Of a stretch of DNA of 64,000 bases, positions 1 through 64,000 are shown in pieces (positions within the stretch are counted from its first letter, which is position 1; every line of letters starts with the position of its first letter). This stretch comes from an uncultured Candidatus Saccharibacteria bacterium (GTDB lineage Bacteria; Patescibacteriota; UBA1384; CAYGGE01). The notes under the pieces were generated by a model. That model made no database searches, had not been told where the DNA came from, and was given only the letters and a program-made list of their open reading frames with translations. The stretch is from NCBI GenBank assembly GCA_964349485.1, contig CAYGGE010000005.1:3483-67482 (forward strand), written 5' to 3'. A program made the position numbers and the translations under genes.

Positions 1-196
1 TCGCAACATAGGGCGCGACTTCAGCTTGAGGTTGGGCTTTGTTAATAAATCGATTAGGATCGATCTTGAGACCCGGGTTTACGAACTTACGTCGTGAGCC
101 ACCACGTTGGGGGACAGCAATTCGGCTACCACCATATGACGCACCTGAATATGCCGGTTTGGCGGCAAACTTGTTCTTGAAGTTATTATAAGACAA
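1..196 (-). CDS. hypothetical protein, 5' portion only (runs off window start); possible TTG start at 196
   Basis: Open frame on the minus strand from about 196 to the window edge (65 codons, no stops). AAAGGA lies 7 nt upstream of TTG. No recognisable family. Confidence 0.25.
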   Translation of the reverse strand, partial: MSYNNFKNKFAAKPAYSGASYGGSRIAVPQRGGSRRKFVNPGLKIDPNRFINKAQPQAEVAPYVA

Positions 197-410
197 AAAA
201 AGTCCTTTCTAATGAATGAATGTCAGTCAATCTCGACTCGTAGCTCCCAGTATATTAGCGGGAGAGAACGAAGATGCAAGAATCGACTGCTCGAGAACCT
301 TCATTCAGTAGATGGACTAATAGTTTTAGAACATCTATATGGTTACTTTAGACCATGAGTTAAGACAACCTAGTTAGTATAGCTTATGTGGGTAGATTTG
401 TCAAGGTTAT

Positions 411-486
411 TGGTCGGGGAGACAGGACTCGAACCTGCGACCTCAGCGTCCCAAACGCCGCGCGCTACCAACTGCGCCACTCCCCG
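411..486 (-). tRNA. tRNA-Pro (anticodon UGG), CCA encoded
   Basis: Reverse complement folds as a cloverleaf with acceptor cggggag/ctccccg. Anticodon loop is tttggga, T-loop ttcgagt, and the 3' end is CCA. Confidence 0.85.
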
Positions 487-584
487 TTCACTTCGACGAC
501 GTCAGGGAGGAGAAGTTACCTTAGCCCCTGCGTCGATTTCCAACTGTTAGCTACCAGGAATTTAAAACTCGAAGATAATTGTAC

Positions 585-613
585 TTGATTATACCTGTTT
601 AGTCAATTATTAT
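585..613 (+). promoter_or_regulatory. sigma-70-like promoter for trxB (-35 TTGATT, 17-nt spacer, -10 TATTAT)
   Basis: The motif pair sits about 30 nt upstream of the AAGGAG RBS and the ATG at 645. Confidence 0.4.
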
Positions 614-644
614 GGGTAGGTGATAGATAAACAAGGAGACACAG

Positions 645-1634
645 ATGGAAGACATCTATGATGTGATTATTGTCGGTGGTGCCTCGGCGGGTTTGACAGC
701 AGCGATCTATGCGTCGCGTCGAGCCATGAAAACGTTGGTGCTAACTAAAGATATTGGTGGACAACTTTCGACGACCCCAGATGTAGAGAATTATCCTGGT
801 TTTGAGACGATTACTGGCTGGGATCTATCCGAAAAGTTCAAAAAACAGGCCGAGAAGTTTGGGGCTGAAGTAAAGTTTACTGAAGTCACTGCGGTCAAGC
901 AAGACGGTGAAGACTTTATCGTTGAGGCCCATGAGACAAGCTACAGAACTCGGACCGTCATCTTAGCCTTCGGTAAAACTCCACGTAATCTTGAAGTTCC
1001 TGGGGAAAAAGAATTTCAAGGCAAAGGCGTTTCCTACTGTGCGACCTGCGATATCCCGCTCTACAAAGGTAAAACGGTCGTCATTGTTGGTGGCGGAAAC
1101 TCGGCAATCGATGCCGCAATATATGGTTCAAAAATATCTGATAAAATATACCTTGTTCATCGGCGTGACGCTTTTCGAGCTGAGCAAGTACTTATCGATC
1201 GTATGAAGGCGGCACCCAACATTGAGATCATCTACAACTCAATAGCCAAAGAAATTACTGGCGATACGGTCGTACGAGGTCTAACTATAACCGATATCAA
1301 TACTGGCGAGGACCGCAAACTCGAAGTTGGTGGAGTTTTTGTCGAAATTGGCTACGTCGTCAAGGCTGAGTTCATTAAAGATTTGGTTGAATTCTCACCG
1401 GTTAAAGAGATAACCACCGATGATCATATGATGACTTCCGTCCCTGGCATATTTGCCGCTGGCGATGTCACAAATTCTGTTTATAAGCAGGCAGTCATCT
1501 CTGCCGGCGAAGGCTGTACGGCCGCTTTAGCTGCTTTTGAGTACTTGATTAAAAAAGAAGGCCGACGAGTAGCCATGGTTGACTGGGGTAAGGCCGACGA
1601 AGCGACAAAAGTGACTAAAACTGATTCTAACTAA
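645..1634 (+). CDS. trxB: thioredoxin reductase (FAD/NAD(P)-dependent)
   Basis: N-terminal GGASAGLTAA FAD motif, the redox-active CATCD motif, and a second GGGNSA nucleotide-binding motif. Confidence 0.9.
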   Translation: MEDIYDVIIVGGASAGLTAAIYASRRAMKTLVLTKDIGGQLSTTPDVENYPGFETITGWDLSEKFKKQAEKFGAEVKFTEVTAVKQDGEDFIVEAHETSYRTRTVILAFGKTPRNLEVPGEKEFQGKGVSYCATCDIPLYKGKTVVIVGGGNSAIDAAIYGSKISDKIYLVHRRDAFRAEQVLIDRMKAAPNIEIIYNSIAKEITGDTVVRGLTITDINTGEDRKLEVGGVFVEIGYVVKAEFIKDLVEFSPVKEITTDDHMMTSVPGIFAAGDVTNSVYKQAVISAGEGCTAALAAFEYLIKKEGRRVAMVDWGKADEATKVTKTDSN

Positions 1635-1648
1635 CAAAGAGGAGGGGA

Positions 1649-2176
1649 ATGCGCGGTTCAACTCATGCACTGGCGGGCGCGGCCTCTGCTTCAATATTTC
1701 TTTATTTCAATATTCCTCACAACTATCCCTTACTTGCCCTATCGGCAATCGCTGGGTTTGCTGCCTTACTGCCTGATCTAGACGGTCGAGAATCAACGAT
1801 CGAAAACATTAGAGTATTTGGTGTGCGAATCATGAAGGCCCCTGGATACGTGATTGATAGGCTATTCAAGCATCGAGGCTTTTTGCATTCTCTCATGGGC
1901 CTTGGTTTATTAGCATTTATCTTACTCGGTTTCCTGCCTGCCTTACCCAAAGAGATCGTGATCGCTATCTTGCTTGGTTGTTTAAGTCATTTGCTAACTG
2001 ACGGCATTACGCCAGCTGGCGTACCGTGGCTTTACCCCTTAGACTGGAGCCCACCTCTGTTCTCAAAATACTTCGCTATTACCACTGGCTCATTTATGGA
2101 GACCGTATTCTTTATCGGGCTTGTCGTCTTCTATCTGATTTTTCTTTCTCAAGCCGGGTATGTCAGTTTTTTCTAG
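1649..2176 (+). CDS. membrane-bound metal-dependent hydrolase (DUF457/YdjM-like)
   Basis: Multi-pass membrane protein starting M-R-G-S-T-H-A-L-A-G, the typical N-terminus of the DUF457 family. Confidence 0.55.
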   Translation: MRGSTHALAGAASASIFLYFNIPHNYPLLALSAIAGFAALLPDLDGRESTIENIRVFGVRIMKAPGYVIDRLFKHRGFLHSLMGLGLLAFILLGFLPALPKEIVIAILLGCLSHLLTDGITPAGVPWLYPLDWSPPLFSKYFAITTGSFMETVFFIGLVVFYLIFLSQAGYVSFF

Positions 2177-2826
2177 ATCAAGTATCTCTGAATGTATTTT
2201 AAGGTGTGTTCGTAGATTGAATTATGAACGGCCTGGATGTCTCGATCAGCATCAATAGTCACGATGCGTTTTTTATATAACAAGGCTATCTCATGGTAAC
2301 CCTTTTCGACTGCCTTGTAGAATGACTTTTTCTGAAGGTCCAGGCGATCGACTTTGTCGGAAATATGTCGGCGCCTCTGGCCTTCTTCATAGTCGATATC
2401 GAGTAAGAAAGTGATGTCTGGCATGAGTCCATTGATGGCGAAGTCGTTAATTTTTTTGATAGCATCATATCCCAAACCTCTGCCGACTCCTTGGTAAACA
2501 TACGATGAATCTACGTAGCGATCAGCAAGTACGATCTGTTTTTTGTCGAGTAATGGCTGATAAACTTCGGCGACTACCTGAGCTCGACCTGCGGCCAGAA
2601 GTAAGGCTTCTGCCCGATAGTTCATCATGGTATTGGTTACGTCATGGGTAATCGTACGGATTGCTTCACCAATCTTGGTTCCACCAGGCTCACGGACACA
2701 GCGTACCGTAAAACCTTCACGTTCGAGACTGATGGCGAGGAGTTTAATCTGAGTGCTTTTGCCCACACCCTCACCACCCTCGAAGGAGATAAATAAACCT
2801 TTTTGGAGAGGGATCTTTTTAGCCAT
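2173..2826 (-). CDS. tmk: thymidylate kinase (dTMP kinase)
   Basis: P-loop FISFEGGEGVGKST and overall dTMP-kinase architecture. Confidence 0.9.
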   Translation of the reverse strand: MAKKIPLQKGLFISFEGGEGVGKSTQIKLLAISLEREGFTVRCVREPGGTKIGEAIRTITHDVTNTMMNYRAEALLLAAGRAQVVAEVYQPLLDKKQIVLADRYVDSSYVYQGVGRGLGYDAIKKINDFAINGLMPDITFLLDIDYEEGQRRRHISDKVDRLDLQKKSFYKAVEKGYHEIALLYKKRIVTIDADRDIQAVHNSIYEHTLKYIQRYLI

Positions 2827-2829
2827 CGA

Positions 2830-3624
2830 CTAACTCGCGGGCTGTTTTTTAGCGGCATCGACGACATTGGAGAGTAGGAAAGCCACAGTCAACGGGCCAA
2901 CGCCACCCTTTTGAGGTGTGATATAGCCCACTTTCTCGAGAACCTGTTCATAGAGTACATCTTTATCGACGTCGATTACGACAGCCCCATCTTTGATCAT
3001 GCTCGGCTGTATTAGGTGCTCTTGTCCGGTACCACTGACTAGAATATCGGCGTTGATGGTACAGGCACCAAGATCACCAGTTGATTCGTCGCATACGGTA
3101 ACGTCTAAATTTCGTTCCTTAAGTCGCTTGATTAATGGTCCACCAACTAGGCGTCCTTTGCCCACAATGACAATCTTTTTTTCTTCTAGGTCGATGTCAT
3201 AACTATGGAGAATCTCAGTGATGGCCGAGACCGTCGGTGGCGTGAAGTCGCTATCCGTTCTCAATCCGTCGACGTCTTTTTCCTTTAAGACTGCTTGCAG
3301 AACTTTGTCGGTATCGATTTGGTCTGGAAGTGGTAACTGAACAATGATTCCACTGACTGAAGGCTCTGCATTCAACTGCTCAATCGCCTCAATAATTGAC
3401 TCTTGGCTAACGGTTGCATCTAGTTTGTGAAGTGAGAATTCGATCCCTAGTTCACTCGCTTGTTTGCCCTTGATATTCACATAGGTCACACTGTTGGGAT
3501 CTTCGCCAACTAAAACTACGGCAAGAGTCGGGGTAATATCGTCAGCCTTAAGACTAGCGATCTCCTCAGTAAGGAGTTCATAAAGTTTGGCCACAATAGT
3601 TTGGCTGGTCATGATTATTGGCAT
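2830..3624 (-). CDS. folD: bifunctional methylene-THF dehydrogenase / methenyl-THF cyclohydrolase
   Basis: LAVVLVGEDPNSVTYVNIKGK motif and GKGRLVGGPL NAD(P)-binding motif. Confidence 0.9.
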   Translation of the reverse strand: MPIIMTSQTIVAKLYELLTEEIASLKADDITPTLAVVLVGEDPNSVTYVNIKGKQASELGIEFSLHKLDATVSQESIIEAIEQLNAEPSVSGIIVQLPLPDQIDTDKVLQAVLKEKDVDGLRTDSDFTPPTVSAITEILHSYDIDLEEKKIVIVGKGRLVGGPLIKRLKERNLDVTVCDESTGDLGACTINADILVSGTGQEHLIQPSMIKDGAVVIDVDKDVLYEQVLEKVGYITPQKGGVGPLTVAFLLSNVVDAAKKQPAS

Positions 3625-3646
3625 AGTAGTTCTTACCTATTGTACC

Positions 3647-5299
3647 TTATTTCTTCGCTTTTGCCTTCTCGTCTAACTCGGCTAACTTCTGATCGATCCG
3701 CTTTTCTGCATCACGTCGTTCTAAGCCAATCGACTCTTCCAGGTTGATGTAACGGATATATTTCGTTAATTCAGGATGAACTTTCTCAACTTCTTTATAC
3801 ATTTTTTGAACAATTCGTCGATAGTTTGGGTGCCCTTGAGGTGAAGTACGGAGTTCGCAGATGTGGACAAGCTCACGAAAGTTCATGGTGAAGTACCAGC
3901 GGATCCGGTGACCCTGGGGGATGAGGTACTGGGCTTGCAGAGGGAAATCCTCTTCGAACAGGGTATAGGCTTCGACGGCTTGTTGAATTGCTTGTCGGTA
4001 GCGGTCCGCAAAACCAGCCTCGATAATCTCATCGGGGACTGTTAGCCCGTAGTAAGGCGTCATGAGTTGGCGTTGCTGAGTGAGACTTCGATGGCGGTGC
4101 AAGTCGTAGAAAGCGGCGTAGTCACCGACGATGTCGAAGGTATAGAATGTATTCTCAAGCGCTCGACCAGGTTTATGGAAACGATTTTCACGATGTGAGA
4201 AATAGGCATCGAGAAGCTTCGTTCGATCGCTATTCTTCAGCTTTTTGGCCATGTTCTTGGCTTGGGTTAGCGAGAGGTGCGACTCACTAAAGAGCAGCGT
4301 TGAAACGATTTTTCGAATGGCTCGCTTGTCGTGTTCAACCAAGGTAACTCGTTCATCATCAATAAAGTCTGGTTCGGTCTCTGCAGTATATTTCTCAACC
4401 ACTTTTTGAACCGTGTGACGATTTTTACGAATAAATTCTATAGTTGGCTTCCCATAGCGTTCGTCGTTTGCCCGACGGACAAAAGAAGGGATAACTTTGG
4501 CTAATTCACGATACATCGCATCGCCCAAGGCTCGCGCCTCGACCATGTCACTTGCTAGAAGTTTGGTAATCATGTAGCGGAACGAACGACCGTTGCCATA
4601 GACACCGAAGTTAGCGTAGACTCCTAGCGGTAGAAGACCACGAATTGTGTCGCAGACCTTGGCTCGAATAGTACTGCCGTAGGCGCGATCAGTCTCGTCA
4701 GATTGCTTAGGGAAACGTTCTTCGAAGTAATTCTTCATCGGCTTGACTAGATCTTCATATGTGCCAAAAAGATTATCCATGGCCGCAATATATTTTTTGC
4801 CATGTCTCGATGCCTCAAGGTCGGGGTCGAGATAGTACAAGTATCGGTCGTTAATCTTCTTATCAAAGTAGACATAGCGGGTCGACTTCTCGAGTGGTGA
4901 TGCACCGATTCGACTATCTTGAACGAGTTTGGTAACCGGTCGAGAGATGAACTCACAAGCGATGTGGGCGCCGCCTAGCTCTTCAACTGAGTCATCGCCA
5001 AAGCCTACCAGAACACGGCTATAAAACTCCTCCGCCTTTTGGGTTGCAACCATCGCATCGTCGCCACTCTCAGTCGCAAAGTTTACGATCTCGGCGAGAC
5101 CCATCTCAGGTTGGCGAATAAACTCATCAAGTAAAACTCGACGCAGAGACTTATCCGTCCGCGAATAGCGAGAAAATAGCGCCCCCTTCACCACTTCAGG
5201 AAGATTCTTCAATACAAAAACCGTCCGATCCATGTTGGTGAAATAGGGCGAAAGAATCTTTATTTCTTCGTCAGTAAATTCTTCAGGCGCTCTATACAA
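3647..5299 (-). CDS. thyX: FAD-dependent thymidylate synthase ThyX, long tandem-duplicated (pseudo-dimeric) form
   Basis: C-terminal half carries the RHR signature (YDLHRHRSLTQQRQ). N-terminal half carries a degenerate copy (DSRIGASPLEKSTRY). The 550-aa length resembles long ThyX forms, and the gene sits between glyA and folD/tmk. Confidence 0.75.
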   Translation of the reverse strand: MYRAPEEFTDEEIKILSPYFTNMDRTVFVLKNLPEVVKGALFSRYSRTDKSLRRVLLDEFIRQPEMGLAEIVNFATESGDDAMVATQKAEEFYSRVLVGFGDDSVEELGGAHIACEFISRPVTKLVQDSRIGASPLEKSTRYVYFDKKINDRYLYYLDPDLEASRHGKKYIAAMDNLFGTYEDLVKPMKNYFEERFPKQSDETDRAYGSTIRAKVCDTIRGLLPLGVYANFGVYGNGRSFRYMITKLLASDMVEARALGDAMYRELAKVIPSFVRRANDERYGKPTIEFIRKNRHTVQKVVEKYTAETEPDFIDDERVTLVEHDKRAIRKIVSTLLFSESHLSLTQAKNMAKKLKNSDRTKLLDAYFSHRENRFHKPGRALENTFYTFDIVGDYAAFYDLHRHRSLTQQRQLMTPYYGLTVPDEIIEAGFADRYRQAIQQAVEAYTLFEEDFPLQAQYLIPQGHRIRWYFTMNFRELVHICELRTSPQGHPNYRRIVQKMYKEVEKVHPELTKYIRYINLEESIGLERRDAEKRIDQKLAELDEKAKAKK

Positions 5300-5361
5300 G
5301 TGGACTCCAGTCTCTTGACTTCTGCATATTAACTGCTGCCTCTTAATTCAGTATATACTTA

Positions 5362-6591
5362 CTAATCCGAGCCGGGAAGAGGAAAACTACTAGCGAACAT
5401 AGCCACGGTTTTCTGTAGTAAAGCAAGTGCCTTCTTGTCACCACGATTTTCAATTGCTGTATCGATAAATTCAGCAATTTTCTCCATGTCTTTTTCTTTC
5501 ATATCTCGGCTGGTCATGGCCGGCGTGCCGAGTCGCACGCCCGATGGTGTCGCTGGTGGCGCGGGGTCGTAGGGGACCGTATTTTTATTGAGCGTAATAT
5601 TGACGCTATCCAGTAGTTCCTGGGCTTCGAGACCAGAGATGTTTTTCGACCGTAAATCTACTAGTAGTAGATGGTTATCGGTCCCGCCCGTAATCACCCG
5701 GTAGCCATGTTTCGTCAGAGCCGTTGCTAAAGCCTGTGCGTTCTTGACGATCTGTTTGGCGTATTCTTTAAAGTCATCGGTCATTGCTTCCTTGAAACAG
5801 ATTGCCTTAGCGGCAGTCACATGATCGTGAGGCCCACCTTGCAACCCAGGGAAAACTGCTCGATCGATCGCTTTCGCATACTGTTTTTGGCAAAATATAA
5901 CCGCACTTCTTGGTCCACGTAGAGTTTTGTGGGTAGTGGTAGTGATAACCTGTGCTAATCCGAATGGTGAAGGATGTACTCCTGCGGCAACTAGACCAGC
6001 GATATGAGAGATATCGGCCATCAGGATAGCATCAACAGATTTAGCAATCGCTGAAAATCGCTCAAAGTCGATGACTCTTGAGTAGGCAGTTGCACCACAA
6101 ACAATCATCTTCGGCTTATGTTTTTTGGCTAGATCTTCCACCTCATCGTAATCGATCAACTCCGTATCTTGCTTTACAGTATAGGGAATGAAGTTGTAAG
6201 CCTTGCCGGAAAAACCGATCGGTAGACCGTGAGTAATATGTCCGCCCATGTCCAATCTCATGCCGAGTACAGTGTTACCAAACTCAAGTAGACCAAAGTA
6301 GACGGCCGTGTTTGCTGGAGAACCAGAGTAAGGCTGCACATTCACATGATAATCGGTATCGAACAGTTTCTGGGCTCGTTTGATAGCGAGAAGTTCGATA
6401 TCGTCGATAACTTGGTTACCACCATAATATCGCTTCTTGGGGTAACCCTCTGAGTACTTGTTGGTCAAGATTGACCCAACGGCTTTCAAGATATCTTTGG
6501 AGACATAGTTCTCGCTAGGAATGAGTTCGATACCTTCTTTCTGTCGTTTGAGCTCAGCCTCGATCAGTCGTTCAATTTTTTTGTCGCGCAT
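5362..6591 (-). CDS. glyA: serine hydroxymethyltransferase
   Basis: YSGSPANTAVYFGLL and HKTLRGPR (PLP lysine) motifs. Start trimmed to the ATG at 6591, which follows a GGAGGT RBS. Confidence 0.9.
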   Translation of the reverse strand: MRDKKIERLIEAELKRQKEGIELIPSENYVSKDILKAVGSILTNKYSEGYPKKRYYGGNQVIDDIELLAIKRAQKLFDTDYHVNVQPYSGSPANTAVYFGLLEFGNTVLGMRLDMGGHITHGLPIGFSGKAYNFIPYTVKQDTELIDYDEVEDLAKKHKPKMIVCGATAYSRVIDFERFSAIAKSVDAILMADISHIAGLVAAGVHPSPFGLAQVITTTTHKTLRGPRSAVIFCQKQYAKAIDRAVFPGLQGGPHDHVTAAKAICFKEAMTDDFKEYAKQIVKNAQALATALTKHGYRVITGGTDNHLLLVDLRSKNISGLEAQELLDSVNITLNKNTVPYDPAPPATPSGVRLGTPAMTSRDMKEKDMEKIAEFIDTAIENRGDKKALALLQKTVAMFASSFPLPGSD

Positions 6592-8002
6592 GAATACCTC
6601 CGGCTTTATGTTGCATAGATTCAATCTCAGCCCGTTGAATTGGCTCGCCGACGGCATTCGCCCAAGCGGTATCGTCAAAGTTAGGTAGTGCTTTTTCAGC
6701 GTTAGGGAACCAATAGTTACGGACTTGTCCAACTAAGTAGAGGGATCCTGTGACGCAAATGATCGTATTGGGCTTAGCTTGTCGCTTAGCTAATTTGATA
6801 GCATCTACTGGATCAAGCCGAGTGGTGGCTGATACGCCTCTCTGCTTAAGGTGTTTGGCGATGATTGAGGTGGTCTGGGATTTTTTATCCGAAAAGCGAG
6901 TGATGATAAACTTTTCGGCAATTGGTAAGAGTGGTTTAACTGTATCTTCAAAGTTCTTGCCTTTTTTCATGGCGAAAACGAAGACGATCTTCTGCTTTCT
7001 AAATAGTCGTTTCAACGTCTCTGCTAATGCCTTTGATTTGGCTGGGTTGTGTGCGCCATCGAGAATAATGAGAGGGTTCTCTTCCACGATCTCTAACCGT
7101 CCTGGGATGAAGGCGTGTGCAAAAGCCAAGCGAATGGCCTCATCTGGGATCAACCAGCCTCGTGAGCGGAGAACCTGGGCGATATAGAGCACTTGAATCG
7201 CATTGTTGATCTGATGCTTGCCAAGTAATTTGAGATGCAAATTTGCAAACAGATTATCCAGAACTTGGGCCGAGAGGACGCTACCTTTTTGGCCAAGCAT
7301 TTTGGCTTGATGTTTATTCTGTTCGCCTATTACGATGTAGGGCGCATTAACGTCCTTGGCTCTCTGTTTGAATATGGCGACGACTGAAGGTTGGACGGCA
7401 GCGGTAATGAAGGGAGTGCCAACTTTGATTAACCCGGCCTTAACCATGGCGATCGCCTCAACGGTTCTCCCAAGTAAGCGAGTGTGATCGAGGTCGACAT
7501 TGGTAATCATGGAAACGAGCGGTTTGATCACATTTGTTGGGTCAAATTGGCCGCCCATAAAGGTTTCGACGATCGCGATATCGACATTGGAACGCTTAAA
7601 GTGCAGGGCAGCGATCGCGAACAGTATCTCCTGACTGTTATAGGCACCGTACGACCGTGTATCCTCTAGATGGAGTGCAGTGGGGTAGACGGTCGATACT
7701 AAATTGGCAAATTCAGTTTCGCTCGGCATAACGCCATTGACCTGCATCCGCTCCCTGGGGGTTTGGAGATGAGGGGTCATGTGCAGTCCAACGCTGTAGC
7801 CAGCTGCTTGGAGAACTTCCGCGCAGAGCGTACTAGTAGATCCTTTACCACTTGTTCCACCGATATGGACAGAAGGACTAGCAATATCGAGCCCTAGGGC
7901 ATCAAAAAGTAGTTGCATCCGCTCCATACGTAGGTAGATGGGGTAAAGCTTCTTTCGTCTACTTACTGTTTCAAGAGTGGTGATTGCTTCGTTATATGTC
8001 AT
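6572..8002 (-). CDS. folC: folylpolyglutamate synthase / dihydrofolate synthase (Mur-ligase family)
   Basis: GGTSGKGST P-loop of the Mur ligase family. The ATG at 8002 overlaps the dut stop as ATGA. Confidence 0.8.
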   Translation of the reverse strand: MTYNEAITTLETVSRRKKLYPIYLRMERMQLLFDALGLDIASPSVHIGGTSGKGSTSTLCAEVLQAAGYSVGLHMTPHLQTPRERMQVNGVMPSETEFANLVSTVYPTALHLEDTRSYGAYNSQEILFAIAALHFKRSNVDIAIVETFMGGQFDPTNVIKPLVSMITNVDLDHTRLLGRTVEAIAMVKAGLIKVGTPFITAAVQPSVVAIFKQRAKDVNAPYIVIGEQNKHQAKMLGQKGSVLSAQVLDNLFANLHLKLLGKHQINNAIQVLYIAQVLRSRGWLIPDEAIRLAFAHAFIPGRLEIVEENPLIILDGAHNPAKSKALAETLKRLFRKQKIVFVFAMKKGKNFEDTVKPLLPIAEKFIITRFSDKKSQTTSIIAKHLKQRGVSATTRLDPVDAIKLAKRQAKPNTIICVTGSLYLVGQVRNYWFPNAEKALPNFDDTAWANAVGEPIQRAEIESMQHKAGGIHARQKN

Positions 8003-8445
8003 GATGTCGCTCCATAGCCGCCGGTCGAACCTAGGCCACCACGGCTGGTTTCTCGCATGATTGTGACCTCTTGCCAATCGGCTCGATCAGTCCGGAGAAA
8101 CATACCTTGGGCAATTCTTTCACCCTTACTAACGGTTACAGGCTGCTGACTAATATTTTGTAGTTGAATAAGGATCTCATCCTTCTCTCCGGAGTAGTCC
8201 TGATCGATGATGCCCATTGAGTTAGGCATGACCAAACTTTTCTTACGCGCCAATGAACTCCGAGGCGCGATGATTAGCACATGCTCGGGGGGAGTTTGAA
8301 TGATCAAGTTGCTGGGCAGAAGAACGATTTCGTTGGGTGCTATGGTTTGCTCAAGACGACTGTACATATCAAACCCACAAGAACCAGAGGTGACATATTC
8401 TGGTAGGGGCAACGTGTTGTCGATGCGTTTAATTTTTATGTCCAT
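7999..8445 (-). CDS. dut: dUTP diphosphatase
   Basis: SCGFDMYS and NSMGIIDQDYSGE dUTPase motifs. Start trimmed to the ATG at 8445. Confidence 0.85.
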   Translation of the reverse strand: MDIKIKRIDNTLPLPEYVTSGSCGFDMYSRLEQTIAPNEIVLLPSNLIIQTPPEHVLIIAPRSSLARKKSLVMPNSMGIIDQDYSGEKDEILIQLQNISQQPVTVSKGERIAQGMFLRTDRADWQEVTIMRETSRGGLGSTGGYGATS

Positions 8446-8449
8446 AGTT

Positions 8450-9031
8450 TTACTTTTTAAAATTCTTCCACATCTGACTGGCCTGGGGTTTATTGGCAAA
8501 TTTGTACTTACTATTGAGACTCTTTTCACCATATAGATGCTCAGCGGGTGAAGATAGCGGTTCAAATGCCATCTGGGCGATCGGCATGTTGTAGTAAAGC
8601 ATAACCGGTAGGGGACCAATGTTGGAAAGCTCAAGGGTCATGTTTAGCTCATTGCCAGGATCTAAGTAACCAGCCGTGGCATGGACAATTATGCCTAGTC
8701 GGCCCAGTGAGCTTTTGCCCTCAAGGCGACCGACCATGTCATTACCAACACCGGTCTTTTCTAACACTTTGCCAAGCACGAACTCGCCGGGGTGGAGGAT
8801 GAATGGCTCGTCGTCCTTTATGCTGACCTCTTTCATGTAACCGTCAATTGGTTTCTTGACGTCGATGTAGGCATGGCCGCCTCGGTTGAAGACTAGAAAC
8901 TCACGATCCATATGAAGGTCGTACGAAGCTGGCTGGAGCCACTTTTCGTCATATGGTGAAATTGTAATTCGCCCTTCAGCTAAGGCTGTTTTGATGTCTC
9001 GGTCAGAAAGAATCACTTCAAGCCTCCTCAA
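8450..9031 (-). CDS. dcd: dCTP deaminase
   Basis: YDLHMDREF and GIIVHATAGYLDPG motifs of the Dcd/dUTPase superfamily. Confidence 0.85.
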   Translation of the reverse strand: MRRLEVILSDRDIKTALAEGRITISPYDEKWLQPASYDLHMDREFLVFNRGGHAYIDVKKPIDGYMKEVSIKDDEPFILHPGEFVLGKVLEKTGVGNDMVGRLEGKSSLGRLGIIVHATAGYLDPGNELNMTLELSNIGPLPVMLYYNMPIAQMAFEPLSSPAEHLYGEKSLNSKYKFANKPQASQMWKNFKK

Positions 9032-9109
9032 ACTAATGAATTCTTCTCACAATATACCAGTAGGATAGCTGTATAGTAAAGCGAGTCCCCAATCTGTTAT
9101 GATGAAGCC

Positions 9110-9550
9110 ATGAAACAGTCGCCCCGTGCTGAAAACAAACGAGCTCGCTTCGACTACACTATCGACGAGTCGATGGAAGCTGGAATTGCCTTAACTGGAC
9201 AAGAAGTTAAGGCTTTTCGAGCAGGCAAAGCCTCGTTAAATGGGACGTTTGTTCGACCATTATCAAGTGGGCCGAAGGATCAAATCGAGCTCTGGCTGGT
9301 TAACAGCCAATTCGCCAACACCGACGAACCAGATCGATCACGCAAGCTACTTGTGCATCGTAAAGAAATCGATCGTCTGATTGGTAAGATTCATGAAAAA
9401 GGTTACACCTTATTGCCTATTGCCATGTATTTTAAGCGAGGCAATATCAAGGTAGAAGTCGGTCTAGGGAAAGGCAAGAAACAGTATGAAAAACGGGAGG
9501 CGATCAAAACCCGCGATGTCAATCGAGAGCTACGCAGAACTGCACGATAG
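9110..9550 (+). CDS. smpB: SsrA-binding protein
   Basis: KRARFDYTIDESMEAGIALTGQEVKA, the canonical SmpB N-terminus. Confidence 0.9.
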   Translation: MKQSPRAENKRARFDYTIDESMEAGIALTGQEVKAFRAGKASLNGTFVRPLSSGPKDQIELWLVNSQFANTDEPDRSRKLLVHRKEIDRLIGKIHEKGYTLLPIAMYFKRGNIKVEVGLGKGKKQYEKREAIKTRDVNRELRRTAR

Positions 9551-9754
9551 CTCCTATTTTCGGCAAAATTGTGGATAACTGGACTTGACTGGCAAGAGCT
9601 ACCAGTCTAGAATATGCAAGTAGTGACAGGTGGAAGTTCGTCCTTTGAATTTATTATTAAATTTTCAGCGAGCGTCCTGATTGTGATGGTAAACTGATAA
9701 TCGGCACTGACCGCTTCTTGGCTTACCGGTTCCTCTTTGGACCACCTGACACCA

Positions 9755-9788
9755 CTAAAAAATCCGCCAAGCGCGGATTTTTTAGTTC
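9755..9788. terminator. bidirectional Rho-independent terminator (A-run, GC hairpin, T-run)
   Basis: aaaaaatccgc-caagc-gcggatttttt between the convergent smpB and phosphoesterase genes. Confidence 0.5.
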
Positions 9789-9791
9789 ATC

Positions 9792-10388
9792 TTAATTAGT
9801 CACTAGTTGCACGAATTTCACTTCCTTCGCAGGCAACACTAGTTCCGTCACCTGCCCCAACTCGCCGGCTGGACACTGAACCAGCATGGTCGGCCCCAAC
9901 TGCTTCGTATATTGCAATGAATGCATATGCCCAAACAAGTGCACTAGAGGCCCATGCGTCGGCACCTCTGCCTTGCGTGGTGGCACGTGGGTAATAAAGA
10001 TTGTCTTCTCATTAATAATCAAGTTATCCAACGACAGATCCTCAAACCCTGCCTCGTCCAGGTATCCAAAACTCCCTAAACCACATATATTGTAGCCTCG
10101 AAACTCCTTCGTCTCCAGATGAATATTGACGCCAATCTTACGAAAATACTCCCAAGCCTCCTGTGGCTCATTATTGCCATGCAAGGCAAACAAAGGCAGC
10201 GAATGCGTCTTCATAACCATCTCACAAAATGCCTCAACATATGGCATCTCAGAGGGCCGGTGGTTGATCAGATCCCCCAGCATCAGCACCGCATCATACG
10301 TTTTCTGGGATAACAAACTATCCACTCCAGTAAAAGCTTTCTTATTGGCGTGAAAATCGGTGGTAATGAGAAATGTTGTATACTGCAT
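9792..10388 (-). CDS. metallophosphoesterase (calcineurin-like, YfcE/MJ0936-like)
   Basis: DFHAN, GDLINH, HGNNE and GHMH metal-binding motifs. Confidence 0.7.
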   Translation of the reverse strand: MQYTTFLITTDFHANKKAFTGVDSLLSQKTYDAVLMLGDLINHRPSEMPYVEAFCEMVMKTHSLPLFALHGNNEPQEAWEYFRKIGVNIHLETKEFRGYNICGLGSFGYLDEAGFEDLSLDNLIINEKTIFITHVPPRKAEVPTHGPLVHLFGHMHSLQYTKQLGPTMLVQCPAGELGQVTELVLPAKEVKFVQLVTN

Positions 10389-10529
10389 GGTATGAGCATA
10401 ACGAGAAAACTATTTTAGAACAATGGGCGTCCATAAAATAAAGAAGCGGCGGGCCAGTCGTGGTGACCGTCCCGCCAAGTGCTTCCCCCATAGGCTGTTT
10501 TTGCCGCATGTTGCGGCGGTCGTGGGCGG

Positions 10530-11267
10530 CTAAGACTCCAGAGCCTTTTCTACCTCTTCAGCGATCGCGTCGACGGCTGTGACGGGGTTGGCCGCATTGG
10601 TGATCGCCCGGCCGATGACCAGGTAGTCGGCACCGTTTCGAATAGCAACACCTGGTGTTGCCAGCCTGATCTGATCTTGCGTATCGGTACCAGTCGGGCG
10701 GATGCCCGGAGTGATGATCAGAAACTCATGCCCGCAGTACCTGCGAATGGTCTGTACCTCATGTGGAGATGCGACTACCCCGTCGAGCCCGGAGTCCTGC
10801 GCCATTCCCGCGAGGATGCGTACGGTCGTTTCGACGCTTTGTTGATTGACCCCCATCCTCTGTAGGGCTTCTAGGTTGAGACTAGTCAGGATCGTAACAG
10901 CAATGACCAGCGAACGTTCACAACCTTCCATGTCCGCATAGTCCTTACTTGCCTTTGCCGCTGCCTCCATCGAAGCGATACCAGCCATCGCGTGGACATT
11001 CATGAGCCATGGCCGGAGTGCACAAGTCGATTTTACAGCTCTGGCGACGGTGGTCGGGATGTCCGAGAACTTTCCGTCGATGAAAATGCGACTGCCGCCG
11101 GCACTGGCATTCACGGTATTGACCCCTTGGGGACCACCCGAATATAGGAACTCGAGACCAAGCTTAAATGCACCGACTTGGTCAGATAGGGTACGCGCCC
11201 ATCGACAGGCCTGCCTTACGTCTGGTGTGTCGAGTGCGACGATGATCTTCTCTCCGCCTTTTCGCAT
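10530..11267 (-). CDS. pyrF: orotidine-5'-phosphate decarboxylase
   Basis: IIVALD, DGKFSDIPTTV (DxKxxDIxxT) and ITPGIR motifs. Confidence 0.8.
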   Translation of the reverse strand: MRKGGEKIIVALDTPDVRQACRWARTLSDQVGAFKLGLEFLYSGGPQGVNTVNASAGGSRIFIDGKFSDIPTTVARAVKSTCALRPWLMNVHAMAGIASMEAAAKASKDYADMEGCERSLVIAVTILTSLNLEALQRMGVNQQSVETTVRILAGMAQDSGLDGVVASPHEVQTIRRYCGHEFLIITPGIRPTGTDTQDQIRLATPGVAIRNGADYLVIGRAITNAANPVTAVDAIAEEVEKALES

Positions 11268-11748
11268 GTTTGTATTCCTAGGAACAAGTGGTCGACCGGT
11301 TACTAAAAACTCCCGGAATCACTCTGAGTATATACTAGACTTTTAAAGGCTGCTTGACAAACAATTAGCTAAAATGTACGTTATATGTACCTTAACAACT
11401 AATAAAACTGTTGACCTCGGTCTCCGTAACATGCGGAGGTTGGGCCGAGCGAGGTGGTCTTTGCGCAAGTGAAGACTCGGCTGCCCCCGTAATCATGGGC
11501 TATATCTGCTGTCGGTCCACCGTAGCTTTACGTGAAGGTGGGTGTCTGAGTCAGTGAGTGTCGATCTTTTTTTGTAGGATCGAAAACGGGGTGGTACCAC
11601 GGAAAGCAAATGTCTCTCTCGCTATGCTCGAGATAAAGCTCTTCGTCCCTTTACTAGATATTTTTTCTAGTCAACGGATGAGGAGCTTTTTTGTTTTCTT
11701 GATTCTCGGTGGTGTCGGTCTTGGGGGTGCAAGTGAAAGGAGAAGGGA

Positions 11749-12045
11749 ATGGATCAGCCAGTGTTCTGTGCGCTTTGCAAGGGAAATAGCTTTCAGGTGG
11801 TGGACGAGGGTTATCCTTTCGCCTACTGTCTAACCGATGAGTGTGAAAAGACGTATGTGAAGGATGGGGATTGTTGGGTACCGACCATCGAGACATCGAA
11901 GGTCGGTGAGCCCGATCAAGTCCAACCGAGTGGCTGGAAAGACAATCCCGAACCTGTTGTCAGTCATCGCCGCCGTGGGGTTCCGGCCGGCAGTATGTTT
12001 GGCCACCCAAAGCAACATCCCCAGGGAGGATGGGGGAACCACTAA
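11749..12045 (+). CDS. small Cys-rich (zinc-ribbon-like) hypothetical protein
   Basis: Strong RBS GAAAGGAGAAGGGA upstream of the ATG. Cysteines are arranged CxxC...C(x4)C. No family recognised. Confidence 0.4.
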   Translation: MDQPVFCALCKGNSFQVVDEGYPFAYCLTDECEKTYVKDGDCWVPTIETSKVGEPDQVQPSGWKDNPEPVVSHRRRGVPAGSMFGHPKQHPQGGWGNH

Positions 12046-12110
12046 ATTTGAGTGGATCGACTGTTGTCGAGAAGGTCGTTCGCGAGTGCGCGGGCGGCCT
12101 TTTCGCTTTA

Positions 12111-12142
12111 CAGGGTATGACCCTGCGCAGGGTCATACCCTG
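12111..12142. promoter_or_regulatory. perfect 32-nt palindrome CAGGGTATGACCCTG-cg-CAGGGTCATACCCTG
   Basis: Read directly from the sequence. It lies 66 nt after the small-ORF stop and 11 nt upstream of the predicted der -35. Confidence 0.6.
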
Positions 12143-12152
12143 TATGGTATTA

Positions 12153-12181
12153 TTGACGTACACCATATTTTCAGGTATAGT
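12153..12181 (+). promoter_or_regulatory. sigma-70-like promoter for der (-35 TTGACG, 17-nt spacer, -10 TATAGT)
   Basis: Motifs read from the sequence; the -10 ends 19 nt before the der ATG at 12201. Confidence 0.5.
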
Positions 12182-12200
12182 AAACCGTCTGGAGAACTGC

Positions 12201-13316
12201 ATGTCCAAAAGACCCATTGTTGCCATCATCGGCCGGCCAAATGTCGGTAAATCAAGCCTATTCAATCGTTTTGCCAAGAAGCGCACCGCGATTGTTTCGG
12301 CGAAGAGTGGCACGACTCGGGATCGGTTATATACCACTGTTATGCTCGATACAGTAGCTGTCGATCTCATCGATACGGCCGGTCTATCTAAGGATCTCGA
12401 TGAATTGAACTTTGGTCATGAGATGTTAGAACAGGTTCAGCAGGCTGTTTCTGAGGCAGACGCCTTAATTTTCGTACTCGACGCCCACAGTGGTTTCACG
12501 GCCGAAGATCACCAGCTAGCGGAAATCATCCGTAAGGCTCAGACACCAACCATTGTCTACGTCAACAAAGTTGATAACCTTGAGGGGACGATCGACGAGA
12601 AGCTACTCTCAACTGGTATTGGTACGACCCTGACTGGCTCACTTGTGCAACGACGGGGCCTCAATGAACTTCGTACCGCTGTCGAACTGCTTGTGAAAGA
12701 CGTGCCCTCTGAACCGATGGATTTAACCAGTCCGATTGATCATCCACCGCGAATCGCTTTAGTTGGTCGACCAAACGTTGGGAAATCGACATTGTTTAAT
12801 GCTCTTTTGGGCTACGAACGAGTGATCGTGAGTGACATACCTGGTACGACGCGAGATACAATTGATACCGAACTTAAACTTGAATCAGGGGAGCGATTTA
12901 TTATTACCGACACCGCCGGTCTACGTCGACGAGGTAAGATTGGCCGAGCTGAAAAAGTTGAACAGTATAGTGTACTACGGACATTACGAGCGATCGACGA
13001 ATCCGACCTTGTTCTCTTAGTAGTCGATTCGTCAGAAGGTCTAACTCGTGGTGATGTCCATGTGGCGATGTATGCGATTGAACAAAAAAAACAGCTCATC
13101 ACTGTTTTTAATAAGACTGATCTCGTCGATCCCAAGCAAGTAAATTTCCATCGATTTCCGTTCCTTAAACGTCGACCGATGATCTTTGTCTCGGCCATGG
13201 AAGGGACGTTTATCGACCAGCTGCTTTTACAGATTGTTGACCTACTCCATAATCAGCACCAAACACTAAACCAAAATTATTCACCGGAAAAACCACCAAC
13301 ATCGCCCGACCGATAA
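12201..13316 (+). CDS. der: ribosome-associated GTPase Der/EngA (two tandem GTPase domains)
   Basis: Two G1 motifs GRPNVGKSSLFN and GRPNVGKSTLFN, each followed by DTAG. Start trimmed to the ATG at 12201. Confidence 0.85.
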   Translation: MSKRPIVAIIGRPNVGKSSLFNRFAKKRTAIVSAKSGTTRDRLYTTVMLDTVAVDLIDTAGLSKDLDELNFGHEMLEQVQQAVSEADALIFVLDAHSGFTAEDHQLAEIIRKAQTPTIVYVNKVDNLEGTIDEKLLSTGIGTTLTGSLVQRRGLNELRTAVELLVKDVPSEPMDLTSPIDHPPRIALVGRPNVGKSTLFNALLGYERVIVSDIPGTTRDTIDTELKLESGERFIITDTAGLRRRGKIGRAEKVEQYSVLRTLRAIDESDLVLLVVDSSEGLTRGDVHVAMYAIEQKKQLITVFNKTDLVDPKQVNFHRFPFLKRRPMIFVSAMEGTFIDQLLLQIVDLLHNQHQTLNQNYSPEKPPTSPDR

Positions 13317-13788
13317 TGTTCTCTCTGGGAACCATGCCCCATTCACGTGAATCACTAGAGTGATCTCTGTTATCGCCTAACACAAAGTACTCGGTTTCAC
13401 CGAGTAATTGTGAGAAGTTTGCGGCCTGTGTATGTTTAACCAGAGTCAGTTCTTTAGGTATATACTGTTCATCGATTTTGGCTTGGTTAACAAAGATCTC
13501 GCCACTACGAATATCGATTTTCTCACCAGGCAAAGCAATAATCCGTTTGATGTAGTTTAGCTGTGGTGAGCTCGGCGGATGTAAGACGATCACGTCGCCC
13601 CGCTTAGGTGGGTTAAGGCGATAGGAGATTTTATCAACGAGCAGATACTCCCCGTTATGAAAGTTTGGCTCCATACTCGAACCTTCCACGACGAATGGCT
13701 GAACCAAATAGAAGCGCACAAAAAAAGCGACTAACACAATAATCGCAACTGTTTTCAGAAACTCTAGTATTGAGCTTACTGTTTGCAT
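13210..13788 (-). CDS. lepB: signal peptidase I
   Basis: N-terminal TM then GSSMEPNF (catalytic Ser) and the GDNRDHSSDSREWG box. Start trimmed to the ATG at 13788. Confidence 0.85.
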   Translation of the reverse strand: MQTVSSILEFLKTVAIIVLVAFFVRFYLVQPFVVEGSSMEPNFHNGEYLLVDKISYRLNPPKRGDVIVLHPPSSPQLNYIKRIIALPGEKIDIRSGEIFVNQAKIDEQYIPKELTLVKHTQAANFSQLLGETEYFVLGDNRDHSSDSREWGMVPRENIIGRAMLVVFPVNNFGLVFGADYGVGQQSVKAAGR

Positions 13789-13854
13789 ACTTCTCTCTCT
13801 TAATGAGTTGAACATCATTATTATACAGGAGAGTAAGGGATATTTCAATCGTGT

Positions 13855-13931
13855 TGGTGGGCATTAGTGGACTCGAACCACTGACCTCTGCAATGTGAAT
13901 GCAGCGCTCTAACCAGCTGAGCTAAATGCCC
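13855..13931 (-). tRNA. tRNA-Val (anticodon CAC), CCA encoded
   Basis: Reverse complement has acceptor gggcatt/aatgccc, anticodon loop ttcacat and T-loop ttcgagt. Confidence 0.85.
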
Positions 13932-13980
13932 ATTTGTTCCAAAGTGCCTGCTCTGCGTAACTATAGTGACAAGGAGGGGG

Positions 13981-15711
13981 TTAGGCCTGCTTGCTCCTTG
14001 GATAACCCTTCTTACCCTTTTCTAGCCCTAGAAGCAAGCTATCACGACGCTTTTTGATATAGCGTAGATGCTTATCGCGTTCTTTGATAAATTCGCTTAG
14101 ATCAAACCCATTACGATGAATGAGCTCACTGGTGTGGTTGGTACTTATATAATGGGGCATCATGACGTAGGTTGCACCGGCATCATACAGAGCCGCCGCA
14201 TCTTCGATCAGATCTGACTTGACGATGACAATTGCATGTTTCGATACATGACGAACTTGTTTGGTTAAGATTAGGTTAGCCTCAAAGTCACTCATGGTCG
14301 AGATAATCAATTTTGTTTTAGCCAGATTGAGCTCACTCAAGAACTCATTGTCATTGGCATCGCCGTAAAGGCAATCGATTCCGCTGTTAGTTAGACCCTC
14401 GATGACTTCTGGATTATAGTCAACGACTAAGAAAGAACTCTTTAACTGTTTAAAGGAGTGAATTAAGTCCTCACCGACATGATGATAGCCAAACAGAATT
14501 GCCTCATAGTTCTCATCGTTTTTCTGCTCTGAGATGCTACTTCGCTTCTCGAATATGCCCAGATAAGGAGATAGTAACCCATACAGCACGTTGGCGTAGA
14601 TGATCATGTAGGTTGAGACCGCGATGGTGATTAGGCCCACGACCGTCACCAAGGTCACTGCATCGTCATTGATTTGACCGTGACGATTGGCTAAGACAAT
14701 GAGGATCAATGAGAACTCGCTAATTTGAGCAACCGTCAGACCAGCTTTAAAGCCGGTCTTCTTGTTGTAACCTAAAATTCGCATGAGAATCATGATAATT
14801 AGGGGGTTACCAATGATCACAAAAAGCGAAAACAGGATGGCTGGCGCGATGACCACGCCGATATGATCGAACGACAATCTAGAACCAAGTAAGATGAAAA
14901 ACAGTACTATAAAGAAATCGCGTAGCGGTCGAAGTCGTGAACTAATCTCGTAGGTATAGGGGGAGGTTGCCATGGCCACACCAGCAAACAGGGCGCCGAT
15001 CTCGATCGAGAAACCGACAACTTGGAAGAGTGAAGCGATGCCTAAACCCCAACTGATGGCAAATAAGAACAAAAATTCAGGTGATCGAGCAAAGAAACCG
15101 GTTAGTTTAGGTAAGCCGAAAGTGACTGTTGCTAAGAGTAGGGCGACTAGGGCTAGTCCCTCGAGAAGAGTGGCTAGCAGCATAATTGGGATATTCGTTT
15201 CCCCAGTGACCGACGAGACGATAATAAGGATTAAAGTTGCTACGATATCTTGAACTAACAAGAAACCGATCGAAATTTTGCCATATAAACGACCTAGATC
15301 CTTCTTATCTGACAGTAACTTCATCACAATGATCGTGCTACTAAAGGTCAGGGCAATGGCAATATAGGCCGATGTTGTAGTATCGAATCCTAAACCACGA
15401 CCGATAAAGAAACCGATCACTGTGGTAAAGATAATTTGGCCTAAACCAGTGACTAACGCGACGCGACCGACTTCTTTGATTACTGCGGGTCTAAGGTTGA
15501 GGCCGATAATAAAGAGCAACAAAGCGATGCCGATTTGGGCGAAAATATCGAACAATTCTGTCGAATGGGCAATATTTAGTAGTTGTGGGCCAACGATCAG
15601 CCCGGTAATGATGTGGCCGATAATAATCGGTTGTCTGGCCGCATGCATAAAACCAGCAATGATCGTCGCAATGATGATTATTAGGCTAAGTTCGAGGAAG
15701 ATGCTATCCAA
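13981..15711 (-). CDS. monovalent cation:proton antiporter (CPA2/Kef-type) with C-terminal RCK/TrkA-N domain
   Basis: About 12 TM helices, then FLVVDYNPEVIEGL...GDAND, a Rossmann-like RCK domain. Confidence 0.75.
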   Translation of the reverse strand: MDSIFLELSLIIIIATIIAGFMHAARQPIIIGHIITGLIVGPQLLNIAHSTELFDIFAQIGIALLLFIIGLNLRPAVIKEVGRVALVTGLGQIIFTTVIGFFIGRGLGFDTTTSAYIAIALTFSSTIIVMKLLSDKKDLGRLYGKISIGFLLVQDIVATLILIIVSSVTGETNIPIMLLATLLEGLALVALLLATVTFGLPKLTGFFARSPEFLFLFAISWGLGIASLFQVVGFSIEIGALFAGVAMATSPYTYEISSRLRPLRDFFIVLFFILLGSRLSFDHIGVVIAPAILFSLFVIIGNPLIIMILMRILGYNKKTGFKAGLTVAQISEFSLILIVLANRHGQINDDAVTLVTVVGLITIAVSTYMIIYANVLYGLLSPYLGIFEKRSSISEQKNDENYEAILFGYHHVGEDLIHSFKQLKSSFLVVDYNPEVIEGLTNSGIDCLYGDANDNEFLSELNLAKTKLIISTMSDFEANLILTKQVRHVSKHAIVIVKSDLIEDAAALYDAGATYVMMPHYISTNHTSELIHRNGFDLSEFIKERDKHLRYIKKRRDSLLLGLEKGKKGYPRSKQA

Positions 15712-15844
15712 AAAACCCCCTCCAAAAAATTGTTTCCTTTAGTATAGCAAGTCACGATAAAATAGTCATTTATAATCGACCTTAGCAGGCTTGACCTTCT
15801 ACTCTGTTCGTGCTACGGTCTGTCTTGATTGAGAGGAAAAGTTA

Positions 15845-16105
15845 ATGCCTACTTTTCAGAAATCACTTCTTTTAACGGTTCAGCTTGCCGGTCATCTGGC
15901 TTACATGGTTCTTATCCCAATAGTGATATTCGGTGGCTTGGGCCTCATTGCTGATCGGCGCTTCGGAACAACGCCTTTGTACATCTTGATTGGCATCGGT
16001 GCAGCCTTCGTCTCTACCCTTTACTGGATGAAAGTGCGCCTGCGTGAGATAATCATATCAATTCTAAAAGAACCATGGACTAAGGTATTGCCAGACAAAG
16101 ACTGA
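15845..16105 (+). CDS. small membrane protein, AtpI/AtpZ-like, preceding the ATP synthase genes
   Basis: Two-TM 86-aa protein immediately upstream of atpB; the position is typical of atpI/atpZ. Confidence 0.45.
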   Translation: MPTFQKSLLLTVQLAGHLAYMVLIPIVIFGGLGLIADRRFGTTPLYILIGIGAAFVSTLYWMKVRLREIIISILKEPWTKVLPDKD

Positions 16106-16119
16106 TTCCAGATATCGCT

Positions 16120-16947
16120 ATGCATATTTCCCTCGCTGCAGAAACCATTTTTAATCTTTTCGGCTTTCCCATCACCAACTCAATGATCATGACATGGGTG
16201 ACGATGGTGGTGTTGACTGTGCTTGGCTTTTTTGCTGGTCGTAACCCCAAGGCAGTTCCTGGTATGCTTCAAAACGCACTGGAAGCAGTTATGGAATATG
16301 CGATGGGCTTGACTGATAGCATTCTTCAAGATAAAGCCTTAACTAAACGAGTCTTTCCGTTAGCAGCGACCTTTTTCTTGCTCATCGTTCTCTCTAACTG
16401 GCTCGGCTTATTGCCCGGAGTCGGAACGATCGGTTTTGAGCAGGTAGAACATGGCAAGACAGTCTTGACGCCTCTTTTACGAGCCACTAACGCCGATATT
16501 AACTCAACCTTAAGCTGGGCAATCATCTCAATCGTGATGGTTCAGGTGTTGGGAGTTATGAGCCTCGGCGCGGTGAGCTACTTTAGCAAGTTCCTTAACT
16601 TCAAAGCTTTATTTAGTGGTACGACCGAAGGGCCGATCAACTTTGGGGTAGGCCTACTAGAGATCTTTGGTGAGATATCCAAGATCGTCTCCTTTTCTTT
16701 CCGGTTGTTTGGTAATGTCTTTGCTGGTGAAGTTTTGCTAACAGTTATTGCTTTCCTTGTCCCCTATGTCGCGCCATTACCGTTTTACATGCTTGAGCTA
16801 TTCGTTGGCCTAATACAAGGTGTGGTCTTTACCACGCTGACTTTGGTCTTTATTAAGATTGCCACGATTAGCCATGGTCACGAGCACGATGATGTATCGA
16901 GTAGCAAGTATCATGTATCAGGCGAGACGGTCGGTGAATCTGCTTGA
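16120..16947 (+). CDS. atpB: F0F1 ATP synthase subunit a
   Basis: The RLFGNVFAGE motif, including the essential Arg. Confidence 0.9.
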   Translation: MHISLAAETIFNLFGFPITNSMIMTWVTMVVLTVLGFFAGRNPKAVPGMLQNALEAVMEYAMGLTDSILQDKALTKRVFPLAATFFLLIVLSNWLGLLPGVGTIGFEQVEHGKTVLTPLLRATNADINSTLSWAIISIVMVQVLGVMSLGAVSYFSKFLNFKALFSGTTEGPINFGVGLLEIFGEISKIVSFSFRLFGNVFAGEVLLTVIAFLVPYVAPLPFYMLELFVGLIQGVVFTTLTLVFIKIATISHGHEHDDVSSSKYHVSGETVGESA

Positions 16948-16991
16948 TACCTTATGCTTGATACCTAATACTAAGTAAGAAAGGAGTCATT

Positions 16992-17219
16992 ATGACCCCA
17001 GAAGCAGTCCAAAACCTCGCAGTGGCTATTGCCATTGCAATCGGTGCCGCCATGCCAGCCTTGGCAATCGGCATGATTGGCAAAGCTGGTCTTGAAGCGA
17101 TGGGACGCAACCCAGAAGCCGCCGGCTCTGTCCAGACCGCCATGGTCTTGGCCATCGCCTTTGCTGAAGCCATCGCGATCTACGCGTTGGTTGTTGCGCT
17201 TGTCTTGAAGTTCGTCTAA
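16992..17219 (+). CDS. atpE: F0F1 ATP synthase subunit c
   Basis: 75-aa hairpin GAAMPALAIGMIGKAGLEAMGRNPEA...AFAEAIAIYALVVALVL with the carboxylate at AEA. Confidence 0.9.
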   Translation: MTPEAVQNLAVAIAIAIGAAMPALAIGMIGKAGLEAMGRNPEAAGSVQTAMVLAIAFAEAIAIYALVVALVLKFV

Positions 17220-17283
17220 GCTTCATGAGCGGATCCTGATACTCGGGATTCGCCATGAGTACTAGACAAGAAAAGGGATTACT

Positions 17284-17958
17284 ATGCAAATCGCACCGAC
17301 TACCGAAGCTCATACCGACGAATCGGCCGTTGATCAGCCAACACAAGCCCAGACGCTGCCTGCCGATCAGTTCACTCAAGACGATCTGACTAATGCTGCT
17401 AGCTCGACAGCTGATGCTCATACGATCGCGCTTACTACGCAAGCCAAACCAACTGGTATCGCTGCCGGCCTTGAGGCGCTTGGCTTAGATGGCAAGCTCT
17501 TGGCCGCTCAGATCGTCAACTTCATCATCTTGTTGTTGATTTTGCGAAAGTTTCTCTATAAGCCGTTAGTCGGCATGCTCGAGAAACGGCGTGAAACGAT
17601 TGAATCCGGCATGAACAAGGCCGAGGAGATCGAAAAGCGCTATGCCGATTTTCAAGTTGACCATGCCAAGCGGATCGAGGAGTCGAAAGCTGAATCTGCT
17701 TCCATGATCGAACAGGCTAAGCAAGCGGCTGAGGCAATGCGTCAGGATACTCTGGCGAAGACGCAGGCTGAGTCTGAAGCATTACTGGCCAGAGCTAAAG
17801 ATGAGATCGACCGGAGTAAAGAGAAGATGCTTCAGGAACTGAAGCAAGAAGTTGGTTCGCTCGTTATTACCCTTACCAGTAAAGTCATTGGTAAAACCTT
17901 AGGTAAAGATGAGCAAGACAAGCTGGTTAAAGAAGCCATGAGTGAGGTCAACAAGTGA
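17284..17958 (+). CDS. atpF: F0F1 ATP synthase subunit b, with a ~60-aa low-complexity N-terminal extension
   Basis: Single TM followed by a long charged coiled coil, located between atpE and atpH. Confidence 0.8.
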   Translation: MQIAPTTEAHTDESAVDQPTQAQTLPADQFTQDDLTNAASSTADAHTIALTTQAKPTGIAAGLEALGLDGKLLAAQIVNFIILLLILRKFLYKPLVGMLEKRRETIESGMNKAEEIEKRYADFQVDHAKRIEESKAESASMIEQAKQAAEAMRQDTLAKTQAESEALLARAKDEIDRSKEKMLQELKQEVGSLVITLTSKVIGKTLGKDEQDKLVKEAMSEVNK

Positions 17959-18350
17959 AGATAGCGGTTACTGATTACGCCAAGGCGCTCTACGAACTGG
18001 TTTCAGACAAACCAGAAGTCGCCAAACAGACGATTGGGCGGTTTGTTGGTGCATTGCGCCGTCAAGGTAAGAGCAAGCTGCTGCCGAGCATTCTAGCTGA
18101 ACTTTCTCGAGTTGAAGCTAAGCAGTCGGGTCAGTTGACCATGACTGTGACCAGTCCTTCGGCTCTTTCGGGTGAACAGCATGCTGCTTTGAGGGCAGCA
18201 GTTACATCGGCTCACCCCAACCTTAAATCTGTCGACATCGAGGAGCTGATAGACCCGAGCATCTTAGGCGGGATTAAAGTTAAAATCGGCGATTCAATCA
18301 TCGATCACACGATTCAAACCAAACTAAATATTCTGGCAGCGAAATTATAG
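17955..18350 (+). CDS. atpH: F0F1 ATP synthase subunit delta (short, 131 aa)
   Basis: Position in the operon and the OSCP-like C-terminus ...[15 protein letters not shown]. Overlaps atpF by 4 nt. Confidence 0.7.
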
Positions 18351-18361
18351 CGGAGGCAACG

Positions 18362-19864
18362 ATGGATAAAAATTCAGTAGTTGATTTAATTAAACGAGAA
18401 ATTGAAGCGCTCGACACCAAGCCCCTTGAGGCCAAAGTCGGCACCGTTCTCGAAGTCGGCGACGGTATTGCTCGCGTCGATGGTCTAGGCAGCGCCATGT
18501 ACTCAGAGATGGTCGAGTTTAGCGATGGCACGAGCGGGGTGGTGCTTAACCTTGAAGAAGACTTTGTTGGTGTAGTCATTCTCGGTGAAGATGTCGGTAT
18601 CGCTGCCGGCAGTGAAGTCCGTCTGACCGGTCGACTACTCGAAGTCCCGGTTGGAGATGAACTGGTCGGCCGTGTAGTCAATGCCCTTGGTGAACCGATC
18701 GACGGCAAGGGTGACCTGAAAGCCAAGCAGACCAGTCCGGTCGAAAAGATTGCTCCGGGTGTCATCACCCGTCAATCGGTCAATACACCCCTTCAAACCG
18801 GTGTTAAAGCCATCGATGCCATGATCCCGATTGGTCGCGGTCAACGTGAACTAATTATCGGCGACAGGCAAACCGGTAAGACCGCTATTGCTATCGATAC
18901 TATTATTAACCAAAAAGATAAAGGTGTGGTCTGTATTTATGTCGCTATTGGTCAGAAAGAATCCAAGATTGCCAAGATTGTGGCTAGACTCGAAGAGGCA
19001 GGGGCCATGGCCAACACTATCGTTGTCTCAGCTGGTGCCTCCGATCCGGCCGCCTTATGGTTCCTGGCGCCGTTTGCCGGGACGAGCATGGGTGAGTTCT
19101 TCCGCGACAATGGTAAAGATGCCTTGATTGTCTACGATGATCTTTCTAAACAAGCTTGGGCTTACCGACAGATCTCTCTCTTGCTGCGAAGGCCACCTGG
19201 ACGTGAAGCGTACCCTGGTGACGTTTTTTACCTCCACTCACGACTGCTTGAACGAGCGGCAAGTTTGAACAAAGATTTCGGTGGTGGTACCCTGACGGCT
19301 TTGCCAATTATCGAAACCCAAGCCGGCGATATCTCAGCCTACATCCCAACCAACGTTATCTCGATCACCGACGGTCAGATCTTCCTTGAAACCGATCTGT
19401 TCTACCAGGGTGTCCGGCCGGCTATTAACGTCGGTAACTCAGTCTCTCGGGTTGGTGGTTCAGCTCAGATTAAGTCGATGAAAAAAGTTGCTGGGAAGCT
19501 GCGTATCGAATTGGCTCAGTTTCGAGAGCTTCAGGCCTTCTCCCAATTTGCCACCGACCTTGATCCAGAAACTCGAGCCCGGATTGAGCGCGGTCGCCGG
19601 TTGACTGAGCTCATGAAGCAACCCCAATATGCCCCCATGCCGGTTGCCGAACAGGTAGCCGCCATCTATGCAGCGACCAACGGTTATCTCGACTCAATCG
19701 AAGTTTCAGAAGTCCAAGACGCCCAAACCAAACTCCTCGACGGCCTACGCAGTCAACATAAAGACCTGCTTAAGGCTTTAGTCGATGGCAACTGGGATGA
19801 GACTGAGCCGAAACTTAAGACAGCAATCGAAGCCATCCTTCCTGCAAAATCAGATAAAAACTAG
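18362..19864 (+). CDS. atpA: F0F1 ATP synthase subunit alpha
   Basis: GDRQTGKT P-loop and 500-aa alpha architecture. Confidence 0.95.
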
Positions 19865-19887
19865 CAATTAGCCACGAGCAATGAGAT

Positions 19888-20769
19888 ATGCCTAGTACCA
19901 TCACTCTTCGCCGGAAAATTCGATCGATCGGCAATACCAAGCAGATCACCCGCGCCATGCAGATGGTCGCTGCTTCGAAGATGCGTCGGGCGCAGGAGGC
20001 GGTGACGGGAACCCGGGCTTACGCCAAACAGGGAACTGAAATTATGGCCCGTCTCCAGCGAGCTCTGCAGGGTGAAGAGCAAATCATGCATCCATTACTC
20101 ACCCAGCGTTCGGTGATGCGTATTGCTTTAGTGGTTGTGGCTTCTGATCGAGGTCTCGCTGGTGGCTACAACGCCAATGTCACCAAAAAAGCCCTTCAAT
20201 TCCTTGCGACCAATAAGGACAAACAGGTAAGCGTGATTACGATCGGCCGCAAAGCCCAAGATGCCTTGGCCAGAGCCGGAGTCGCTCTCGCTGCTAGTTT
20301 TACGAACTTTCCCGACCGTCCTGTTTCTGCCGATGTTCTGCCCGTTGCAAAATTAACGATCGACGCCTTTTTGGGAACGGAATATGACCAAGTAACGGTT
20401 ATCTACACCAAATTTTACTCGACGCTTCGCCAGGTTGCCGAAGAGAAGCAGATTTTGCCAATCAAATTCGACGCAATACCGATCGATGACAATGAGCAGT
20501 CGACATCGGCAGTATCTTATGTCTTCGAACCCGCTGCGAATAAAGTCTTAGAGTATATCCTGCCTCGCATGGTTCTGATGCAACTTCTCCAGACCATTCT
20601 TGAATCGATCGCCAGCGAGCATTCAAGCCGCATGATTGCCATGAAGAATGCCACCGATAACGCCACCGAATTGCTGGGTGATCTGCGACTGACGTACAAC
20701 GGTATTCGCCAAGCTAATATTACCCAGGAAATTGCTGAAATCAGCGCGGGAGCTAACGTAGCGTCCTGA
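19888..20769 (+). CDS. atpG: F0F1 ATP synthase subunit gamma
   Basis: N-terminus RRKIRSIGNTKQITRAMQMVAASKMRRAQ and C-terminus ITQEIAEISAGA. Confidence 0.9.
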   Translation: MPSTITLRRKIRSIGNTKQITRAMQMVAASKMRRAQEAVTGTRAYAKQGTEIMARLQRALQGEEQIMHPLLTQRSVMRIALVVVASDRGLAGGYNANVTKKALQFLATNKDKQVSVITIGRKAQDALARAGVALAASFTNFPDRPVSADVLPVAKLTIDAFLGTEYDQVTVIYTKFYSTLRQVAEEKQILPIKFDAIPIDDNEQSTSAVSYVFEPAANKVLEYILPRMVLMQLLQTILESIASEHSSRMIAMKNATDNATELLGDLRLTYNGIRQANITQEIAEISAGANVAS

Positions 20770-20780
20770 CAATAAACTAG

Positions 20781-22157
<1,377 letters not shown>

Positions 22158-22165
22158 GGATAGCC

Positions 22166-22594
22166 ATGCTAAAATTCGAACTCATTTCACCCGAAGCCGT
22201 TGTTTTCTCGGAAGAGATCTACGAGGCTATTTTGCCATCGACTGAAGGGCAGATTGCGGTATTGCCTGGGCATATCCCCCTCATCACTCTATTGAAAGCT
22301 GGGGTTATCTCCTTACGTCGTCAAAAAGGCGATGCAGAGAGTAGGCTTGAGCACATCGCGACCGGTGGTGGTTTTGTAGAGATTTCAGAAAACAGTATCA
22401 AAGTCATGGCCGATTCGGCCGATCGGGCTGATGACCTGGACGAATTGAAGATTAAAGAAGCAAAAGAGGCCGCTCTTCGAGCAAAAGATGAAGCTAAAGA
22501 TGATGTTAGCTATGCGGACGCTGTTGCCAGACTCGAATTTGAGATTGCTCGAGAAAAAGTTCGTAACCTCAAGCGTCGACACCCTCGCATTTAG
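22166..22594 (+). CDS. atpC: F0F1 ATP synthase subunit epsilon
   Basis: N-terminal beta-sandwich followed by a C-terminal helical hairpin; last gene of the operon. Confidence 0.85.
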   Translation: MLKFELISPEAVVFSEEIYEAILPSTEGQIAVLPGHIPLITLLKAGVISLRRQKGDAESRLEHIATGGGFVEISENSIKVMADSADRADDLDELKIKEAKEAALRAKDEAKDDVSYADAVARLEFEIAREKVRNLKRRHPRI

Positions 22595-22608
22595 GTAGAA
22601 AGCTCATC

Positions 22609-23058
22609 ATGCCTGAGGCCAATCCTATCCAGGTTAACGTTGATACTGACCTCTTTGCCAAAACCGATGAATCGGCCTATATTTTGTCGACTCCGGCGAG
22701 GCAGATGCGGATTGCCTTCACGACTAACAATGACATCATCCTTGCCGCGACGTATATTTCCATGATCGGTGGGGCTACGAAACAACCAGGTGAGACGACT
22801 GCTCTTTACAGTAAAGCCCATCAGATCATGCAACGAGTGGCTGATCAAACTGGGCGGTCTGTACGCTATGTATTCGGTACGCGAAGGCCAAAGCTTGCTC
22901 TCTGGGCAGCGAGTGCTGGTAACAAGATTGTCTCGTGGGATAGGGTCGACAGAATCGACGGCATTGACGCTGACGATAAAACACTACTTGACCCAAGCAA
23001 ACCATTCGTAGCCGAAAAGACTTATTATCCACGTCAGAAAAGTGAATACGGGGATTAG
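22609..23058 (+). CDS. hypothetical protein appended to the ATP synthase operon
   Basis: 149-aa ORF starting 14 nt after the atpC stop, with the same orientation. No recognisable motifs. Confidence 0.4.
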   Translation: MPEANPIQVNVDTDLFAKTDESAYILSTPARQMRIAFTTNNDIILAATYISMIGGATKQPGETTALYSKAHQIMQRVADQTGRSVRYVFGTRRPKLALWAASAGNKIVSWDRVDRIDGIDADDKTLLDPSKPFVAEKTYYPRQKSEYGD

Positions 23059-23858
23059 TGCAAATCGACAATTGTCGGGACGATCACTTTGCCAAAGATC
23101 TGCTGACTAATTGGACTAAAATAGTTCGAACGAGCGGTAAGGTGATACAGTCTTTTTTGTTCTTGGCTTAAGTCCCGGCGAATCTCAGAATGCTTTTCAA
23201 GGTAGGTATGGAGTTTGTCAGGGATGATTTCATCTTGGGAGACGATTTGCATGCTTTGGCCAACCTTCTTGCCAATCTGGTCTTTAATCAGACAATAGTG
23301 GGTGCAACCGAGGATCAAAGTATCAGCGCCACAGGCTGTTATTTGATCGACATAGGCGTCTAGTACTGTATCAGTTAATCGAGTCTCGTGGCTTTCAATG
23401 AGCGGGACAAGTTCTGGTGCTGGAAATTGGCTAACCTTTATACCTGTTTTGAGTTTGCCTATTTCTTTAATGTATGTACTCGATTCAACGGTGCCCTTCG
23501 TTGCAAGGATCGCTATATGTTTCGCGTCTCGATCGGCTAGCGCAGTTTCTACGGTCGGGATAATCATGCCCAATACTTTCCGATCGGGGTAGTACTTTGG
23601 TAGAAACTGTTGCTGAAGATAGCGCAAGGCCTCAGATGAAGCGGTATTGCAAGCGATAATTACCAGTTTACAGTCTTGTGAAAATAAATAGGCGACTGCC
23701 TTACTGACGAGGTCAATCACCATCTCACTCGATTTATCGCCATATGGCAAGTTCGCGGTGTCCCCAAGGTACAGATAATCATATTGCGGTAATCTATCGA
23801 CGATACTCTTGGTAATAACCAGTCCACCAACCCCCGAATCAAAAATTCCAATCTTCAT
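23055..23858 (-). CDS. murI: glutamate racemase
   Basis: KIGIFDSGVGGL N-terminus and two Asp/Glu racemase Cys motifs (ACNTAS, GCTHY). Confidence 0.9.
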   Translation of the reverse strand: MKIGIFDSGVGGLVITKSIVDRLPQYDYLYLGDTANLPYGDKSSEMVIDLVSKAVAYLFSQDCKLVIIACNTASSEALRYLQQQFLPKYYPDRKVLGMIIPTVETALADRDAKHIAILATKGTVESSTYIKEIGKLKTGIKVSQFPAPELVPLIESHETRLTDTVLDAYVDQITACGADTLILGCTHYCLIKDQIGKKVGQSMQIVSQDEIIPDKLHTYLEKHSEIRRDLSQEQKRLYHLTARSNYFSPISQQIFGKVIVPTIVDLH

Positions 23859-23930
23859 TTATCTCCTTTATCTCCTTTTTGTGCCCTAACTAGTGTACGC
23901 GATTGCAAACAGATGATCAAGTCTCATTGT

Positions 23931-23959
23931 TTGCGTTTCACCTTGTAATCTCATATAGT
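23931..23959 (+). promoter_or_regulatory. sigma-70-like promoter (-35 TTGCGT, 17-nt spacer, -10 TATAGT); would yield a near-leaderless HD-hydrolase mRNA
   Basis: The -10 ends 6 nt before the ATG at 23966. Confidence 0.4.
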
Positions 23960-23965
23960 CAAATT

Positions 23966-24619
23966 ATGAATGTTGAACAAATAATCAAAAAGACAGCCCA
24001 ATATGTCAAAGAAACACTGACTGACCAAGAAGCGGGCCACGACTGGTGGCATATTGAACGGGTGAGGACTATGGCTTTGCGGATCGCCAAAGAAGAGGGC
24101 GCAGACATCCTTGTTGTAGAACTTAGTGCCTTACTCCACGATATCGCCGATCATAAATTTCATGGTGGGGATGAAACAGTTGGGCCAAGAGTCGCCAGAG
24201 AGTGGCTAGAACGTAACAAAATAGACCCAGCAATTATCGTACAGGTTGTCGATATTGTGGCCCATCAGTCTTACACATCTTCGCTTCAAGCCAAGAAGGA
24301 ACTCAGCCTTGAGGGTAAAGTCGTCCAAGACGCCGATCGACTCGACGCAATCGGGGCTATCGGTATTGCTCGGACCATGAGTTACGTTGGCAGTAAAGGT
24401 TTGCCCATCTACGATCCAACCGATCCAGTGAAGCAATTTACCAGTGCCAAGGAATACAAAAGCACCAAAAGCACCTCGATTAATCACTTTTACGAGAAAC
24501 TACTTTTGCTCAAGGACAAGATGAATACCGAAACTGGCAAACAACTCGCCGAGCCTCGTCATAAGTATATGGAAACGTATTTAGATGAGTTCTTCAGTGA
24601 GTGGAAAGGTAAGCTATGA
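23966..24619 (+). CDS. HD-domain phosphohydrolase
   Basis: HDWWHIERV ... LLHDIADHK HD motif. Start at the ATG at 23966 is preferred over the ORF-track start at 23903. Confidence 0.7.
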   Translation: MNVEQIIKKTAQYVKETLTDQEAGHDWWHIERVRTMALRIAKEEGADILVVELSALLHDIADHKFHGGDETVGPRVAREWLERNKIDPAIIVQVVDIVAHQSYTSSLQAKKELSLEGKVVQDADRLDAIGAIGIARTMSYVGSKGLPIYDPTDPVKQFTSAKEYKSTKSTSINHFYEKLLLLKDKMNTETGKQLAEPRHKYMETYLDEFFSEWKGKL

Positions 24620-25200
24620 AAAAAATTATACTAGCCTCGGCCTCTCCGAGTCGTAAGACCTTACTTGAACAGATTGGGCTAGATTTTACGGTTGAGGTCA
24701 GCGATTACATAGAGGATATGGGACTTGAAGTGTCTCCCCATGAGCTGGCAGAACTCCTATCATACGGCAAAGCAAAAGCAGTGGCTGACAGGCACCAGGG
24801 TGAAGATTGTCTGATTATTGGTGCTGATTCGTTTGCGGTCCTAGAAGGTAAGCTGTTAGGAAAACCTCATACAGCCGAACGTGCCATCGCCATGCTTCAA
24901 GATTTGTCAGGTAAATGCCACACCTTTCTGACCGGCGTGACGATTATCAATACGGCAACGGGGAAGACCGTCCAACATGTCGATGAAGGTAAGGTCTGCT
25001 TTAGAGATCTCAGTGACGATGAAATCAAAGGTTATGTGGCAACCGGTGAACCGTTAGATAAGGCCGGTGGCTACGCCATCCGTGGACGAGGCGCTGTGCT
25101 TGTTGAACGAGTAGAAGGTGAATATACCGGCGTCATCGGTCTCCCACTTTGTGCGCTTTCGGTGATGCTTCGTGAGCTTGGGGTAGAAGTACTTAACTAG
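24616..25200 (+). CDS. maf: Maf-like nucleoside triphosphate pyrophosphatase
   Basis: ILASASPSRKTLLEQIGL N-terminus. Overlaps the HD gene stop as ATGA. Confidence 0.85.
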   Translation: MKKIILASASPSRKTLLEQIGLDFTVEVSDYIEDMGLEVSPHELAELLSYGKAKAVADRHQGEDCLIIGADSFAVLEGKLLGKPHTAERAIAMLQDLSGKCHTFLTGVTIINTATGKTVQHVDEGKVCFRDLSDDEIKGYVATGEPLDKAGGYAIRGRGAVLVERVEGEYTGVIGLPLCALSVMLRELGVEVLN

Positions 25201-25219
25201 ATTGTTGAGACGTAACATT

Positions 25220-26044
25220 TTATTCGTGTAGAAACTTACTAACCTCGACGACGGCTTCGTCACCATTCTTTACCCATACGACATCCCCATGCCCCCGGAA
25301 CCAAGTAAGTTGGCGGCGAGCGTAGGCGTGGATGGCGTATTTGAGTGACTGGGCGAATTCGTTTTTGGGGATCTTGTGTTCGATGTAGTCTGTGACAAAG
25401 CGGTATTCGAGACCAAATTTGCGCAGGCGGTCGGCTTCAACTCCTTCGGCCAGTAACCGTTCGCCTTCGGCAATCATCCCAGCTTCAATTCGTGAATCAA
25501 CCCGTTGGTCGATCCGTTCATAGAGTTCTTCACGAGGGATATCGATCCCGAGAGTGAGCACGTCCCAAGCGGGTGGATTCTTTTCCTGATATGTACTTGC
25601 CGCATGACGTGGGTTGTTTTCGTCTCGGGGTACAGAATCAGAAAAGACATAGCCTTCAAATAAGGCGTTGATGTAGAGACCGGTACCACCAACTACAATC
25701 GGTAGCTTTCCACGACTCAAGATATCCTCAATTATTTCATAAGCAGCAGCCTGCCAATCCGCCACCGTAAATCGCTCTTTTGGATCTGCAATATCAACCA
25801 GCCATTGAGAGGTATCGTCAAGATATCGTATGGTAGGATACTTGCTTTGAAATTTGTCATTTGTCATTTGGATTTTTTTCAACGTCCCTTCCTTGCCACT
25901 TCCAATATCCAACCCAACATAAACCTGCCGGCTATCGGCCGACACGATCTCCCCATTGAATTGTTTCGCCAAGGCAACGGCCAGCCCCGTTTTACCACTG
26001 GCGGTGGCTCCGACGATGGCGAGTATTTTTGGTTTACTGGGCAT
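25220..26044 (-). CDS. miaA: tRNA dimethylallyltransferase
   Basis: ILAIVGATASGKT P-loop and SADSRQVY motif. The ATG at 26044 is preferred over the TTG at 26062. Confidence 0.85.
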   Translation of the reverse strand: MPSKPKILAIVGATASGKTGLAVALAKQFNGEIVSADSRQVYVGLDIGSGKEGTLKKIQMTNDKFQSKYPTIRYLDDTSQWLVDIADPKERFTVADWQAAAYEIIEDILSRGKLPIVVGGTGLYINALFEGYVFSDSVPRDENNPRHAASTYQEKNPPAWDVLTLGIDIPREELYERIDQRVDSRIEAGMIAEGERLLAEGVEADRLRKFGLEYRFVTDYIEHKIPKNEFAQSLKYAIHAYARRQLTWFRGHGDVVWVKNGDEAVVEVSKFLHE

Positions 26045-26180
26045 CTTTGGCTTTATCAACAATCGTATCGCGGATCGTATAGATTGAGCGATTATCCACT
26101 TTCATGGTCGCGACTTCCTCTTTTGCCGCCTCTTTAAGCAGCTCTTCCTCGATCTTCTCAAGCTCCTCTTCGTCTTGCAT
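26034..26180 (-). CDS. possible 48-aa Glu-rich small protein between clpB and miaA ([23 protein letters not shown]...)
   Basis: Its ATG overlaps the clpB stop (TAATG) and its stop overlaps the miaA start region. Below the ORF-track size cutoff. No RBS and no homology evidence. Confidence 0.2.
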   Translation of the reverse strand: MQDEEELEKIEEELLKEAAKEEVATMKVDNRSIYTIRDTIVDKAKDAQ

Positions 26181-28882
26181 TACCCCTCCTGTCCGCCAGC
26201 TAGCGGGTCAGCTTTTGCATATTCCACGGTTTTAATCATCGGTAGAGTCGACTTGAATTGGAGCGCACCGTTTTTTGCGGCAATCGTCACGCTTGAGCCA
26301 TCGCCAATCTTTGCTTCAATAATCTGGAGCGCCAGGGGGTCAAGGATCTCGTTTTGGATCACTCGTCGCAGTGGCCGGGCTCCATAGCTTGGATCATACC
26401 CCTTCTCGATGAGGAGGTCGAGAGCTGACTGGTCAATCTCAATTCGTACACCGCGGTCGGCTAGCCGTTTCTTTACCTGTTCGATCTGATGCAGAACTAT
26501 CGTCTTCAACTGTTCCTTAGTAAGCGGATGGAAAACCACGATCTCATCAATTCGGTTTAAAAACTCCGGCTTAAAGCTGTGCTTCAATTGTTCAAGTACA
26601 TCGTGTTTGGTTGCCTCGAACTGCTGCTGCGCATGGCTCTTTTCGTCGCTGGTCTTAGCCTTAAAACCGATGACCGCTTGATTGGTTAAGATGTCTGTGC
26701 CAATATTGCTGGTCATAATGATGATTGTGTTCTTGAAATTAGCGACGCGACCCTTCGCATCTGTCAGCCGACCATCGTCAAGTACCTGAAGTAGTATATT
26801 AAATACCTCAGGGTGAGCCTTCTCGATCTCGTCAAACAAGACGACTGAATAAGGTCGTTTGCGGATCTGTTCAGTGAGCTGACCCCCTTCCTCGTAACCG
26901 ACGTAGCCGGGAGGCGAACCGATTAATTTGGCTGTCGAATGAGCTTCTCGATATTCGGACATGTCAACCCGGACGATTGCTGTTTCGTCGTCGAACATAA
27001 ACTCAGCTAAGGCTTTCGCTAGTTCGGTCTTACCCACACCAGTCGGGCCAAGGAAGATGAATGAGCCGATCGGTCGGTGGGCTTCGCCGATACCGGCGCG
27101 GGAGCGACGGGTAGCGTTGCTCACTGCTTTGACGGCTTCTACTTGGCCAACAAGACGTTTAGCTAACTCTTCTTCCATGCGGGCTAACTTCATCTGTTCC
27201 GACTGTAGCATCTTAGTGATCGGCACGCCGGTCCAGCGGGCGATGACTCGAGCAATCTCTTCTTCGCTGACCTCTTCCTGCAGAATCCGGTCCTTACCGT
27301 CAATTTTTCCTAGCTCCTGCTGATATTCTACGATCTGTTGTTCAAGTTTCGGGATATCGGCATAACGCAGTTTCGCTACAATATCGAGCTTGCTTTCACG
27401 TTCGGCGGTCTCAGTTTCGTGACGCTTTTCCTCAAGTTGGGTTTGGGCGGCCCGGATTTTGGTAATAATCTCTTTTTCCCGTTTCCAACGAGCCTGGAGT
27501 TCAGTCTGTTGTTCTTTTAAGTTTTCAAGCTCTTTTTGTACCTCAACGAGACGATCCTTAGCCTCTTTCTCCCGCTTACTCTCCTCCTTGAGAGCCTGGC
27601 GTTCGACTTCGAGGCGCATGACTCGGCGGTTGAGCTGGTCAAGTTCTTGAGGCATGGAGTCGATCTCCATCCGCAAGCTGGAAGCCGCCTCGTCGATGAG
27701 ATCAATCGCTTTGTCGGGGAGAAATCGGTCACTGATGTATCGACTCGATAATGTCGCCGCAGCGACCAAAGCAGAATCGGTAATCCGCACCCCGTGATGG
27801 ACCTCGTATTTGTCTTTGATCCCTCGAAGTATCGAGACTGTATCTTCAATCGACGGTTCCCCGACAAAGACCGGTTGGAACCGACGCTCTAAGGCAGGAT
27901 CGCGTTCAATATATTTTTGATATTCGCGGAGTGTTGTCGCGCCAATCGCGTGCAGTGTTCCCCTAGCCAAAGCCGGTTTCAGCATATTCGAAGCATCGAG
28001 CGAGCCTTCGCTGCTTCCAGCACCGATAATCGTATGGAGCTCATCGATAAACAAAATGTAGCGACCATCGGACTGCTCGACTTCTTTAAGGATGGCCTTC
28101 AGTCGTTCCTCAAACTCACCGCGCATCTTTGTGCCGGCGACTAACGCACCGAGATCAAGACCAATCAACTCGCGATTTTTGAGAGTTTCTGGGACGTCTC
28201 CGGCGATAATTCGCTGGGCTAGGCCTTCAACGATCGCCGTCTTCCCGGTTCCTGGCTCACCTAATAAAACTGGATTATTTTTAGTTCGTCGCGAAAGGAC
28301 TTGCATGACCCGACGGATCTCCTCATCACGACCTATCACCGGATCGAGCTTACCGCTCTTGGCCCGTTCGGTATAATTCAAGGTATATTTCTCGATTGCC
28401 TGGTACTTTCCTTCCGGCGACTGATCAACCACTCGTTCGTTACCCCGCACCTCGGCGAGAGCTTTGAGAACGGACTCGTGACTAATGCCGAATTGGCTTA
28501 AGAAAACAGCAATCGGACCGCGGCTACTCGTCATAGCTAAGAGAAGATGCTCAGTCGAGACATATTCGTCAGTTAACGTCTTTGCCTCTTTACTGGCCTG
28601 CTCAAAAACTGCCGCTAACTCATTTGAAAGACTGATCTGCCCGAAAGCCTGCGGTGCTTTTAGGCGCGGCAGCTGATCGATTAATTTGTCTAACCGTTGT
28701 ATCACGGTTGATAGATCGGCCCCCATCTTTGATAGGATTGGTCCAACCACTCCACCATCTTGGTTGATAAGCGCCACGAGCAAATGCGGCGCCTCAACCA
28801 CCGCCTGCCCACGTTCTGAAGCGACTGCCTGCGAAGCCACAACCGCTTCCTGACTTTTATGCGTAAACTTATTGATATCCAT
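26180..28882 (-). CDS. clpB: chaperone ClpB (AAA+ disaggregase, two nucleotide-binding domains with a coiled-coil M domain)
   Basis: Two Walker A motifs GEPGTGKT and GPTGVGKT, a long coiled coil between the NBDs, and a 900-aa length. Confidence 0.9.
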
Positions 28883-28917
28883 AACACCTCCGCTCCTTAC
28901 TTCTCCAATACTAAAAC

Positions 28918-28941
28918 AAATGTAAAGAAAACTTTACATTT
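28918..28941. promoter_or_regulatory. perfect inverted repeat AAATGTAAAG-N4-CTTTACATTT overlapping the clpB promoter (candidate repressor operator)
   Basis: Read from the sequence. It covers the -10 and spacer of the predicted clpB promoter and abuts the -35. Confidence 0.5.
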
Positions 28942-28947
28942 TGTCAA
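28919..28947 (-). promoter_or_regulatory. sigma-70-like promoter for clpB (-35 TTGACA, 17-nt spacer, -10 TACATT)
   Basis: Motifs read on the minus strand about 40 nt upstream of the clpB ATG; a GGAGG RBS follows. Confidence 0.45.
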
Positions 28948-28996
28948 GATCATGCCGGCTGACCAAAAAATCCCATCTTTCGATGAGACTTTTGAT

Positions 28997-29082
28997 TGGT
29001 GCCGGGAAGAGGACTCGAACCTCCACATCCTTGCGGATACCAGCTCCTAAAGCTGGCGTGTCTACCATTTCACCATCCCGGC
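28997..29082 (-). tRNA. tRNA-Leu (anticodon UAG), class II long variable arm, CCA encoded
   Basis: Acceptor gccggga/tcccggc, anticodon loop tttagga and a 15-nt variable arm. Confidence 0.85.
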
Positions 29083-29218
29083 GCTTACTAGTTTTCAGTT
29101 GTCAGTGATCAGGTGTCAGAAGGCTTAGTGTCATTTCGAATGTCTGTGGTGACAGAATGAGAAATCTCGTTTGGTGCGGGATCTCTCACCCGTCGGGGAT
29201 TCGAGATGACGGTATTAG

Positions 29219-29662
29219 TTATTCCCAGATCAATTCGTTTTTTATTTCGCTAAAGAGCTTTTGGCCGATGCCTTTTACTTTCTGCAGGTCTTCTACTGAT
29301 TTGATTTGGCCTTCATCTCGCAGGACAGCAATATCCGCTGCTCGTTTTTCGCCGATACCTTTGAGCGTTTCAAGCTCTGTTGGGGTGGCAGTGCGGAGAT
29401 TGATCGGACCCTGGTTCGTTTTGGCTGAAACTGTACGAGTAGGATCAGCTGACGTATCTCTGGTTCCATGCTGATCAAGCACGGCTAGTTGGTTTCTGAT
29501 GATCGCATTGTCTGCGTTGTCGCCAGCTTCCGCACTAGGCTGAGTCTTCACAGTCAAATAGGTTAAACACAGACCAACCACTACCAAAAACACAATTGCA
29601 AAAGGGAAATACTTATCGAAGACGTGTTGACGGCTACGCCAAATGTTGTCTTGGTTCGTCAT
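29219..29662 (-). CDS. comEA: ComEA-like DNA-binding protein (N-terminal TM, C-terminal tandem helix-hairpin-helix)
   Basis: INLRTATPTELETLKGIGEKRAADI...LQKVKGIGQKLFSEI HhH motifs. Confidence 0.8.
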   Translation of the reverse strand: MTNQDNIWRSRQHVFDKYFPFAIVFLVVVGLCLTYLTVKTQPSAEAGDNADNAIIRNQLAVLDQHGTRDTSADPTRTVSAKTNQGPINLRTATPTELETLKGIGEKRAADIAVLRDEGQIKSVEDLQKVKGIGQKLFSEIKNELIWE

Positions 29663-31670
29663 CGGTCACCTTTGCTCGAAGCAACGGATATTTTTCCAGT
29701 CCGTCCTCGATGACTTGCGCCGCCATCTTTTTGGCACGCAGTATCATATCTATATCAGATAAACGGGCAATTTTCAAGCCGGATAGGCCAGATTGTTCGA
29801 GGCCAAGGAGCTGCCCTGGGCCACGTAATTCAAGATCCAACTCAGCAATGTCGAAGCCATTGTGTGTATCGGCAAAAGCCCGCAACCGCTCAAAGACGAC
29901 TGGATTTTGAGTATCGGTGAATACAAAACAGTACGATTGATGTCCGCCTCGGCCCACTCGACCGCGAAACTGGTGGAGTTGAGCCAGACCAAAACGGTCG
30001 GCGCCTTCGATCATCATGACGCTGGCGTTGGCTATATCGATCCCAACCTCGATAACTGCCGTTGAAACCAGAACGTCAACTTCATGTGCCCTGAATTGCC
30101 TCATGATCTCTTCCTTATCTTTTGACTTCATCTTACCGTGTAAAAGGGCAACGCGAAGATCGGGGAAGATGTATTTGCTGAGTTTTTCATATTCAGCCGT
30201 GGCGGCCTTCTTCTCGTCGAGTAGTATAGACAGCTGTCCGGTCGCTTCATAGGGACTGTCCTTAGCCTCAACTAAGGGACAAACTACAAATGCCTGACGA
30301 CCGGTTTGGATCTGTTTACGAATAAAGTCATAGGCCTGCCTACGGTGTGAAGGATCGACAAACTTGGTGGTAACCGGCTGTCTGCCTGGTACAGTCTGGA
30401 GGGCGGAGATATCCAGATCCCCATAGATCGTGAGTGCAAGAGTTCGAGGAATTGGGGTAGCGGTCATGGCTAGGAAGTGGGGGGTCAACTGCTGGTTTTC
30501 ACCTATGAGTTTGTTTCGTTGTTTTACCCCAAAACGATGCTGCTCATCGACGATAATCAAACCTAACTTTTCAAATGTCACTTTCTCTTGAATCAAGGCC
30601 TGAGTGCCGATGATTAGGTCGTACTCATTCACCTTAGCACCCATCGTTGAGCTAGTACTGCCTGTTAGCAGACTGACCTTCACCCCAAACGGTTCTAGAA
30701 ACGCTTGGCAGGTCTTGTAGTGTTGGTTGGCGAGAATTTCGGTGGGGGCCATCCAGACCGATCTATAACCGTTCTTGGCCATCACAAAAGAAGCTAGGGC
30801 GCCAACAACTGTTTTACCACTTCCGACATCACCCTCAACGAGACGGTTCATGGGGACATATTTTTCGATATCTTTAATGATGTCCCAACAAGCTTTACGT
30901 TGCGTATCAGTCAAGGTAAAGGGCAGTGAAGCGATGAAGGTTTTGACCTCTTCTATATTAGCTTTACAGTGAGGCGCTCGGTTCTTGCCCAAATCTTTTT
31001 TCGCAAGCTGAATGTTGGTTAGCAATATGAATAGCTCATCGAAAGCCAGACGTCGTTTTGCGACGCTGACTTGATCGATTGAGATAGGGGAGTGGATGAG
31101 CGAAAGAGCATCGGAAAGACTGATAAGATGTTCGCTAGTCCGGACGCCATCCGGAATATGATCCTCAAAGTTCAATATTAAATGTTTGAGCTCAGCAATT
31201 AATTTCCGAATCATTTTACTAGTAATACCGACAGTTTCGCCATAGACTGCAAGAATCTTTCCCTCGCGTTCTATTTCGGGCGACTGCATGGTTAGGTTGC
31301 CTTGATAATCCCGCTCAACCTTACCAGAAAATAACCAAGTTGTTCCATCCTTAAGCAATCGAATAAGGAACGGTTGATTAAAGAAGACTAAACCTATTTG
31401 GCCGGTTTTATCGGCTACCAGTACTCGAGTTAGCTTCATTCGTTTTTTATGAGATACCTCATTTTCGATATCGACAACTCGGCCTTGGATAATCTGTGAT
31501 TCACCCGGTACAATTTGATCAATGGTGCGAGGATTAGAAAAGTCTTCGTAGCGACGAGGATAGTAATGTAGCAAATCGTTGACTGTGTATAGGCCAAGGA
31601 TATTTAGTCGTTCGGCCACTTTCGGCCCCACCCCATATAGTTCCTCAATTGATGTATGCTCGTTTAACAT
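29634..31670 (-). CDS. recG: ATP-dependent DNA helicase RecG
   Basis: N-terminal wedge domain, GDVGSGKT Walker A and DEQHRFGV Walker B. Confidence 0.9.
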   Translation of the reverse strand: MLNEHTSIEELYGVGPKVAERLNILGLYTVNDLLHYYPRRYEDFSNPRTIDQIVPGESQIIQGRVVDIENEVSHKKRMKLTRVLVADKTGQIGLVFFNQPFLIRLLKDGTTWLFSGKVERDYQGNLTMQSPEIEREGKILAVYGETVGITSKMIRKLIAELKHLILNFEDHIPDGVRTSEHLISLSDALSLIHSPISIDQVSVAKRRLAFDELFILLTNIQLAKKDLGKNRAPHCKANIEEVKTFIASLPFTLTDTQRKACWDIIKDIEKYVPMNRLVEGDVGSGKTVVGALASFVMAKNGYRSVWMAPTEILANQHYKTCQAFLEPFGVKVSLLTGSTSSTMGAKVNEYDLIIGTQALIQEKVTFEKLGLIIVDEQHRFGVKQRNKLIGENQQLTPHFLAMTATPIPRTLALTIYGDLDISALQTVPGRQPVTTKFVDPSHRRQAYDFIRKQIQTGRQAFVVCPLVEAKDSPYEATGQLSILLDEKKAATAEYEKLSKYIFPDLRVALLHGKMKSKDKEEIMRQFRAHEVDVLVSTAVIEVGIDIANASVMMIEGADRFGLAQLHQFRGRVGRGGHQSYCFVFTDTQNPVVFERLRAFADTHNGFDIAELDLELRGPGQLLGLEQSGLSGLKIARLSDIDMILRAKKMAAQVIEDGLEKYPLLRAKVTDDEPRQHLA

Positions 31671-31807
31671 GAGCCAATAGTAACATAGAAAGATTAATTT
31701 ATTCTTAAATACACCAATTATTGATATGTGGTGTCAATCTGTTACTGTGGATAAGCAGTAAGAATTGTTAAAATAACAGGTTTGAAATAATAACAGGTTT
31801 GAACCTA

Positions 31808-31836
31808 TTGACAGGCCAGCTTGCTTCACCTATCAT
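31808..31836 (+). promoter_or_regulatory. sigma-70-like promoter (-35 TTGACA, 17-nt spacer, -10 TATCAT) for the small gene at 31899
   Basis: Motifs read from the sequence. Confidence 0.45.
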
Positions 31837-31898
31837 CAGGTTATACAGGAAATTTAAGCTAACTTAGTTAGCAGTTCGTAGAGGGGAGGTGAAAGATA

Positions 31899-32108
31899 AT
31901 GGCATTTAGCACACAGTCCAAAAAGACTGGCGAAACCTACTACCTCCACTCCAAGACCGTTACCCTACGAGGTGGTCGCCAGCAGGTCATCTACTTCTTC
32001 GCTCGTGACGTCCGCGACGGCTCACTCGACAAAGTTCCTGATGGCATGATGGTCATGGAGAACAGCCGCACCGGTCTCCCAATGTTGAAGCGCGCTGACA
32101 AAGCTTAA
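31899..32108 (+). CDS. small hypothetical protein (69 aa), monocistronic
   Basis: GGAGGTG RBS, its own promoter and an immediate terminator. No recognisable motifs. Confidence 0.45.
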   Translation: MAFSTQSKKTGETYYLHSKTVTLRGGRQQVIYFFARDVRDGSLDKVPDGMMVMENSRTGLPMLKRADKA

Positions 32109-32122
32109 ATTAACTCGCTCCT

Positions 32123-32150
32123 AAAAATACCCGGTCCGCTGGGTATTTTT
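32123..32150 (+). terminator. Rho-independent terminator
   Basis: aaaaataccc-ggtccgct-gggtattttt hairpin followed by a T-run. Confidence 0.5.
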
Positions 32151-32258
32151 AGTTCGGCGTCCTTTACCTGATCGCTACTATATGGTATAACTTGCCGAAG
32201 GTTCAGATAACGCTCATTGACGCCTCATGACCACAGACGGTAAGATGGATACACGCCT

Positions 32259-33677
32259 ATGACCAGTAAGCGAACCGATATTATCTTTACGCTCCTGACC
32301 ATCCCAATCGATGCTCTGATGGTTCTTTTGGCTTTTGTCAGTTCATATTGGTTGCGCTCAGAGACTGAACTGCTACAGGTTATCTATCTTTGGCCATTTG
32401 AAAATTATCTCCAGTTTATCGGGCTCATGATCCCATTTTGGATCATCATATTTGCTTTAGCTGGTCTTTACTCACAGCAGGCTACGCGTCGGGGTTGGGG
32501 TAACTTTACAATGGTCTTTCTTGCCGTATCCTCAGGCATCATGTTCTTTGTGGCCTATGTCTTCTTGTCACGTACCCTATTCTTCTCTCGGTTGATTGTG
32601 ATCTACGCCTGGATTCTAGCCATCATCTTAGTTACATTAGGTCGTTTCCTGTTGGGACAGATTCGTCAGCTGTTGTTAAGACGGGGGATCGGAGCCAGAA
32701 CTGTTATCATTATCGGCAAGAATGAGACAGCCGTAACCCTAAAAAATGAACTCGAGTATCGTAAGGATCTTGGTTACAATGTCTTGAATGGCCTTTTCTC
32801 ACCTAATTTAAAAGTTCTCAAACAATACTTTACCAGGCACAAAGTCGATGAGCTGATCGTTGCAGACACCAGTATTGTATCCGATACCGTCCTAGACATC
32901 ATGACATTATGTGAGGAGCACAACGTCTTGTTCCGATTGGTGCCTAATCTGTTTGAGGTCCGTTCAACCAATGTCGAGGTCCAAACCTTGGCTGCTATCC
33001 CAATTATCGAATATCAACGGACTCCACTCGCCGGTTGGGCGAGCTTCGTGAAACGATCGATCGATATTGTACTTTCCTCGATTGCTCTCATCGTCCTAAG
33101 CCCTGTTTTCCTACTCTTATCAATCTTGGTTAAGCTCGATTCACCAGGCTCAGTTATCTATCGTCAACGACGCCTAGGTTTTCATCGTAAACAGTTCTAT
33201 ATCTTCAAATTTCGAACTATGAAAGCTGAGTTCTGTACTGGTGACGATTTTGCTGGCGCAACCGATGAAGAGATCTTTACTGAAAAATTCAAAGATCCAA
33301 AACTATTAAAATCGTTTATAGTTGAACGGAAACTGGAAGAAGATCCTCGGGTCACTACGATCGGTCGCTTTCTGCGTCGAACCAGTCTCGATGAACTACC
33401 TCAGCTCATGAACGTCCTATTGGGTCATATTGCCTTAGTTGGTCCTAGACCGATGCTACCTCAAGAAATTGAGAAATGTGGTGAACTAAGGAATCGATTA
33501 TTCATCATCAAACCCGGCCTCACTGGTCTATGGCAGGTCAGCGGTCGAAGTAGTGTACCGTTTAGTGAACGAATTAAACTTGACGCTTACTATATTGAGA
33601 ACTGGTCTCTCTGGCAGGACTTTATCATCATCATGAAGACCGTTGTTGTCATCTTACTAAGGAAGAACGCGTATTAA
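32259..33677 (+). CDS. polyprenyl-phosphate hexose-1-phosphate transferase (WbaP/WcaJ/CpsE-type initiating sugar transferase)
   Basis: N-terminal TM bundle, central NAD-binding-like domain, and a C-terminal bacterial sugar-transferase domain with PGLTGLWQVSGRS. Confidence 0.85.
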   Translation: MTSKRTDIIFTLLTIPIDALMVLLAFVSSYWLRSETELLQVIYLWPFENYLQFIGLMIPFWIIIFALAGLYSQQATRRGWGNFTMVFLAVSSGIMFFVAYVFLSRTLFFSRLIVIYAWILAIILVTLGRFLLGQIRQLLLRRGIGARTVIIIGKNETAVTLKNELEYRKDLGYNVLNGLFSPNLKVLKQYFTRHKVDELIVADTSIVSDTVLDIMTLCEEHNVLFRLVPNLFEVRSTNVEVQTLAAIPIIEYQRTPLAGWASFVKRSIDIVLSSIALIVLSPVFLLLSILVKLDSPGSVIYRQRRLGFHRKQFYIFKFRTMKAEFCTGDDFAGATDEEIFTEKFKDPKLLKSFIVERKLEEDPRVTTIGRFLRRTSLDELPQLMNVLLGHIALVGPRPMLPQEIEKCGELRNRLFIIKPGLTGLWQVSGRSSVPFSERIKLDAYYIENWSLWQDFIIIMKTVVVILLRKNAY

Positions 33678-33763
33678 AGTTCTCTAGTTATTTGGTTTAC
33701 TGGTAGCGCATAGAACTAAGAATTACCAGAGAACCAGATAACTAGATCCCTAGATAACCACCC

Positions 33764-34858
33764 ATGAAAATTGCTCTTGTCCACGATTACCTTATCAACT
33801 TCTCTGGCGCTGAACAGGTGCTTCTGGCTTTGCACGAACTTTATCCCTCTGCACCGATCTATACGGCCATCTACAATAAGGAAAGCTGTCCCCAGTTTAA
33901 CGATGCAACAGTTCACACCTCTTTTCTCCAAACTTGGCCGCTAGCCAAAACAAAATACAGACAGTACATTCCACTCCTACCGCTAGCTAACGAAAGTTAC
34001 GATCTATCGGCATATGATGTGGTCATCTCTGATTGTCACATCGCTACTAAAGGTGTCATCACCAAACCCGAGACGATCCACATATCTTATTGTCATACCC
34101 CCATCCGATATGCTTGGTTGTCACATATCGATCCAAGAGCGTCCGGCAGTTTCATGCCATGGCTTTCACCCATCGCTCGGGCCGCCGCACATTACTTACG
34201 GATTTGGGATAGTTTAGCGGCTGATCGGGTTGACCACTGGGTGGCCAACTCCAAGTATATTGCCAACCGAATCGACAAATATTACCGTAAAACGGCAAAA
34301 GTGATCTATCCACCGGTTAATGTAGAGGCTTTCGAGATCAGTGAAAAAATCGAAGATTACTATGTCTTCTGTAGTCGGCTCATCGACTACAAACTACCAG
34401 ACATCGTGATCGATGCGTTCAACATACTGGGTAAAAAGCTGATTGTGATCGGCCGTGGGCCGATGGCTGAGCAACTCAAGGCAAAGGCTATGCCGAACGT
34501 TAAGATCATGACGGAATATCTTCCCAATAGCCAACTGGCTGTGATCTTCTCTCACGCATCGGCTATGATTTTTCCAGCCGAGGAAGATTTTGGCATAGTC
34601 ATGGTGGAGATGATGGCGGCTGGTCGGCCAGTTATCGCTTATCATCTTGGTGGGGCGAGTGAAATCGTCATTCCTGGTAAGACCGGTGAGTTGTTCACAT
34701 TACAGACTCCCGAAGCGATAATTAAAGCTGTTGCAGCCTTCGACCCAATGGGTTACGATGGAAAAGTGATACGAGAACATGCTTTAAAATACGATCGATC
34801 TGCCTTTAAGAAACAGTTAGAAGAGTATATTGATACAGTGATTAAGAAAGAGAGGTAA
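33764..34858 (+). CDS. glycosyltransferase family 4 (GT-B fold)
   Basis: MKIALVHDYL...GAEQ N-terminus and the C-terminal EEDFGIVMVEMMAAGRPVIA E-x7-E motif. Confidence 0.8.
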   Translation: MKIALVHDYLINFSGAEQVLLALHELYPSAPIYTAIYNKESCPQFNDATVHTSFLQTWPLAKTKYRQYIPLLPLANESYDLSAYDVVISDCHIATKGVITKPETIHISYCHTPIRYAWLSHIDPRASGSFMPWLSPIARAAAHYLRIWDSLAADRVDHWVANSKYIANRIDKYYRKTAKVIYPPVNVEAFEISEKIEDYYVFCSRLIDYKLPDIVIDAFNILGKKLIVIGRGPMAEQLKAKAMPNVKIMTEYLPNSQLAVIFSHASAMIFPAEEDFGIVMVEMMAAGRPVIAYHLGGASEIVIPGKTGELFTLQTPEAIIKAVAAFDPMGYDGKVIREHALKYDRSAFKKQLEEYIDTVIKKER

Positions 34859-34860
34859 TC

Positions 34861-35481
34861 ATGGAATTAGCCGACTATCTGAAAATGATGTCCAAGGGTT
34901 GGAAGTCCATTTTGACTTATGTGGCTATACTAGGCGTCGTCGCTGGTGTCTGGGCATACTTGCAACCAGCCAAATATCAAGCATCAGCAACCATCGTCGT
35001 AGCCAAGAAAAATAATATTACTCAAAAAACGATTAACTATTATCAGTACGATGAATATTACGCTATTCAAGCCAGCGGATATTTTTCCGAAAGTTTGGCT
35101 TCACTGATGGCCAGTCCCGGGACAGTGAAGGAGATCTACGATCGCGCCGGTTATCCGCTGACTGACCTGTCGCTCCAAGCTTTGACTAAAGCAATTAAGG
35201 TGCGTAGAGTGCCTCCAGTTTCGATTGAGATGGTTATGGTTAGTACCGATAAAGTTAGAGCTGAGAAAATTATAGAGACCGCCATTATTGTTGCATCTGA
35301 GAAAACTGAAGCACAACGACGGAATGACGATCCAAACGATGCTTTCGTTGCAGTAACTGGGAATGTCGTCACTGGATTCGCCAAGCCGAGCGTGATCGTA
35401 AACGGCATTATTGGCATGATCGGCGGTTTGATCCTTGGTATGATCGTCGTATTCATGAATCACTACACGAAAAAAAGTTAA
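34861..35481 (+). CDS. polysaccharide co-polymerase (Wzz/CpsC/YwqC-like chain-length determinant), short form
   Basis: TM1, then a P-x-Y-x-A-x-A-T-I-V motif, an extracytoplasmic domain, and a C-terminal TM2 with a GxxxG-rich helix. Confidence 0.5.
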   Translation: MELADYLKMMSKGWKSILTYVAILGVVAGVWAYLQPAKYQASATIVVAKKNNITQKTINYYQYDEYYAIQASGYFSESLASLMASPGTVKEIYDRAGYPLTDLSLQALTKAIKVRRVPPVSIEMVMVSTDKVRAEKIIETAIIVASEKTEAQRRNDDPNDAFVAVTGNVVTGFAKPSVIVNGIIGMIGGLILGMIVVFMNHYTKKS

Positions 35482-35541
35482 ATCTATCGAAGGAGGGGGA
35501 ACTAAAATTGTCAGTTTCATCGATTATCTGGCGGAGGATCG

Positions 35542-37014
35542 ATGAGTAACACAGTTGCTAATCCGATCAGACGCAATGTCGATGGTTTACAGAACCCGAA
35601 GAGTTACCACCGACCCAGAGCCAATCAAAAAAAGCGTTTTTCATGGCGTTCAATTTCTTGGAGGCTCTTGTTATCATTTGTCGTAATCGGTAGCCTCATA
35701 TCGCTGTTGCTAGCTCCCAGGGTCATGTCATTCTCCCGCCAATACGAACTACTAGACTTACTCAACAATGGTCGTTATCTTGTACTCTTTCAGAACGATG
35801 CAGAGATCAGAGCCTCAGGTGGATTCATTGGGTCATTTGCCATCGTGGAGACTAAGAATAAAGTCATAAAACCTCTTTACTTCGAGACGAATATATACAA
35901 GCTCGATGATCCATATGCTGCACTAACCAACCTTAGCCCTCCTAAACCATTACTTTCTGTGACTGGCGAACGAGGTTGGGCACTCCGCGACTCGAACTTT
36001 GCCGCTGACTTTCGTCAGAGCGCTCCAACAGTCGCTTGGTTCCTGAAGGACGAGGCTCAGAAACTGACCGGACCCAAAAAAGCTGAACTAGACCGAGCTT
36101 TGGGCGGTAACTACGAAGTCGACGGGGTCGTCGGCCTGACTCTCACCGCTTTTCTCGATATCCTTCAGGCTACTGGGCCGATTGAGGTGCCAAGCCAGGG
36201 TATCGTAGTAACCAGTGCCAACTTCTTTCCCATGATTCAACAGCTAATCGAAAAAGATTATTTTGACGACCCAGTGAATAAACAGCTTAACGAACCAAAA
36301 ACTGTACTCCAAGATTTATTTCCGTTAGCAATGCAGAAGGCTCAAAATCTGCCGAAGACTACTCAGTATCGGATCGCCACTAAACTTCTGGCCGAAAAAA
36401 AGATCATAGTTTACGTCAATGATCCAGAAAAAGAACAGATCTTAGTCGACGCTGGCTGGGCTGGGGCTTTGACAATGGTGGCTGATAAAAAGCTCGCAGC
36501 TATGCACGACACCTTGGCTGTAGTTAGAACTTCAATCTCTGGCAACAAAAGTAGTATCGATATTAACCCCATTTACCGTTATCTGGTGACCAATAAATCA
36601 CCTGACAGACTTCAAGCAAAATTGGAGATCCAGTTTGAACATACTGGCAAGCAGGAGTGGCCTGGTGGGCCAAACAAGGAGTATATTCGTGTACTAGTCC
36701 CGGAAACAGCGGTACTTGCACGGGCGAGCAGTAGTGAGACTGATGTGACTGATCGAATCGACATTGGGTCGGAGAGCGGCTTCACTGCATTTGGGTTTAC
36801 GATACAAACAGAACCTAAGACTACTCAAAGAATGACGATCGAATATACTTTACCGAAAGACAAAATCATGGATCGTGGCGTATTCGGCAAAGAGAAATAT
36901 CGACTCGCCGTTTATCGTCAGCCCGGTGGCAACAGTCCGGACATAACTATTCTCTACAACGCTACAGCTCTGTTTCAGGGTCGGCTGACTACTGATCGGG
37001 TCATTCATGACTAA
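35542..37014 (+). CDS. membrane-anchored extracytoplasmic protein of unknown function (possibly DUF4012-like)
   Basis: Basic N-terminus plus a single TM, then a ~430-aa domain; last gene of the polysaccharide cluster. Confidence 0.4.
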   Translation: MSNTVANPIRRNVDGLQNPKSYHRPRANQKKRFSWRSISWRLLLSFVVIGSLISLLLAPRVMSFSRQYELLDLLNNGRYLVLFQNDAEIRASGGFIGSFAIVETKNKVIKPLYFETNIYKLDDPYAALTNLSPPKPLLSVTGERGWALRDSNFAADFRQSAPTVAWFLKDEAQKLTGPKKAELDRALGGNYEVDGVVGLTLTAFLDILQATGPIEVPSQGIVVTSANFFPMIQQLIEKDYFDDPVNKQLNEPKTVLQDLFPLAMQKAQNLPKTTQYRIATKLLAEKKIIVYVNDPEKEQILVDAGWAGALTMVADKKLAAMHDTLAVVRTSISGNKSSIDINPIYRYLVTNKSPDRLQAKLEIQFEHTGKQEWPGGPNKEYIRVLVPETAVLARASSSETDVTDRIDIGSESGFTAFGFTIQTEPKTTQRMTIEYTLPKDKIMDRGVFGKEKYRLAVYRQPGGNSPDITILYNATALFQGRLTTDRVIHD

Positions 37015-37059
37015 TATCTAATATCCTAATCAGGATCAACATCTCGTTTCTCATTGTAA

Positions 37060-39234
<2,175 letters not shown>

Positions 39235-39245
39235 GAGGACGTGTT

Positions 39246-41960
39246 ATGCCAGATGAAACACCAGAACGAGACGAAACACCGATTGACGAGTCCGCCGAGC
39301 CAGTAGCGTCGGATACATCAGATTCACTCGATGAAGCAATCGAATCAGTTCCGATCACCCAGATTGGTATGGAAACCGACGAGGGTACCATGACTGACTT
39401 CGGTTTGGTCAAGCAACAGCCACTGGTGACGGAGATGCAAAGCTCATATCTTGACTACGCCATGTCGGTCATCGTCGCCAGAGCATTGCCAGACGTACGA
39501 GATGGTCTGAAACCAGTTCATCGACGTATTCTCTACGCCATGTGGAACGATACCGGTGTCCGGCCGGGTGCTAGGTACAAGAAGTCAGCTGCTGTTGTTG
39601 GTGATGTTTTGAAGAGCTACCACCCGCATGGCGATGTGGCAGTCTACGATACCTTAGTTCGTATGGCTCAGGACTTCTCAATGCGTTATCCACTGGTCGA
39701 TGGTCAAGGTAACTTTGGTTCGGTAGATGGCGACTCAGCGGCTGCCATGCGATACACCGAAGCCCGTATGGCGGGGATCGCCGCCGAACTCATGAACGAT
39801 ATCGACAAAGAGACCGTCAAGTTTATCGACAACTACGACGGCTCGACCCAAGAGCCATCTGTCCTACCAGGTAAACTGCCAAACTTGCTGCTCAACGGTC
39901 AACAGGGTATCGCTGTCGGTATGGCCACCTCCATCCCACCTCATAATCTATCCGAGATCTGTGACGCAACCGTTGCTTTGATCGATAATCCAGAATCCGA
40001 TATTGACGTCCTCATGCAACATGTCAAAGGGCCAGACTTCCCGACGGCCGGGACCATTTACGGTGGTGACGATATCAAGACTGCCTACGCGACCGGTCGT
40101 GGCCGTGTCGTCGTTCGAGCCGTGGCTGAAATTATTGAACGTAAAAATGCCCACACAATTCTGGTTAGTGAGTTGCCGTATCAGGTTAATAAATCGGACC
40201 TGATCGAAAAGATGGCTGATTTGGTCAAACTGAAGAAGATCGAGGGGATCAGCGACATTCGCGATGAGTCCGATCGAAACGATGGTGTTCGAATCGTCAT
40301 CGAACTTAAGTCCAACGCCTACCCCAAGAAGATCCTGAACCGTCTCTTCGAGATGACGTCCATGCAGACGGTCTTTCACTTTAACATGTTAGCACTCGTT
40401 GATGGCATCCAACCCCGGATCCTGACTCTTAAAGAGATCCTCGAAGAATATATTAAACACCGACAAGACATCGTTACTAAACGGACTGAATATGATCTTC
40501 GTAGAGCCAAAGAACGGGCCCATATTCTCGAAGGCTTAAAGATCGCTCTTGACAATATTGATGAAGTCATTAAGATCATTCGAGGTTCCGCAACTCGACC
40601 GGCTGCTCATGCTGCTCTCATGAAGAAATTTGGTCTGTCCGATATCCAGTCGACTGCCATCCTCGAGATGCGGTTGCAGACCTTGGTCGGTCTGGAGCGG
40701 GACAAGATTGAAGATGAACTAAAAGAAAAGTATGCGCTGATCAAAGAACTTGAAACAATTCTGGCTGACCCACTACGGATCCTAGCGATCATCAAAGATG
40801 AATTACTTGAGCTAAAAGCAAAATATGGTGACGCAAGACGGACTAAGGTTATCGCCTCCAATCTTAAGGCGTTTAATGCGGAAGACCTCATTCCCAATGA
40901 ACAAGTTATTGTCACACTTACTAGAGGGAATTACATCAAACGAGTACCGGTTGAGACCTACCGAAGTCAAGGTCGTGGTGGTAAAGGGGTGATTGGCATG
41001 GAGACTAAGGAAGAAGACACCGTTGTCCATCTCCTATCGACTCAAACTCATAACGATCTCTATCTATTTACCGACAAAGGCCGGGTCTTTGTGACCAAAG
41101 TCTACGAATTACCATCGGGCTCGAGAACCTCAAAAGGAACAGCGATAGTTAATGTTCTCCAGCTCATGCCGAACGAACGAGTGACGGCGATGATGGACTT
41201 TAACCCCAAAGAAAAGTTGGAAGCCAAGTACTTCGTCATGGGCACCAAACGTGGCGTAGTCAAGAAAACAGAGATTACTGCCTATGCTTCTGTACGCAAG
41301 ACTGGCATTATCTGTATAAAATTGACTGGTGAAGATCAACTTTCATGGGTAAAGATCAGTGACGGCAAGGACTCGGTCATGATGGTCTCCAAAGAAGGTC
41401 AGGCGATCCTCTTCTCTGAGGCCGACATCCGACCAATGGGTCGGTCAGCCGCCGGCGTCCGGGGCATGAAACTACGACTAAACGATGAAGTGATGACCAT
41501 GGATGTGATTAGTTCGGAGGTCCGGACTTCTGGCGATACACGAAAACGAGTTCTTGAGCCAGACTTGCTAGTTGTACTTGAGAATGGGTTAGGAAAACGG
41601 ACGGCTATTTCCAATTTTCATCGTCAATCTCGTGGAGGAGTCGGTATCCGCGCCGCCAAAGTGACCGATAAAACCGGCAAGGTGGTCAAAGCCGTTGTAT
41701 CCTACGGTGAATTTGGCGACATTATCCTCGTCTCGATGCAAGGACAAATCATACGTTTGCCACTTAAATCGGTCAAACGTCTAGGACGCGATACTCAGGG
41801 CGTAACCCTCATGCGTCTAGCCAAAAAAGATACTGTTGGTTCAGTCAGTTTACTTGAACAGAGTACCGATCAAGTCGATTCAGCTGCTCAAGCGGCGGGA
41901 CCTGAGATCGCTCAAGATATCGTCAAAGAGTCGATCAATGAAGGACAGCCAACGCCCTAA
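39246..41960 (+). CDS. gyrA: DNA gyrase subunit A (~55-aa acidic N-terminal extension)
   Basis: [28 protein letters not shown] with the active-site Tyr region AAMRYTE, plus a C-terminal beta-pinwheel. Confidence 0.9.
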
Positions 41961-41967
41961 TCACTCT

Positions 41968-42891
41968 CTACGAACGTCGAACGGCTGGTGTTTCTAGCTC
42001 AATTTGAATGTGGTGAGCGGTCGGAATCGCTCTTTTCAGACGAGCTTTTACATTGTCAATCAACAGTTCTATCTCATCGGTCGACATGTCGTCAACAACG
42101 TGAACTTCAATATTAATTAATAGCCGATCAGTTCCAAGATACATGGTACGTAAGTCGAGAACATCGTGGATGTGCGGGAAGGTGAGGATAGTATCTTTGA
42201 TTAATTTCTCGATCTCTTTTGGTGCACTCTTGCCAACGATCAGATCTTTAATCTGTAAGATGAGGAAAAACGACAGTATGGCGACCATAATCCCGATAAT
42301 CATGGCACCAATACCGTCAAGTGTCTGATTGCCTGTGATCGCGTAGAAGACTAGAGCGACGATCCCAAAGAGTGCGGCGAGGACCCCCATCAAATCAAGA
42401 ATAAAGGTCGTTTTGGTCTCGATGAAATCAGGGTGCCGGAGGGCTTGCCAGAGCGAACGAGCGGTATCGTTCTGCTTAAGTCGTCGGTAACTGAGTGAAA
42501 GGGCGTAACTGTTACTGACCAGACCTATTAACAGGGTAAGGTTACTTAGGAGCAAATTATCAACGGTTTGTGGGGAGAAGACTCGCTCTAATCCAAAGGC
42601 AAAGGACAAACCTGCCGTAAAGATCAACATGACGATGGCTGAAAGAAATGTCCAGAAGTAGAGTTCCCGACCATAGCCAAATGGACTTGCGGTATTGGCC
42701 CGACGTTTTGATTGCTGAAGGCCGTACAATAAAAATCCTGAGGTAATTAGGTCTGCGATACCTTGAATCGCTTGCGAGAGCATAACCACGCTACCACTTA
42801 GAACTGTAACAATGATATTGAGAATAATATCGCTGAGATCAACGATAAATGAAGTTAGGACAACTTTATGGGCACTGATCGTTTGTTTCAT
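41968..42891 (-). CDS. cation diffusion facilitator (CDF) family metal efflux transporter
   Basis: Six TM helices with the metal-site HD motif and a C-terminal cytoplasmic domain. Confidence 0.8.
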   Translation of the reverse strand: MKQTISAHKVVLTSFIVDLSDIILNIIVTVLSGSVVMLSQAIQGIADLITSGFLLYGLQQSKRRANTASPFGYGRELYFWTFLSAIVMLIFTAGLSFAFGLERVFSPQTVDNLLLSNLTLLIGLVSNSYALSLSYRRLKQNDTARSLWQALRHPDFIETKTTFILDLMGVLAALFGIVALVFYAITGNQTLDGIGAMIIGIMVAILSFFLILQIKDLIVGKSAPKEIEKLIKDTILTFPHIHDVLDLRTMYLGTDRLLINIEVHVVDDMSTDEIELLIDNVKARLKRAIPTAHHIQIELETPAVRRS

Positions 42892-42920
42892 GTCGGATAG
42901 GATTTATTGTGCTAGCTAGC

Positions 42921-43547
42921 TTATGATCGTTGTAGGTAACGAAACACTAGTGCGGCTAAGATGCCACCGAGGAAAGGAGCGAGTAAATAATTAGAGAGAT
43001 AGATACTAAGCTTAGCCCCGTGACCGACAAAAGCTCGAGCATCGACTAAGAGAGTTCCGAGCCCTAAGGCTGGGTTGAATACGGCACCAGAGACTGTACC
43101 GACAGCGCTCACACCTGCAACTACGGTCATGCCGATGGCTAGGCCATAGTAAAAATTATTCTTGACCTTCTCGGCAAAGGCAACATGGAGGACGACTGAA
43201 ACAAGAGCAAAGGTAAAGACAAGTTCACTAACGAAGACTAACCACATATTAAGCGATTCGTTTGCCGCAGGAATAAATGCTTGTTTGGCCATGGCATAGA
43301 ACAGTCCAGCCGCGAGCACTGCACCAACGGTCTGTGCTGTCATGTAGCGAACCGCTTCAACTGGTTTCATCTCGCCCTGGAGCATAACTCCTAAGGTGAC
43401 GGCTGGGTTGTAATGTGCCCCGGAAATGTAAGCGCCCATATAGACCATTGCCACCAAAATTGCCCCGATAGCGAGTGGATCGCCAGATAATGCAACGGTG
43501 AAGACCAAGAAGAATGTGCCGATTGCCTCGATAATATATCGTTTCAT
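42921..43547 (-). CDS. MIP-family channel (aquaporin / glycerol facilitator-like)
   Basis: Two NPA boxes, SGAHYNPAVT and GAVFNPALG. Confidence 0.85.
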   Translation of the reverse strand: MKRYIIEAIGTFFLVFTVALSGDPLAIGAILVAMVYMGAYISGAHYNPAVTLGVMLQGEMKPVEAVRYMTAQTVGAVLAAGLFYAMAKQAFIPAANESLNMWLVFVSELVFTFALVSVVLHVAFAEKVKNNFYYGLAIGMTVVAGVSAVGTVSGAVFNPALGLGTLLVDARAFVGHGAKLSIYLSNYLLAPFLGGILAALVFRYLQRS

Positions 43548-43676
43548 GAGTTCCTTTCATTGGGAGATATCGTATCTATTGTGACATGTGTACGGAGAGC
43601 GGGCAAGGGGCACCCCCCATTGTTTCTTTGCCTATTTTGTGATATGCCTAACGTGAGAGAGGAGGTGATCTATTAT

Positions 43677-43835
43677 GACCGACAATAGCCGAAAAGGTGA
43701 TCGAAATAGTGACGAAGATGTCCAGTCATTGTTTGATGACATTGGACACATTCCTGTACTAGACCGCTACCAAGGTGGTCAACACGAGTCAAAATCTGTA
43801 GACGATTCTCTTGAAAACGAAGAGACTAAATAGCG
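43677..43835 (+). CDS. possible 52-aa acidic small protein
   Basis: GGAGGTG RBS 9 nt upstream of the ATG. No homology evidence; below the ORF-track cutoff. Confidence 0.25.
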
Positions 43836-43932
43836 CCTCATCTAGACACCCAAAGGTTGAAATTTGCAATATTTATGTTATAGTTTCATGTACTTGATCC
43901 TTGACAATCAGACTGTAACTATCACGTTTTAT

Positions 43933-44317
43933 GGGGCTGTATTGGCTTCGACGGGTAGATCCTGAAGAAGAAATGGGCGAGCCGCGTTGTTCACGTACGA
44001 ACAAAAATCCTAAGTGCAAACTTAGTAGGCCGTGTTAAATCTGCCGTAGCGCAAGCTTTCGGTAGCCTAACATTGGCTCCTGTATACGCTTAAATTCGTA
44101 TACCGTCAGCTTAGTCATGCCTATTGGCTAAGTCCTGGCGCAATAAAATAGGCTGCACTTACCTAGAGTATCGCTGTCGGTAACTAAGCTTACTGCGGTT
44201 GCCATTGTTGTTTCTTGTTTGTTCTAAGCAACAATCAAGCCTTTGAGCAGACTACGCTCGTAGTCCATTTCCCTATTCACTATTCGGACAGGGGTTCGAC
44301 TCCCCTCAGCTCCACCA
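43933..44317 (+). ncRNA. ssrA: transfer-messenger RNA (tmRNA, SsrA)
   Basis: 5' GGGGCTGTATTGGCTTCGACGGG and 3' tRNA-like end GGACAGGGGTTCGACTCCCCTCAGCTCCACCA. Internal candidate tag frame at 44016..44093 would encode (A)NLVGRVKSAVAQAFGSLTLAPVYA*. Confidence 0.85.
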
Positions 44318-44326
44318 AATTAAAAA

Positions 44327-45502
44327 TTAACGATAATATATCATTGTGGAGTTTTCAGGGAATGTGGCTGGACATGCTCCGGTACTTTTGTAACTTAATT
44401 GCATCTTGGTGTCCGAGAGTACCTTGAAATATGCATACCCATTTGTACTTACCTCATGGCCGTATTGCGTCAGGTTGTAGCAATGCGAATCTGTGACTAG
44501 AGCCGGGTCTTTGTAGGTCTGATTCTTCTCACCGATAATATAGCGTTTTCGGTTGATCTCATACAGGATTAGCTCGTTCGCTGAGGTCTTGTAGATCGAG
44601 AACGGTGAAGCGTACTGCCCGTCATAGGCCTCTTGTACGCCATCTTGTGTCAGGTGCCACATGCCTGCAATACTACCTTTCACGTCTCGTGAATTACTAC
44701 CACAGTTTTTTGATTCGCCTGCTTTGTAGTGTCCCATGAGGGCGAGAAATTCTTGCCTAATGTTTTCCTCATAGTAGTCAAATGGACAGGCAGCATTGAC
44801 GAAACTATACCTATCTTTAAGCTTGTCATATCTCTCCTGGTTGACAAAAGTATTTGTCTTACTCTCGTCCCGTAGATAAATATTCCAGTTATGAGCTTCG
44901 TTAGTACCCGAAGTCTTGGCGACCAGATCCCCAGCTCTAAAGGCGAGTCGCCTGGTTGGCGACACATAGGCCGAGTTAACTGTTGGAGGGGTGACTGATT
45001 TGATTATCTCAGTAGCTTCAGAAATATGATCGAAGCTTAATTTTACACTCTCAGATATGCGGAACCCTAGGTGCCACTGTGGAGCGTTGGTGCCGTCGGC
45101 AAAGTACGAATAATCCTCAAGCGTCATGTCAACTGGAGCATATACTTCAATTGGTTCGGCATTTCTTTGGGCATCTGTCTTAATGTTGATCGTGATCCCA
45201 TTGATAGTCTGACTTTCAATGTAGCCACCGTTCAACTCACCAAGCGGTATAATGCTGTTCACTTTCGTTGGTTCAAATATTCGAGAAGTAAACCTAACTT
45301 TTTTTGACTCTCTTGATACTGCCTGACCCTGACTAGTGGGGCTAGTCTGAAAGCTTTTCCGATTACCTGGTAGATTCTGTCGACGTGTACTGATGAATAT
45401 CATAATAATAAGAATGAGTGCGGTTAGACTGAGTAACCAACGAAACCAATCCAAGGTCTGCGGATTTTTCCAAGCATGCAATTTGTTATATTCCGGTTCC
45501 AC
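44327..45502 (-). CDS. membrane-anchored protein with degenerate LytM/M23-like domain plus C-terminal Cys-containing domain (paralog 1)
   Basis: N-terminal TM. Motifs VYAPVD, LSFDHISE and FRAGDLVAKTSGTNEAHNWNIYL parallel the M23 HxxxD, xxHL and VxxGxxIGxxGxTGxxxxPHLHF blocks, with His to Tyr/Trp/Ile substitutions. Paralogous to 45506..46666 and 54874..55755. Confidence 0.6.
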   Translation of the reverse strand: MEPEYNKLHAWKNPQTLDWFRWLLSLTALILIIMIFISTRRQNLPGNRKSFQTSPTSQGQAVSRESKKVRFTSRIFEPTKVNSIIPLGELNGGYIESQTINGITINIKTDAQRNAEPIEVYAPVDMTLEDYSYFADGTNAPQWHLGFRISESVKLSFDHISEATEIIKSVTPPTVNSAYVSPTRRLAFRAGDLVAKTSGTNEAHNWNIYLRDESKTNTFVNQERYDKLKDRYSFVNAACPFDYYEENIRQEFLALMGHYKAGESKNCGSNSRDVKGSIAGMWHLTQDGVQEAYDGQYASPFSIYKTSANELILYEINRKRYIIGEKNQTYKDPALVTDSHCYNLTQYGHEVSTNGYAYFKVLSDTKMQLSYKSTGACPATFPENSTMIYYR

Positions 45503-45505
45503 GGT

Positions 45506-46666
45506 TCACCTCTCCCAAAATTCTATGTTACTCGACGGAAATGCTGTAGGACAGGTTCCAGTGCCTTTAACCACCAATAATCTAGTGTCTTCATCAAGCC
45601 TGAGGTACAGCCATTTATTTGCATCGGCGTAACAGATACTTGCTCCTTGTCTAATGCCCTCTGGCATGATTTTAGACTGATAATCTCTGATCGAGAAAAC
45701 ACCGAAACCGTTCTGTCTTAGGTTAATTTCAACCTTGCCATTTTGGTTGCCGATCTCTAACCAATTGCCATTTGTGTCCGAGGATTTGTCTTGAAACCAG
45801 CCGCCAGAGACAGTTCCGGCAACATCGTGTGAAGGATTGCCACAATCGACACTGGTGAGGGCCCGTCCATCATGCGCCCTCATAATGCTATAATATTTAG
45901 ATTTCAGCAAATCAGTATAGTAGTTATATGGACAATCTGCGGTTACGGTCTGTTCCCACCGCCAACGATTAGGGTTAATATGGGGAGCAGTTTTTGTTGA
46001 ATTGAGTAAGAACAAATCGAAAGAACCAGCTAGGTCGGTGCCGTTGCTGTAACCAACGAGCTCACCGGCCTTAACTGGAATCGAAACATATTTGAGATCG
46101 TTAGACCTATCCGACGGTGTAGTAGGAGCGTTGGGTTTAATCTTGTCACTGACCTCGTCCATGTGGTCGAAATTAAATGTAACTTCACAGCTAATCTGCA
46201 ACTCTAAGCGGTATTCCCCAGGTGCAGTCGGATTATTGGGATCGCGTTTGGCGAAAACAAGTGAAATGATTTTTGCATCAGTCGGCGCATAAAGTGGCGT
46301 CATAACACGATTCGAGGCATCACCTTTGACCATAACATATGCTCGCCCAGGCGATCCGGCAATGATCGCCCCTATCGGTGCGGTCTGTTTCAGATTGTCA
46401 AAGTCTGTAAATTCAGCAGTAAATACTGGCGTTGGATTACTCGTACAGTTCTTATTGTTTTTGGCAAGTTGGCTCTGATTACTGTGTGAAGCTTTGGTGC
46501 CACGGAACTGATTGACCGGTGGCCTTATTATGTATATTAATAACATGCCACTAAACAAAAATACTAACCACAACAATAGACTGACAGTAAACCGTTGTGG
46601 TAAGCGCCTTACCTGTTCGATCGATATCTTGTCCATCATCAGACTCGCTAAAGCTGGTACTCTCAT
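45506..46666 (-). CDS. membrane-anchored protein with degenerate LytM/M23-like domain plus C-terminal Cys-containing domain (paralog 2)
   Basis: LYAPTD, FNFDHMDE and VKAGELVGYSNGTDLAGSFDLFL. The C-terminal TGTCPTAFP matches paralog 1's TGACPATFP. Confidence 0.6.
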   Translation of the reverse strand: MRVPALASLMMDKISIEQVRRLPQRFTVSLLLWLVFLFSGMLLIYIIRPPVNQFRGTKASHSNQSQLAKNNKNCTSNPTPVFTAEFTDFDNLKQTAPIGAIIAGSPGRAYVMVKGDASNRVMTPLYAPTDAKIISLVFAKRDPNNPTAPGEYRLELQISCEVTFNFDHMDEVSDKIKPNAPTTPSDRSNDLKYVSIPVKAGELVGYSNGTDLAGSFDLFLLNSTKTAPHINPNRWRWEQTVTADCPYNYYTDLLKSKYYSIMRAHDGRALTSVDCGNPSHDVAGTVSGGWFQDKSSDTNGNWLEIGNQNGKVEINLRQNGFGVFSIRDYQSKIMPEGIRQGASICYADANKWLYLRLDEDTRLLVVKGTGTCPTAFPSSNIEFWER

Positions 46667-46823
46667 CTTAAGTCTACATCAAAACCACTGGTGTAGCCAG
46701 TCTAGTAGTTAGTCTAGCCACAGTCACCCAGACAGCGGGGTGCCACTTGTATCGGAGTGTCAGAAATGAACCTATCCCAAAAACTTGTTGGCATTTTCGT
46801 ATGTTCACGTTTATGATAGCCTC

Positions 46824-48638
46824 ATGCAGTATGCTGATGTAGCTTTGTCTGTTCGTACTAAAACTAGGCAAGATGTCTTTACGTATGCCATCCCGCCCGC
46901 TCTACTCGTCGATCTTTCGATCGGTCAGCGTGTTATTGTGCCGTTTGCCGGTCGGACGTTGACCGGTGTGGTGACGCAATTTCGTCTTAAGCCACCGAAA
47001 ACCGCGCGTGGAATAAAAGAGATTAAGCGCCTTGCGGAGCCATTTGCTTTGATCGACGAACAGACTATTGAGTTGGCTAGGGCTGTGGCGACTCGATATG
47101 CGGCAACGTTAGGCGACGTCTTAGCCTCGGCTCTCCCGAAACCAGCACCTCGAACGAGTAAAAAAATGATAATCCAATTCCCTGAAGCAAAAAAAACCAT
47201 TGCTCATGGTGGCATCTACGGGCTTTATGCTCCTCGCAGGCAACGGCTACAACAATATCTTTGGCTCATTACCAAGCTTATGGCCCAGGGCGAACAGGCA
47301 TTGGTGCTGTTTGTTAGTCATGAGAAGGCCATGACTTTTCAAGAGATATTAGCTACCCAAAGTATCGACTCATTATTATTGCCGCAGGCATCGGCGACAA
47401 GTGAAGCCTATAGCGCTTGGGTAAATGCCAGAGCTGGTCAGCACATTGTAGTAGTTGGGACCCGTAAAAGTATCTTCCTGCCGCTAGTTAAGGGTGGGGC
47501 GATCATTATAGATGAACCGAGCGAATTTGGGTATAAAGAAGAACAGTTTCCCTATTATCATGCAGTGACCGTTGCTAAGGCGCGAGCGGCGACTGAAGGT
47601 CTAACGGTTTTTCTTGGCGATGTAGCACCTCGTCTCGTTGAATGGCAGGAGATGCAGCAAAAAAAACTGACGGTGGTTCACCTGCCCAAGCTTCTTGCCC
47701 CTACGGTAACGCTTATTGATACTTCGAACTGTCGTGGCATTTTCAGTGAGGCGGTAATCGATCATATGCGGCGAACAATGCAAAACAATGGTAGGGTATG
47801 TCTGTTTTTTAATCGAAAAGGGAAAGGTCGTTTCTATCGATGTCTCGAATGTGAGGTGGCAATCTACTGTCCGCACTGTGATACCTTACTTCACGTTGAG
47901 TCAATTAGCAACGAGACGCGTTTAGTCTGTGCCCAGTGTGGCTACGAAATCAGCCCACCCTATCGATGCGAATCGTGTCAGAGCTATCGACTAGGTTCTG
48001 CTGGACTCGGAGTTGAGTCGTTTGCCAAGATTGTCAGCGAGCATTTTCCCGAGGCGAAAATTGCGACACTTTCGAAAGATGGTGATAATTTTGTCGAAGA
48101 AGCTGACATTGTCGTTGCGACTGCACAACTGTTTAGTCGATCACTGACCAAGCCGTACGATCTCCTAGTTGTATTTCGACTTGATCAGATACTTCATGGC
48201 TCTAGTTTCGATACAAATGAACAAGCCTATCTCTTGCTGAACCGCTTAGCTGAACGAGCTAAGCAGCTTCTGCTCCCAACAAGTGAACCCGATCACCAAG
48301 TCGTTCGAGCGTTTTGTGATGCCAATATGGCGGTATTTTACGCGAACGAACTGGCGATCAGAAAAAATGCCGGCTACCCGCCAGCTATTTCGTTTATCCG
48401 CCTCATGATTGCTGATACTGATAAAAACAAGGCTAATGCCGAAGCTACTAAGTTGTATGAACAATTACAGCTCACAATAATGCCCGATCATCTGATTCCG
48501 CCATCGCCAATTGGTAGTGGGAAACGTCGCGATAAATATCGGTACCAAGTGATAGTAAAAATCAAACTAACTGATGAGCTATTGAAAATGATCCCGTCTA
48601 ATTGGCAAGTCGATCCCGAGCCGGAAAATCTCAGTTAA
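46824..48638 (+). CDS. priA: primosomal protein N' (PriA) homolog with degenerate helicase motifs
   Basis: PriA N-terminus MQYADVALSV...FTYAIP and the Cys4-Cys4 zinc-binding region (CLECEVAIYCPHC...CAQCGYEISPPYRCESCQS). AQGEQALVLF aligns to PriA AQGKQALV. Walker A position reads YAPRRQRL, Walker B reads DEPSE, and motif III reads GDVAP. Confidence 0.75.
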   Translation: MQYADVALSVRTKTRQDVFTYAIPPALLVDLSIGQRVIVPFAGRTLTGVVTQFRLKPPKTARGIKEIKRLAEPFALIDEQTIELARAVATRYAATLGDVLASALPKPAPRTSKKMIIQFPEAKKTIAHGGIYGLYAPRRQRLQQYLWLITKLMAQGEQALVLFVSHEKAMTFQEILATQSIDSLLLPQASATSEAYSAWVNARAGQHIVVVGTRKSIFLPLVKGGAIIIDEPSEFGYKEEQFPYYHAVTVAKARAATEGLTVFLGDVAPRLVEWQEMQQKKLTVVHLPKLLAPTVTLIDTSNCRGIFSEAVIDHMRRTMQNNGRVCLFFNRKGKGRFYRCLECEVAIYCPHCDTLLHVESISNETRLVCAQCGYEISPPYRCESCQSYRLGSAGLGVESFAKIVSEHFPEAKIATLSKDGDNFVEEADIVVATAQLFSRSLTKPYDLLVVFRLDQILHGSSFDTNEQAYLLLNRLAERAKQLLLPTSEPDHQVVRAFCDANMAVFYANELAIRKNAGYPPAISFIRLMIADTDKNKANAEATKLYEQLQLTIMPDHLIPPSPIGSGKRRDKYRYQVIVKIKLTDELLKMIPSNWQVDPEPENLS

Positions 48639-48694
48639 TAAAAGAGACGATAATCGCACTAAAATGCTATACTTATCTCAAAGAGGGAGAGGCT

Positions 48695-49849
48695 GTGAAG
48701 ATTGGGATATTTACTGAGACATATGAACCAACCATCAATGGGGTTGTTGTTTCAATCAATACGTTTAAGAAAGAACTTGAGCGACAGGGTCACGAGTACT
48801 ACATTTTCTGTCCTTTCAACAAACATGCCAAAAGCGATCCGCCAAATGTATTTCGGTTTCCAGCAATTCATTTCCGCAACGATTTACTCTATCCTTTGGC
48901 TATTCCCATGCCGTTTGCATGGGTTAAGCAACAACTACCAATCGACATCATCAAGACTCTAGACATCATCCATGTTCAACATTTCGCCTTAATGGGTCAA
49001 TATGGCCTTAGACTGGCCAAAGCATACAATATTCCAAGTCTATATACATATCACACCATGGCAGAGCTTTATGTCGTCAATGCTCCCTGGATCGCACCTC
49101 TGGCCGAGCCAGCAATAAGGGCTTTGACTCGCTATACGGCACGACAGGCCAAGCACGTAATTACTCCCACTCAGTCAGTTAAGGACTATTTGCACACGAT
49201 TGGTATTCATAGGCCGATATCGGTGGTTCCGACAGGTATCGATGTAAATCAATACGGTCGGACGAATGGCCGGAGTCTACGCAACAAATATCGCATTCCG
49301 CATGACCATAAATTACTTCTTTACGTAGGTCGATTAGCGGCGGAAAAAAACGTACCATTTTTGTTGCAGGCGTTTAAGCAGGCTTTGCGCTTTGAACCTA
49401 AAACACATCTTATCTTAGTTGGCGGTGGGCCTGACAAGAGTCAGTTTGAGACGTGGGTAAAACAGAATAGACTTAAGAATGTCATTTTCACTGGCTTTGT
49501 AGCACATTCTGAGGTAAAAGAGCATTTTGGTTTGGCCGATATCTTTGTTTTTCCCTCGGTGAGTGATACTCAAGGTATTGTCATCCTTGAAGCCATGGCG
49601 GCCGGAGCAGTTCCAGTGGCGATCGATAGACTTGGTCCCCACGATCTCATCGACAATGGTCACAGTGGAGTCCTAATTGACTTGAATCTTGATGCTTTTT
49701 CTGGTACAATTATCGATCTATTACGTAATGATCGTAAAAGATTAGCTATGGCGAGAAATGCAGAGCGCCACGCCAATCGATATGACTATAAAGTAACAGC
49801 TAGACAGATGGAAGAAGTCTATCGTGAGTTAATTAAAAACGATGATTGA
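48695..49849 (+). CDS. glycosyltransferase family 4 (MGDG-synthase-like / GT-B)
   Basis: KIGIFTETYEPTINGV N-terminus and C-terminal E-x7-E region (ILEAMAAGAVPVA). GTG start at 48695 follows a GGGAGAGG RBS. Confidence 0.75.
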   Translation: MKIGIFTETYEPTINGVVVSINTFKKELERQGHEYYIFCPFNKHAKSDPPNVFRFPAIHFRNDLLYPLAIPMPFAWVKQQLPIDIIKTLDIIHVQHFALMGQYGLRLAKAYNIPSLYTYHTMAELYVVNAPWIAPLAEPAIRALTRYTARQAKHVITPTQSVKDYLHTIGIHRPISVVPTGIDVNQYGRTNGRSLRNKYRIPHDHKLLLYVGRLAAEKNVPFLLQAFKQALRFEPKTHLILVGGGPDKSQFETWVKQNRLKNVIFTGFVAHSEVKEHFGLADIFVFPSVSDTQGIVILEAMAAGAVPVAIDRLGPHDLIDNGHSGVLIDLNLDAFSGTIIDLLRNDRKRLAMARNAERHANRYDYKVTARQMEEVYRELIKNDD

Positions 49850-51218
49850 TAAGTCAACCAATACCAAGGTAGCCCTTGTTCCGGCACCCTCACTGCGTCA
49901 AAAAGCGAAGAAGGTGACCGTTTTTGATAATGCACTTAAGACAACGGCTGATACGATGCTTGAAACCATGCGATCGTATAAAGGTATGGGCTTGGCTGCA
50001 CCCCAGATTGATCAGTCAAAACAGCTGCTGGTGATTGAATATGTTCCCGAGGAGAAAGGTGAACAACCAATTCCGACGACTATCCTAGTTAATCCCAGTA
50101 TCACTGATTCCAGTAAGTCAACGGACTGGATGGACGAGGGCTGTTTGTCGATTCCTGGTGTTGAGTTACCTGTTAAGCGCTCAACTGCGATTAATGTCTT
50201 AGCACAAGATATATCTGGTAAGAGAATCAAGATTCGGGCCAAACAATTGTTTGCCCGCATTCTCCAACATGAGATAGATCATCTGAACGGGACATTGATC
50301 ACCGATCGAGCCTATCCAAACCTCGAACAGTTAGCTGGTAGCAGAATTATCTTCTTTGGTACACCGAATCATGCTACCTACTATCTGACTGCTCTCGCTG
50401 CAACCAAGGCAGAGATCGTTGCAGTAGTCACTGAAACCGACAAACCTGCCGGAAGAAATCAACAACTCACACCGCCTCCGGTGAAGGTTCATGCTGAACT
50501 AATGGGTCTACCCGTACTCCAATTCGAATCCCTGAAAACGAAAGAAGCCCAGCAAGCGATCGATAATCTGAAGGCTGATCTAGCTGTCGTTGTTGCTTAT
50601 GGTCAAATCATTCCCCAAACAGTTTTGGACATGCCCAAGCATGGCTTCTTGAATATTCATTATTCTTTACTCCCATCATACCGTGGCGCTACACCTCATC
50701 AATCGGCAATTCTAGCCGGAGAGAAAATCGCAGGTTACAGTATCTTCAAGCTAGATAGTGGCCTAGATACAGGTCCAATCCTCTCTCAAGGGAGCCTACC
50801 TATCGAGCCCGGCGATACCAGTCACACGTTGTTACAAAAACTTGTTCCGCCTTCCATTTGTACTCTTTTGGAAATGTTACCCGAGTATTTTTCAGGTAAG
50901 AAACAGTTAAAAGTGCAGGATGATAGTCAAGCAACCAATACCAAAGTTTTTACCAAAGAGGATGGCCGAATTGACTGGACGGATGAACCTACCGTTATAG
51001 ATCGTCAGATTCGGGCTTACTTCCCGTGGCCAGGAACATTTACAGAGATCAACGGTCAGCGTTTGTTGATTCATGCGGCTCATATCATTGATGACCGATT
51101 AGTAATCGATGTCGTTCAACCAGCCGGTAAACAGTCAATGAGCTTAGGTAGTTACCTACGTGGCAACCCTGCCGGGTTGACTTTCTTCTCGAGTATTGAT
51201 AGAGTAAAGCTTAACTAA
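49842..51218 (+). CDS. def-fmt: peptide deformylase - methionyl-tRNA formyltransferase fusion protein
   Basis: Def motifs GMGLAAPQ, EGCLS and QHEIDHLNG at residues 1-170, then Fmt RIIFFGTPNH...HYSLLPSYRG from residue ~185, in one continuous frame. Overlaps the upstream GT4 stop. Confidence 0.8.
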   Translation: MIDKSTNTKVALVPAPSLRQKAKKVTVFDNALKTTADTMLETMRSYKGMGLAAPQIDQSKQLLVIEYVPEEKGEQPIPTTILVNPSITDSSKSTDWMDEGCLSIPGVELPVKRSTAINVLAQDISGKRIKIRAKQLFARILQHEIDHLNGTLITDRAYPNLEQLAGSRIIFFGTPNHATYYLTALAATKAEIVAVVTETDKPAGRNQQLTPPPVKVHAELMGLPVLQFESLKTKEAQQAIDNLKADLAVVVAYGQIIPQTVLDMPKHGFLNIHYSLLPSYRGATPHQSAILAGEKIAGYSIFKLDSGLDTGPILSQGSLPIEPGDTSHTLLQKLVPPSICTLLEMLPEYFSGKKQLKVQDDSQATNTKVFTKEDGRIDWTDEPTVIDRQIRAYFPWPGTFTEINGQRLLIHAAHIIDDRLVIDVVQPAGKQSMSLGSYLRGNPAGLTFFSSIDRVKLN

Positions 51219-51239
51219 AACTAACAACTGGGAGTATGA

Positions 51240-51707
51240 ATGTTAATGATTCGCTTAACCCGCATGGGTAAAAAGCATCAGCCGACTTATCGGGTGGTGG
51301 TTACGCCAAAACAGAACGCCTCACAAGGTGATTATTTGGAAAAAATTGGACTCTACAATCCACTACGAGAAGTAGTGGAGATCGATATGAAAAAAGCTGT
51401 CGAATGGCTGGATAAAGGTGCTATGCCTTCTGACCGAGTTGCCCGACTATTGACCAAGGCTGGCGTCAAACATAAATCAATTGTAGTTAAACACTACACT
51501 CCAAAGCCAGAAGCAGAGGAAAAAGTTGAGGTCAAGTCGGCAGCAGAGACTCCTGTAGAGGATACTATTGAATCAACAGAAGATGTAACTGAAGAAGTTG
51601 TTGATACTGTCGAGGTTGACGAAGTTCCTGTTGCAGAAGAGTCGATCGAGCAGTCAGCTTCATTAACCGCTGAAGTCGAGACTTCTGCCGAAGAGCCAAC
51701 CGCCTAA
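51240..51707 (+). CDS. rpsP: 30S ribosomal protein S16 with acidic C-terminal extension
   Basis: MLMIRLTRMGKKHQPTYRVVV N-terminus. Confidence 0.9.
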   Translation: MLMIRLTRMGKKHQPTYRVVVTPKQNASQGDYLEKIGLYNPLREVVEIDMKKAVEWLDKGAMPSDRVARLLTKAGVKHKSIVVKHYTPKPEAEEKVEVKSAAETPVEDTIESTEDVTEEVVDTVEVDEVPVAEESIEQSASLTAEVETSAEEPTA

Positions 51708-51807
51708 AAAGCGAAAAAGCGAAAAAAATGTGCTATGCTAATGCCAAGGAAGTGTGCATGCAGCACGTCGAACTGCTACGCCTAAACACCTGATAATGGA
51801 GGCAACG

Positions 51808-52185
51808 ATGGAAAAGGATCAAGAGTTCGTGGAATATATCGTCAAGTCGATCGTTAACGTACCTGACGAAGTCAAGACAGAGAGGACTGTCGATGAGATG
51901 GGGGTTCTAATCACCCTCGCAGTAAACCCAGAAGATATGGGTAAGATCATCGGTAAAGAGGGGCGAACAGCCAAAGCACTTCGCACACTCTTAAGAGTTA
52001 TGGGCGCTCGTAGCAATGCTCGAATCAACCTGAAAATAATGGAACCAGAAGGTGGTAGACTAGAGCACGCCAGTCATGACGATCATGATGATCACGACGG
52101 TCATGATCATGTTCATAACGATGCTCCGGCCTCAGCTGCAGACCAGCCAGCCGAAGAGACCGAAAACGCAACTGAAATACTATAG
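51808..52185 (+). CDS. KH-domain RNA-binding protein (YlqC/UPF0109-like) with His/Asp-rich tail
   Basis: GKIIGKEGRTAKALRTL KH GXXG loop. Position between rpsP and trmD matches the ylqC operon context. The ATG at 51808 follows a GGAGG RBS. Confidence 0.75.
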   Translation: MEKDQEFVEYIVKSIVNVPDEVKTERTVDEMGVLITLAVNPEDMGKIIGKEGRTAKALRTLLRVMGARSNARINLKIMEPEGGRLEHASHDDHDDHDGHDHVHNDAPASAADQPAEETENATEIL

Positions 52186-52263
52186 AACTGAAAGTAAAAC
52201 AAAAAAGGTCGCCACAACCTATACTAGGAATGGTGGCCTTTTGTGTTTATACTAGAGAACAAT

Positions 52264-52953
52264 ATGCGTATTGATATCATTACCCTATTTCCTGAAATGT
52301 TTACCGGCCCTCTTTCCGAGAGCATTCTTAAGCGCGCCCAAGACGCAGGGAGAGTCAGTATTCACCTACATCAGCATCGAGACTATGCGATCGACAAACA
52401 TGGCACAGTTGATGATACGCCGTACGGGGGCGGGGCGGGCATGGTACTGAAAGTCGATGTCTTGGATGCAGCTATCCAGGCGGTGAAGGTCAAGGGCCAA
52501 GAAGAGGGGAATATTGATCCGTATGTCTTACTCATGACCCCCCAAGGGCGTGTCTTTAAACAGATCGTTGCCAAGGAGTTCTCCACCAAACCCTGGCTTA
52601 TCTTTGTTTGTGGTCACTATGAGGGTTTCGATGAGCGAGTTCGAAGCCTCGTCGATGATGAAATCTCAATCGGTGATTATATCTTAACCGGCGGTGAGCT
52701 ACCAGCAGCTGTTATTACTGATGCAATTGTTCGCCTATTACCAGGAGTGCTTGGCAAAGAGGCATCACACCAAGATGAGTCACACGAACATAACTTACTG
52801 GAATATCCGCATTACACCCGGCCTGAGCAATATCAAGGTCAGACCGTCCCAGATATTCTCAAAAGTGGCAACCATGCTGCGATCAATGCATGGCGGCAGA
52901 CTCAGTCAGTACAACGAACTAAAGAGCGTCGACCTGAACTCACTAACTTGTAG
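52264..52953 (+). CDS. trmD: tRNA (guanine37-N1)-methyltransferase
   Basis: MRIDIITLFPEMF N-terminus and SPOUT knot motifs. Confidence 0.9.
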   Translation: MRIDIITLFPEMFTGPLSESILKRAQDAGRVSIHLHQHRDYAIDKHGTVDDTPYGGGAGMVLKVDVLDAAIQAVKVKGQEEGNIDPYVLLMTPQGRVFKQIVAKEFSTKPWLIFVCGHYEGFDERVRSLVDDEISIGDYILTGGELPAAVITDAIVRLLPGVLGKEASHQDESHEHNLLEYPHYTRPEQYQGQTVPDILKSGNHAAINAWRQTQSVQRTKERRPELTNL

Positions 52954-53023
52954 TGACAGTTAAGATAAATCATGGTATATCCTAGTTGTTGCATTGGCAA
53001 CAATATGTTTTTGAGGAATTACA

Positions 53024-53659
53024 ATGGCTCGGCAAATACCAGAGATGGCGGACATCGATGGTAACGGCCTTGTGCCTGTTGCCTCAATTTGTTCAGACTA
53101 TAGGCCTACAGTAAGACGCATAGCACAGATACTTCACAGACGTTACTACATCCCAGGACACGATTTCGCTGACATATTAGGTTTGGTGAATCTCGCACTT
53201 CTTCAAGCAATACGCGATTTCGATCCGAGCAAAGGGACATTTGAGCGATTCATCTATCTTATCGCTCAGAGACTCGTTATCACTGGTATTCGGACGGAGA
53301 GCAGGAAGTCAAGAGTTTTGAATACAGCATACTCCCTTGATGCCCTACTTGGCGTTGACGGAGATAGTACTCTACTAGATCTGATACAAGCAACAGATTC
53401 AGTCGAGGATTCATCACTTTCTGAACATGAGCCGTCAGATAACGTATTGACGTTCATTTCACGGTATTGCACTCCGATCGAACAGCTCGTGGCAAGAGGA
53501 ATAGCTAATCAAAAAAGCTATGACGAAATGGTCGAGCAGGCTAAGACAGAAGGCATATGTCTAAATAGCGGTCGACAAATCAACCGAAAGTCGATTGACA
53601 ACGCCTTCAGTCGCCTAAAGCAAAAAGTCAGGAAAGAGTTTCCTACTGCGTCCCAGTGA
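53024..53659 (+). CDS. sigma-70-family RNA polymerase sigma factor (ECF/SigH-like, regions 2 and 4 only)
   Basis: Region 2: DFDPSKGTFERFIYLIAQRL. Region 4 HTH: KSYDEMVEQAKTEGICLNSGRQINRKSIDNAFSRLKQ. Confidence 0.5.
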   Translation: MARQIPEMADIDGNGLVPVASICSDYRPTVRRIAQILHRRYYIPGHDFADILGLVNLALLQAIRDFDPSKGTFERFIYLIAQRLVITGIRTESRKSRVLNTAYSLDALLGVDGDSTLLDLIQATDSVEDSSLSEHEPSDNVLTFISRYCTPIEQLVARGIANQKSYDEMVEQAKTEGICLNSGRQINRKSIDNAFSRLKQKVRKEFPTASQ

Positions 53660-53677
53660 GCTTCACTGGGACGACTT

Positions 53678-54787
53678 CTATAGTACCGACAAAGGATCGA
53701 TCCAACCTGTGAGGTCAGTATCCGATTTAAGATAGCCAGCGAGATTCAATTTTTGACCTCTCAATAGTCCAAAATGGAGATGTTTACGCTCATTGTCGGT
53801 TTCACTGGTGAAACCATCACCCAAGATCGCAATTTGCTCGCCTTTACTCACGGTAAAGCCTTTTAGTTTGAGCGATGTCGGATCGAGATGACCATAAATA
53901 CCAATAAATGGTTCTGTACTGATTTTATGTTGTATTGCTATGACTCCGCCATACCCAGTGGCAGTTCCAGAAAAGATCACCTGTCCATCGGTAATCGCTT
54001 TGACCGCTACCTCTGCTACGGTATCGGTGAACTCAACATCGACACCAGTGTGATAACCGGAAAAGCGCTCGGGCTGAATTGGTGAGGTCTTCATTGTGAT
54101 GTATGTTCCAAATTTCTTTTTAGTAATCCGGTCGGTGAACTCGTGGGTTGGTGGTACGAGTGACTGTTTATTATCCAGGACAAGACTATTTAGAAACGCC
54201 TGATAAATCGATTCTGGTAGGTCTGGTCGTTTAGCAATGACATAAAAGAGCGATGGGTTAGTAGCCTCAATTCGAATATCGGTTACGATATGACGTTGAC
54301 TACGCCATGAAGGTTGGTTAGGAAAATTAGCAACGCCTGCTTTCTTCTCGATATCGTAGCGCACCGCTTGACGACCGACAATCGTTTGATCGGCTTTATT
54401 ATGAATATTGACTGTCGATAAGGTCAGAAAATCTTTTCCAGAGAACTTGCGGATGAAAATCTGTGATTTTTCAAGCTCATTCGTACCCTCTGCACTTGCC
54501 TCATAGAGGTTGATAGCCTCAATACTGTTAACCGATACTGCCTGCCAAGAGCTAGGCACAGAGGCAGAAAAACTGTAGTCCTGACTAACGCCGTCGATCG
54601 TACTACTGACGAGCGTTTTGATCGCCTGCTGAGTTGACGCCGTGAATTGTTGTTCGCTCACGGCTATCATGGTTTCTGGGGAAAGAGAGTCCACTGGCTT
54701 GGGCCATATTGTTCGAAATACAAAATAGCCTGCAATTAAGACAATGATGCTGATCACTATTAGTACAATAACGCGTGATCGATTCAT
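53678..54787 (-). CDS. M23-family (LytM/lysostaphin-like) peptidoglycan endopeptidase, membrane-anchored
   Basis: Intact motifs HTGVDV (HxxxD), GIYGHL and KHLHFGL (HxH). The ATG at 54787 gives an N-terminal signal anchor; the ORF track extends to the TTG at 54874. Confidence 0.8.
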   Translation of the reverse strand: MNRSRVIVLIVISIIVLIAGYFVFRTIWPKPVDSLSPETMIAVSEQQFTASTQQAIKTLVSSTIDGVSQDYSFSASVPSSWQAVSVNSIEAINLYEASAEGTNELEKSQIFIRKFSGKDFLTLSTVNIHNKADQTIVGRQAVRYDIEKKAGVANFPNQPSWRSQRHIVTDIRIEATNPSLFYVIAKRPDLPESIYQAFLNSLVLDNKQSLVPPTHEFTDRITKKKFGTYITMKTSPIQPERFSGYHTGVDVEFTDTVAEVAVKAITDGQVIFSGTATGYGGVIAIQHKISTEPFIGIYGHLDPTSLKLKGFTVSKGEQIAILGDGFTSETDNERKHLHFGLLRGQKLNLAGYLKSDTDLTGWIDPLSVL

Positions 54788-54873
54788 ATGATTACTATAC
54801 GTCAAATTATCCCAGCGAGATAGTGTCCCATTTGATGAAAACACGTTATAGTGTAAGTAAATAGGAGTCTGCA

Positions 54874-55755
54874 ATGAAGAGAGCGGGGATAAGTGTCGTA
54901 CACGTTATACTTATTGTAATTTTAGTTTTGATAGTTGGTGGCGCCGTGTACACATCTTTTACAAAGAACTACAAACAGGTCCGCTCTAAGATTAGTAAGC
55001 AGGCCTCTACGTATACTCTGTTAGGGCAAAACAATAATACGGAAAAGCACAATGACGACGAACTCAGCAATACGACATGGGAATATGATGGGACTAGTTG
55101 GCGATCTGGCGGTCAAAAAGCTGCCTGCAAGTCACCATTCATGTTTACCCAAGCTCCTGCCGATCTTACTCTAGCCACACACGTGCACTATCCTGGTCAA
55201 TATCGGGGTAAGGGTGGACTGTATAAGCCTCACGGTGGTTACCGGTTTGAAGGAGTGAAGAATAATGAGGTGACGGTTGTTGCGCCGTACGATGCGTTTA
55301 TCGTTCGAGGGAGTCGTTACGTTGAGCAAGGTGAAATTCAATATATGTTTGACTTTCAACTGCCTTGTGGCATGATGTACCGTTTTGATCACCTCTACAC
55401 CCTTACTCCAATACTTGAATCGATCGCTAGTCAATTCCCAGAGGCAAAGGTCGATGATTCACGAACGACAAATCTGACATCTCCGGTGGCAGTTAAGGCG
55501 GGTACCCCATTAGCAACCAAGATTGGCTTTCTTAAGACAAATAACCCGTCGTTTGATTTTGGTGTATATGATCTAACGAAGAGGAATGCGTCGTCAACAG
55601 ACGCGGCTTGGTTAACGAAGCATCAGACGGAGCTTGAATTAGCTGGCCATGCTATCTGTTGGTTTGATTTATTGCCACCAGAGGACGCAACGAGAACGAA
55701 AAGTCTCCCAGCTGGTGACCAGCTAGGCGGTAAAAATAGTGATTATTGTAAGTAA
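54874..55755 (+). CDS. membrane-anchored protein with degenerate LytM/M23-like domain (paralog 3, shorter, lacks the C-terminal Cys domain)
   Basis: VVAPYD, YRFDHLYT and VKAGTPLATKIGFLKTNNPSFDFGVY align with paralogs 1 and 2. AGGAG RBS. Divergently adjacent to the intact M23 gene. Confidence 0.5.
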   Translation: MKRAGISVVHVILIVILVLIVGGAVYTSFTKNYKQVRSKISKQASTYTLLGQNNNTEKHNDDELSNTTWEYDGTSWRSGGQKAACKSPFMFTQAPADLTLATHVHYPGQYRGKGGLYKPHGGYRFEGVKNNEVTVVAPYDAFIVRGSRYVEQGEIQYMFDFQLPCGMMYRFDHLYTLTPILESIASQFPEAKVDDSRTTNLTSPVAVKAGTPLATKIGFLKTNNPSFDFGVYDLTKRNASSTDAAWLTKHQTELELAGHAICWFDLLPPEDATRTKSLPAGDQLGGKNSDYCK

Positions 55756-55757
55756 CC

Positions 55758-56243
55758 ATGTCTGATACCCTCATACTCATTATCTTTTGCTTGGTTCTCT
55801 TACCCGGACTCGTTGGGGCTGTTTTGCCACTCCTGCCGAGTGTTCCCTACATGTTTATTGTAGCCTTAATCTTTGGATATATTGATAATTTCTTTAGCTT
55901 AAACAGCACTGAGTTATTGACACTAGGTGCATTAGGCTTACTATCGCTACTTGTTGATTATAGCTCCGGGGTTTTGGGGGCAAAATATGGCGGAGCCAAC
56001 ACCAGAAGTCTTGGTTTTGGTTTGCTCGGTCTCTTCATCGGCATAGCTTTATTCCCTCCAATTGGTGGAATAGTTGGACTTTTCGTTGGGATATTTCTGG
56101 CAGAATACTACCGTCATCAGAACCGTAAGCGAGCGATCAAGGCCGCTAGTGGTGGTCTGATTGGTTCGCTTGTCGGGATAGCGATTAATCTAGCTATCGC
56201 AGTTACCTTCTTCGGTCTATTCCTCTATTTCGTGCTACGATGA
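55758..56243 (+). CDS. small multi-pass membrane protein (DUF456-like)
   Basis: Four TM helices that are glycine-rich; starts 3 nt after paralog 3. Confidence 0.4.
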   Translation: MSDTLILIIFCLVLLPGLVGAVLPLLPSVPYMFIVALIFGYIDNFFSLNSTELLTLGALGLLSLLVDYSSGVLGAKYGGANTRSLGFGLLGLFIGIALFPPIGGIVGLFVGIFLAEYYRHQNRKRAIKAASGGLIGSLVGIAINLAIAVTFFGLFLYFVLR

Positions 56244-56299
56244 CACTTTAGGATTGACATACTACCCTGATATAAGGTAAGATCGGTGGTAAGGAAGGG

Positions 56300-56608
56300 A
56301 TGTCGCTTATGCACGATATTTTTCAGCTCATTGAACAGGCTCGCTCGAGTATAACCTGCCCTGCCTGTGGGAGGAATTTTGAGGCGAAAGAGATTCGTTT
56401 TAAGGGTTCCATGGACCATAGTTTCGTCCTCCAGACAAGCTGTGTGAATAATCACTCACTGATCTACACAACCTGGATCACCTCCACCGTTCCAATGATC
56501 TTGCGTGACCATTCGACACCACTAGATAGTGACGATCTAATTACGCTTAACAAAGCGCTGAAACACTTTAAAGGAGATTTTAACGCCCTCTGGGGTAAGA
56601 AAGGTTAG
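56300..56608 (+). CDS. hypothetical protein with CPACG motif
   Basis: 102-aa ORF with no recognisable family. Confidence 0.3.
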   Translation: MSLMHDIFQLIEQARSSITCPACGRNFEAKEIRFKGSMDHSFVLQTSCVNNHSLIYTTWITSTVPMILRDHSTPLDSDDLITLNKALKHFKGDFNALWGKKG

Positions 56609-56610
56609 TA

Positions 56611-57288
56611 ATGGGAACGCAGTTAAACGCCGACGTCCGAACAGTCGTTGGCAAACAAGTCAAAACTCTTCGTCTGGCAGGTACACTGCCGGTTGTTTTG
56701 TACGGTAATACGAAGGAAAATCTTCATCTGTCAGTGAACACTAAGGAGTTTGGGAAAGTTTACGGTGTAGCTGGCTCAAGTACCTTGGTTGATCTAAATA
56801 TTGAAGGAAAACAGCCAGCAAAAGTGCTGATTCGTGATCTTCAATTTGATCCCATGACTGGCGATTACCTCCACGCTGACCTTTTCCAAGTCAAGCTTGA
56901 CGAGAAAATTCAAACTGAGATTCCACTTAGCTTTGTTGGTGTCTCAGCGGCCGTAGACGATGAGGGTGGTAATTTGGTTACGACTAAGGATCACATTAAA
57001 GTTGAGGCCTTCCCTCAAGACCTCGTCGCCGAAATTGAAGTCGACATCACCAGCCTAGCTACATTCGACGATAAATTGACAGTAGCTGACATCAAGGTTC
57101 CACAGACTTTGACCATTCTTGATGACCTCGAAGAGACCTTAGCAATCGTTACTCCACCTAGAAGTGAAGAAGAGCTTGAGGCTGAACTAGCACCGACTAC
57201 CGAGGAAGCTGAAGCGGCTGCCGTTGCGGCAACCGAAGAAGCCTCAACAGAGAAACCGGAGACTGAAGAAGAACCTACAGCCGAGTAA
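56611..57288 (+). CDS. rplY: 50S ribosomal protein L25 / general stress protein Ctc with acidic tail
   Basis: RTVVGKQVKTLRLAGTLPVVLYG N-terminus and two beta-barrel domains. Confidence 0.85.
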   Translation: MGTQLNADVRTVVGKQVKTLRLAGTLPVVLYGNTKENLHLSVNTKEFGKVYGVAGSSTLVDLNIEGKQPAKVLIRDLQFDPMTGDYLHADLFQVKLDEKIQTEIPLSFVGVSAAVDDEGGNLVTTKDHIKVEAFPQDLVAEIEVDITSLATFDDKLTVADIKVPQTLTILDDLEETLAIVTPPRSEEELEAELAPTTEEAEAAAVAATEEASTEKPETEEEPTAE

Positions 57289-57302
57289 CCTAGAAAATGC
57301 AC

Positions 57303-57335
57303 AAAAAAACCAGCCTCAAAGGGCTGGTTTTTTTG
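57303..57335. terminator. bidirectional Rho-independent terminator between the convergent rplY and thrS
   Basis: aaaaaaaccagcc-tcaaag-ggctggttttttt. Confidence 0.55.
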
Positions 57336-57347
57336 TTGAAGGTTTAA

Positions 57348-59093
57348 TTATAGGATAAATGATCCATCGTGAATTAGCTGCTCGAGCGTTAAGCTACCCA
57401 GCTCGCCATTGTCACGTGACCGGACTGAGACAAGGCCAGATTGCTCTTCTTTCTCACCGACTACCAAAATGTATGGAATCTTCTGCTTTGTGGCATTACG
57501 AATTTTCTTACCAACTGACTCATTGGCGTCGTCTATTTCGGTTCGGATGCCGTATCCGAGTAACGGCTTTACGACATATTCGCTGGCATAGTTGATATAT
57601 TTATCAGAAATAGGGATGACCATAACCTGGACTGGAGATAACCATGCAGGAAAGGCCCCTGCATGGTGCTCAATGAGTATCGACAAGAAGCGGTCGATCG
57701 AGCCCATTATTGCTGCGTGGATCATGGTCACTCGCTCCTTCTCACCCTTCTCATTGGTACAATACAGGTCAAATCGCTTTGGCATGTTGAAATCAAGCTG
57801 GATCGTGGCGACTTGCCAACTACGACCGAGTGCGTCTTTGGCGATAAAGTCGATCTTTGGACCATAAAAAGCTGCTTCGCCAATCCCATCGATATATACT
57901 TTATCGTGAATCTTGATTATCTCACGTAAGGCATCCTCTGCTTCATCCCAGTCCTTATTGTCTCCTAGATATTTTTCACTATTATTTGGATCACGACGCG
58001 ATAATCGGATCGTCAGCTCAGAGAACCCGACAGTAGCATAAAATCGCTCTACGATATCCCAGATGGAGTTTACTTCGTTCCTAATCTGACTTGATCGGCA
58101 AAAGACGTGGGCATCATCTTGAGTAAATGACCGGACGCGAGATAAACCAGCTAACTCACCAGTCTGCTCATCTCGGTAACACATTGTTGTATTAGCATAG
58201 CGAACCGGTAGTTCGCGATAACTGTGAGCTTTGCGGGCGTAAATCTGGGTGTGGTGAGGGCAATTCATTGGCTTCATGGCAAACTCATGGCCCTCTCGGG
58301 TCTTGATTCGGAATAATTCGTCGGCAAATTTATCCCAGTGACCACTCTTTTCGTATAGTTCTTTTTTTGTAATGTGAGGTATTTCAACCTTGACATAGCC
58401 TTTGGCCTTACGCATTGACCACACTTGCTCATCTAGCAGATTACGTAAGATTGTTCCTTTGGGTGTCCATAATGGTAAACCAGCCCCAACAAGTTCAGAA
58501 AAAGCAAAAAGGTCGAGTTCCTTACCAAGTCTTTTGTGGTCGCGTGCCTCAGCTTCTTCCTGTTGCCTGAGATATGTGTCGAGCTGTTCTTTAGATTCAA
58601 ACAACAGACCATAAACTCGTTGAAGCATTGGTCGGTTCTCGTCACCTCGCCAATACGCCCCAGCGATCTTGGTGAGTTTTAAGCCATCTGGGTTTATTTC
58701 TGTTGTGCTGGTAACGTGACCACCCTTACAGAGATCAACAAACTCACCTGTTTTGTAGGTACTCACAATCGATTCACCTTCGCTAGATAGTTGTTCGATG
58801 AGCTCTTGTTTATAGGGTTGATTACTAAATAACGTTTTGGCCTCGGTTATCGACAGCTCAGCGCGTTTAAAACCGAGACCTTGCTTGATAAACAGTTTCA
58901 TCTGCTTCTCAAGGGCAGGCAAGTTATCGATCGACAATGGATTCTCTAGTTCGAAGTCATAGTAGAAACCGTTTTCGATCGATGGACCGATTGCTAATTT
59001 AGCGTTGGGCATTTTAGCCAATACTGCCATTGCTAACAGATGTGCGGCAGAGTGACGCTGCTTCTCTATCGGCGATAGATCTTTGCTCGACAT
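57348..59093 (-). CDS. thrS: threonyl-tRNA synthetase (short form)
   Basis: N-terminal editing-domain HxxxH (HSAAHLLAMAV), class II motifs, and a C-terminal anticodon-binding domain. Confidence 0.9.
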   Translation of the reverse strand: MSSKDLSPIEKQRHSAAHLLAMAVLAKMPNAKLAIGPSIENGFYYDFELENPLSIDNLPALEKQMKLFIKQGLGFKRAELSITEAKTLFSNQPYKQELIEQLSSEGESIVSTYKTGEFVDLCKGGHVTSTTEINPDGLKLTKIAGAYWRGDENRPMLQRVYGLLFESKEQLDTYLRQQEEAEARDHKRLGKELDLFAFSELVGAGLPLWTPKGTILRNLLDEQVWSMRKAKGYVKVEIPHITKKELYEKSGHWDKFADELFRIKTREGHEFAMKPMNCPHHTQIYARKAHSYRELPVRYANTTMCYRDEQTGELAGLSRVRSFTQDDAHVFCRSSQIRNEVNSIWDIVERFYATVGFSELTIRLSRRDPNNSEKYLGDNKDWDEAEDALREIIKIHDKVYIDGIGEAAFYGPKIDFIAKDALGRSWQVATIQLDFNMPKRFDLYCTNEKGEKERVTMIHAAIMGSIDRFLSILIEHHAGAFPAWLSPVQVMVIPISDKYINYASEYVVKPLLGYGIRTEIDDANESVGKKIRNATKQKIPYILVVGEKEEQSGLVSVRSRDNGELGSLTLEQLIHDGSFIL

Positions 59094-59177
59094 TAAAACC
59101 TCTTTCGTTTATTTTGTGAGAAGAAAAATGACAATAGATTAATCGTAACATCGATCTGAAATAGGTCAACTTTTCAT

Positions 59178-60701
59178 CTAACTGCTATTACGATAGAGTA
59201 CTGCCTCGGTCAGGTGTTTGACCTGAATCGTTCTTGAGGCATCGAGATCGGCGATGGTTTGAGAGACCTTAATCAAACGGAAGAATGATCGTGCCGATAA
59301 CTTGTATTTACCGAGTATCCGTTTCAAGACTTCTTGCGTGCCTTGTCCAAATTGGCAAAATTGCTTAATCTGTTGATTCCGCATTTCCGCGTTGGCGAAA
59401 ATATGCTCGTCGTTAAATCGTTCATATTGTCTGGCTCTGGCGGCCTCGACTCGTTCGCGGATCTTAGCTGAACACTCAGCGTCTGATCGTCCGGTAAGCT
59501 CTCCTGGGGTAACCTTTGGGACTGAGAGGTGGAGATCTATTCGATCTAGAAGTGGGCCAGATAGTTTTTTTTGATAACGCTGAACCTGGGTCACGGTACA
59601 TATGCATGGCTTGTCGGGATCGTTTAGGTAACCGCATGGACAGGGATTGCAAGCAGCGACAAACATGAAGTCGGCTGGAAATTTGAGGTTACCGGCTGCA
59701 CGGGAGATAGTGACGGATCGATCCTCTAGTGGTTGCCGGAGCACTTCAAGGACCGATTTGGGAAATTCTGGTAGCTCGTCGAGAAAAAGAATCCCTCGAT
59801 GTGCAAGCGAAATCTCACCCGGCCTGGGCTGACTACCGCCACCGATAACAGCTACAGCACTCGCCGTGTGGTGGGGCGATCGAAATGGTCGTTTTGTTAC
59901 TAGGGAGCCCTGCTCATTTAGTAGTCCAGCAATTGAATAGAGCTTGGTCACCTCGAGGGCTTCCTTGACGGTTAATTTCGGCAATATGGTTGGCAACGTC
60001 TTGGCTAGCATGGTCTTACCGGCTCCTGGAGGTCCAGTCATGAGGACATTGTGTCCGCCAGCTGCTGCGATCTCTAGACAGCGTTTTGCTTGGCTCTGAC
60101 CCTTAATAAAGGCAAAATCAACTACCATGTCCTCTACCTCGGTTATCAATGAAGAAAGGATCGTTGGTGGAGCCGGGGTTAGAAAGTGCTCACCTCGTAG
60201 ATGACTGACTAATTCAGTTAATGAATCTACAGGATAAACCGAGACCTCATCCGAAACGGCAAGAGCTGCTTCCTTGATATTGGCCGAGGGAACATATAAT
60301 TCAGTTCGACCGTGCTTGTGTGCGTCAAGGGCGATGGCCAGCATGCCACTGACTGGACGGATTCTACCGTCGAGTGATAGTTCACCACAAAATAGTCTGA
60401 TTGGCGCCTGAGGTGGAATGAGTTCACAGGCCGCCAAGATGCCGACAGCGATCGGTAGATCGTAGAGGACACCATCTTTCTTTAGATTTGCTGGCGCAAG
60501 ATTAATCGTGATCCGATGAGTCGGAAAACTATATTTACTGTTACGGATCGCACTACGCACTCGCTCTCTTGCCTCTTTTATCGCGGTATCGGGCAGACCA
60601 ACGACTGTAAATGAAGGCAATCCGACACCAATATCAACCTCGACATCGACAGGGTAGCTGTCCAGGCCGATTAGGCTGGCAGTAGAGATGGTGGCAAGCA
60701 T
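59178..60701 (-). CDS. comM: Mg-chelatase-like AAA+ protein YifB/ComM
   Basis: MLATISTASLIGLDSYPVDVEVDIG N-terminus and Walker A GPPGAGKT. Cysteines between Walker B and the C-terminus are typical of ComM. Confidence 0.85.
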   Translation of the reverse strand: MLATISTASLIGLDSYPVDVEVDIGVGLPSFTVVGLPDTAIKEARERVRSAIRNSKYSFPTHRITINLAPANLKKDGVLYDLPIAVGILAACELIPPQAPIRLFCGELSLDGRIRPVSGMLAIALDAHKHGRTELYVPSANIKEAALAVSDEVSVYPVDSLTELVSHLRGEHFLTPAPPTILSSLITEVEDMVVDFAFIKGQSQAKRCLEIAAAGGHNVLMTGPPGAGKTMLAKTLPTILPKLTVKEALEVTKLYSIAGLLNEQGSLVTKRPFRSPHHTASAVAVIGGGSQPRPGEISLAHRGILFLDELPEFPKSVLEVLRQPLEDRSVTISRAAGNLKFPADFMFVAACNPCPCGYLNDPDKPCICTVTQVQRYQKKLSGPLLDRIDLHLSVPKVTPGELTGRSDAECSAKIRERVEAARARQYERFNDEHIFANAEMRNQQIKQFCQFGQGTQEVLKRILGKYKLSARSFFRLIKVSQTIADLDASRTIQVKHLTEAVLYRNSS

Positions 60702-60707
60702 GTGAAG

Positions 60708-60959
60708 CTAGCGGATATTGAGCAGATCGTAAAGTAGATTACCCAATAGACCAGTCCAATGATAGTACTCGTTAAGTGAAGCTGCCGCCGCTAGAACTAA
60801 GACGATCAGGAGACTTGTCATCATGGAAAGTCGTAATTCCTTAGCAACCTCTCCCGATGTACTTGGTCTCTGTACATGAGCATTTAGTGAAGGTTGATTG
60901 TCGATTACATTCGACCTAGATGGGTTTGCGCGATTTTTATGACGGTGTCGACGAGCCAT
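60708..60959 (-). CDS. small basic membrane protein, hypothetical
   Basis: 83 aa with a basic N-terminus and a single TM. Confidence 0.3.
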   Translation of the reverse strand: MARRHRHKNRANPSRSNVIDNQPSLNAHVQRPSTSGEVAKELRLSMMTSLLIVLVLAAAASLNEYYHWTGLLGNLLYDLLNIR

Positions 60960-61127
60960 ATAACTCCTTTATCACATGATTGTAACATGTTAGATATTAA
61001 ATAATTCTTAACTTTTTTGTATAACCTATGTAGAAACCATAACAGGTTAGATGTGCTTTACATCAGTTGTACCATTTGGTATAGTGTTGGAGCAAGTTTG
61101 GTGTTAGTTTTTTACCATAATAATCAA

Positions 61128-61202
<75 letters not shown>

Positions 61203-61300
61203 TAAACAAATGAATAATTTACACTTAATATCGAATAGTTACCTGGCTAGTATCGCCTGATTAAATTATTAATTATTCATAATAAATTATTAATTTGTTG

Positions 61301-61375
<75 letters not shown>

Positions 61376-61392
61376 TAATGGATAGGAGAACG

Positions 61393-61611
61393 ATGCATTT
61401 AATAATTACAATTGTCACCATAGTATGTTCGGCAATCCTAACTCTACTGATACTGCTCCAACAACGAAGTGCTGGTGTTGGGCAGGCTTTCGGTGGGAGT
61501 AGTGCTGTCTACCGTTCAAGACGAGGTATCGAGCGAGTTCTATTTAACCTGACAATAGTCCTTACTGTTATATATATAGCTCTCGCTCTTGCCAATATCC
61601 TCGTTCCATAA
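61393..61611 (+). CDS. secG: preprotein translocase subunit SecG
   Basis: LLILLQQRSAGVGQAFGGSS motif. The ATG at 61393 follows an AGGAGA RBS; the longer ORF-track version would overlap tRNA-Cys. Confidence 0.75.
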   Translation: MHLIITIVTIVCSAILTLLILLQQRSAGVGQAFGGSSAVYRSRRGIERVLFNLTIVLTVIYIALALANILVP

Positions 61612-61624
61612 AGGCGAGAAAAAT

Positions 61625-62944
61625 ATGACCACATTCTGGCGTATTGTGTATGGTCTCAAAAATTTACCTAAACTACTGACCAGTTACGAAAAACTAATTA
61701 TTTTCGCTCTCATCGTCGTCGCTCTCGTAACATCCAATCTATGGTATCGCTCTCTTACGGCTCACTGGACGATCCAGGCCGTTAAGGGTGGGACATATAC
61801 CGAAGGTATAGTCAGTAATAGCCCACAAGAGATAGAACAGTTAATCGCCAAACTTACTAGAATTGGATTAGTCTACTTTGATCACCAGAACAAGATTAAA
61901 GGAGCACTTGCTGAACGCTGGGAGGTGACTGAAGATGGTAAAGTCTATACGTTTTACCTACGGGAGAAAGTCGATGCGATAAGGGTTGCTGAAACCTACG
62001 CCACGACTCCTGGCTGGCAGAACATGAACATTGAGGCAGGGGAGAACGACACTCTGGTCATCCGACTCAAACAACCATTCTCACTTCTTTTATCTTTCAC
62101 TAGTGATCCGATTATCCCTGCGGGACCATTTATTATCGAGAACCAATCGAGTACCGAGATCGTTTTTACAGCTAACCCCGATTTTATCTTGGGTGAACCA
62201 CACCTTCAACGGATTGTCCTCACGTTCTTCAAGGACGATCCTGCAGTCAAAGCAGCACTACAGCGGCAGGAAATTATGGGCGCAGACCGATCGGTAGGGA
62301 AAGTCAGTGGGACGTCTAATAAGAAGCTGAAATTAGCTAGACAAGATGTCTTACTACTCAACCTTGAGCGTGACATCTTCAAAGACAAATCAATTCGGGA
62401 GAAGATTATTAAGGGTCAAAAGCTGGACAAATCGATCTCGGTAGTCTTGGCAACTAGTCAAAAGCCGGAACATCTTAAGATCGCTAACGATTTTGCTGTA
62501 CAGGCTAAGAAGCAAAATCTTTCAGTTTCGATAAAGAGTCTAAATGACATCGCTCTGTCGCGCGATGTCTTGATACCCGATAATTATGATCTCCTAGTCA
62601 CTACATACAGTTATGGCTACGACGGCGACCCGTATCCTTTCTGGCACTCTTCACAAATTGTCGATCCAGGTCAGAATTATGCTGGCTACAACAGTAAAGA
62701 AGCCGATGTACTGATTGAGCAATCACGGTTAATTTTAGACGAAGCAAGCCGACAGGAAAAGCTGAAACAATTCTGGTCAATCCTTGAAAATGACGCTATA
62801 GCTATACTCTATCCAAACCAAACATTCAGCTACACAATCTCCGACCGTTTGAAGGGTGAAGGTGGGGGAGTGGGTGCAGTGCCAGCAGACCGGTTTACGG
62901 AGGCTTGGAAATGGTACTTGAAAGCCAAGAAACAACGAGACTAA
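61625..62944 (+). CDS. membrane-anchored solute-binding-protein family 5 (oligopeptide/Ni-binding ABC SBP)-like protein, orphan
   Basis: Layout resembles SBP_bac_5: TYTEGIVSNSPQ, LAERWEVTEDGKVYTFYLR and ANPDF..GEP. No ABC permease or ATPase gene is adjacent. Confidence 0.45.
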   Translation: MTTFWRIVYGLKNLPKLLTSYEKLIIFALIVVALVTSNLWYRSLTAHWTIQAVKGGTYTEGIVSNSPQEIEQLIAKLTRIGLVYFDHQNKIKGALAERWEVTEDGKVYTFYLREKVDAIRVAETYATTPGWQNMNIEAGENDTLVIRLKQPFSLLLSFTSDPIIPAGPFIIENQSSTEIVFTANPDFILGEPHLQRIVLTFFKDDPAVKAALQRQEIMGADRSVGKVSGTSNKKLKLARQDVLLLNLERDIFKDKSIREKIIKGQKLDKSISVVLATSQKPEHLKIANDFAVQAKKQNLSVSIKSLNDIALSRDVLIPDNYDLLVTTYSYGYDGDPYPFWHSSQIVDPGQNYAGYNSKEADVLIEQSRLILDEASRQEKLKQFWSILENDAIAILYPNQTFSYTISDRLKGEGGGVGAVPADRFTEAWKWYLKAKKQRD

Positions 62945-62990
62945 TTCTCTGGTTTTCTAGTTTGAAATGTGTTATTTACTAGATAGTTTT

Positions 62991-63076
62991 GGGGATGTGG
63001 TGGAATGGTAGACACGCTAGCTTCAGGTGCTAGTGTTGGCAACAACGTGGAGGTTCGACTCCTCTCATCCCCACCA
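62991..63076 (+). tRNA. tRNA-Leu (anticodon CAG), class II long variable arm, CCA encoded
   Basis: Acceptor ggggatg/catcccc, anticodon loop ttcaggt and a 15-nt variable arm. Confidence 0.85.
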
Positions 63077-63097
63077 TTACAAATTATTTGCGAAACT

Positions 63098-63127
63098 AAA
63101 AAATAGCCCATTAACCGGCTATTTTTT
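63098..63127. terminator. bidirectional Rho-independent terminator
   Basis: aaaaaatagcc-cattaacc-ggctatttttt. Confidence 0.5.
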
Positions 63128-63150
63128 AGTTGGTTCACCAGACCTGACGG

Positions 63151-64000
63151 CTAGGTAGTCGATGGCTTGAGCACAGGCTGCTCGGTTGCGTTGAGGCTAG
63201 ATAGTTGGAATACGCTGTGGAGCAAAATCGCCATACCGACTAGTTGCATTGGACTTAGGTAGGCCTTGAGAAATATTGCATTGACGACGACAGCGCCAAG
63301 CGGGAAACCAAGCTCAAGCAACGTGGCAACCGAGGCTTTGGTGTACTGTAGGCCACGATAATAGACGTAAAGTGAAACAACTCCTGAGGTGATCGCAATG
63401 ATCGCAATATATATGATATCGGTACTACTCATGGAGTTAATGGCCTGGATATTGCTGTTGCTAACGTTCCAGATAAGCAGGAAGATGAAGGCGATAACGA
63501 ATCGTAATGAAGTCATCATCTTGAAATCAACGCTTGCTAGCATATACCGACCGAGGACTGTTGAAGCTCCCCAAAGCCCTGCAGCCAGCAGAGCAAGCAA
63601 TATACCGATAATGTTGGGATTATACTGTTCACCAACATAGAGTTGGGGTGTAAGGTTCGGGAAGGAAATGACATAGGCACCGACGATGGCTAACACAGCC
63701 CATCTCCAGAAATATCTATTCGTCCGCTCGTGTAATAGGCTTGCTGCCAGGCCGATGGCGATTAAAGGCTGAAGTTTTTGCAATAGGATGGCAATTGATG
63801 GATTAACATAGGTGAAAGCCTGAGTAAAGGCAAAAGTAGCGATGGCTGAACCACCGATAGCGATAGTCAGGACGGCCATCCACTGTTTGATCTTCAGTTT
63901 AGCTAGTTGCTTTGCGTTAATGATTAGAAAGGGTAGTACGAATAGGACATCGACGAAGTGCTCAGCTAGGACTATGAAACTGCTCGGCAGATCTTTAGTC
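63151..64000 (-). CDS. EamA/DMT-family transporter (5' end beyond window)
   Basis: Multiple TM helices in two repeated halves. The open frame continues past 63879 to the window edge with no earlier stop. Confidence 0.65.
   Translation of the reverse strand, partial: TKDLPSSFIVLAEHFVDVLFVLPFLIINAKQLAKLKIKQWMAVLTIAIGGSAIATFAFTQAFTYVNPSIAILLQKLQPLIAIGLAASLLHERTNRYFWRWAVLAIVGAYVISFPNLTPQLYVGEQYNPNIIGILLALLAAGLWGASTVLGRYMLASVDFKMMTSLRFVIAFIFLLIWNVSNSNIQAINSMSSTDIIYIAIIAITSGVVSLYVYYRGLQYTKASVATLLELGFPLGAVVVNAIFLKAYLSPMQLVGMAILLHSVFQLSSLNATEQPVLKPSTT

What the first reader, a model, noticed from the sequence alone, without database searches (positions are those of the whole stretch)
28911..28950. 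Perfect 10-N4-10 palindrome across the clpB promoter: candidate heat-shock repressor operator of unknown type
AAATGTAAAG-aaaa-CTTTACATTT (28918..28941) sits across the predicted -10 (TACATT) and spacer of the clpB promoter and directly abuts the -35 (TTGACA). This is the classic layout of a repressor-controlled stress promoter. The sequence matches none of CIRCE (TTAGCACTC-N9-GAGTGCTAA, HrcA), HAIR (CTTGAGT-N7-ACTCAAG, HspR) or the CtsR heptad repeat. It may therefore be the binding site of an uncharacterised chaperone-regulon repressor in this lineage. No hrcA, hspR or ctsR gene is in the window.
Basis: seen in the sequence. Interest (0 to 1): 0.55.

Follow-up and report, generated by a model that had tools for sequence, protein, structure and literature searches.

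The report
Repressor operator on clpB heat-shock promoter
The palindrome in front of clpB is a real, conserved repressor binding site of the CylR2 type, and in related ultra-small (Patescibacteria) bacteria the same site also precedes dnaK and a gene for a DNA-binding domain fused to a small heat-shock protein, which points to an undescribed heat-shock switch.

Summary
AAATGTAAAG-aaaa-CTTTACATTT lies at 28918..28941 inside a minus-strand sigma-70-type promoter (TTGACA, 17 nt, TACATT), 36 nt upstream of the clpB start codon.

A palindrome this size is not significant by itself. Its conservation is. All six available relatives (ClpB 70-78% identical) keep TTGACA-nn-ATGTAAAG-N4-CTTTACAT upstream of clpB, while the rest of the intergenic DNA has diverged.

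The operator is not of an unknown type. Of 120 genome loci carrying it, 66 encode an XRE helix-turn-helix protein of the CylR2 subfamily within about 600 bp. The Enterococcus cyl promoter carries a similar palindrome, with half-site TGTCAAG.

In Saccharibacteria, Berkelbacteria and other Patescibacteria, the same promoter-operator layout precedes dnaK (7 loci). It also precedes genes for a fusion of this HTH domain with a complete small heat-shock protein: 8 loci found by motif, and 3 of 3 chosen independently.

I infer a self-regulated HTH-sHSP repressor of an sHSP/DnaK/ClpB set, released when the sHSP part is engaged by unfolded protein. The fusion gene was not seen in this window, so the regulator's identity in this genome is inferred. 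I found no literature describing it. Verdict: new variant of a known kind; interest 0.7.

The parts
28918..28941 (.). Operator: perfect palindrome AAATGTAAAG-N4-CTTTACATTT. The conserved core is ATGTAAAG-N4-CTTTACAT at 28920..28939.
   Evidence: The arms are invariant and the N4 is variable in 7 of 7 genomes of the lineage. The same 9-N4-9 sequence occurs in at least 120 genome loci.
28942..28947 (-). -35 hexamer TTGACA, directly abutting the operator
   Evidence: It is invariant in the alignment of four clpB upstream regions. The TTGACA-nn-ATGTAAAG geometry is found at 22 of 25 clpB, dnaK and fusion-gene sites in Patescibacteria.
28919..28924 (-). -10 hexamer TACATT, lying inside the arm of the palindrome nearest clpB
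   Evidence: 17-nt spacer. In several fusion-gene promoters the ATG lies 6-8 nt after this hexamer. That fits leaderless mRNA and so supports a working -10.
28887..28898 (-). Ribosome binding site AAGGAGCGGAGG of clpB
   Evidence: Read from the sequence. It is the only other invariant block in the alignment of clpB upstream regions.
26180..28882 (-). clpB coding sequence (900 aa), the gene controlled
   Evidence: TIGR03346 ClpB equivalog, 1264.9 bits. It is syntenic with miaA and the ATP synthase genes in relatives.
28997..29082 (-). tRNA-Leu(UAG) upstream on the same strand. It is a neighbour, not part of the switch.
   Evidence: ARAGORN and Rfam.
28965..28992 (-). Intrinsic terminator of tRNA-Leu: a stem with a GAAA loop followed by a run of six U. 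Its presence shows the palindrome is not needed as that terminator.
   Evidence: Fold of -16 kcal/mol, z = -3.8.

Best explanation
The palindrome is the operator of a dimeric XRE-family (CylR2-like) helix-turn-helix repressor. It lies across the spacer and -10 of an otherwise near-consensus sigma-70 promoter, so a bound repressor would block RNA polymerase and keep clpB off.

In this branch of the Patescibacteria the repressor is most probably a fusion protein. It has an N-terminal CylR2-like HTH, a flexible linker, and a complete small heat-shock protein: N-terminal helix, alpha-crystallin domain and C-terminal I-x-I tail. In related genomes that protein's own gene, dnaK and clpB all carry the same promoter-operator cassette. 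Together these three products are the sHSP/DnaK/ClpB disaggregation set.

Proposed cycle:
1. Without stress, the sHSP part dimerises and holds two HTH domains on the operator.
2. Heat or unfolded protein draws the sHSP part into substrate complexes, or changes its assembly state, and pulls the repressor off the DNA.
3. sHSP, DnaK and ClpB are made.
4. DnaK and ClpB clear the aggregates, the repressor is freed, and the promoters shut again.

Shown by computation: the operator, its promoter position, its conservation, its link to the HTH subfamily, and the presence of the same cassette at dnaK and at fusion genes.

Inferred: binding by the fusion protein, the direction of control, the stress signal, and the presence of the fusion gene in this genome.
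For: 1. Position. The layout is TTGACA, 17 nt, TACATT, with the palindrome over the spacer and the -10.

2. Footprint. Six relatives (ClpB 70-78% identical, four different sample or assembly accessions) all carry TTGACA-nn-ATGTAAAG-N4-CTTTACAT upstream of clpB. In the four-way alignment only this block and the RBS are invariant, and the N4 varies.

3. Link to the transcription-factor family. Of 120 genome loci with AATGTAAAG-N4-CTTTACATT, 66 encode a CylR2-like HTH within about 600 bp, across many phyla. The closest solved structures are 9K3W and CylR2. The cyl promoter holds TTTTGTCAAGT-gtc-ACTTGACAAAA.

4. Regulon in Patescibacteria. The motif lies directly upstream of 8 HTH_3+HSP20 fusion genes and 7 dnaK genes, including both in one Berkelbacteria MAG (L067 and L072).

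5. Reverse test.

6. The fusion is a complete sHSP plus an HTH. Ordinary sHSPs align to residues ~103-243. Pfam finds PF01381 and PF00011. The AF2 model shows a confident HTH (residues 9-68) and alpha-crystallin domain (139-228) joined by a disordered linker. The HTH is 38% identical to CylR2.

7. No CIRCE or HAIR was found in the window or in 21 related loci, about 300 kb in total.

8. Precedent for an sHSP acting as an aggregation sensor that controls expression: E. coli IbpA (PMC10410725; bioRxiv 10.1101/2020.04.20.050740).
Against: - The fusion gene, or any CylR2-like HTH or sHSP gene, is absent from the 64 kb window, from 10 kb beyond its start, and from three 22 kb relative loci. The regulator of this genome is therefore unseen.
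- The same operator is used by short, unfused HTH proteins for unrelated genes, including in other Patescibacteria. The motif alone does not identify the fusion.
- Only one copy lies in the window. The rest of the genome could not be scanned.
- ClpB loci from more distant lineages (61% identity or less) lack the motif, so the arrangement is lineage-limited.
- No copy was seen at groES/groEL, lon or clpP.
- There is no experimental evidence for binding, repression or a heat response.
Confidence: 0.68

Rival explanations
1. The site is an operator, but in this genome it is bound by a short, unfused CylR2-like XRE repressor, typically paired with a small membrane protein. clpB would then answer a membrane or envelope signal rather than an sHSP-based sensor.
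For: The short 65-80 aa form is the commonest partner of this motif across phyla, and is the form found in Paceibacteria-type Patescibacteria. The CylR2/CylR1 system is the characterised model (PMC3709268). No regulator gene is visible near clpB.
Against: Where chaperone genes carry the operator (Saccharibacteria, Berkelbacteria, unclassified Patescibacteria), the HTH gene found with the identical TTGACA-nn-operator cassette is the HSP20 fusion. In the short-HTH Patescibacteria loci the controlled genes are thioredoxin, DsbD and Msr types, not chaperones.
Confidence: 0.2
2. The palindrome acts at the RNA level, as a hairpin. It could be a second terminator or attenuator after tRNA-Leu, or a stabilising stem, rather than a protein binding site.
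For: It can fold (-8.6 to -11.6 kcal/mol, z about -3) and is followed by GUUUUAG on the clpB strand. It lies downstream of a tRNA gene here and in L219.
Against: - The tRNA has its own strong terminator (-16 kcal/mol plus six U).
- The stem has only 2 G-C pairs in 10 and is not called by the terminator scan.
- Most of it lies upstream of the predicted transcription start.
- It is conserved with the -35 hexamer in the five relatives with enough upstream sequence to judge, where no tRNA lies in the 200-220 nt shown upstream.
- The arms are invariant in sequence, not merely in pairing.
- The same sequence tracks an HTH gene family.
Confidence: 0.04
3. It is a chance A+T-rich palindrome in an intergenic region, with no function.
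For: About 0.9 perfect inverted repeats of this size are expected per 64 kb of random sequence. There is only one copy in the window.
Against: It is identical in 7 of 7 genomes of the lineage while the flanks diverge. It has at least 120 occurrences in the genome collection, 66 of them beside the same HTH subfamily.
Confidence: 0.01
4. It is an activator site. The bound protein would recruit or remodel RNA polymerase, in the manner of MerR, instead of blocking it.
For: The site lies between the -35 and -10 hexamers, as MerR-family sites do. One homologous small XRE regulator is reported as a positive regulator (GakR; bioRxiv 10.64898/2026.09.04.749385).
Against: The spacer is the optimal 17 nt and both hexamers are good (10 of 12). 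MerR-type activation depends on an overlong 19-20 nt spacer (general knowledge). The characterised relative CylR2 is a repressor (PMC3709268). The protein is XRE, not MerR.
Confidence: 0.05

Closest known systems
CylR2 / IR1 operator of the Enterococcus faecalis cytolysin promoter (XRE family; PDB 1UTX, 2XIU)
   Same: - The HTH is of the same subfamily: phmmer E = 3e-14 for a short family member and 3e-7 for the fusion; 38% identity over 65 residues; shared SRQ(T/S)I recognition helix and PS motif.
- The operator is a promoter-overlapping palindrome with a nearly identical half-site, TGTCAAG versus TGTAAAG.
- It acts as a homodimeric repressor (PMC3709268).
- The gene pairing with a small membrane protein (CylR1) is also seen beside this motif in Firmicutes, Bacteroidetes and others.
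   Different: - The half-site spacing is one base longer in the cyl promoter (N5 versus N4), and the exact motif is absent there.
- CylR2 controls a toxin operon in response to a quorum peptide, not chaperones.
- CylR2 is 66 aa with no sensor domain. The candidate regulator here carries a whole sHSP.
HrcA-CIRCE, HspR-HAIR, CtsR and RheA: the classical bacterial heat-shock repressor/operator systems
   Same: - A repressor operator lies across the promoter of chaperone genes (dnaK, clpB).
- The regulator's own gene is autoregulated.
- The proposed feedback runs through the chaperone system, as with GroEL for HrcA and DnaK for HspR (general knowledge).
   Different: - The operator sequence and the protein family are both different. 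CIRCE, HAIR and CtsR boxes were tested and are absent.
- The sensor would be covalently built into the repressor as an sHSP, not a separate chaperone or an intrinsically heat-labile fold.
E. coli IbpA as an aggregation sensor that represses its own and rpoH translation (PMC10410725; bioRxiv 10.1101/2020.04.20.050740)
   Same: An sHSP doubles as a negative regulator of heat-shock gene expression and is titrated away by aggregated protein. This is the same logic proposed here.
   Different: IbpA acts on mRNA at the level of translation and has no DNA-binding domain. Here a dedicated HTH is fused to the sHSP and the target is a DNA operator in promoters. This part is unproven.

Membership tests
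HrcA / CIRCE | Inverted repeat TTAGCACTC-N9-GAGTGCTAA in the promoter or leader | tested here: not met
   No match with up to 4 mismatches in the window or in 21 related loci, about 300 kb in total.
HspR / HAIR | Inverted repeat CTTGAGT-N7-ACTCAAG | tested here: not met
   No match with up to 2 mismatches in the same sequences.
CtsR box | Tandem heptad RGTCAAA-NAN-RGTCAAA at the promoter | tested here: not met
   The window has 14 weak matches with up to 3 mismatches, none between 28883 and 29000.
CylR2-like XRE operator | Palindrome with TGT(A/C)AAG half-sites overlapping a promoter | tested here: met
   Here the site is TGTAAAG-N4-CTTTACA across the spacer and -10. The cyl promoter has TGTCAAG-N5-CTTGACA. 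The spacing differs by one base.
CylR2-like XRE operator | The motif travels with a gene for a CylR2-subfamily HTH | tested here: met
   Of 120 motif loci, 66 encode such an HTH within about 600 bp. Three of three independently chosen fusion genes have the motif upstream.
CylR2-like XRE operator | A cognate HTH gene is present in the same genome as this site | not testable with these tools
   None lies in the window, in 10 kb beyond its start, or in three relatives' 22 kb loci. The rest of the genome could not be fetched.
CylR2-like XRE operator | The protein binds the site and represses transcription | not testable with these tools
   This needs a gel-shift, footprint or reporter assay.
HTH-HSP20 fusion regulon (proposed here) | Same promoter-operator cassette (TTGACA-nn-ATGTAAAG-N4-CTT|TACATT) as at the fusion gene's own promoter and at dnaK | tested here: met
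   The geometry is identical at 7 of 7 clpB sites, 7 of 7 dnaK sites and 8 of 11 fusion-gene sites.
HTH-HSP20 fusion regulon (proposed here) | The regulator has both an XRE HTH and a complete sHSP | tested here: met
   This was shown for related genomes only. Pfam finds PF01381 and PF00011. All 120 best homologues carry both domains. Plain sHSPs align to residues ~103-243. An AF2 model supports the two-domain layout.
Intrinsic terminator | G+C-rich stem followed by a run of U | tested here: not met
   The stem has 2 G-C pairs in 10 and is not called by the scan. The tRNA's own terminator lies 25 nt upstream.

The most novel reading that the evidence does not exclude
Patescibacteria (at least Saccharibacteria, Berkelbacteria and the lineage of this window) may run their core proteotoxic-stress response through one protein that is both a small heat-shock chaperone and a transcription repressor. 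This would be an XRE HTH fused to a complete sHSP. It would sit on a 20-bp operator in the promoters of its own gene, dnaK and clpB, and would be pulled off the DNA when its chaperone half binds unfolded protein. That would be a further class of bacterial heat-shock repressor, alongside HrcA, HspR, CtsR and RheA. It would also be, to my knowledge, the first in which the damage sensor is a chaperone covalently built into the DNA-binding protein.
Probability: 0.5. Interest if true: 0.85.

Novelty: new variant of a known kind. Interest (0 to 1): 0.7.

Why it matters
How the candidate phyla radiation regulates anything is largely unknown, and these organisms are hard to culture. This result gives a concrete, testable regulon: an operator sequence, a promoter layout, three target gene classes and a candidate regulator. 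That regulator is currently annotated only as 'Hsp20 family protein'.

If the fusion protein is the repressor, it is a minimal one-component proteostasis switch in which the chaperone is itself the sensor. That would be of interest for heat-shock biology, for sHSP biochemistry (a built-in read-out of sHSP engagement) and as a compact stress-responsive part for synthetic biology.

The result also shows that a single operator type, the CylR2-like one, has been reused across many phyla for very different regulons. This is a caution against inferring function from a motif alone.

Tried and rejected
- **Metagenome scan for ClpB relatives.** All 80 loci were 61% identical or less, and none had the motif within 400 bp upstream. 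These are distant lineages, so the scan says nothing about close relatives. The relatives were reached instead through the protein search and contig look-ups.
- **Finding the regulator in this genome.**
  - tblastn of the fusion, the short HTH and the sHSP against the window and the relatives' loci found nothing.
  - Walking off the window start gained 10 kb (L215) with no motif and no heat-shock gene.
  - The look-up at the window end failed because the protein is not on record.
  - The listing of cluster members gave no accessions that could tie fusion proteins to the window's assembly.
- **Literature.** Searches for an HTH-Hsp20 fusion, for Hsp20 in Saccharibacteria or Patescibacteria, for the motif words, and for PDB 9K3W found nothing relevant. 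The CylR2 structure paper (PMC517608) is not held, so I read the cyl operator directly from a plasmid record.
- **Terminator reading.** Rejected.
- **CIRCE, HAIR and CtsR.** Rejected.
- **A DnaA-box or origin-linked element.** I considered this because TTATCCACA-like boxes abut the motif in Paceibacteria-type loci. It does not apply here, since no such box lies at the clpB site. In those loci the motif sits between a short HTH operon and thiol-repair genes.
- **Taxonomy of the window.** Not resolved below Patescibacteria. The closest named ClpB homologues are only 60-62% identical.

Full report
**What is in the window**

The stretch 28918..28941 reads AAATGTAAAG-AAAA-CTTTACATTT, a perfect 10-N4-10 inverted repeat. 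It lies on the upstream side of a 900-aa minus-strand ORF (26180..28882). That ORF is ClpB by the NCBIfam equivalog model (1264.9 bits).

Read on the minus strand, the order is:
- tRNA-Leu(UAG), 29082..28997;
- the tRNA's own terminator, a GAAA-loop hairpin of -16 kcal/mol followed by six U;
- TTGACA (28947..28942), a 17-nt spacer, then TACATT (28924..28919). This is the only promoter-like site in 28700..29300 and matches 10 of 12 positions;
- the ribosome binding site AAGGAGCGGAGG;
- the ATG at 28882.

**Is it more than chance?**

Not by size alone. About 0.9 perfect inverted repeats with arms of 10 or more and loops of 0-12 are expected in 64 kb of Markov-1 random sequence. The window holds eight such places, most of them G+C-rich terminators flanked by A and T runs. 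The motif occurs once in the window even when 3 mismatches are allowed. The case therefore rests on comparison with other genomes.

**Close relatives**

The window comes from an uncultured organism (Logan and ENA assemblies). Its ClpB has about fourteen homologues at 70-78% identity. The next tier, at 62% or less, is named Paceibacteria, Parcubacteria, Uhrbacteria, Moranbacteria, Doudnabacteria or 'Patescibacteria group'. The window is thus a Patescibacteria (CPR) lineage without named close relatives.

I fetched six of the close relatives, from four different sample or assembly accessions. All are syntenic (clpB, miaA, ATP synthase). Every one carries TTGACA-nn-ATGTAAAG-N4-CTTTACAT upstream of clpB, and in each locus of 5-23 kb it is the only perfect match.

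In the alignment of four upstream regions, the only invariant blocks are CTTGACAAAATGTAAAG plus CTTTACATT, and the ribosome binding site. The central N4 varies (TTTT, AAAA, AAGA), and the distance to the ATG varies from about 36 to 100 nt. This is the pattern expected of a protein binding site tied to a promoter.

A metagenome scan for ClpB returned only distant lineages (61% or less). None had the motif, so the arrangement is limited to certain lineages.

**What the motif is**

I estimate that chance would give on the order of ten or a few tens for 18 specified bases in about 600 Gb.

By record title or gene content, 44 of the 120 loci are Patescibacteria, although these small genomes make up only a small share of the collection. 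Sixty-six of the 120 loci encode an XRE-family HTH protein of one subfamily within about 600 bp of the motif. These loci span Firmicutes, Bacteroidetes, Proteobacteria, Acidobacteria, Spirochaetes, Planctomycetes and Patescibacteria.

The closest solved structures to that HTH are 9K3W (a 65-aa 'PbsX family' regulator) and CylR2, the 66-aa repressor of the Enterococcus faecalis cytolysin operon. CylR2 works with CylR1, a small three-helix membrane protein (PMC3709268). The same pairing, a short HTH followed by a small membrane protein, recurs beside the motif in many of these loci.

I read the cyl promoter from a plasmid record. It holds TTTTGTCAAGT-gtc-ACTTGACAAAA, so the half-site is TGTCAAG rather than TGTAAAG, and the half-sites are one base further apart.

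The operator is therefore not of an unknown type. It belongs to the CylR2-like XRE subfamily.

**What is particular to Patescibacteria**

Clustering the genes that flank the motif gave two settings.

*Setting A* covers Saccharibacteria, Berkelbacteria and unclassified Patescibacteria.
- The motif lies directly upstream of dnaK in 7 loci.
- It lies directly upstream of a 230-265-aa gene with an N-terminal HTH_3 domain and a C-terminal HSP20 domain in 8 loci (Pfam; the eighth, L081).
- One Berkelbacteria MAG shows both (L067 and L072).
- One further locus places it beside a clpC-like gene, although the TTGACA there faces the other way (L041).

Oriented by the downstream gene, 22 of 25 clpB, dnaK and fusion-gene sites share one geometry: TTGACA, two bases, ATGTAAAG-N4-CTT, then TACATT. 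In several fusion genes the ATG follows TACATT by 6-8 nt. That fits leaderless mRNA and supports TACATT as a working -10.

All three have a perfect core motif within 60 nt upstream.

*Setting B* covers Paceibacteria, Nomurabacteria, Yanofskybacteria, Parcubacteria and others. There the regulator is a short unfused HTH. The genes after the motif encode a Met-rich membrane thioredoxin, DsbD-redoxin fusions, an MsrA-MsrB fusion and a disulfide oxidoreductase. This is a different regulon under the same operator type.

**The fusion protein**

A profile search found 1443 clusters at E of 1e-10 or better. The 120 best all carry PF01381 and PF00011, and where named they are called only 'Hsp20 family protein'.

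In the 50%-identity library, about 40 representatives align over the full length. Ordinary 145-160-aa sHSPs align to residues ~103-243 of the fusion. The C-terminal part is therefore a complete sHSP:
- a conserved PWRPF...RLFEDS stretch;
- the alpha-crystallin domain;
- a C-terminal I-x-I tail.

An AlphaFold2 model gives the following:
- a confident HTH, residues 9-68, pLDDT about 90;
- a disordered linker, residues 82-106;
- a helix, residues 111-124;
- a beta-sandwich, residues 139-228, pLDDT about 85.

The HTH is 38% identical to CylR2 and shares the SRQ(T/S)I helix and the PS motif (invariant columns).

**Mechanism proposed**

The promoter has an optimal 17-nt spacer and good hexamers, and the site covers the -10. 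The family's characterised member is a repressor (PMC3709268). Repression by occlusion is therefore the straightforward reading.

In related genomes the cassette precedes an sHSP, dnaK and clpB. By general knowledge, sHSP, DnaK and ClpB together hold and resolve protein aggregates. A repressor whose other half is an sHSP would be titrated by unfolded protein, and released again once DnaK and ClpB have cleared it.

E. coli IbpA provides a precedent for an sHSP acting as an aggregation sensor that controls expression, though it works on mRNA (PMC10410725; bioRxiv 10.1101/2020.04.20.050740).

No CIRCE or HAIR was found in about 300 kb of these loci, including all seven dnaK loci.

**Limits**

- The fusion gene is not in the window, not in 10 kb beyond its start, and not in three 22-kb relative loci. 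I could not fetch the rest of the genome.
- The same operator is used by unfused HTH proteins elsewhere. For this genome the regulator could therefore be a short CylR2-like protein. I put that at about 0.2.
- Binding, repression and stress response are all untested.
- No operator was seen at groES/groEL, lon or clpP in the data reached.

**Rivals**

- An RNA hairpin or terminator is unlikely. The stem is weak and not G+C-rich, and the tRNA has its own terminator. The arms are conserved in sequence together with the -35 hexamer, including in the five relatives with enough upstream sequence to judge, where no tRNA lies in the 200-220 nt shown upstream.
- Chance is excluded by the conservation.
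- MerR-style activation does not fit the 17-nt spacer or the protein family.

**Novelty**

Ten literature searches found nothing on an HTH-Hsp20 fusion, on this operator, or on heat-shock regulation in Saccharibacteria. The library lacks most subscription journals, so this is absence of evidence only.

I rate the finding a new variant of a known kind: repressor and operator control of chaperone genes, with an XRE-sHSP fusion as the likely regulator. Confidence by claim:
- the site is a conserved operator of a CylR2-like repressor: about 0.9;
- the regulator in this genome is the sHSP fusion: about 0.65;
- it responds to proteotoxic stress: about 0.55.

Noticed in passing
window 12109..12144: A perfect 18+18 palindrome with no loop, TACAGGGTATGACCCTGC|GCAGGGTCATACCCTGTA. 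Each half is itself a CAGGG-N5-CCCTG hairpin. It lies in the gap between a 98-aa ORF of unknown function and the der (EngA) GTPase gene, just upstream of a TTGACG-17-TATAGT promoter-like site. It is the longest perfect inverted repeat in the window, and no run of T follows it.
   Followed up: partly
L021, L022, L038, L039, L047, L051, L054, L065, L068, L075, L083, L087, L088, L092, L094, L097, L099, L105, L114, L117, L121 (motif coordinates): In Paceibacteria-type Patescibacteria the identical operator follows a short CylR2-like HTH gene and a small gene. It precedes a Met-rich membrane thioredoxin, DsbD-redoxin fusions, an MsrA-MsrB-DM13 fusion or a disulfide oxidoreductase. This looks like an envelope oxidative-damage repair regulon. 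A TTATCCACA-like box often abuts the motif.
   Followed up: partly
L003, L006, L014, L016, L069, L076, L082, L085, L100, L109, L120: In high-G+C Pseudomonadota MAGs the palindrome is extended to about 26-30 bp (ccAAAATGTAAAGTCGACTTTACATTTTgg). It occurs several times per genome, with no CylR2-like HTH in the 8 kb fetched. A second recurring phrase (cCTGAAAAnGGC..TTTTTg) lies 60-100 bp away. This may be part of a longer repeated or mobile element.
   Followed up: no
window 43933..44317: A tmRNA with an unusually long predicted tag peptide, ANLVGRVKSAVAQAFGSLTLAPVYA, 25 residues.
   Followed up: no
window 49842..51218: A single 458-aa ORF combines peptide deformylase (PF01327) with methionyl-tRNA formyltransferase (PF00551, PF02911). 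This is a def-fmt gene fusion.
   Followed up: no
window 53024..53673: An ECF-type sigma factor gene (Sigma70_r2 only, 211 aa) ends in a perfect 11-N3-11 palindrome, CGTCCCAGTGA-gct-TCACTGGGACG. The palindrome is shared with the convergent M23 peptidase gene and is probably a bidirectional terminator.
   Followed up: no
L029 ~6130..6230 and L071 ~1100..1200 (dnaK leaders): The long dnaK leaders of a Saccharibacterium and a Berkelbacterium share a conserved stretch (ggagctRG...tcgSWgggtcaccac) 20-60 nt after the operator. It could be a leader RNA element or a small ORF.
   Followed up: no
window ~26030..26180; L001 2846..2992; L203 12712..12909; L204 12717..12887; L205 12709..12873; L218 12732..12902: A small ORF of 48-65 aa is called between clpB and miaA in the window's genome and in four relatives. 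It overlaps the end of clpB or the start of miaA and has no Pfam hit.
   Followed up: no
L041 6766..6785: In MAG DTUPAT3 the motif lies 89 nt from a clpC-like 829-aa AAA+ gene, but its abutting TTGACA faces away from that gene. The target of this copy is unclear.
   Followed up: partly

Follow-up and report, generated by a model that had tools for sequence, protein, structure and literature searches.

Divergent LytM-fold proteins of a Saccharibacteria locus as members of a Patescibacteria superfamily that may use the old active-site groove for binding

Three open reading frames in a 64,000-nucleotide stretch of DNA from an uncultured Candidatus Saccharibacteria bacterium (the whole stretch is referred to as the window) encode proteins which an earlier note, made from the sequence alone, had interpreted as membrane-anchored paralogs carrying a catalytically degenerate LytM/M23-like domain. 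The question raised by this locus is whether the three proteins belong to the LytM/M23 fold and, if they do, what role their altered active sites could play. The ORFs were recovered at the positions and on the strands first described, namely P1 at 44327..45502 on the minus strand (391 aa), P2 at 45506..46666 on the minus strand (386 aa) and P3 at 54874..55755 on the plus strand (293 aa), and a hydrophobic N-terminal helix is present in each, in agreement with the proposed membrane anchoring.

P1 and P2 lie in tandem directly beside a tmRNA gene (43933..44317, plus strand, located with ARAGORN and serving as a landmark), as had been claimed: the intergenic gap is 3 nt, and the stop codon of P1, which is convergent with the tmRNA gene, is 10 nt from the tmRNA 3' end. 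Insertion of a genomic island beside the tmRNA was considered and rejected, as GC content is flat and the tmRNA 3' end is not repeated around P1 and P2. Each of the two proteins consists of a membrane helix, a LytM-like domain and a predicted C-terminal barrel, all encoded on the minus strand. In P1 the helix covers approximately residues 19-38 (nt 45389..45448), the LytM-like domain residues 69-268 (nt 44699..45298) and the beta-barrel residues 269-391 (nt 44330..44698); in P2 the helix covers approximately residues 26-48 (nt 46523..46591), the LytM-like domain residues 71-276 (nt 45839..46456) and the 8-stranded barrel residues 277-386 (nt 45509..45838). Translation of P2 may in fact begin at M11. 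P1 has an identical counterpart in the database (P0278) and its own set of 64 homologues, and the P2-then-P1 order is kept in another Patescibacteria genome (L007/L008; 63% and 56% identity).

The C-terminal regions had been described as an extra domain of about 200 aa with conserved cysteines. The real extension is about 110 aa long, and the CP(F/Y)(D/N)YY and CG motifs that had been placed in it fall, by profile alignment, within the domain that P3 shares, with C245 and C275 of P2 aligning with C262 and C292 of P3. This shared domain contains four invariant cysteines, the first pair of which is absent from P1-type proteins; because that pair has been lost together, the conservation pattern suggests disulfides C74-C160 and C245-C275 (P2 numbering). 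The extension itself is predicted by modelling to be a lipocalin-like barrel, possibly comparable to the lipocalin/calycin-like 8-stranded barrels of SAHS1 (5xn9) and Atu4866 (2jmb) and to the C-terminal barrels of D-aminopeptidase (1ei5) and Pab87 (2qmi).

At its N-terminus P3 has a helix bearing a prepilin-like motif of degenerate form, KRAG|ISVVH (residues 6-28, nt 54889..54957, plus strand), and a low-confidence linker joins this helix to a LytM-like domain (residues 82-293, nt 55117..55752, plus strand). It is divergent, across an 86 bp spacer, from a gene at 53678..54787 on the minus strand which had been taken for an intact M23 peptidase and proves to be one: the protein has an N-terminal membrane anchor, its M23 domain (nt 53756..54055, minus strand) matches Pfam PF01551 at 5.1e-15, all of the motifs HTGVD, GHL and HLHFG are present, and it also matches PDB M23 sequences and PHROG endolysins.

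The homology of the three paralogs to one another stands. Between P1 and P2 the homology extends along the whole of both proteins (E=9e-24, 25% identity), and P3, whose pairwise similarity to P1 and P2 is marginal (E=9e-4 and 0.15), is joined to them decisively by profile comparison (99.0% probability, E=9.1e-18, 195 columns). The predicted LytM fold is likewise upheld: the AF2 models of the modelled paralogs have pLDDT values of 89.8 and 84.9, and in Foldseek searches the best match by TM-score is the LytM domain of EnvC (probability 1.00, TM 0.64). P1, P2 and P3 are assigned the LytM/M23 fold.

The relation to M23 at the level of sequence is more involved. Pfam and NCBIfam scans of P1, P2 and P3 returned no PF01551 match, so that the direct profile hit which had been suggested as a check was not obtained, and among relatives PF01551 matched 1 of 42 (E=0.046) and, in a second set, 0 of 20. 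M23 was not found in PDB sequence-profile searches with the paralogs, hhalign comparison with the single neighbouring M23 sequence gave nothing, and no phage relatives of P1, P2 or P3 were found in PHROG. A small M23 profile, assembled from PDB fragments together with LytM and lysostaphin sequences, was matched weakly, at 53-61% probability. The connection is provided by a further subtype, type C, which is the nearest to Pfam M23: type-C domains exceed the Pfam M23 gathering score, and they align with an M23 profile (96.7% probability) as well as with the families of P3 and P2 (69-74%). As judged from these comparisons, the only sequence link of P1-P3 to Pfam M23 is indirect and runs via the type-C domains.

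The interpretation of the active site depends on the register in which the paralogs are aligned to M23. The motif YAPxD had been equated with the HxxxD motif of the neighbouring enzyme, but profile alignments match it to the M23 strand 'V.A..DG.V' ('VKAITDG') and not to HTGVD; because YAPxD was misaligned, the accompanying statement that the first zinc His is replaced by Tyr or Val is also wrong, and the position in fact holds H120 in P3, R108 in P2 and Gly in P1. The register of this first motif is that of a transitive profile alignment of moderate probability, and direct alignment without realignment puts K118, not H120, at the His position. The canonical HxxxD...HxH zinc triad is incomplete in P1, P2 and P3, as the earlier note had it; its further claim, that the middle His alone survives, is right for P1 and P2 and wrong for P3, which keeps H120 too. 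All three contain FDH, the motif with the middle His. The P3 site comprises the first zinc His, H120 (codon 55231..55233, plus strand), the catalytic His, H173 (55390..55392, plus strand), and D228 (55555..55557, plus strand), which replaces the last zinc His, while R124 stands where the Asp of HxxxD is expected. HxH is replaced by S-F-D in P3 and P2 and by N-W-N in P1, and P2 retains only a His/Asp pair, P1 little beyond the His.

The conservation of these positions was evaluated in 147 P3-type domains, drawn from the representative sequences of 50%-identity clusters. H120 is present in 137/147, H173 in 146/147, D228 in 139/147 and D233 in 138/147, which does not agree with a description of P3 as simply degenerate. 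Position 124, the place of the zinc Asp, is variable (Arg in 114/147, otherwise G, I, L, H or A), the first His of HxH is replaced by F, G, S or A, and the combination of HxxxD and HxH occurs in 0/147. The P2-type domains have Arg at the first-His position and the middle His, H168, in 20/20; the P1-type domains, the most degenerate, have Gly at the first-His position, the middle His, H159, in 32/36, and, at the position of the family Asp, Asn (N207) in 29/36. Because the four P3-type positions are nearly invariant, it is likely, as far as conservation can indicate, that the P3-type proteins have a working site, with either a binding or a modified catalytic function. Near-invariance of H120, H173, D228 and D233 would be expected equally of a remodelled metal site that is still active.

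Two explanations of such a site must be weighed at this point. In the explanation that we prefer, to which we give, taken jointly, about an even chance of being right, the proteins form a Patescibacteria superfamily of non-peptidase, groove-binding, membrane-tethered, hetero-oligomeric LytM scaffolds or regulators. The divergent LytM domains would not be ordinary zinc endopeptidases; the old active-site groove would be retained as a binding site, the ligand of which would most plausibly be either a stem peptide of peptidoglycan or a stretch of a partner protein; and, from the external face of the membrane, the tethered proteins would scaffold or regulate the remodelling of the cell wall. Different subtypes would probably pair as hetero-oligomers, and the P2-then-P1 operon pair could be one such complex.

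In the second explanation, which is possible but on the unlikely side, the P3-type proteins would be active hydrolases with a remodelled centre, in which H120 and D228 bind the metal together with D233 or D126 and H173 acts as the base, P1 and P2 being non-catalytic partners. The near-fixed state of the four residues would suit such a centre, and because position 124 varies while the other four stay fixed, the site appears to be independent of the Arg that fills the metal position; D126, present in 103/147 domains, would supply an alternative ligand through the H-x5-D spacing of 'HGGFRFD', and to our knowledge the degenerate LytM factors of the EnvC and NlpD type do not conserve the positions of H120, H173, D228 and D233. 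Against this, no active M23 enzyme that uses a ligand set of this kind is known to us, most members have Arg at the zinc-Asp position, and the domains have lost the initial His of HxH, the residue with which M23 enzymes hold the nucleophilic water in place (PMC5053510).

The preferred explanation also draws on the extent and organization of the family. The P3-type family comprises no fewer than 702 clusters (50% identity). A genome scan based on 8 sequences places it in 216 species genomes, of which almost all are Patescibacteria, with a concentration in Saccharibacteria and other Patescibacteria. The lineage-specific expansion which had been envisaged is replaced by a phylum-wide superfamily with several subtypes: P1, P2 and P3 are members of a previously unannotated superfamily of divergent LytM domains across Patescibacteria, and the family was not found in literature searches on LytM/M23 in Patescibacteria or Saccharibacteria and on links between LytM and pilins. 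The P3-type proteins are of a single domain with the signature Q-R-K-H...H...D..D, and the P2-type and P1-type proteins are increasingly degenerate and each carry the predicted C-terminal lipocalin-like barrel. The subtypes recur in tandem, in clusters or fused together, as in one locus with type C followed by P1-type (L093), another with five paralogs in a row (L060), and fusions of a P3-type domain with a type-C, P3-type or P2-type domain; one such fusion cluster (P0149, 552 aa) has members on several contigs and from several sources, and one family member has three CWB2 cell-wall-binding repeats. The part of the fusion proteins that Pfam labels 'M23' was rejected as a canonical peptidase, as it lacks HxxxD and HxH and belongs to a degenerate subtype. 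From gene order and fusions only, we infer that the subtypes would form heteromers.

Gene context bears on the model of the earlier note, in which the paralogs, like EnvC and NlpD, would activate amidases or the adjacent M23 enzyme as a module for wall remodelling or attack on the host wall. A LytM fold without the zinc triad is a hallmark of activators of this type, the structural match to EnvC points the same way, P3 and an intact M23 gene are divergently oriented in the window, and at another locus (L001) an M23 gene is two genes away. Such pairing with a real endopeptidase is not conserved, however: of 80 P3-type loci only 1 (L048) has a canonical M23 gene within 6 kb, the remaining 'M23' neighbours being degenerate type-C domains, and the M23-P3 gene pair was rejected as a conserved unit. 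All-against-all clustering of the neighbours of the 80 loci also revealed no conserved neighbour family, so that no operon partner of the P3-type genes was identified, and two unannotated neighbours of a P3 ortholog (L003), considered as possible family members, do not belong to the family. The proposed amidase partner was not found among the window ORFs scanned, which also showed no further hallmark of EnvC/NlpD, nor were Pfam coiled-coil, LysM or FtsEX domains found in P1-P3. Given this balance, the activator model, which argues by analogy, is improbable.

N-terminal membrane helices, prepilin signals, lipoboxes and conserved Cys pairs all indicate that the domains are probably extracytoplasmic, Cys-rich and membrane-tethered. 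P1 and P2 have ordinary membrane helices, and the P3-type relatives have anchors which are prepilin-like, lipoproteins (with a lipobox) or plain membrane helices; the canonical prepilin motif G|F-x-x-x-E is present in 10/42 of these relatives, Pfam N_methyl (PF07963) matches 8/42 with a best value of 5e-6, and a type-C member (in L056) also has a prepilin motif.

These prepilin signals, together with the paralog clusters and variable anchors that are typical of surface proteins and with the concentration of the family in lineages whose cultivated members are host-attached and have type IV pili, could be taken to mean that the proteins act as adhesins on the cell surface or as host-binding components associated with pili, exported in a type IV pilin-like manner with the LytM fold as a ligand-binding head. 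This reading is very unlikely. The P3 motif in the window, G|ISVVH, is degenerate in that it lacks Glu at +5, and the protein does not match N_methyl; other members have lipoprotein or plain membrane anchors, conserved pilus genes are absent from the neighbourhoods of the 80 loci, and the P3 model, with a helix at 8-43, a linker at pLDDT 52-56 and a separate globular LytM domain that shows no pilin-type packing on the helix, does not resemble true pilins. A combined possibility, which we regard as quite improbable, is that the P3-type proteins are a His-His-Asp-Asp catalytic or recognition variant of the LAS/M23 fold, in many cases on a prepilin-like stalk, which with P2/P1 and type-C partners recognizes or cuts the wall of the host and not that of the cell itself.

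With these results a widespread unannotated group of surface proteins acquires a fold and a place within a family; it is found in Patescibacteria, which have tiny genomes, depend on hosts and have mostly unannotated surface proteins. The results also provide targets for mutagenesis (H120, H173, D228 and D233) and candidate pairs for interaction (P2 and P1; P3-type and type C). Were the site active or directed at the host, they would bear on how these cells remodel their own wall or breach that of the host; should the proteins prove to be plain pseudoenzyme scaffolds, the outcome is a useful annotation and an unsurprising one.

The LytM-fold group descends from the M23 cell-wall peptidases, and the differences from the catalytic M23 enzymes LytM, lysostaphin, Csd3, ShyA and MepM are the change of the HxxxD Asp to R124 in P3 and the change of HxH to (F/G/S)-F-D. 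The Csd1-Csd2 pair of H. pylori, in which adjacent genes encode LytM-domain proteins and the degenerate partner, the metal-free Csd2, pairs with the active Csd1 as a heterodimer (PMC5053510), is comparable, at the level of gene arrangement, to the P2-then-P1 tandem and to the subtype fusions. One partner of that pair is an intact zinc enzyme, whereas P1 and P2 both lack a canonical site, and Csd1-Csd2 dimerizes through a helical domain, none of which is predicted in P1 or P2. With the degenerate factors EnvC, NlpD, ActS, DipM, SpoIIQ and Csd2, the paralogs share the LytM fold and an incomplete zinc site. They differ from this set in that P1-P3 have no Pfam M23 match and no LysM, coiled-coil, amidase or FtsEX context, and in that their Cys pairs are conserved, presumably as two disulfides; part of the family has prepilin-like anchors, P1 and P2 carry a predicted lipocalin-like barrel, the family is nearly confined to Patescibacteria, and the P3-type proteins hold a different conserved set, H...H...D..D, in the old active site.

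The three membrane-anchored paralogs P1 (44327..45502, minus strand, 391 aa), P2 (45506..46666, minus strand, 386 aa, with M11 as the start in a database entry) and P3 (54874..55755, plus strand, 293 aa) are present as ORFs, as the earlier note had described, in an unremarkable chromosomal region from the Patescibacteria (candidate phyla radiation), which also carries ATP synthase, gyrAB, clpB, recG, priA, def-fmt, rpsP, trmD, thrS and a surface-polysaccharide cluster. P2 and P1 form a tandem with a gap of 3 nt, and 10 nt separate the P1 stop from the 3' end of the convergent tmRNA gene (43933..44317, plus strand), with no sign that the P1/P2 pair belongs to an island inserted at that gene. 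P3 is divergent, across a spacer of 86 bp, from the ORF at 53678..54787 (minus strand), which is a bona fide M23 peptidase: it matches PF01551 at 5e-15, its HTGVD, GHL and HLHFG motifs are unbroken, and it also matches PHROG endolysin families.

P1 and P2 can be aligned over their full lengths (E=9e-24, 25% identity), and the pairwise similarity of P3 is marginal (E=9e-4 to P2 and 0.15 to P1). The proposed homology of all three is real, because the P1/P2 and P3 family profiles match at 99.0% probability (E=9.1e-18, 195 columns), P2 residues 71-276 corresponding to P3 residues 82-293. Four conserved cysteines of this shared domain (C74, C160, C245 and C275 in P2) correspond to C85, C165, C262 and C292 in P3, so the CPxxYY and CG motifs lie within the common domain, and not in an extra C-terminal cysteine domain of ~200 residues as had been suggested; the extension specific to P1 and P2 comprises ~110 residues. 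On profile evidence, the P1/P2 C-terminal part may also occur in other architectures; a 412-aa protein (locus L007, 3..1013, minus strand) matches the P2 family profile solely at that part, at profile positions 233-337.

Direct searches give P1, P2 and P3 no match in Pfam or NCBIfam, and no PHROG model covers them; PF01551 is touched by one of 42 P3 relatives, at E=0.046, and sequence-profile searches of the PDB were empty. The LytM/M23 fold is supported, among other evidence, because a further subtype, type C, which is fused or adjacent to P3-like domains, bridges the two groups in sequence. Type C scores above the Pfam M23 gathering score, matches a small M23 profile with 96.7% probability (E=3e-10), and matches the P3 and P2 families with 69% and 74%, in whole-domain alignments that include the Cys-Pro motif. 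The structural and family assignment is solid. Degenerate LytM proteins are a well-known class, and full-text literature searches turned up no account of LytM-like families from Patescibacteria; given also the lack of any Pfam, NCBIfam or PHROG model, the family is new within a known class. It provides a fairly broad and useful annotation with a testable conserved site, and would be surprising solely if that site proves catalytic or host-directed.

Database relatives number 19 for P2, >100 for P3 and 64 for P1, all the named ones from Patescibacteria. A full-library search with the P3 family profile recovers 702 cluster representatives at E<=1e-3, of which 254 reach E<=1e-30, and a scan of one genome per species finds the family in 216 genomes, mostly Saccharibacteria, with carriers also in Berkelbacteria, Moranbacteria, Roizmanbacteria, Levyibacteriota, Nomurabacteria and Paceibacterota. 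In a few records (loci L015, L031, L038, L040, L041, L062, L067, L077 and L078) the label reads Gammaproteobacteria, Acidobacteria, Acidimicrobiia or Micrarchaeota; mislabelling, binning errors or contaminated bins are the probable cause, though these records may instead reflect real transfer of the P3 family.

In M23 peptidases zinc is coordinated by both named residues of HxxxD and by the second His of HxH; the first His of HxH holds the catalytic water together with one more conserved His (PMC5053510). The YAPxD motif had been equated with HxxxD, a correspondence which the profile alignments do not uphold: they align V-x-A-P-x-D-A with V-K-A-I-T-D-G, the M23 strand after the motif. A transitive alignment from M23 through type C to P3 pairs the M23 His with H120 of P3 and the Asp with R124; this register is likely but not certain to be correct, because the direct alignment of this motif is ambiguous by two residues; neither register yields an H-x3-D pair. 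In the profile alignments the first zinc His is H120 in P3, R108 in P2 and Gly in P1, the zinc Asp is R124 in P3 and variable in the other two, the middle catalytic His is retained in all three (H173, H168 and H159), and HxH is replaced by S226-F-D228, S215-F-D217 and N205-W-N207 respectively.

None of 147 P3-type domains, drawn from the representatives of 50%-identity clusters, has the canonical M23 motifs and the four cysteines are almost invariant, while Q109 is conserved in 143, R111 in 146, K118 in 134, H120 in 137, R124 in 114, H173 in 146, D228 in 139 and D233 in 138. All P2-type members have D167 and H168, and 19/20 have D217; their first-His position holds Arg in 17/20, and only the two most distant sequences have His there. 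In the P1-type family the middle His is retained in 32/36 and Asn stands in place of the Asp in 29/36; the first cysteine pair is lost jointly, which suggests how the disulfides are paired. Read from these residues, P3, P2 and P1 form a series of increasing degeneracy. The claim that all three are degenerate therefore holds insofar as each lacks canonical HxxxD and HxH, but P3 is not simply degenerate, because its His/His/Asp/Asp constellation is under strong constraint. The main rival to a non-catalytic role concerns this subtype: P3-type proteins could still be enzymes with a remodelled metal centre, a possibility that fits the very strong conservation of H120, H173, D228 and D233 and the variation of position 124 while these four stay fixed.

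Neighbour clustering of 80 loci reveals no conserved partner gene of the P3-type. Only one of them (L048) has a canonical M23 gene within 6 kb, the other "M23" neighbours being type C, so the adjacency in the window, and that at locus L001, where an M23 gene is two genes away from the P3 ortholog, does not represent the conserved module of paralogs and endopeptidase that had been envisaged. The recurring context is instead the association among subtypes. The P2-then-P1 tandem is kept in another Patescibacteria genome (L007/L008, 63% and 56% identity); a Berkelbacteria locus (L093) has type C followed by P1-type and two more members; L009 has three members in a row; and one Patescibacteria genome has five consecutive members, four P2-like and one P3-type (L060, 4737..11315). 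Subtypes are also fused: P3-type with type C (proteins P0149, P0234 and P0222; in the P0149 cluster several members of 552 aa come from different sources and contigs), with P2-type (P0190), with a more distant family domain (P0169), and with a second P3-type domain (P0123). Three CWB2 cell-wall-binding repeats are present in another member, P0258. There is also a fourth LytM-like subtype, which is shorter and has the motifs MKHYF (where the first His is retained), FxH and F(D/E)(V/I)A; it is seen at L093 4343..5134 (minus strand), L009 9081..9872 (plus strand) and P0169 residues 70-250, and co-clusters with P1/P2-type genes in Berkelbacteria.

Other features of these regions can be recorded. 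The predicted tmRNA tag is unusually long, ANLVGRVKSAVAQAFGSLTLAPVYA, and the gene for SmpB, its partner, is 34 kb away (9110..9550, plus strand); at L001 1..4137 the region upstream of the P3 ortholog, with a serine recombinase gene, successive ORFs of ~100 aa and smpB, could be a mobile element beside the tmRNA system. Convergent with the M23 peptidase gene is a small 211-aa protein (53024..53659, plus strand) whose sole detected domain is sigma-70 region 2. One 458-aa ORF (49842..51218, plus strand) combines peptide deformylase, with its EGCLS and HEIDH motifs, and methionyl-tRNA formyltransferase; a Moranbacteria locus (L005) encodes the two separately, in genes of 165 and 332 aa. At 51240..52185 (plus strand), the C-terminal tail of RpsP is long and acidic, and the ORF after rpsP (51754..52185) ends in a His/Asp-rich run, HASHDDHDDHDGHDHVHND. 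A 550-aa ThyX (3647..5299, minus strand; Pfam Thy1), ~2x the usual length with two matched stretches, may be an internally duplicated thymidylate synthase. The surface-polysaccharide cluster includes, at 32259..37014 (plus strand), a sugar transferase, a GT1 glycosyltransferase, a Wzz-like chain-length protein and DUF4012.

All three paralogs have an N-terminal hydrophobic helix, and the N-termini of 42 P3 relatives are heterogeneous: the canonical prepilin motif G|F-x-x-x-E is present in 10 (8 with a Pfam N_methyl match), a degenerate form in ~17, including the P3 of the window (KRAG|ISVVH), and lipoboxes or plain membrane anchors in others. The prepilin-like signals suggest a possible pilus-associated or adhesin role, but they occur in only part of the family, and the LytM domain in the P3 model hangs on a low-confidence linker, unpacked against the helix, whereas the globular domain of true pilins packs on it. 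From the anchors, the linker-hung domain and the conserved cysteines, we infer that the LytM-like domains lie outside the cytoplasmic membrane.

The function that we infer for the family, and the best-supported reading, is that of non-canonical, membrane-tethered LytM modules in cell-wall remodelling. The modules would be tethered at the outer face of the membrane, the former active-site groove would be a binding site for a peptidoglycan peptide or a partner protein, and different subtypes would act as hetero-oligomers. The more specific idea that P1-P3 are amidase activators is supported solely by analogy of fold, and the scanned ORFs of the window revealed no amidase and no other EnvC/NlpD hallmark. 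For the proposed mode of action, the closest parallel is Csd2-Csd1, in which degenerate Csd2 is paired with Csd1, and the non-catalytic LytM class of EnvC, NlpD, DipM and SpoIIQ provides a broader one.

What the first reader, a model, noticed from the sequence alone, without database searches (positions are those of the whole stretch)
46824..48638. PriA homolog with helicase ATPase motifs ablated
The protein keeps the PriA N-terminal 3'-DNA-binding region, the AQGEQALVLF block and the Cys4-Cys4 zinc-binding insertion. Where PriA has Walker A (GxxGSGKT) it reads YAPRRQRL. Where PriA has Walker B (DEEH) it reads DEPSE. Where PriA has motif III (SAT) it reads DVAP. This predicts a protein that cannot hydrolyse ATP or unwind DNA. 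It could still recognise forks or D-loops and recruit partners, acting as a scaffold-only restart factor. RecG in the same window (29634..31670) keeps all its motifs, so degenerate motifs are not a general feature of the helicases here.
Basis: partly seen in the sequence, partly recalled or inferred. Interest (0 to 1): 0.6.

Follow-up and report, generated by a model that had tools for sequence, protein, structure and literature searches.

The report
ATPase-dead PriA restart protein in CPR
This gene encodes the bacterium's replication-restart protein PriA, still folded like a helicase but stripped of every ATP-burning motif; such a "pseudohelicase" is known from Deinococcus, and here it turns out to be conserved across a group of uncultured small-genome bacteria.

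Summary
The ORF at 46824..48638 (+) encodes a 604-aa PriA ortholog. It has the PriA 3'-DNA-binding domain, the PriA C-terminal domain and eight invariant cysteines, and it passes the TIGR00595 cut-off. The predicted fold matches E. coli PriA (TM 0.86). It sits in a priA-def/fmt neighbourhood.

No GK[TS], DExH/D or GRxGR occurs anywhere in the protein, and motifs I, Ia, II, III, V and VI and the winged-helix domain are gone. This is not an error or decay. The DNA is identical in three other assemblies, and 18 orthologs down to 41% identity share the same substitutions and gene order.

The loss is also widespread. Of the 150 nearest cluster representatives, 127 lack the Walker A GK[TS]. Named relatives are Candidatus Berkelbacteria and Omnitrophota.

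The DNA-contacting parts are the best conserved: the 3'BD, the aromatic-rich loop (GYKEEQFPYYH) and the Cys-rich region.

The most likely role is an ATP-independent fork-recognition and helicase-loading scaffold, like D. radiodurans PriA (Lopper 2015) and E. coli priA300 (K230R).

I class it as a new member of a known kind. Its degeneration is more extreme than the Deinococcus case, and I found no description of it for these lineages in the papers I could search. Interest is moderate.

The parts
46824..48638 (+). priA ortholog encoding a 604-aa PriA pseudohelicase.
   Evidence: The gene is nucleotide-identical in L007-L009. AF2 gives pLDDT 89.7, and Foldseek gives TM 0.86 to E. coli PriA 8fak_H.
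46788..46817 (+). Promoter-like site TTGGCA-18-TATGAT. It ends 6 nt before the ATG, so the mRNA may be leaderless.
   Evidence: 10 of 12 consensus matches. This is a consensus match only, not evidence of function.
46824..47138 (+). 3'-DNA-binding domain (aa 1-105). Y21, which aligns with E. coli Tyr18 of the 3'-end pocket, is invariant.
   Evidence: Pfam PF17764 E 3.9e-20. Together with the Cys-rich region it is the most conserved domain in the clade, with mean top-residue frequency 0.69. Pocket residues are from PMC5778457.
47139..47207 (+). Short variable linker (aa 106-128) in place of the winged-helix domain and the region upstream of motif I.
   Evidence: In alignment A1, canonical PriAs carry ~70-190 extra residues here. 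It is the least conserved segment, at 0.44, and the block of ten residues around 121-130 has pLDDT 68.
47220..47261 (+). Former Walker A (motif I), GLYAPRRQRLQQYL. The glycine-rich loop is gone, and the clade-invariant R141 aligns with the catalytic Lys (E. coli K230).
   Evidence: Among 145 ablated sequences, this column holds R in 93 and K in 24.
47502..47561 (+). Former Walker B plus the aromatic-rich loop, IIIDEPSEFGYKEEQFPYYH. D230 is invariant, EEH has become EPS, and the loop is almost invariant in the clade.
   Evidence: The loop's role at the fork junction is described in PMC5778457 and PMC10175261.
47616..47630 (+). Former motif III, where GSATP has become GDVAP.
47832..47999 (+). 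Cys-rich region (aa 337-392) with eight conserved cysteines, enough for two Zn sites.
   Evidence: The Cys columns are invariant or nearly so across 21 sequences that include canonical PriAs. It is the most conserved domain, at 0.72.
48243..48263 (+). Former motif VI, where QxxGRxGR has become NRLAERAK and the arginine fingers are lost.
48324..48635 (+). PriA C-terminal domain (aa 501-604), with the conserved GKRRDKYRYQ and WQ-DPEP segments.
   Evidence: Pfam PF18074 scores 28 bits against a cut-off of 26.9.
48695..51218 (+). Downstream context conserved with priA: a GT4 glycosyltransferase (48695..49849) and a def-fmt fusion gene (49842..51218).
   Evidence: The same order is found in L001 (65% identity), L010 (41%) and Berkelbacteria L011. 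In Omnitrophota L012, priA is directly followed by fmt.
29634..31670 (-). RecG, used as a comparator, with all helicase motifs intact. It is a candidate provider of fork remodelling.

Best explanation
The gene is this organism's priA ortholog. The organism is an uncultured CPR/Patescibacteria bacterium related to Candidatus Berkelbacteria.

The protein keeps the whole PriA scaffold except the winged-helix domain. That scaffold comprises the 3'-end-binding domain, two RecA-like lobes, the aromatic-rich loop, the two-zinc Cys-rich region and the C-terminal domain. It has lost every residue set needed to bind and hydrolyse ATP, so it cannot translocate or unwind DNA.

I infer the following mechanism:
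- It recognises abandoned forks and D-loops through the 3'BD pocket, the aromatic-rich loop wedged at the junction, and the CRR/lobe 2/CTD channel around lagging-strand ssDNA.
- It then serves as an ATP-independent platform that recruits the replicative helicase, either directly or through an unidentified adaptor or loader.
- Any fork remodelling is left to other enzymes such as the intact RecG.

Shown here: homology, fold, motif loss, conservation and synteny. Inferred: lack of ATPase activity (near certain from the sequence), DNA binding, and a role in restart.
For: PriA identity:
- Pfam 3'BD and CTD hits, and TIGR00595 above its cut-off.
- PDB PriA hits at E 2e-40.
- AF2 pLDDT 89.7 and pTM 0.88, with Foldseek TM 0.86 and rmsd 4.3 to E. 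coli PriA in the fork/PriB complex 8fak_H.
- The priA-def/fmt neighbourhood is conserved in L001, L010, L011 and L012.

Catalytic loss:
- No DEAD, Helicase_C or ResIII hit at E<=1.
- No GK[TS], DExH/D or GRxGR anywhere in the protein.
- The aligned motif columns are replaced.

Purifying selection:
- 18 intact orthologs at 41-65% identity share the same substitutions.
- Against L001, dN is 0.28 while dS is saturated.
- The 3'BD, CRR and aromatic-rich loop are the most conserved parts.

Precedent:
- D. radiodurans PriA has Arg at the Walker A Lys position, has no ATPase or unwinding activity, binds ssDNA and forks, and binds DnaB (PMC4504706).
- E. coli K230R and K230A support PriA-PriB restart and DnaB loading (PMC5778457; PMC10175261).
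- R141 here aligns with that lysine and is invariant in the clade.
Against: No biochemistry exists for this protein or its clade.

No partner gene (dnaB, dciA, dnaC/I, priB, dnaT, dnaD) was among the window ORFs scanned against Pfam. The rest of the genome could not be searched.

The winged-helix domain, which contacts parental duplex in E. coli, is missing, so fork specificity may differ.

Asp17 of the E. coli 3'-end pocket is Thr here. The same change is seen in one canonical PriA in the alignment (P0021).

A second, canonical priA elsewhere in the genome cannot be excluded.
Confidence: 0.7

Rival explanations
1. The gene is a decaying pseudogene or an assembly or sequencing artefact. The motif loss would then reflect relaxed selection on a gene that no longer works, or errors in this contig.
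For: All catalytic motifs are lost. The linker that replaces the WH domain is poorly conserved.
Against: The open frame is intact at 604 aa and nucleotide-identical in three other assemblies. Eighteen full-length orthologs down to 41% identity show the same architecture and strongly conserved blocks. dS is saturated at dN 0.28. The model is confident and PriA-like. Synteny is conserved.
Confidence: 0.02
2. The protein is a cryptic enzyme that still binds or hydrolyses a nucleotide with non-canonical residues. Candidates are the conserved R141/D230 pair or the GSGKRR segment in the CTD. It would then translocate or switch conformation in a nucleotide-dependent way.
For: A basic residue is kept at the Walker A Lys column in 117 of 145 ablated sequences, and the first Walker B Asp in 103 of 145. 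A second, weaker nucleotide site has been proposed for E. coli PriA but never located (PMC5778457).
Against: There is no glycine-rich P-loop. The catalytic Glu/His of motif II is replaced by Pro-Ser. Motif III and both arginines of motif VI are gone. K230R alone abolishes ATPase in E. coli PriA, and D. radiodurans PriA, which has Arg at that position, has no measurable ATPase (PMC4504706). GSGKRR aligns with a canonical CTD strand, not with a RecA-fold P-loop.
Confidence: 0.05
3. The protein is a neofunctionalised PriA derivative. It would still bind branched DNA but no longer load the replicative helicase. Possible new roles include fork protection, blocking of illegitimate restart, or a regulatory or structural DNA-binding role. 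Restart would then be carried out by something else.
For: The WH domain is lost and Asp17 has changed to Thr in the 3'-end pocket. No primosome partner was identified. The clade has its own strongly conserved signature, PSEYGYKEEQFPYYH.
Against: The gene occupies the orthologous priA locus next to def/fmt. All known partner and DNA surfaces (CRR, CTD, aromatic-rich loop, 3'BD) are the most conserved parts. The experimentally studied pseudohelicase retains fork and DnaB binding (PMC4504706). No other PriA-like gene was seen on any fetched contig.
Confidence: 0.15

Closest known systems
Deinococcus radiodurans / Deinococcus-Thermus PriA pseudohelicase (Lopper, Boone & Morrow 2015, PMC4504706)
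   Same: Both are PriA orthologs with defective Walker A and Walker B. Both have Arg at the position of the catalytic Walker A lysine; here that is R141, invariant in the clade. In both, DNA-binding architecture is retained. The organisms have no evident priB or dnaT: this was shown for D. radiodurans, but here it was checked only in the scanned ORFs of the window.
   Different: Here the whole glycine-rich loop is gone, not only the lysine. Motifs Ia, III, V and VI and the WH domain are also gone. Lopper et al. describe poor matches only for motifs I and II. That suggests independent loss, but I made no direct comparison because I had no Deinococcus sequence. No biochemistry exists for this protein.
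E. coli PriA K230R (priA300) and K230A variants
   Same: Both are ATPase- and helicase-dead PriA proteins that still assemble the primosome and support PriA-PriB restart and DnaB loading (PMC5778457, PMC10175261). They serve as the functional model for a scaffold-only PriA.
   Different: These are engineered point mutants in a full-length 732-aa protein. They have a WH domain, intact other motifs, and the known partners PriB, DnaT and DnaC. They are defective in the PriA-PriC pathway, which needs helicase activity.
Canonical PriA helicase (TIGR00595; structures 4NL4, 6DGD, 8FAK)
   Same: Domain order is 3'BD, RecA lobe 1 with the aromatic-rich loop, RecA lobe 2 with the inserted two-zinc CRR, then the CTD. 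The predicted fold has TM 0.86 to 8fak_H. The gene lies in the priA-def/fmt neighbourhood.
   Different: There are no SF2 catalytic motifs and no WH domain, and the protein is about 130 aa shorter. The model fits the fork-bound 'pore' conformation (8FAK, TM 0.86) better than the apo crystal forms (TM 0.72-0.73).
Short, motif-ablated PriA homologs of Candidatus Berkelbacteria and Omnitrophota (database entries named 'primosomal protein N''; P0276, P0282, P0292, L003-L006)
   Same: They have the same length class (~600-625 aa) and the same loss of motifs I, III and VI, with R or K at the former lysine column. They share the KEEQ-x-P-Y/H-Y loop. The Berkelbacteria locus L011 has the same priA-GT4...def-fmt order.
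   Different: They are only 26-45% identical to the window protein. A rough NJ tree splits them into at least two groups. I found no paper that notes their motif loss, and the source names give no hint of it.

Membership tests
PriA (primosomal protein N' / replication restart protein PriA) | N-terminal 3'-DNA-binding domain | tested here: met
   PF17764 covers residues 6-105 with E 3.9e-20. Y21, which aligns with E. coli Tyr18, is invariant.
PriA (primosomal protein N' / replication restart protein PriA) | Cys-rich region with eight cysteines (two Zn sites) inserted in helicase lobe 2 | tested here: met
   All eight Cys align with those of canonical PriAs and are invariant or nearly so. The PF18319 model itself did not hit this protein at E<=1.
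PriA (primosomal protein N' / replication restart protein PriA) | PriA C-terminal domain | tested here: met
   PF18074 scores 28.0 bits against a cut-off of 26.9. This is a marginal pass, but the region is aligned and conserved.
PriA (primosomal protein N' / replication restart protein PriA) | Overall fold with two RecA-like lobes as in solved PriA structures | tested here: met
   AF2 gives pLDDT 89.7. Foldseek gives E 1.2e-42 and TM 0.86 to 8fak_H, and the next family (Mfd) has TM <=0.40.
PriA (primosomal protein N' / replication restart protein PriA) | Curated equivalog score (TIGR00595) | tested here: met
   The score is 238.2 bits against a cut-off of 230.35, a narrow pass. All the PRK05580 and PRK14873 equivalog models score far below their cut-offs.
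PriA (primosomal protein N' / replication restart protein PriA) | SF2 helicase motifs I (GxGKT), II (DExH), III (SAT) and VI (QxxGRxGR) | tested here: not met
   There is no Pfam DEAD, Helicase_C or ResIII hit at E<=1. No such motif occurs anywhere in the protein. The aligned columns are replaced. The protein is therefore a PriA homolog and ortholog, but not a PriA helicase.
PriA (primosomal protein N' / replication restart protein PriA) | Winged-helix DNA-binding domain between the 3'BD and the helicase core | tested here: not met
   A 23-residue variable linker takes its place. Some motif-intact short PriAs (P0037, P0113) also lack it, so it is not universal in the family.
PriA pseudohelicase (Deinococcus-Thermus type, Lopper 2015) | Walker A catalytic Lys replaced (K to R) and a poor Walker B | tested here: met
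   R141 aligns with the GKT lysine and is invariant in 18 orthologs. DEEH has become DEPS.
PriA pseudohelicase (Deinococcus-Thermus type, Lopper 2015) | No ATP hydrolysis and no duplex unwinding | not testable with these tools
   This is predicted from the complete motif loss. It needs purified protein.
PriA pseudohelicase (Deinococcus-Thermus type, Lopper 2015) | Retained ssDNA and fork binding, and interaction with the cognate DnaB | not testable with these tools
   The only evidence is indirect. The 3'BD, aromatic-rich loop, CRR and CTD are the most conserved parts.
PriA pseudohelicase (Deinococcus-Thermus type, Lopper 2015) | Common descent with the Deinococcus-Thermus PriA clade | not tested
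   No Deinococcus or Thermus sequence was available. The named hits nearest to the clade are Spirosoma, Terracidiphilus, Luteitalea, Pseudoalteromonas and similar, not Deinococcus-Thermus. That suggests independent loss.

The most novel reading that the evidence does not exclude
A winged-helix-less PriA without ATPase is the rule in large parts of uncultured bacterial diversity (Berkelbacteria-like CPR lineages, Omnitrophota and others), and it arose more than once. In these lineages PriA would be held in the fork-bound 'pore' conformation. A conserved Arg (at the former Walker A Lys) and Asp (the first Walker B Asp) would fill the dead ATP site. The protein would load DnaB without PriB, DnaT or ATP. 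Helicase-independent restart would then be a major natural mode rather than a Deinococcus oddity, and this would be a minimal natural PriA for dissecting restart.
Probability: 0.35. Interest if true: 0.6.

Novelty: new member of a known kind. Interest (0 to 1): 0.42.

Why it matters
[quoted passage not shown] This window and its relatives suggest that the exception is much broader and more radical. Whole clades of small-genome uncultured bacteria keep PriA under purifying selection after deleting every ATPase motif and the WH domain.

This supports the view that PriA's essential job is fork recognition and helicase loading, not unwinding. It also offers a naturally minimal ~600-aa PriA for structural and biochemical work. 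It raises the question of which partner or loader these organisms use.

There is also a practical point. Databases name these proteins 'primosomal protein N'' or 'superfamily II helicase', and that implies an activity they almost certainly lack.

Tried and rejected
- **First genome-contig scan.** A scan with the single protein found nothing. The second scan, with the clade alignment, gave only 6 loci, so taxonomy rests on a few record titles and source names.
- **Cluster names.** The listing of cluster members returned no names.
- **Other fold library.** The afdb50 fold library was unavailable.
- **dN/dS.** It could not be computed against the nearest ortholog, because dS is saturated.
- **Model coordinates.** They are not exposed to scripts, so I could not measure whether R141 and D230 form an ion pair or what fills the former ATP pocket.
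- **Partner genes.** I scanned the larger ORFs of the window against Pfam for primosome partners and used the precomputed annotation for the genes next to priA. I found none. The scan did not cover every ORF in the window.
- **GSGKRR at 564.** I considered it as a displaced P-loop and rejected it, because it aligns with a canonical CTD strand.
- **Upstream TTG at 46785.** I considered it as the start and rejected it in favour of ATG 46824, because the MQY N-terminus is invariant.
- **Pseudogene or sequencing error.** Both were considered and rejected (see the rival explanations).
- **Literature.** Searches for PriA in CPR, Patescibacteria, Berkelbacteria or Omnitrophota found nothing relevant.
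- **Recalled but unverified.** From memory, UniProt flags some actinobacterial PriAs as lacking detectable helicase domains. I could not check this with the tools.
Full report
**What is there.** The window carries one long ORF at 46785/46824..48638 on the + strand. The 604-aa product hits Pfam PriA_3primeBD (residues 6-105, E 3.9e-20) and PriA_C (524-590, just above cut-off). It gives no hit to DEAD, Helicase_C or ResIII even at E<=1. NCBIfam TIGR00595 (priA) is passed narrowly, at 238.2 against 230.35 bits, while the PRK05580 and PRK14873 models fall far below their cut-offs. The best solved relatives are K. pneumoniae and E. coli PriA (E 2e-40).

**The motif claims.** The HMMER alignment to 4NL4 and MAFFT alignments with canonical PriAs agree on the following:
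- Walker A GxxGSGKTEVY aligns with YAPRRQRLQQY.
- Walker B DEEH aligns with DEPS(E).
- Motif III GSATP aligns with GDVAP.
- Motif VI QxxGRxGR aligns with NRLAERA.
- Motifs Ia and V are degenerate.
- The ~70-190-residue winged-helix segment between the 3'BD and lobe 1 is replaced by a 23-residue variable linker.

A regex scan finds no GK[TS], DExH/D or GRxGR anywhere in the protein. The only look-alike, GSGKRR at 564, lies in the C-terminal domain and aligns with the canonical CTD segment that ends in the YR-x-Q strand. All eight CRR cysteines align with those of canonical PriAs. RecG (29634..31670, on the minus strand) has GKT, DEQH, TAT and QFRGRVGR plus DEAD and Helicase_C hits. Motif loss is therefore specific to PriA.

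**Not an artefact and not decay.** The gene is nucleotide-identical in three contigs assembled from other samples. A homolog search finds a tight clade of 19 proteins, ~600-607 aa and 41-100% identical (one is a 422-aa fragment). Their precomputed Pfam content is again only 3'BD and CTD. In the 18-sequence alignment the former motif positions carry shared replacements:
- D-x-PSEYGYKEEQFPYYH, with D230, K238, E240, Q241, P243, Y244 and Y245 invariant.
- G-D-x-A-P-R-L.
- L-A-E-R-A/T.

R141, the residue aligned with the Walker A lysine, is invariant. By domain, the 3'BD (0.69) and the CRR (0.72) are the most conserved, and the linker (0.44) is the least. Against the 65%-identical ortholog, dN is 0.28 while dS is saturated.

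**Fold.** AlphaFold2 gives a confident model (pLDDT 89.7, pTM 0.88). Its best PDB match is E. coli PriA in the PriA/PriB/fork cryo-EM complex (8fak_H, TM 0.86, rmsd 4.3). The fit to apo crystal forms is poorer (TM 0.72-0.73, rmsd >9). Other SF2 proteins such as Mfd are far behind. In 8FAK the CRR has pivoted to form a pore around lagging-strand ssDNA and to expose the partner-docking surface (PMC10175261). The resemblance is a hint, not proof, that this protein favours that state.

**Who carries it and how widespread it is.** Record titles place the nearest genomes in CPR: an uncultured Candidatus Berkelbacteria MAG at 65% and a MAG labelled Saccharibacteria at 50%. More distant relatives at 26-29% come from Omnitrophota and a MAG labelled Nitrospirae. 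Translating those loci shows that they too lack the motifs.

An exhaustive profile search of 1.84 billion representatives gave 8,973 hits below 1e-30. Among the 150 best, 127 lack GK[TS] at the Walker A position, and 111 lack all four motifs that were scored. Their median length is 617 aa, against 680 aa for the 23 intact ones. This sample is biased toward the query's own kind. Intermediates exist. Some keep GKT but have lost motif VI, and 13 keep DExH but have lost GKT.

A rough NJ tree that excluded the motif columns separates an Omnitrophota-like ablated group from a CPR group containing this clade. It needs about 4 state changes. Several independent, stepwise losses are therefore likely, although the tree is weak.

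Across 145 ablated sequences, the Walker A lysine column holds Arg in 93 and Lys in 24, and the first Walker B Asp is kept in 103. Named database entries for such proteins (Berkelbacteria P0276 and P0282, Omnitrophota P0292) are simply called 'primosomal protein N''.

**Context.** The order priA, GT4 glycosyltransferase, def-fmt fusion, rpsP, KH protein, trmD is conserved in the 65% and 41% orthologs (L001, L010). In Berkelbacteria L011 it is conserved with an insertion. In Omnitrophota L012, priA is directly followed by fmt. From my own knowledge, priA-def-fmt linkage is classical, for example in Bacillus subtilis. This supports orthology with bona fide priA. The ORFs of the window that were scanned against Pfam, or that carry precomputed annotation, include housekeeping genes such as gyrB/gyrA, clpB, ATP synthase, thyX, glyA and thrS. 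No dnaB, dciA, dnaC/I, dnaD, priB or dnaT was recognised among them.

**Mechanism.** Without a P-loop, a catalytic Glu/His, motif III or the arginine fingers, ATP hydrolysis and translocation are effectively excluded. K230R alone kills E. coli PriA ATPase, and D. radiodurans PriA, which has Arg at that position, has no measurable ATPase or unwinding activity (PMC4504706).

What is retained and most constrained are the elements that contact the fork in 8FAK:
- the 3'BD pocket;
- the aromatic-rich loop wedged at the junction;
- the CRR, lobe 2 and CTD that form the ssDNA pore;
- the partner-binding CRR surface.

The best explanation is therefore an ATP-independent fork or D-loop recognition scaffold that recruits the replicative helicase, with remodelling left to RecG or other enzymes. 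ATPase-dead E. coli PriA supports PriA-PriB restart in vivo and DnaB loading in vitro. D. radiodurans PriA binds forks and DnaB.

My confidence that the protein is catalytically dead is about 0.9. My confidence that it still works in restart is about 0.65-0.7.

**Comparison and novelty.** The kind, a PriA pseudohelicase, has been published since 2015. A 2017 review treats Deinococcus as the only exception to helicase conservation.

This case differs in three ways:
- **Degree.** All motifs and the WH domain are lost, against the Walker A and B defects described for Deinococcus-Thermus.
- **Lineage.** It belongs to CPR, with similar cases in Omnitrophota.
- **Apparent breadth.**

My searches of the held literature found no description of it for these lineages.

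I file it as a new member of a known kind, of moderate interest. The broader reading, that helicase-free PriA is a major natural mode with multiple origins, is not excluded and would be more interesting.

Noticed in passing
window 49842..51218 (+); also L001 11008..12393, L010 11010..12377, L011 15610..16956: Peptide deformylase and methionyl-tRNA formyltransferase are fused into one 448-461-aa ORF (Pep_deformylase + Formyl_trans_N/C). The fusion is conserved across this clade and Berkelbacteria. The Omnitrophota locus L012 has a stand-alone fmt.
   Followed up: partly
window 46788..46817 (+): A promoter-like TTGGCA-18-TATGAT site ends 6 nt before the priA ATG, and no Shine-Dalgarno sequence is evident. 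The priA mRNA may be leaderless.
   Followed up: no
window 44327..45502 (-) and 45506..46666 (-): Two adjacent ~390-aa ORFs with no Pfam hit lie upstream of priA and are transcribed divergently from it. They look like paralogs, with a hydrophobic N-terminal segment and a similar C-terminal Cys-containing region. Their function is unknown.
   Followed up: no
window 3647..5299 (-): The ThyX ORF is unusually long at 550 aa, with two Thy1-matching stretches. This suggests an internal duplication or an N-terminal extension.
   Followed up: no
L010 553..3954 versus window 37066..39234: In the 41%-identity relative, GyrB carries an intein (1133 aa, Intein_splicing hit). The window's GyrB (722 aa) does not.
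   Followed up: no
window 48695..49849 (+); L001, L010, L011: A GT4 glycosyltransferase is consistently wedged between priA and def-fmt in this clade and in Berkelbacteria. This is an unusual conserved neighbour for priA.
   Followed up: partly
window 47244..47246 (R141) and 47511..47513 (D230); alignment of 145 ablated PriAs: The P-loop is gone, but the column of the Walker A lysine is Arg in 93 and Lys in 24 of 145 ablated homologs, and the first Walker B Asp is kept in 103. This may be a structural ion pair filling the dead ATP site.
   Followed up: partly
window 46687..46735 (priA upstream intergenic): The divergent promoter region contains a short inverted repeat (ACTGGTGTAGCCAGT) followed by two direct AGTCTAG copies. 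This could be an operator. It was not tested against chance.
   Followed up: no

Follow-up and report, generated by a model that had tools for sequence, protein, structure and literature searches.

A single reading frame joining peptide deformylase and methionyl-tRNA formyltransferase in a Candidatus Saccharibacteria genome

The window analyzed here is the whole stretch of 64,000 nucleotides of DNA from an uncultured Candidatus Saccharibacteria bacterium. On its forward strand, one open reading frame (ORF) runs uninterrupted from an ATG start codon to a TAA stop codon and encodes 458 amino acids (Table 1). The original prediction, that peptide deformylase (Def) and methionyl-tRNA formyltransferase (Fmt) share a single frame at this locus, was borne out by the ORF list and the sequence, and the motifs on which it was built (GMGLAAPQ, EGCLS, QHEIDHLNG, RIIFFGTPNH and HxSLLPxxRG) were all found in the translation. 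Both alternative frames were rich in stop codons over the Def/Fmt junction. The GC contents of the two halves were 0.456 and 0.454, with no compositional break. The stop codon of a GT4 glycosyltransferase gene overlaps the start codon of the fusion gene, which suggests translational coupling, and rpsP follows downstream. GyrA and named relatives assign the window to Patescibacteria (CPR), close to Berkelbacteria. The gene order priA, def-fmt, rpsP, KH, trmD is conserved in Patescibacteria, and the priA/def-fmt/rpsP synteny recurs in Saccharimonadales MAGs as well as in one complete Berkelbacteria genome. A tblastn search detected no second def or fmt within the 64-kb window, nor was an initiator tRNA gene found within it.

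Table 1. Features of the def-fmt locus (positions are those of the window)
Feature	Position	Strand	Basis or remark
Upstream GT4 glycosyltransferase gene	48695..49849	+	TGA overlaps the fusion ATG (ATGATTGA)
Complete def-fmt fusion gene, 458 codons plus TAA stop	49842..51218	+	ORF list and sequence; identical DNA in contigs L001-L004
Peptide deformylase domain, residues 9-158, type-1B-like	49866..50315	+	Pfam PF01327 (3e-47); TIGR00079; NF001159; Foldseek
Def motif 1, GMGLAAPQ, G48-Q55	49983..50006	+	Read in sequence; G50 and Q55 invariant in 95 fusions
Def motif 2, EGCLS, E99-S103; Cys101 is a metal ligand	50136..50150	+	E99, G100, C101 and S103 invariant in 95 fusions
Def motif 3, QHEIDH, Q142-H147; His143 and His147 are metal ligands, Glu144 is the catalytic base	50265..50282	+	H143, E144, D146 and H147 invariant in 95 fusions
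Connector, PNLEQLAGS, residues 159-167	50316..50342	+	E. coli Def alignment; AF2
Fmt N-terminal domain, Rossmann-type, formyl-THF-binding, residues 168-334	50343..50843	+	PF00551 (3.7e-41); TIGR00460; 1fmt
Fmt loop 1, T197-K215, TETDKPAGRNQQLTPPPVK	50430..50486	+	Aligns to E. coli residues 34-52 (1fmt)
Fmt catalytic motif, N271-I-H273-YSLLPSYRG282; Asn271 and His273 correspond to E. coli Asn108 and His110	50652..50687	+	1fmt alignment
Fmt catalytic Asp309, corresponding to E. coli Asp146	50766..50768	+	1fmt alignment; invariant in 95 fusions
Fmt C-terminal tRNA-binding beta-barrel, residues 371-458	50952..51215	+	PF02911 (2.9e-14); 2fmt_A superposition
Downstream rpsP (ribosomal protein S16)	51240..51707	+	21 nt past the fusion stop; GGGAG Shine-Dalgarno

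The N-terminal half matched the Pep_deformylase family with 160.5 bits against a cut-off of 22.8. The whole protein also exceeded the cut-offs of the pept_deformyl equivalog TIGR00079 (145.1 versus 103.95 bits) and of NF001159 (155.3 versus 125). The catalytic motifs of peptide deformylases (PDFs) have been defined as G-Φ-G-Φ-A-A-x-Q, EGCxS and QHExDH (PMC12690207). All three are present in the protein, including the Cys/His/His ligands and the catalytic Glu, and motif 3 extends to QHEIDHLNG (residues 142-150, nt 50265-50291). The original prediction had been considered vulnerable to a loss of metal ligands from the Def half; instead, Cys101, His143, His147, Glu144 and Gln55 were all present and invariant. 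In the AF2 model, pLDDT exceeded 95 across the domain. A Foldseek search gave TMt values of 0.76-0.81 to the PDF structures 1rqc and 3oca, with about 0.8 for 1rqc, the PDF of Plasmodium falciparum.

A complete Fmt occupies residues 168-458 and opens with RIIFFGTPNH (residues 168-177). It scored 230.4 bits with the fmt equivalog TIGR00460 (cut-off, 201.5) and matched 1fmt with an E value of 2.5e-61. In E. coli Fmt, Gly41 and Arg42 serve in the recognition of the acceptor end of the initiator tRNA. By alignment these residues correspond to G204 and R205 in loop 1, both invariant in 95 fusions. The Asn/His/Asp triad was found together with SLLPxxRG, in the form HYSLLPSYRG (residues 273-282, nt 50658-50687), and N271, H273, L277, P278, R281 and G282 were invariant in the same 95 sequences. 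The Formyl_trans_C match (53.5 bits) covered only profile positions 3-50 of 100. The Fmt half is about 20 amino acids shorter than E. coli Fmt, with the shortfall in the C-terminal domain; the standalone Fmt proteins of relatives are similarly short (292-298 amino acids). When superposed on 2fmt_A, the Fmt half aligned over 303 columns with a TMt of 0.86 and an rmsd of 1.4 Å.

The junction was compared with E. coli PDF, which docks on ribosomal protein L22 via a long basic C-terminal helix (PMC8712518). The alignment with E. coli Def ends at residue 152/168, and a non-basic connector of about 9 residues, in the place of the basic ribosome-docking helix, leads into Fmt. The L22-docking helix, a feature of E. 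coli-type PDFs that is not strictly defining, was thus not found in the fusion, and co-translational deformylation by the fusion may differ from that in E. coli. A short Def tail is not specific to fusions, because the standalone Def of the close relative L090 (161 amino acids) has a comparably short one. In the AF2 model the connector region forms short helices (residues 153-157 and 159-164) followed by strand beta-1 of Fmt (residues 168-173), all with pLDDT values above 90. The length of the connector is conserved across fusions and its sequence is variable; the distance from His147 to Gly173 in the window protein is 26, within the main class of 25-29. The model of the whole fusion had a pLDDT of 96.6 and a pTM of 0.93, which implies that the two enzymes are packed as one rigid unit, as predicted by AF2.

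Could the continuous frame be an artefact in which an indel or the loss of a stop codon merged separate def and fmt genes? A single stop codon is all that divides def from fmt in many other bacteria, where the two share a frame, and in the close relative L090 the genes overlap at TAATG; one base change could thus mimic a fusion. However, the 1,377-nt gene was identical in four separately assembled contigs, and a sequencing error that had hidden a stop codon, as the original prediction had cautioned, is countered by a junction that is the same base for base in four assemblies. All of the best 120 database relatives, from 100% down to 39% identity, had the Def, Fmt_N and Fmt_C domains in about 450 amino acids. 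Those at 39-79% identity, from many studies, had one frame and the same connector length. The database search proposed along with the original prediction returned a continuous frame in more than 100 diverged homologues. In an alignment of 95 fusions, the Def ligands and catalytic residues, the Asn/His/Asp triad of Fmt and the loop-1 Arg were invariant. The reading of an in-frame fusion whose Def active site is intact is thus supported, and the artefact, whose probability we regard as negligible, is already effectively refuted. The description of the fusion as unusual was overstated, since among the closest relatives (120/120 best hits) it is the norm.

Three further readings accept the fused frame and differ in what it would produce. 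Improbable in our view, two proteins could arise from it, by proteolysis in the connector or by internal initiation. Between His147 and strand beta-1 of Fmt there is no in-frame stop codon, ATG or GTG; on these counts the original statement of "no stop or internal start" stood, but it had missed a lone in-frame TTG (Leu152, nt 50295), 16 codons 5' of strand beta-1. No well-spaced Shine-Dalgarno sequence was found for this TTG, and it is not kept in the Berkelbacteria homologue, whose connector lacks any start-type codon; initiation at Leu152 was therefore set aside. As for proteolysis, the connector in the AF2 model is short, ordered and tightly packed rather than an exposed cleavable loop. 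It is slightly less probable still that one half is a dead pseudo-enzyme, with Def kept only for a structural or ribosome-binding role or Fmt only for binding tRNA. In its favor, Exiguobacterium retains another complete PDF besides its def-fmt fusion (PMC12690207). Against this, the Def motifs, Cys101/His143/His147, Glu144, Asn271/His273/Asp309, SLLPxxRG and Arg205 are invariant in 95 diverged fusions, and both halves exceed their equivalog cut-offs. Very improbably, the C-terminal half could be another formyltransferase, sugar/ArnA-like or PurN-like, since Formyl_trans_N/C domains also occur in ArnA, FDH and WbkC-type enzymes, which were seen as weaker matches. Only the fmt equivalog was above its cut-off, whereas ArnA (120.9 versus 777), PRK06988 (136.6 versus 316), PurN and PurU were far below theirs. 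The top structural match was E. coli Fmt bound to tRNA, the Fmt-specific Gly-Arg of loop 1 is present and invariant, and the gene lies in the classical priA-def-fmt position. From the reality of the ORF, the conservation of its architecture, its intact catalytic inventory and its folds, all established directly, we infer that this is very probably a genuine chromosomal Patescibacteria gene for one polypeptide with two enzymes, both presumably active in vivo.

The fusion is common in tiny-genome Patescibacteria, the taxonomy of the fusions resting on a few named matches. In a library of 1.84 billion proteins clustered at 50% identity, about 52 of the 150 top-ranking clusters had this architecture. 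The window protein falls within a subclade whose other members show 54-79% identity. Homologues from a Berkelbacteria genome (P0046, CP066697.1) and from Saccharimonadales (P0035) are about 450 amino acids long and 42-45% identical to it; with the same three domains, connector length and synteny, they differ only as sequence-diverged orthologues. CPR fusions are labeled only "methionyl-tRNA formyltransferase" in the databases. A tblastn scan with the window protein, covering almost only non-CPR genomes, yielded 63 cases of separate adjacent def and fmt and 17 of fmt without an adjacent def, and no further fusion; that def and fmt were in the same frame in 63/63 reflects the ranking bias of tblastn and not biology. 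In close relatives, L090 among them, def and fmt are coupled but separate genes. Connectors among fusions as a whole range from 5 to 74 amino acids. Together with a rough neighbor-joining tree of Fmt domains, which carries no support values and only hints that the fusions do not form one clean clade, this heterogeneity suggests several independent origins overall. The fusion probably has its origin in a def-fmt operon of the usual kind, with translational coupling, in which a small mutation joined the two genes where they meet.

In the proposed scheme, the C-terminal part would formylate Met-tRNAfMet with 10-formyl-THF, as a methionyl-tRNA(fMet) formyltransferase, and the N-terminal part, a metal-dependent peptide deformylase, would deformylate nascent chains. 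Formylation is toxic when deformylation does not follow, and Def is dispensable in the absence of Fmt. In a little-regulated genome, the fusion would therefore guarantee that any Fmt made comes with Def, and its most likely benefit is obligatory 1:1 co-expression. Substrate channeling is unlikely because the two reactions are not consecutive on one substrate. These considerations suggest that minimal genomes hard-wire the Def/Fmt stoichiometry, and the fusion can be taken as a natural "Rosetta stone" confirming how tightly Def depends on Fmt in function.

A broader proposal, which we consider rather doubtful, is that the short-connector fusion is an ancient Patescibacteria-wide innovation that alone supplies these minimal genomes with both activities, and in which Fmt replaces the docking helix of Def and forms one rigid body with it. 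If so, start-codon formylation and nascent-chain deformylation would be physically and stoichiometrically locked, and Def would either work without canonical L22 docking or gain a new ribosome contact through the RNA-binding Fmt moiety. With a strictly conserved active site and no ribosome-anchoring helix, the Def half is a test case for the dependence of co-translational deformylation on L22 docking. Because of the Fmt-only labels, automated surveys can call peptide deformylase absent from CPR genomes or miscount genes.

Fusions of this kind are already known, and the CPR-wide form is present in the databases; our literature search found no published description of a Def-Fmt fusion in CPR/Patescibacteria. 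A survey of 5,042 reference genomes reported def-fmt fusion only for Exiguobacterium and did not mention Patescibacteria (PMC12690207). The fusion of E. alkaliphilum (Mol Biol Evol 2025) rescues the growth of an E. coli Δdef-fmt strain and is regarded as a genuine biological feature (PMC12690207). Current understanding of the pathway is thus unchanged by the window protein, a similar fusion having already been shown to be functional. Both fusions are single coding sequences with Def at the N terminus and Fmt at the C terminus, Exiguobacterium belonging to the Bacillota and the window to Patescibacteria. ArnA, a bifunctional formyltransferase/decarboxylase, is likewise a natural fusion with a Formyl_trans_N/C module, but it differs in partner domain, substrate and pathway, and the window protein is far under the ArnA cut-off. 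In the canonical def-fmt operon of E. coli and most bacteria, the two genes are separate and often translationally coupled. The window locus has the same enzymes in the same def-to-fmt order downstream of priA, with identical catalytic residues; it differs in having no stop or restart between them, and in that a 9-residue connector running straight into strand beta-1 of Fmt takes the place of the C-terminal helix of Def (about 16 residues).

The original prediction described an in-frame fusion of peptide deformylase (Def) to methionyl-tRNA formyltransferase (Fmt), which it called unusual, with sequencing error still to be excluded. All of the motifs it named were present in the product of the gene, namely, GMGLAAPQ (residues 48 to 55), EGCLS (99 to 103), QHEIDHLNG (142 to 150), RIIFFGTPNH (168 to 177), and HYSLLPSYRG (273 to 282). 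Stops abound in both other forward frames across the def-fmt junction, and the open reading frame (ORF) itself contains no stop, ATG, or GTG in frame from His147 to the first strand of Fmt. One in-frame TTG is found in this segment (Leu152, nt 50295). No well-spaced Shine-Dalgarno sequence was seen for it, and no start-type codon occurs in the corresponding connector segment of the Berkelbacteria orthologue. The 1377-nt gene was recovered at full length, base-identical and with the same neighbours, in four independently assembled contigs (from ERR3094294, ERR3094295, ERR3094296, and ERZ27247828). The best 120 homologues in a collection of 5.8 billion proteins, with identities from 100% down to 39%, all (120/120) contained PF01327, PF00551, and PF02911, and nearly all were about 450 aa long (range, 414 to 501). 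The GC content showed no break between the Def half (0.456) and the Fmt half (0.454). The four identical contigs, the 120 fused homologues, and the even GC content, together with the invariant catalytic columns described below, ruled out an artefact. With a single ORF, identical contigs, and a conserved architecture, the fusion is therefore real and had been interpreted correctly.

Features of the fusion, its neighbourhood, and loci of comparison
Feature	Position	Strand	Description
def-fmt fusion gene	49842-51218	+	single ORF, ATG to TAA, 458 codons
Pep_deformylase	residues 9-158		Pfam, 3e-47
Formyl_trans_N	residues 168-334		Pfam, 3.7e-41
Formyl_trans_C	residues 371-418		Pfam, 2.9e-14
tmRNA gene	43933-44317	+	Rfam, 130.7 bits
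PriA homologue	46785/46824-48638	+	~604-617 aa
GT4 glycosyltransferase gene	48695-49849	+	between priA and def-fmt; stop overlaps fusion start (ATGATTGA)
rpsP (ribosomal protein S16)	51240-51707	+	155 aa
KH-domain protein (KhpA/B-like)	~51811-52185	+	His/Asp-rich C-terminal tail HASHDDHDDHDGHDHVHND
L056, Saccharibacteria MAG	1018-2346		def ends in TGA, separate from fmt
L089, fusion P0178	3001-4557		directly follows priA
L090, close relative	1037-2400		def and fmt separate, overlapping by TAATG
L091, close relative	1144-3005		def, small reverse ORF, fmt, then rpsP

Both halves scored above the NCBIfam equivalog cut-offs, for fmt (TIGR00460, 230.4 versus 201.5 bits) and for pept_deformyl (TIGR00079, 145.1 versus 103.95 bits), and the paralogous formyltransferases ArnA, PRK06988, PurN, and PurU scored far below their own. 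The top solved-structure relative of the Fmt half was E. coli Fmt (1fmt/2fmt; 2.5e-61, query residues 167 to 418), and those of the Def half were the type-1B-like deformylases 4dr8, 3cpm, and 1rl4. By alignment, Asn108, His110, and Asp146 of E. coli Fmt correspond to N271, H273, and D309 of the fusion, its loop-1 Gly41-Arg42 to G204-R205, and its linker lysines 206 and 209 to K-V-F-T-K. Across 95 of the best 120 fusion homologues, the invariant columns were G50, Q55, E99-G100-C101, S103, H143-E144, D146, and H147 in Def and G173, G204-R205, N271, H273, L277-P278, R281-G282, and D309 in Fmt. Judging from the alignment, these columns essentially make up the catalytic inventory of both enzymes, and such invariance is the hallmark of both activities being under purifying selection. 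The two catalytic sites, both complete and conserved, lie on a single polypeptide, and we infer that each enzyme is active in vivo. At 292 aa, the Fmt part falls about 20 aa short of E. coli Fmt, the missing residues being in the C-terminal domain; the standalone Fmt of relatives is equally short (292 to 298 aa).

From His147, the last metal ligand, to Gly173 of Fmt there are 26 residues (25 to 29 in most fusions), and the length of this connector is kept while its sequence varies. An AlphaFold2 model based on the 95-fusion alignment (mean pLDDT, 96.6; pTM, 0.93) was disordered only at residues 1 to 6, and its connector formed short helices at 153 to 157 and 159 to 164 followed by strand beta-1 at 168 to 173. 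Since a pTM of 0.93 for a three-domain chain indicates a defined, compact arrangement, Def is confidently predicted to pack against Fmt as one unit. In Foldseek, the Fmt part matched the tRNA complex 2fmt_A (TMt, 0.86; rmsd, 1.4 Å; 303 columns) and the Def part matched deformylase structures (TMt, ~0.8); none of the matched PDB chains spanned both parts (best TMq, 0.59). E. coli-type deformylases contact ribosomal protein L22 through a basic C-terminal helix (PMC8712518). E. coli Def could be aligned only to residue 152 of 168, so this helix has no counterpart in the fusion, where a non-basic PNLEQLAGS runs directly into Fmt. The short Def tail is not purely due to fusion, because the standalone Def of L090 (161 aa) has a similarly short one.

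Named fusion homologues belonged to Candidatus Saccharimonadales, Candidatus Berkelbacteria, and "Patescibacteria group." When 1.84 billion representatives (clustering at 50% identity) were searched exhaustively with HMMER, some 52 of the top 150 clusters were Def-Fmt fusions. Among them, P0146, P0162, P0165, and P0178 have long connectors (36 to 74 residues) of low complexity in which Pro, Gly, Ala, and Glu abound. These four come from other organisms, apparently of high GC content, and probably arose by independent fusions. In a rough neighbor-joining tree of Fmt domains without support values, the fusions fell into several separate blocks. As fused and split states coexist among relatives, fusion and fission at the def-fmt boundary are evidently easy. 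In all 63 non-CPR genomes matched with adjacent genes (L005-L059 and other loci), def and fmt share a reading frame, probably owing to a tblastn ranking bias. In many of them the def stop codon alone divides the two frames, so that loss of a single stop codon could create a fusion. In two Fmt-like proteins, P0144 (457 aa) and P0168 (368 aa), there are two tandem matches to the N-terminal region of Fmt, a sign of either a partial internal duplication or faulty assembly.

The order priA, variable ORF, def-fmt, rpsP, ..., KH, trmD is kept in the complete 768-kb Berkelbacteria genome CP066697.1 and in Saccharimonadales MAGs; the GT4 position is empty in the former and holds an unrelated 214-aa ORF in the latter. 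The def-fmt start codon lacks its own Shine-Dalgarno sequence (downstream rpsP has GGGAG), which, together with the start/stop overlap, suggests translational coupling within an operon. The window also carries the ordinary chromosomal genes clpB, recG, gyrB, gyrA, atpA, atpD, and thrS, and the named relatives of its GyrA are Berkelbacteria and Patescibacteria (<=65% identity). Its S16 consists of an ~80-aa core and a strongly acidic C-terminal extension of ~70 aa rich in E, D, T, and V; S16 of the Berkelbacteria and Saccharimonadales relatives has 143 to 148 aa. The KH-protein tail looks like a metal-binding tail. The predicted tmRNA tag peptide is long (ANLVGRVKSAVAQAFGSLTLAPVYA), and its last three residues are VYA where LAA is usual. 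For PriA, only PriA_3primeBD and a weak PriA_C match are recorded, with no DEAD, ResIII, or Helicase_C match, in contrast to the 815-aa PriA beside P0178; its helicase core may have diverged or been reduced.

Fmt acts on Met-tRNAfMet ahead of initiation and Def later, on the nascent chain, which makes substrate channelling implausible; the Def half would have to reach its nascent substrates with no canonical helix for docking. In E. coli and other bacteria, def is essential only with active fmt, and resistance to actinonin can arise through fmt loss (PMC12690207). Fusing def to fmt would leave no chance of Fmt being made without Def, and enforced 1:1 co-expression is the most economical rationale.

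Rarity was presumed but did not hold within the fusion's own lineage, and as a kind the fusion is already known and validated outside it. The Exiguobacterium study (PMC12690207) does not mention Patescibacteria, and no description of a CPR fusion was found in a searched literature of 8 million papers. CPR fusions are abundant in public databases, with a precomputed Pfam architecture and the name "methionyl-tRNA formyltransferase." What is new relative to the known system is the CPR-wide, short-connector form, predicted to be rigidly packed, the missing ribosome-docking helix of Def, and the possibility that the fusion is the sole Def and Fmt of these genomes.
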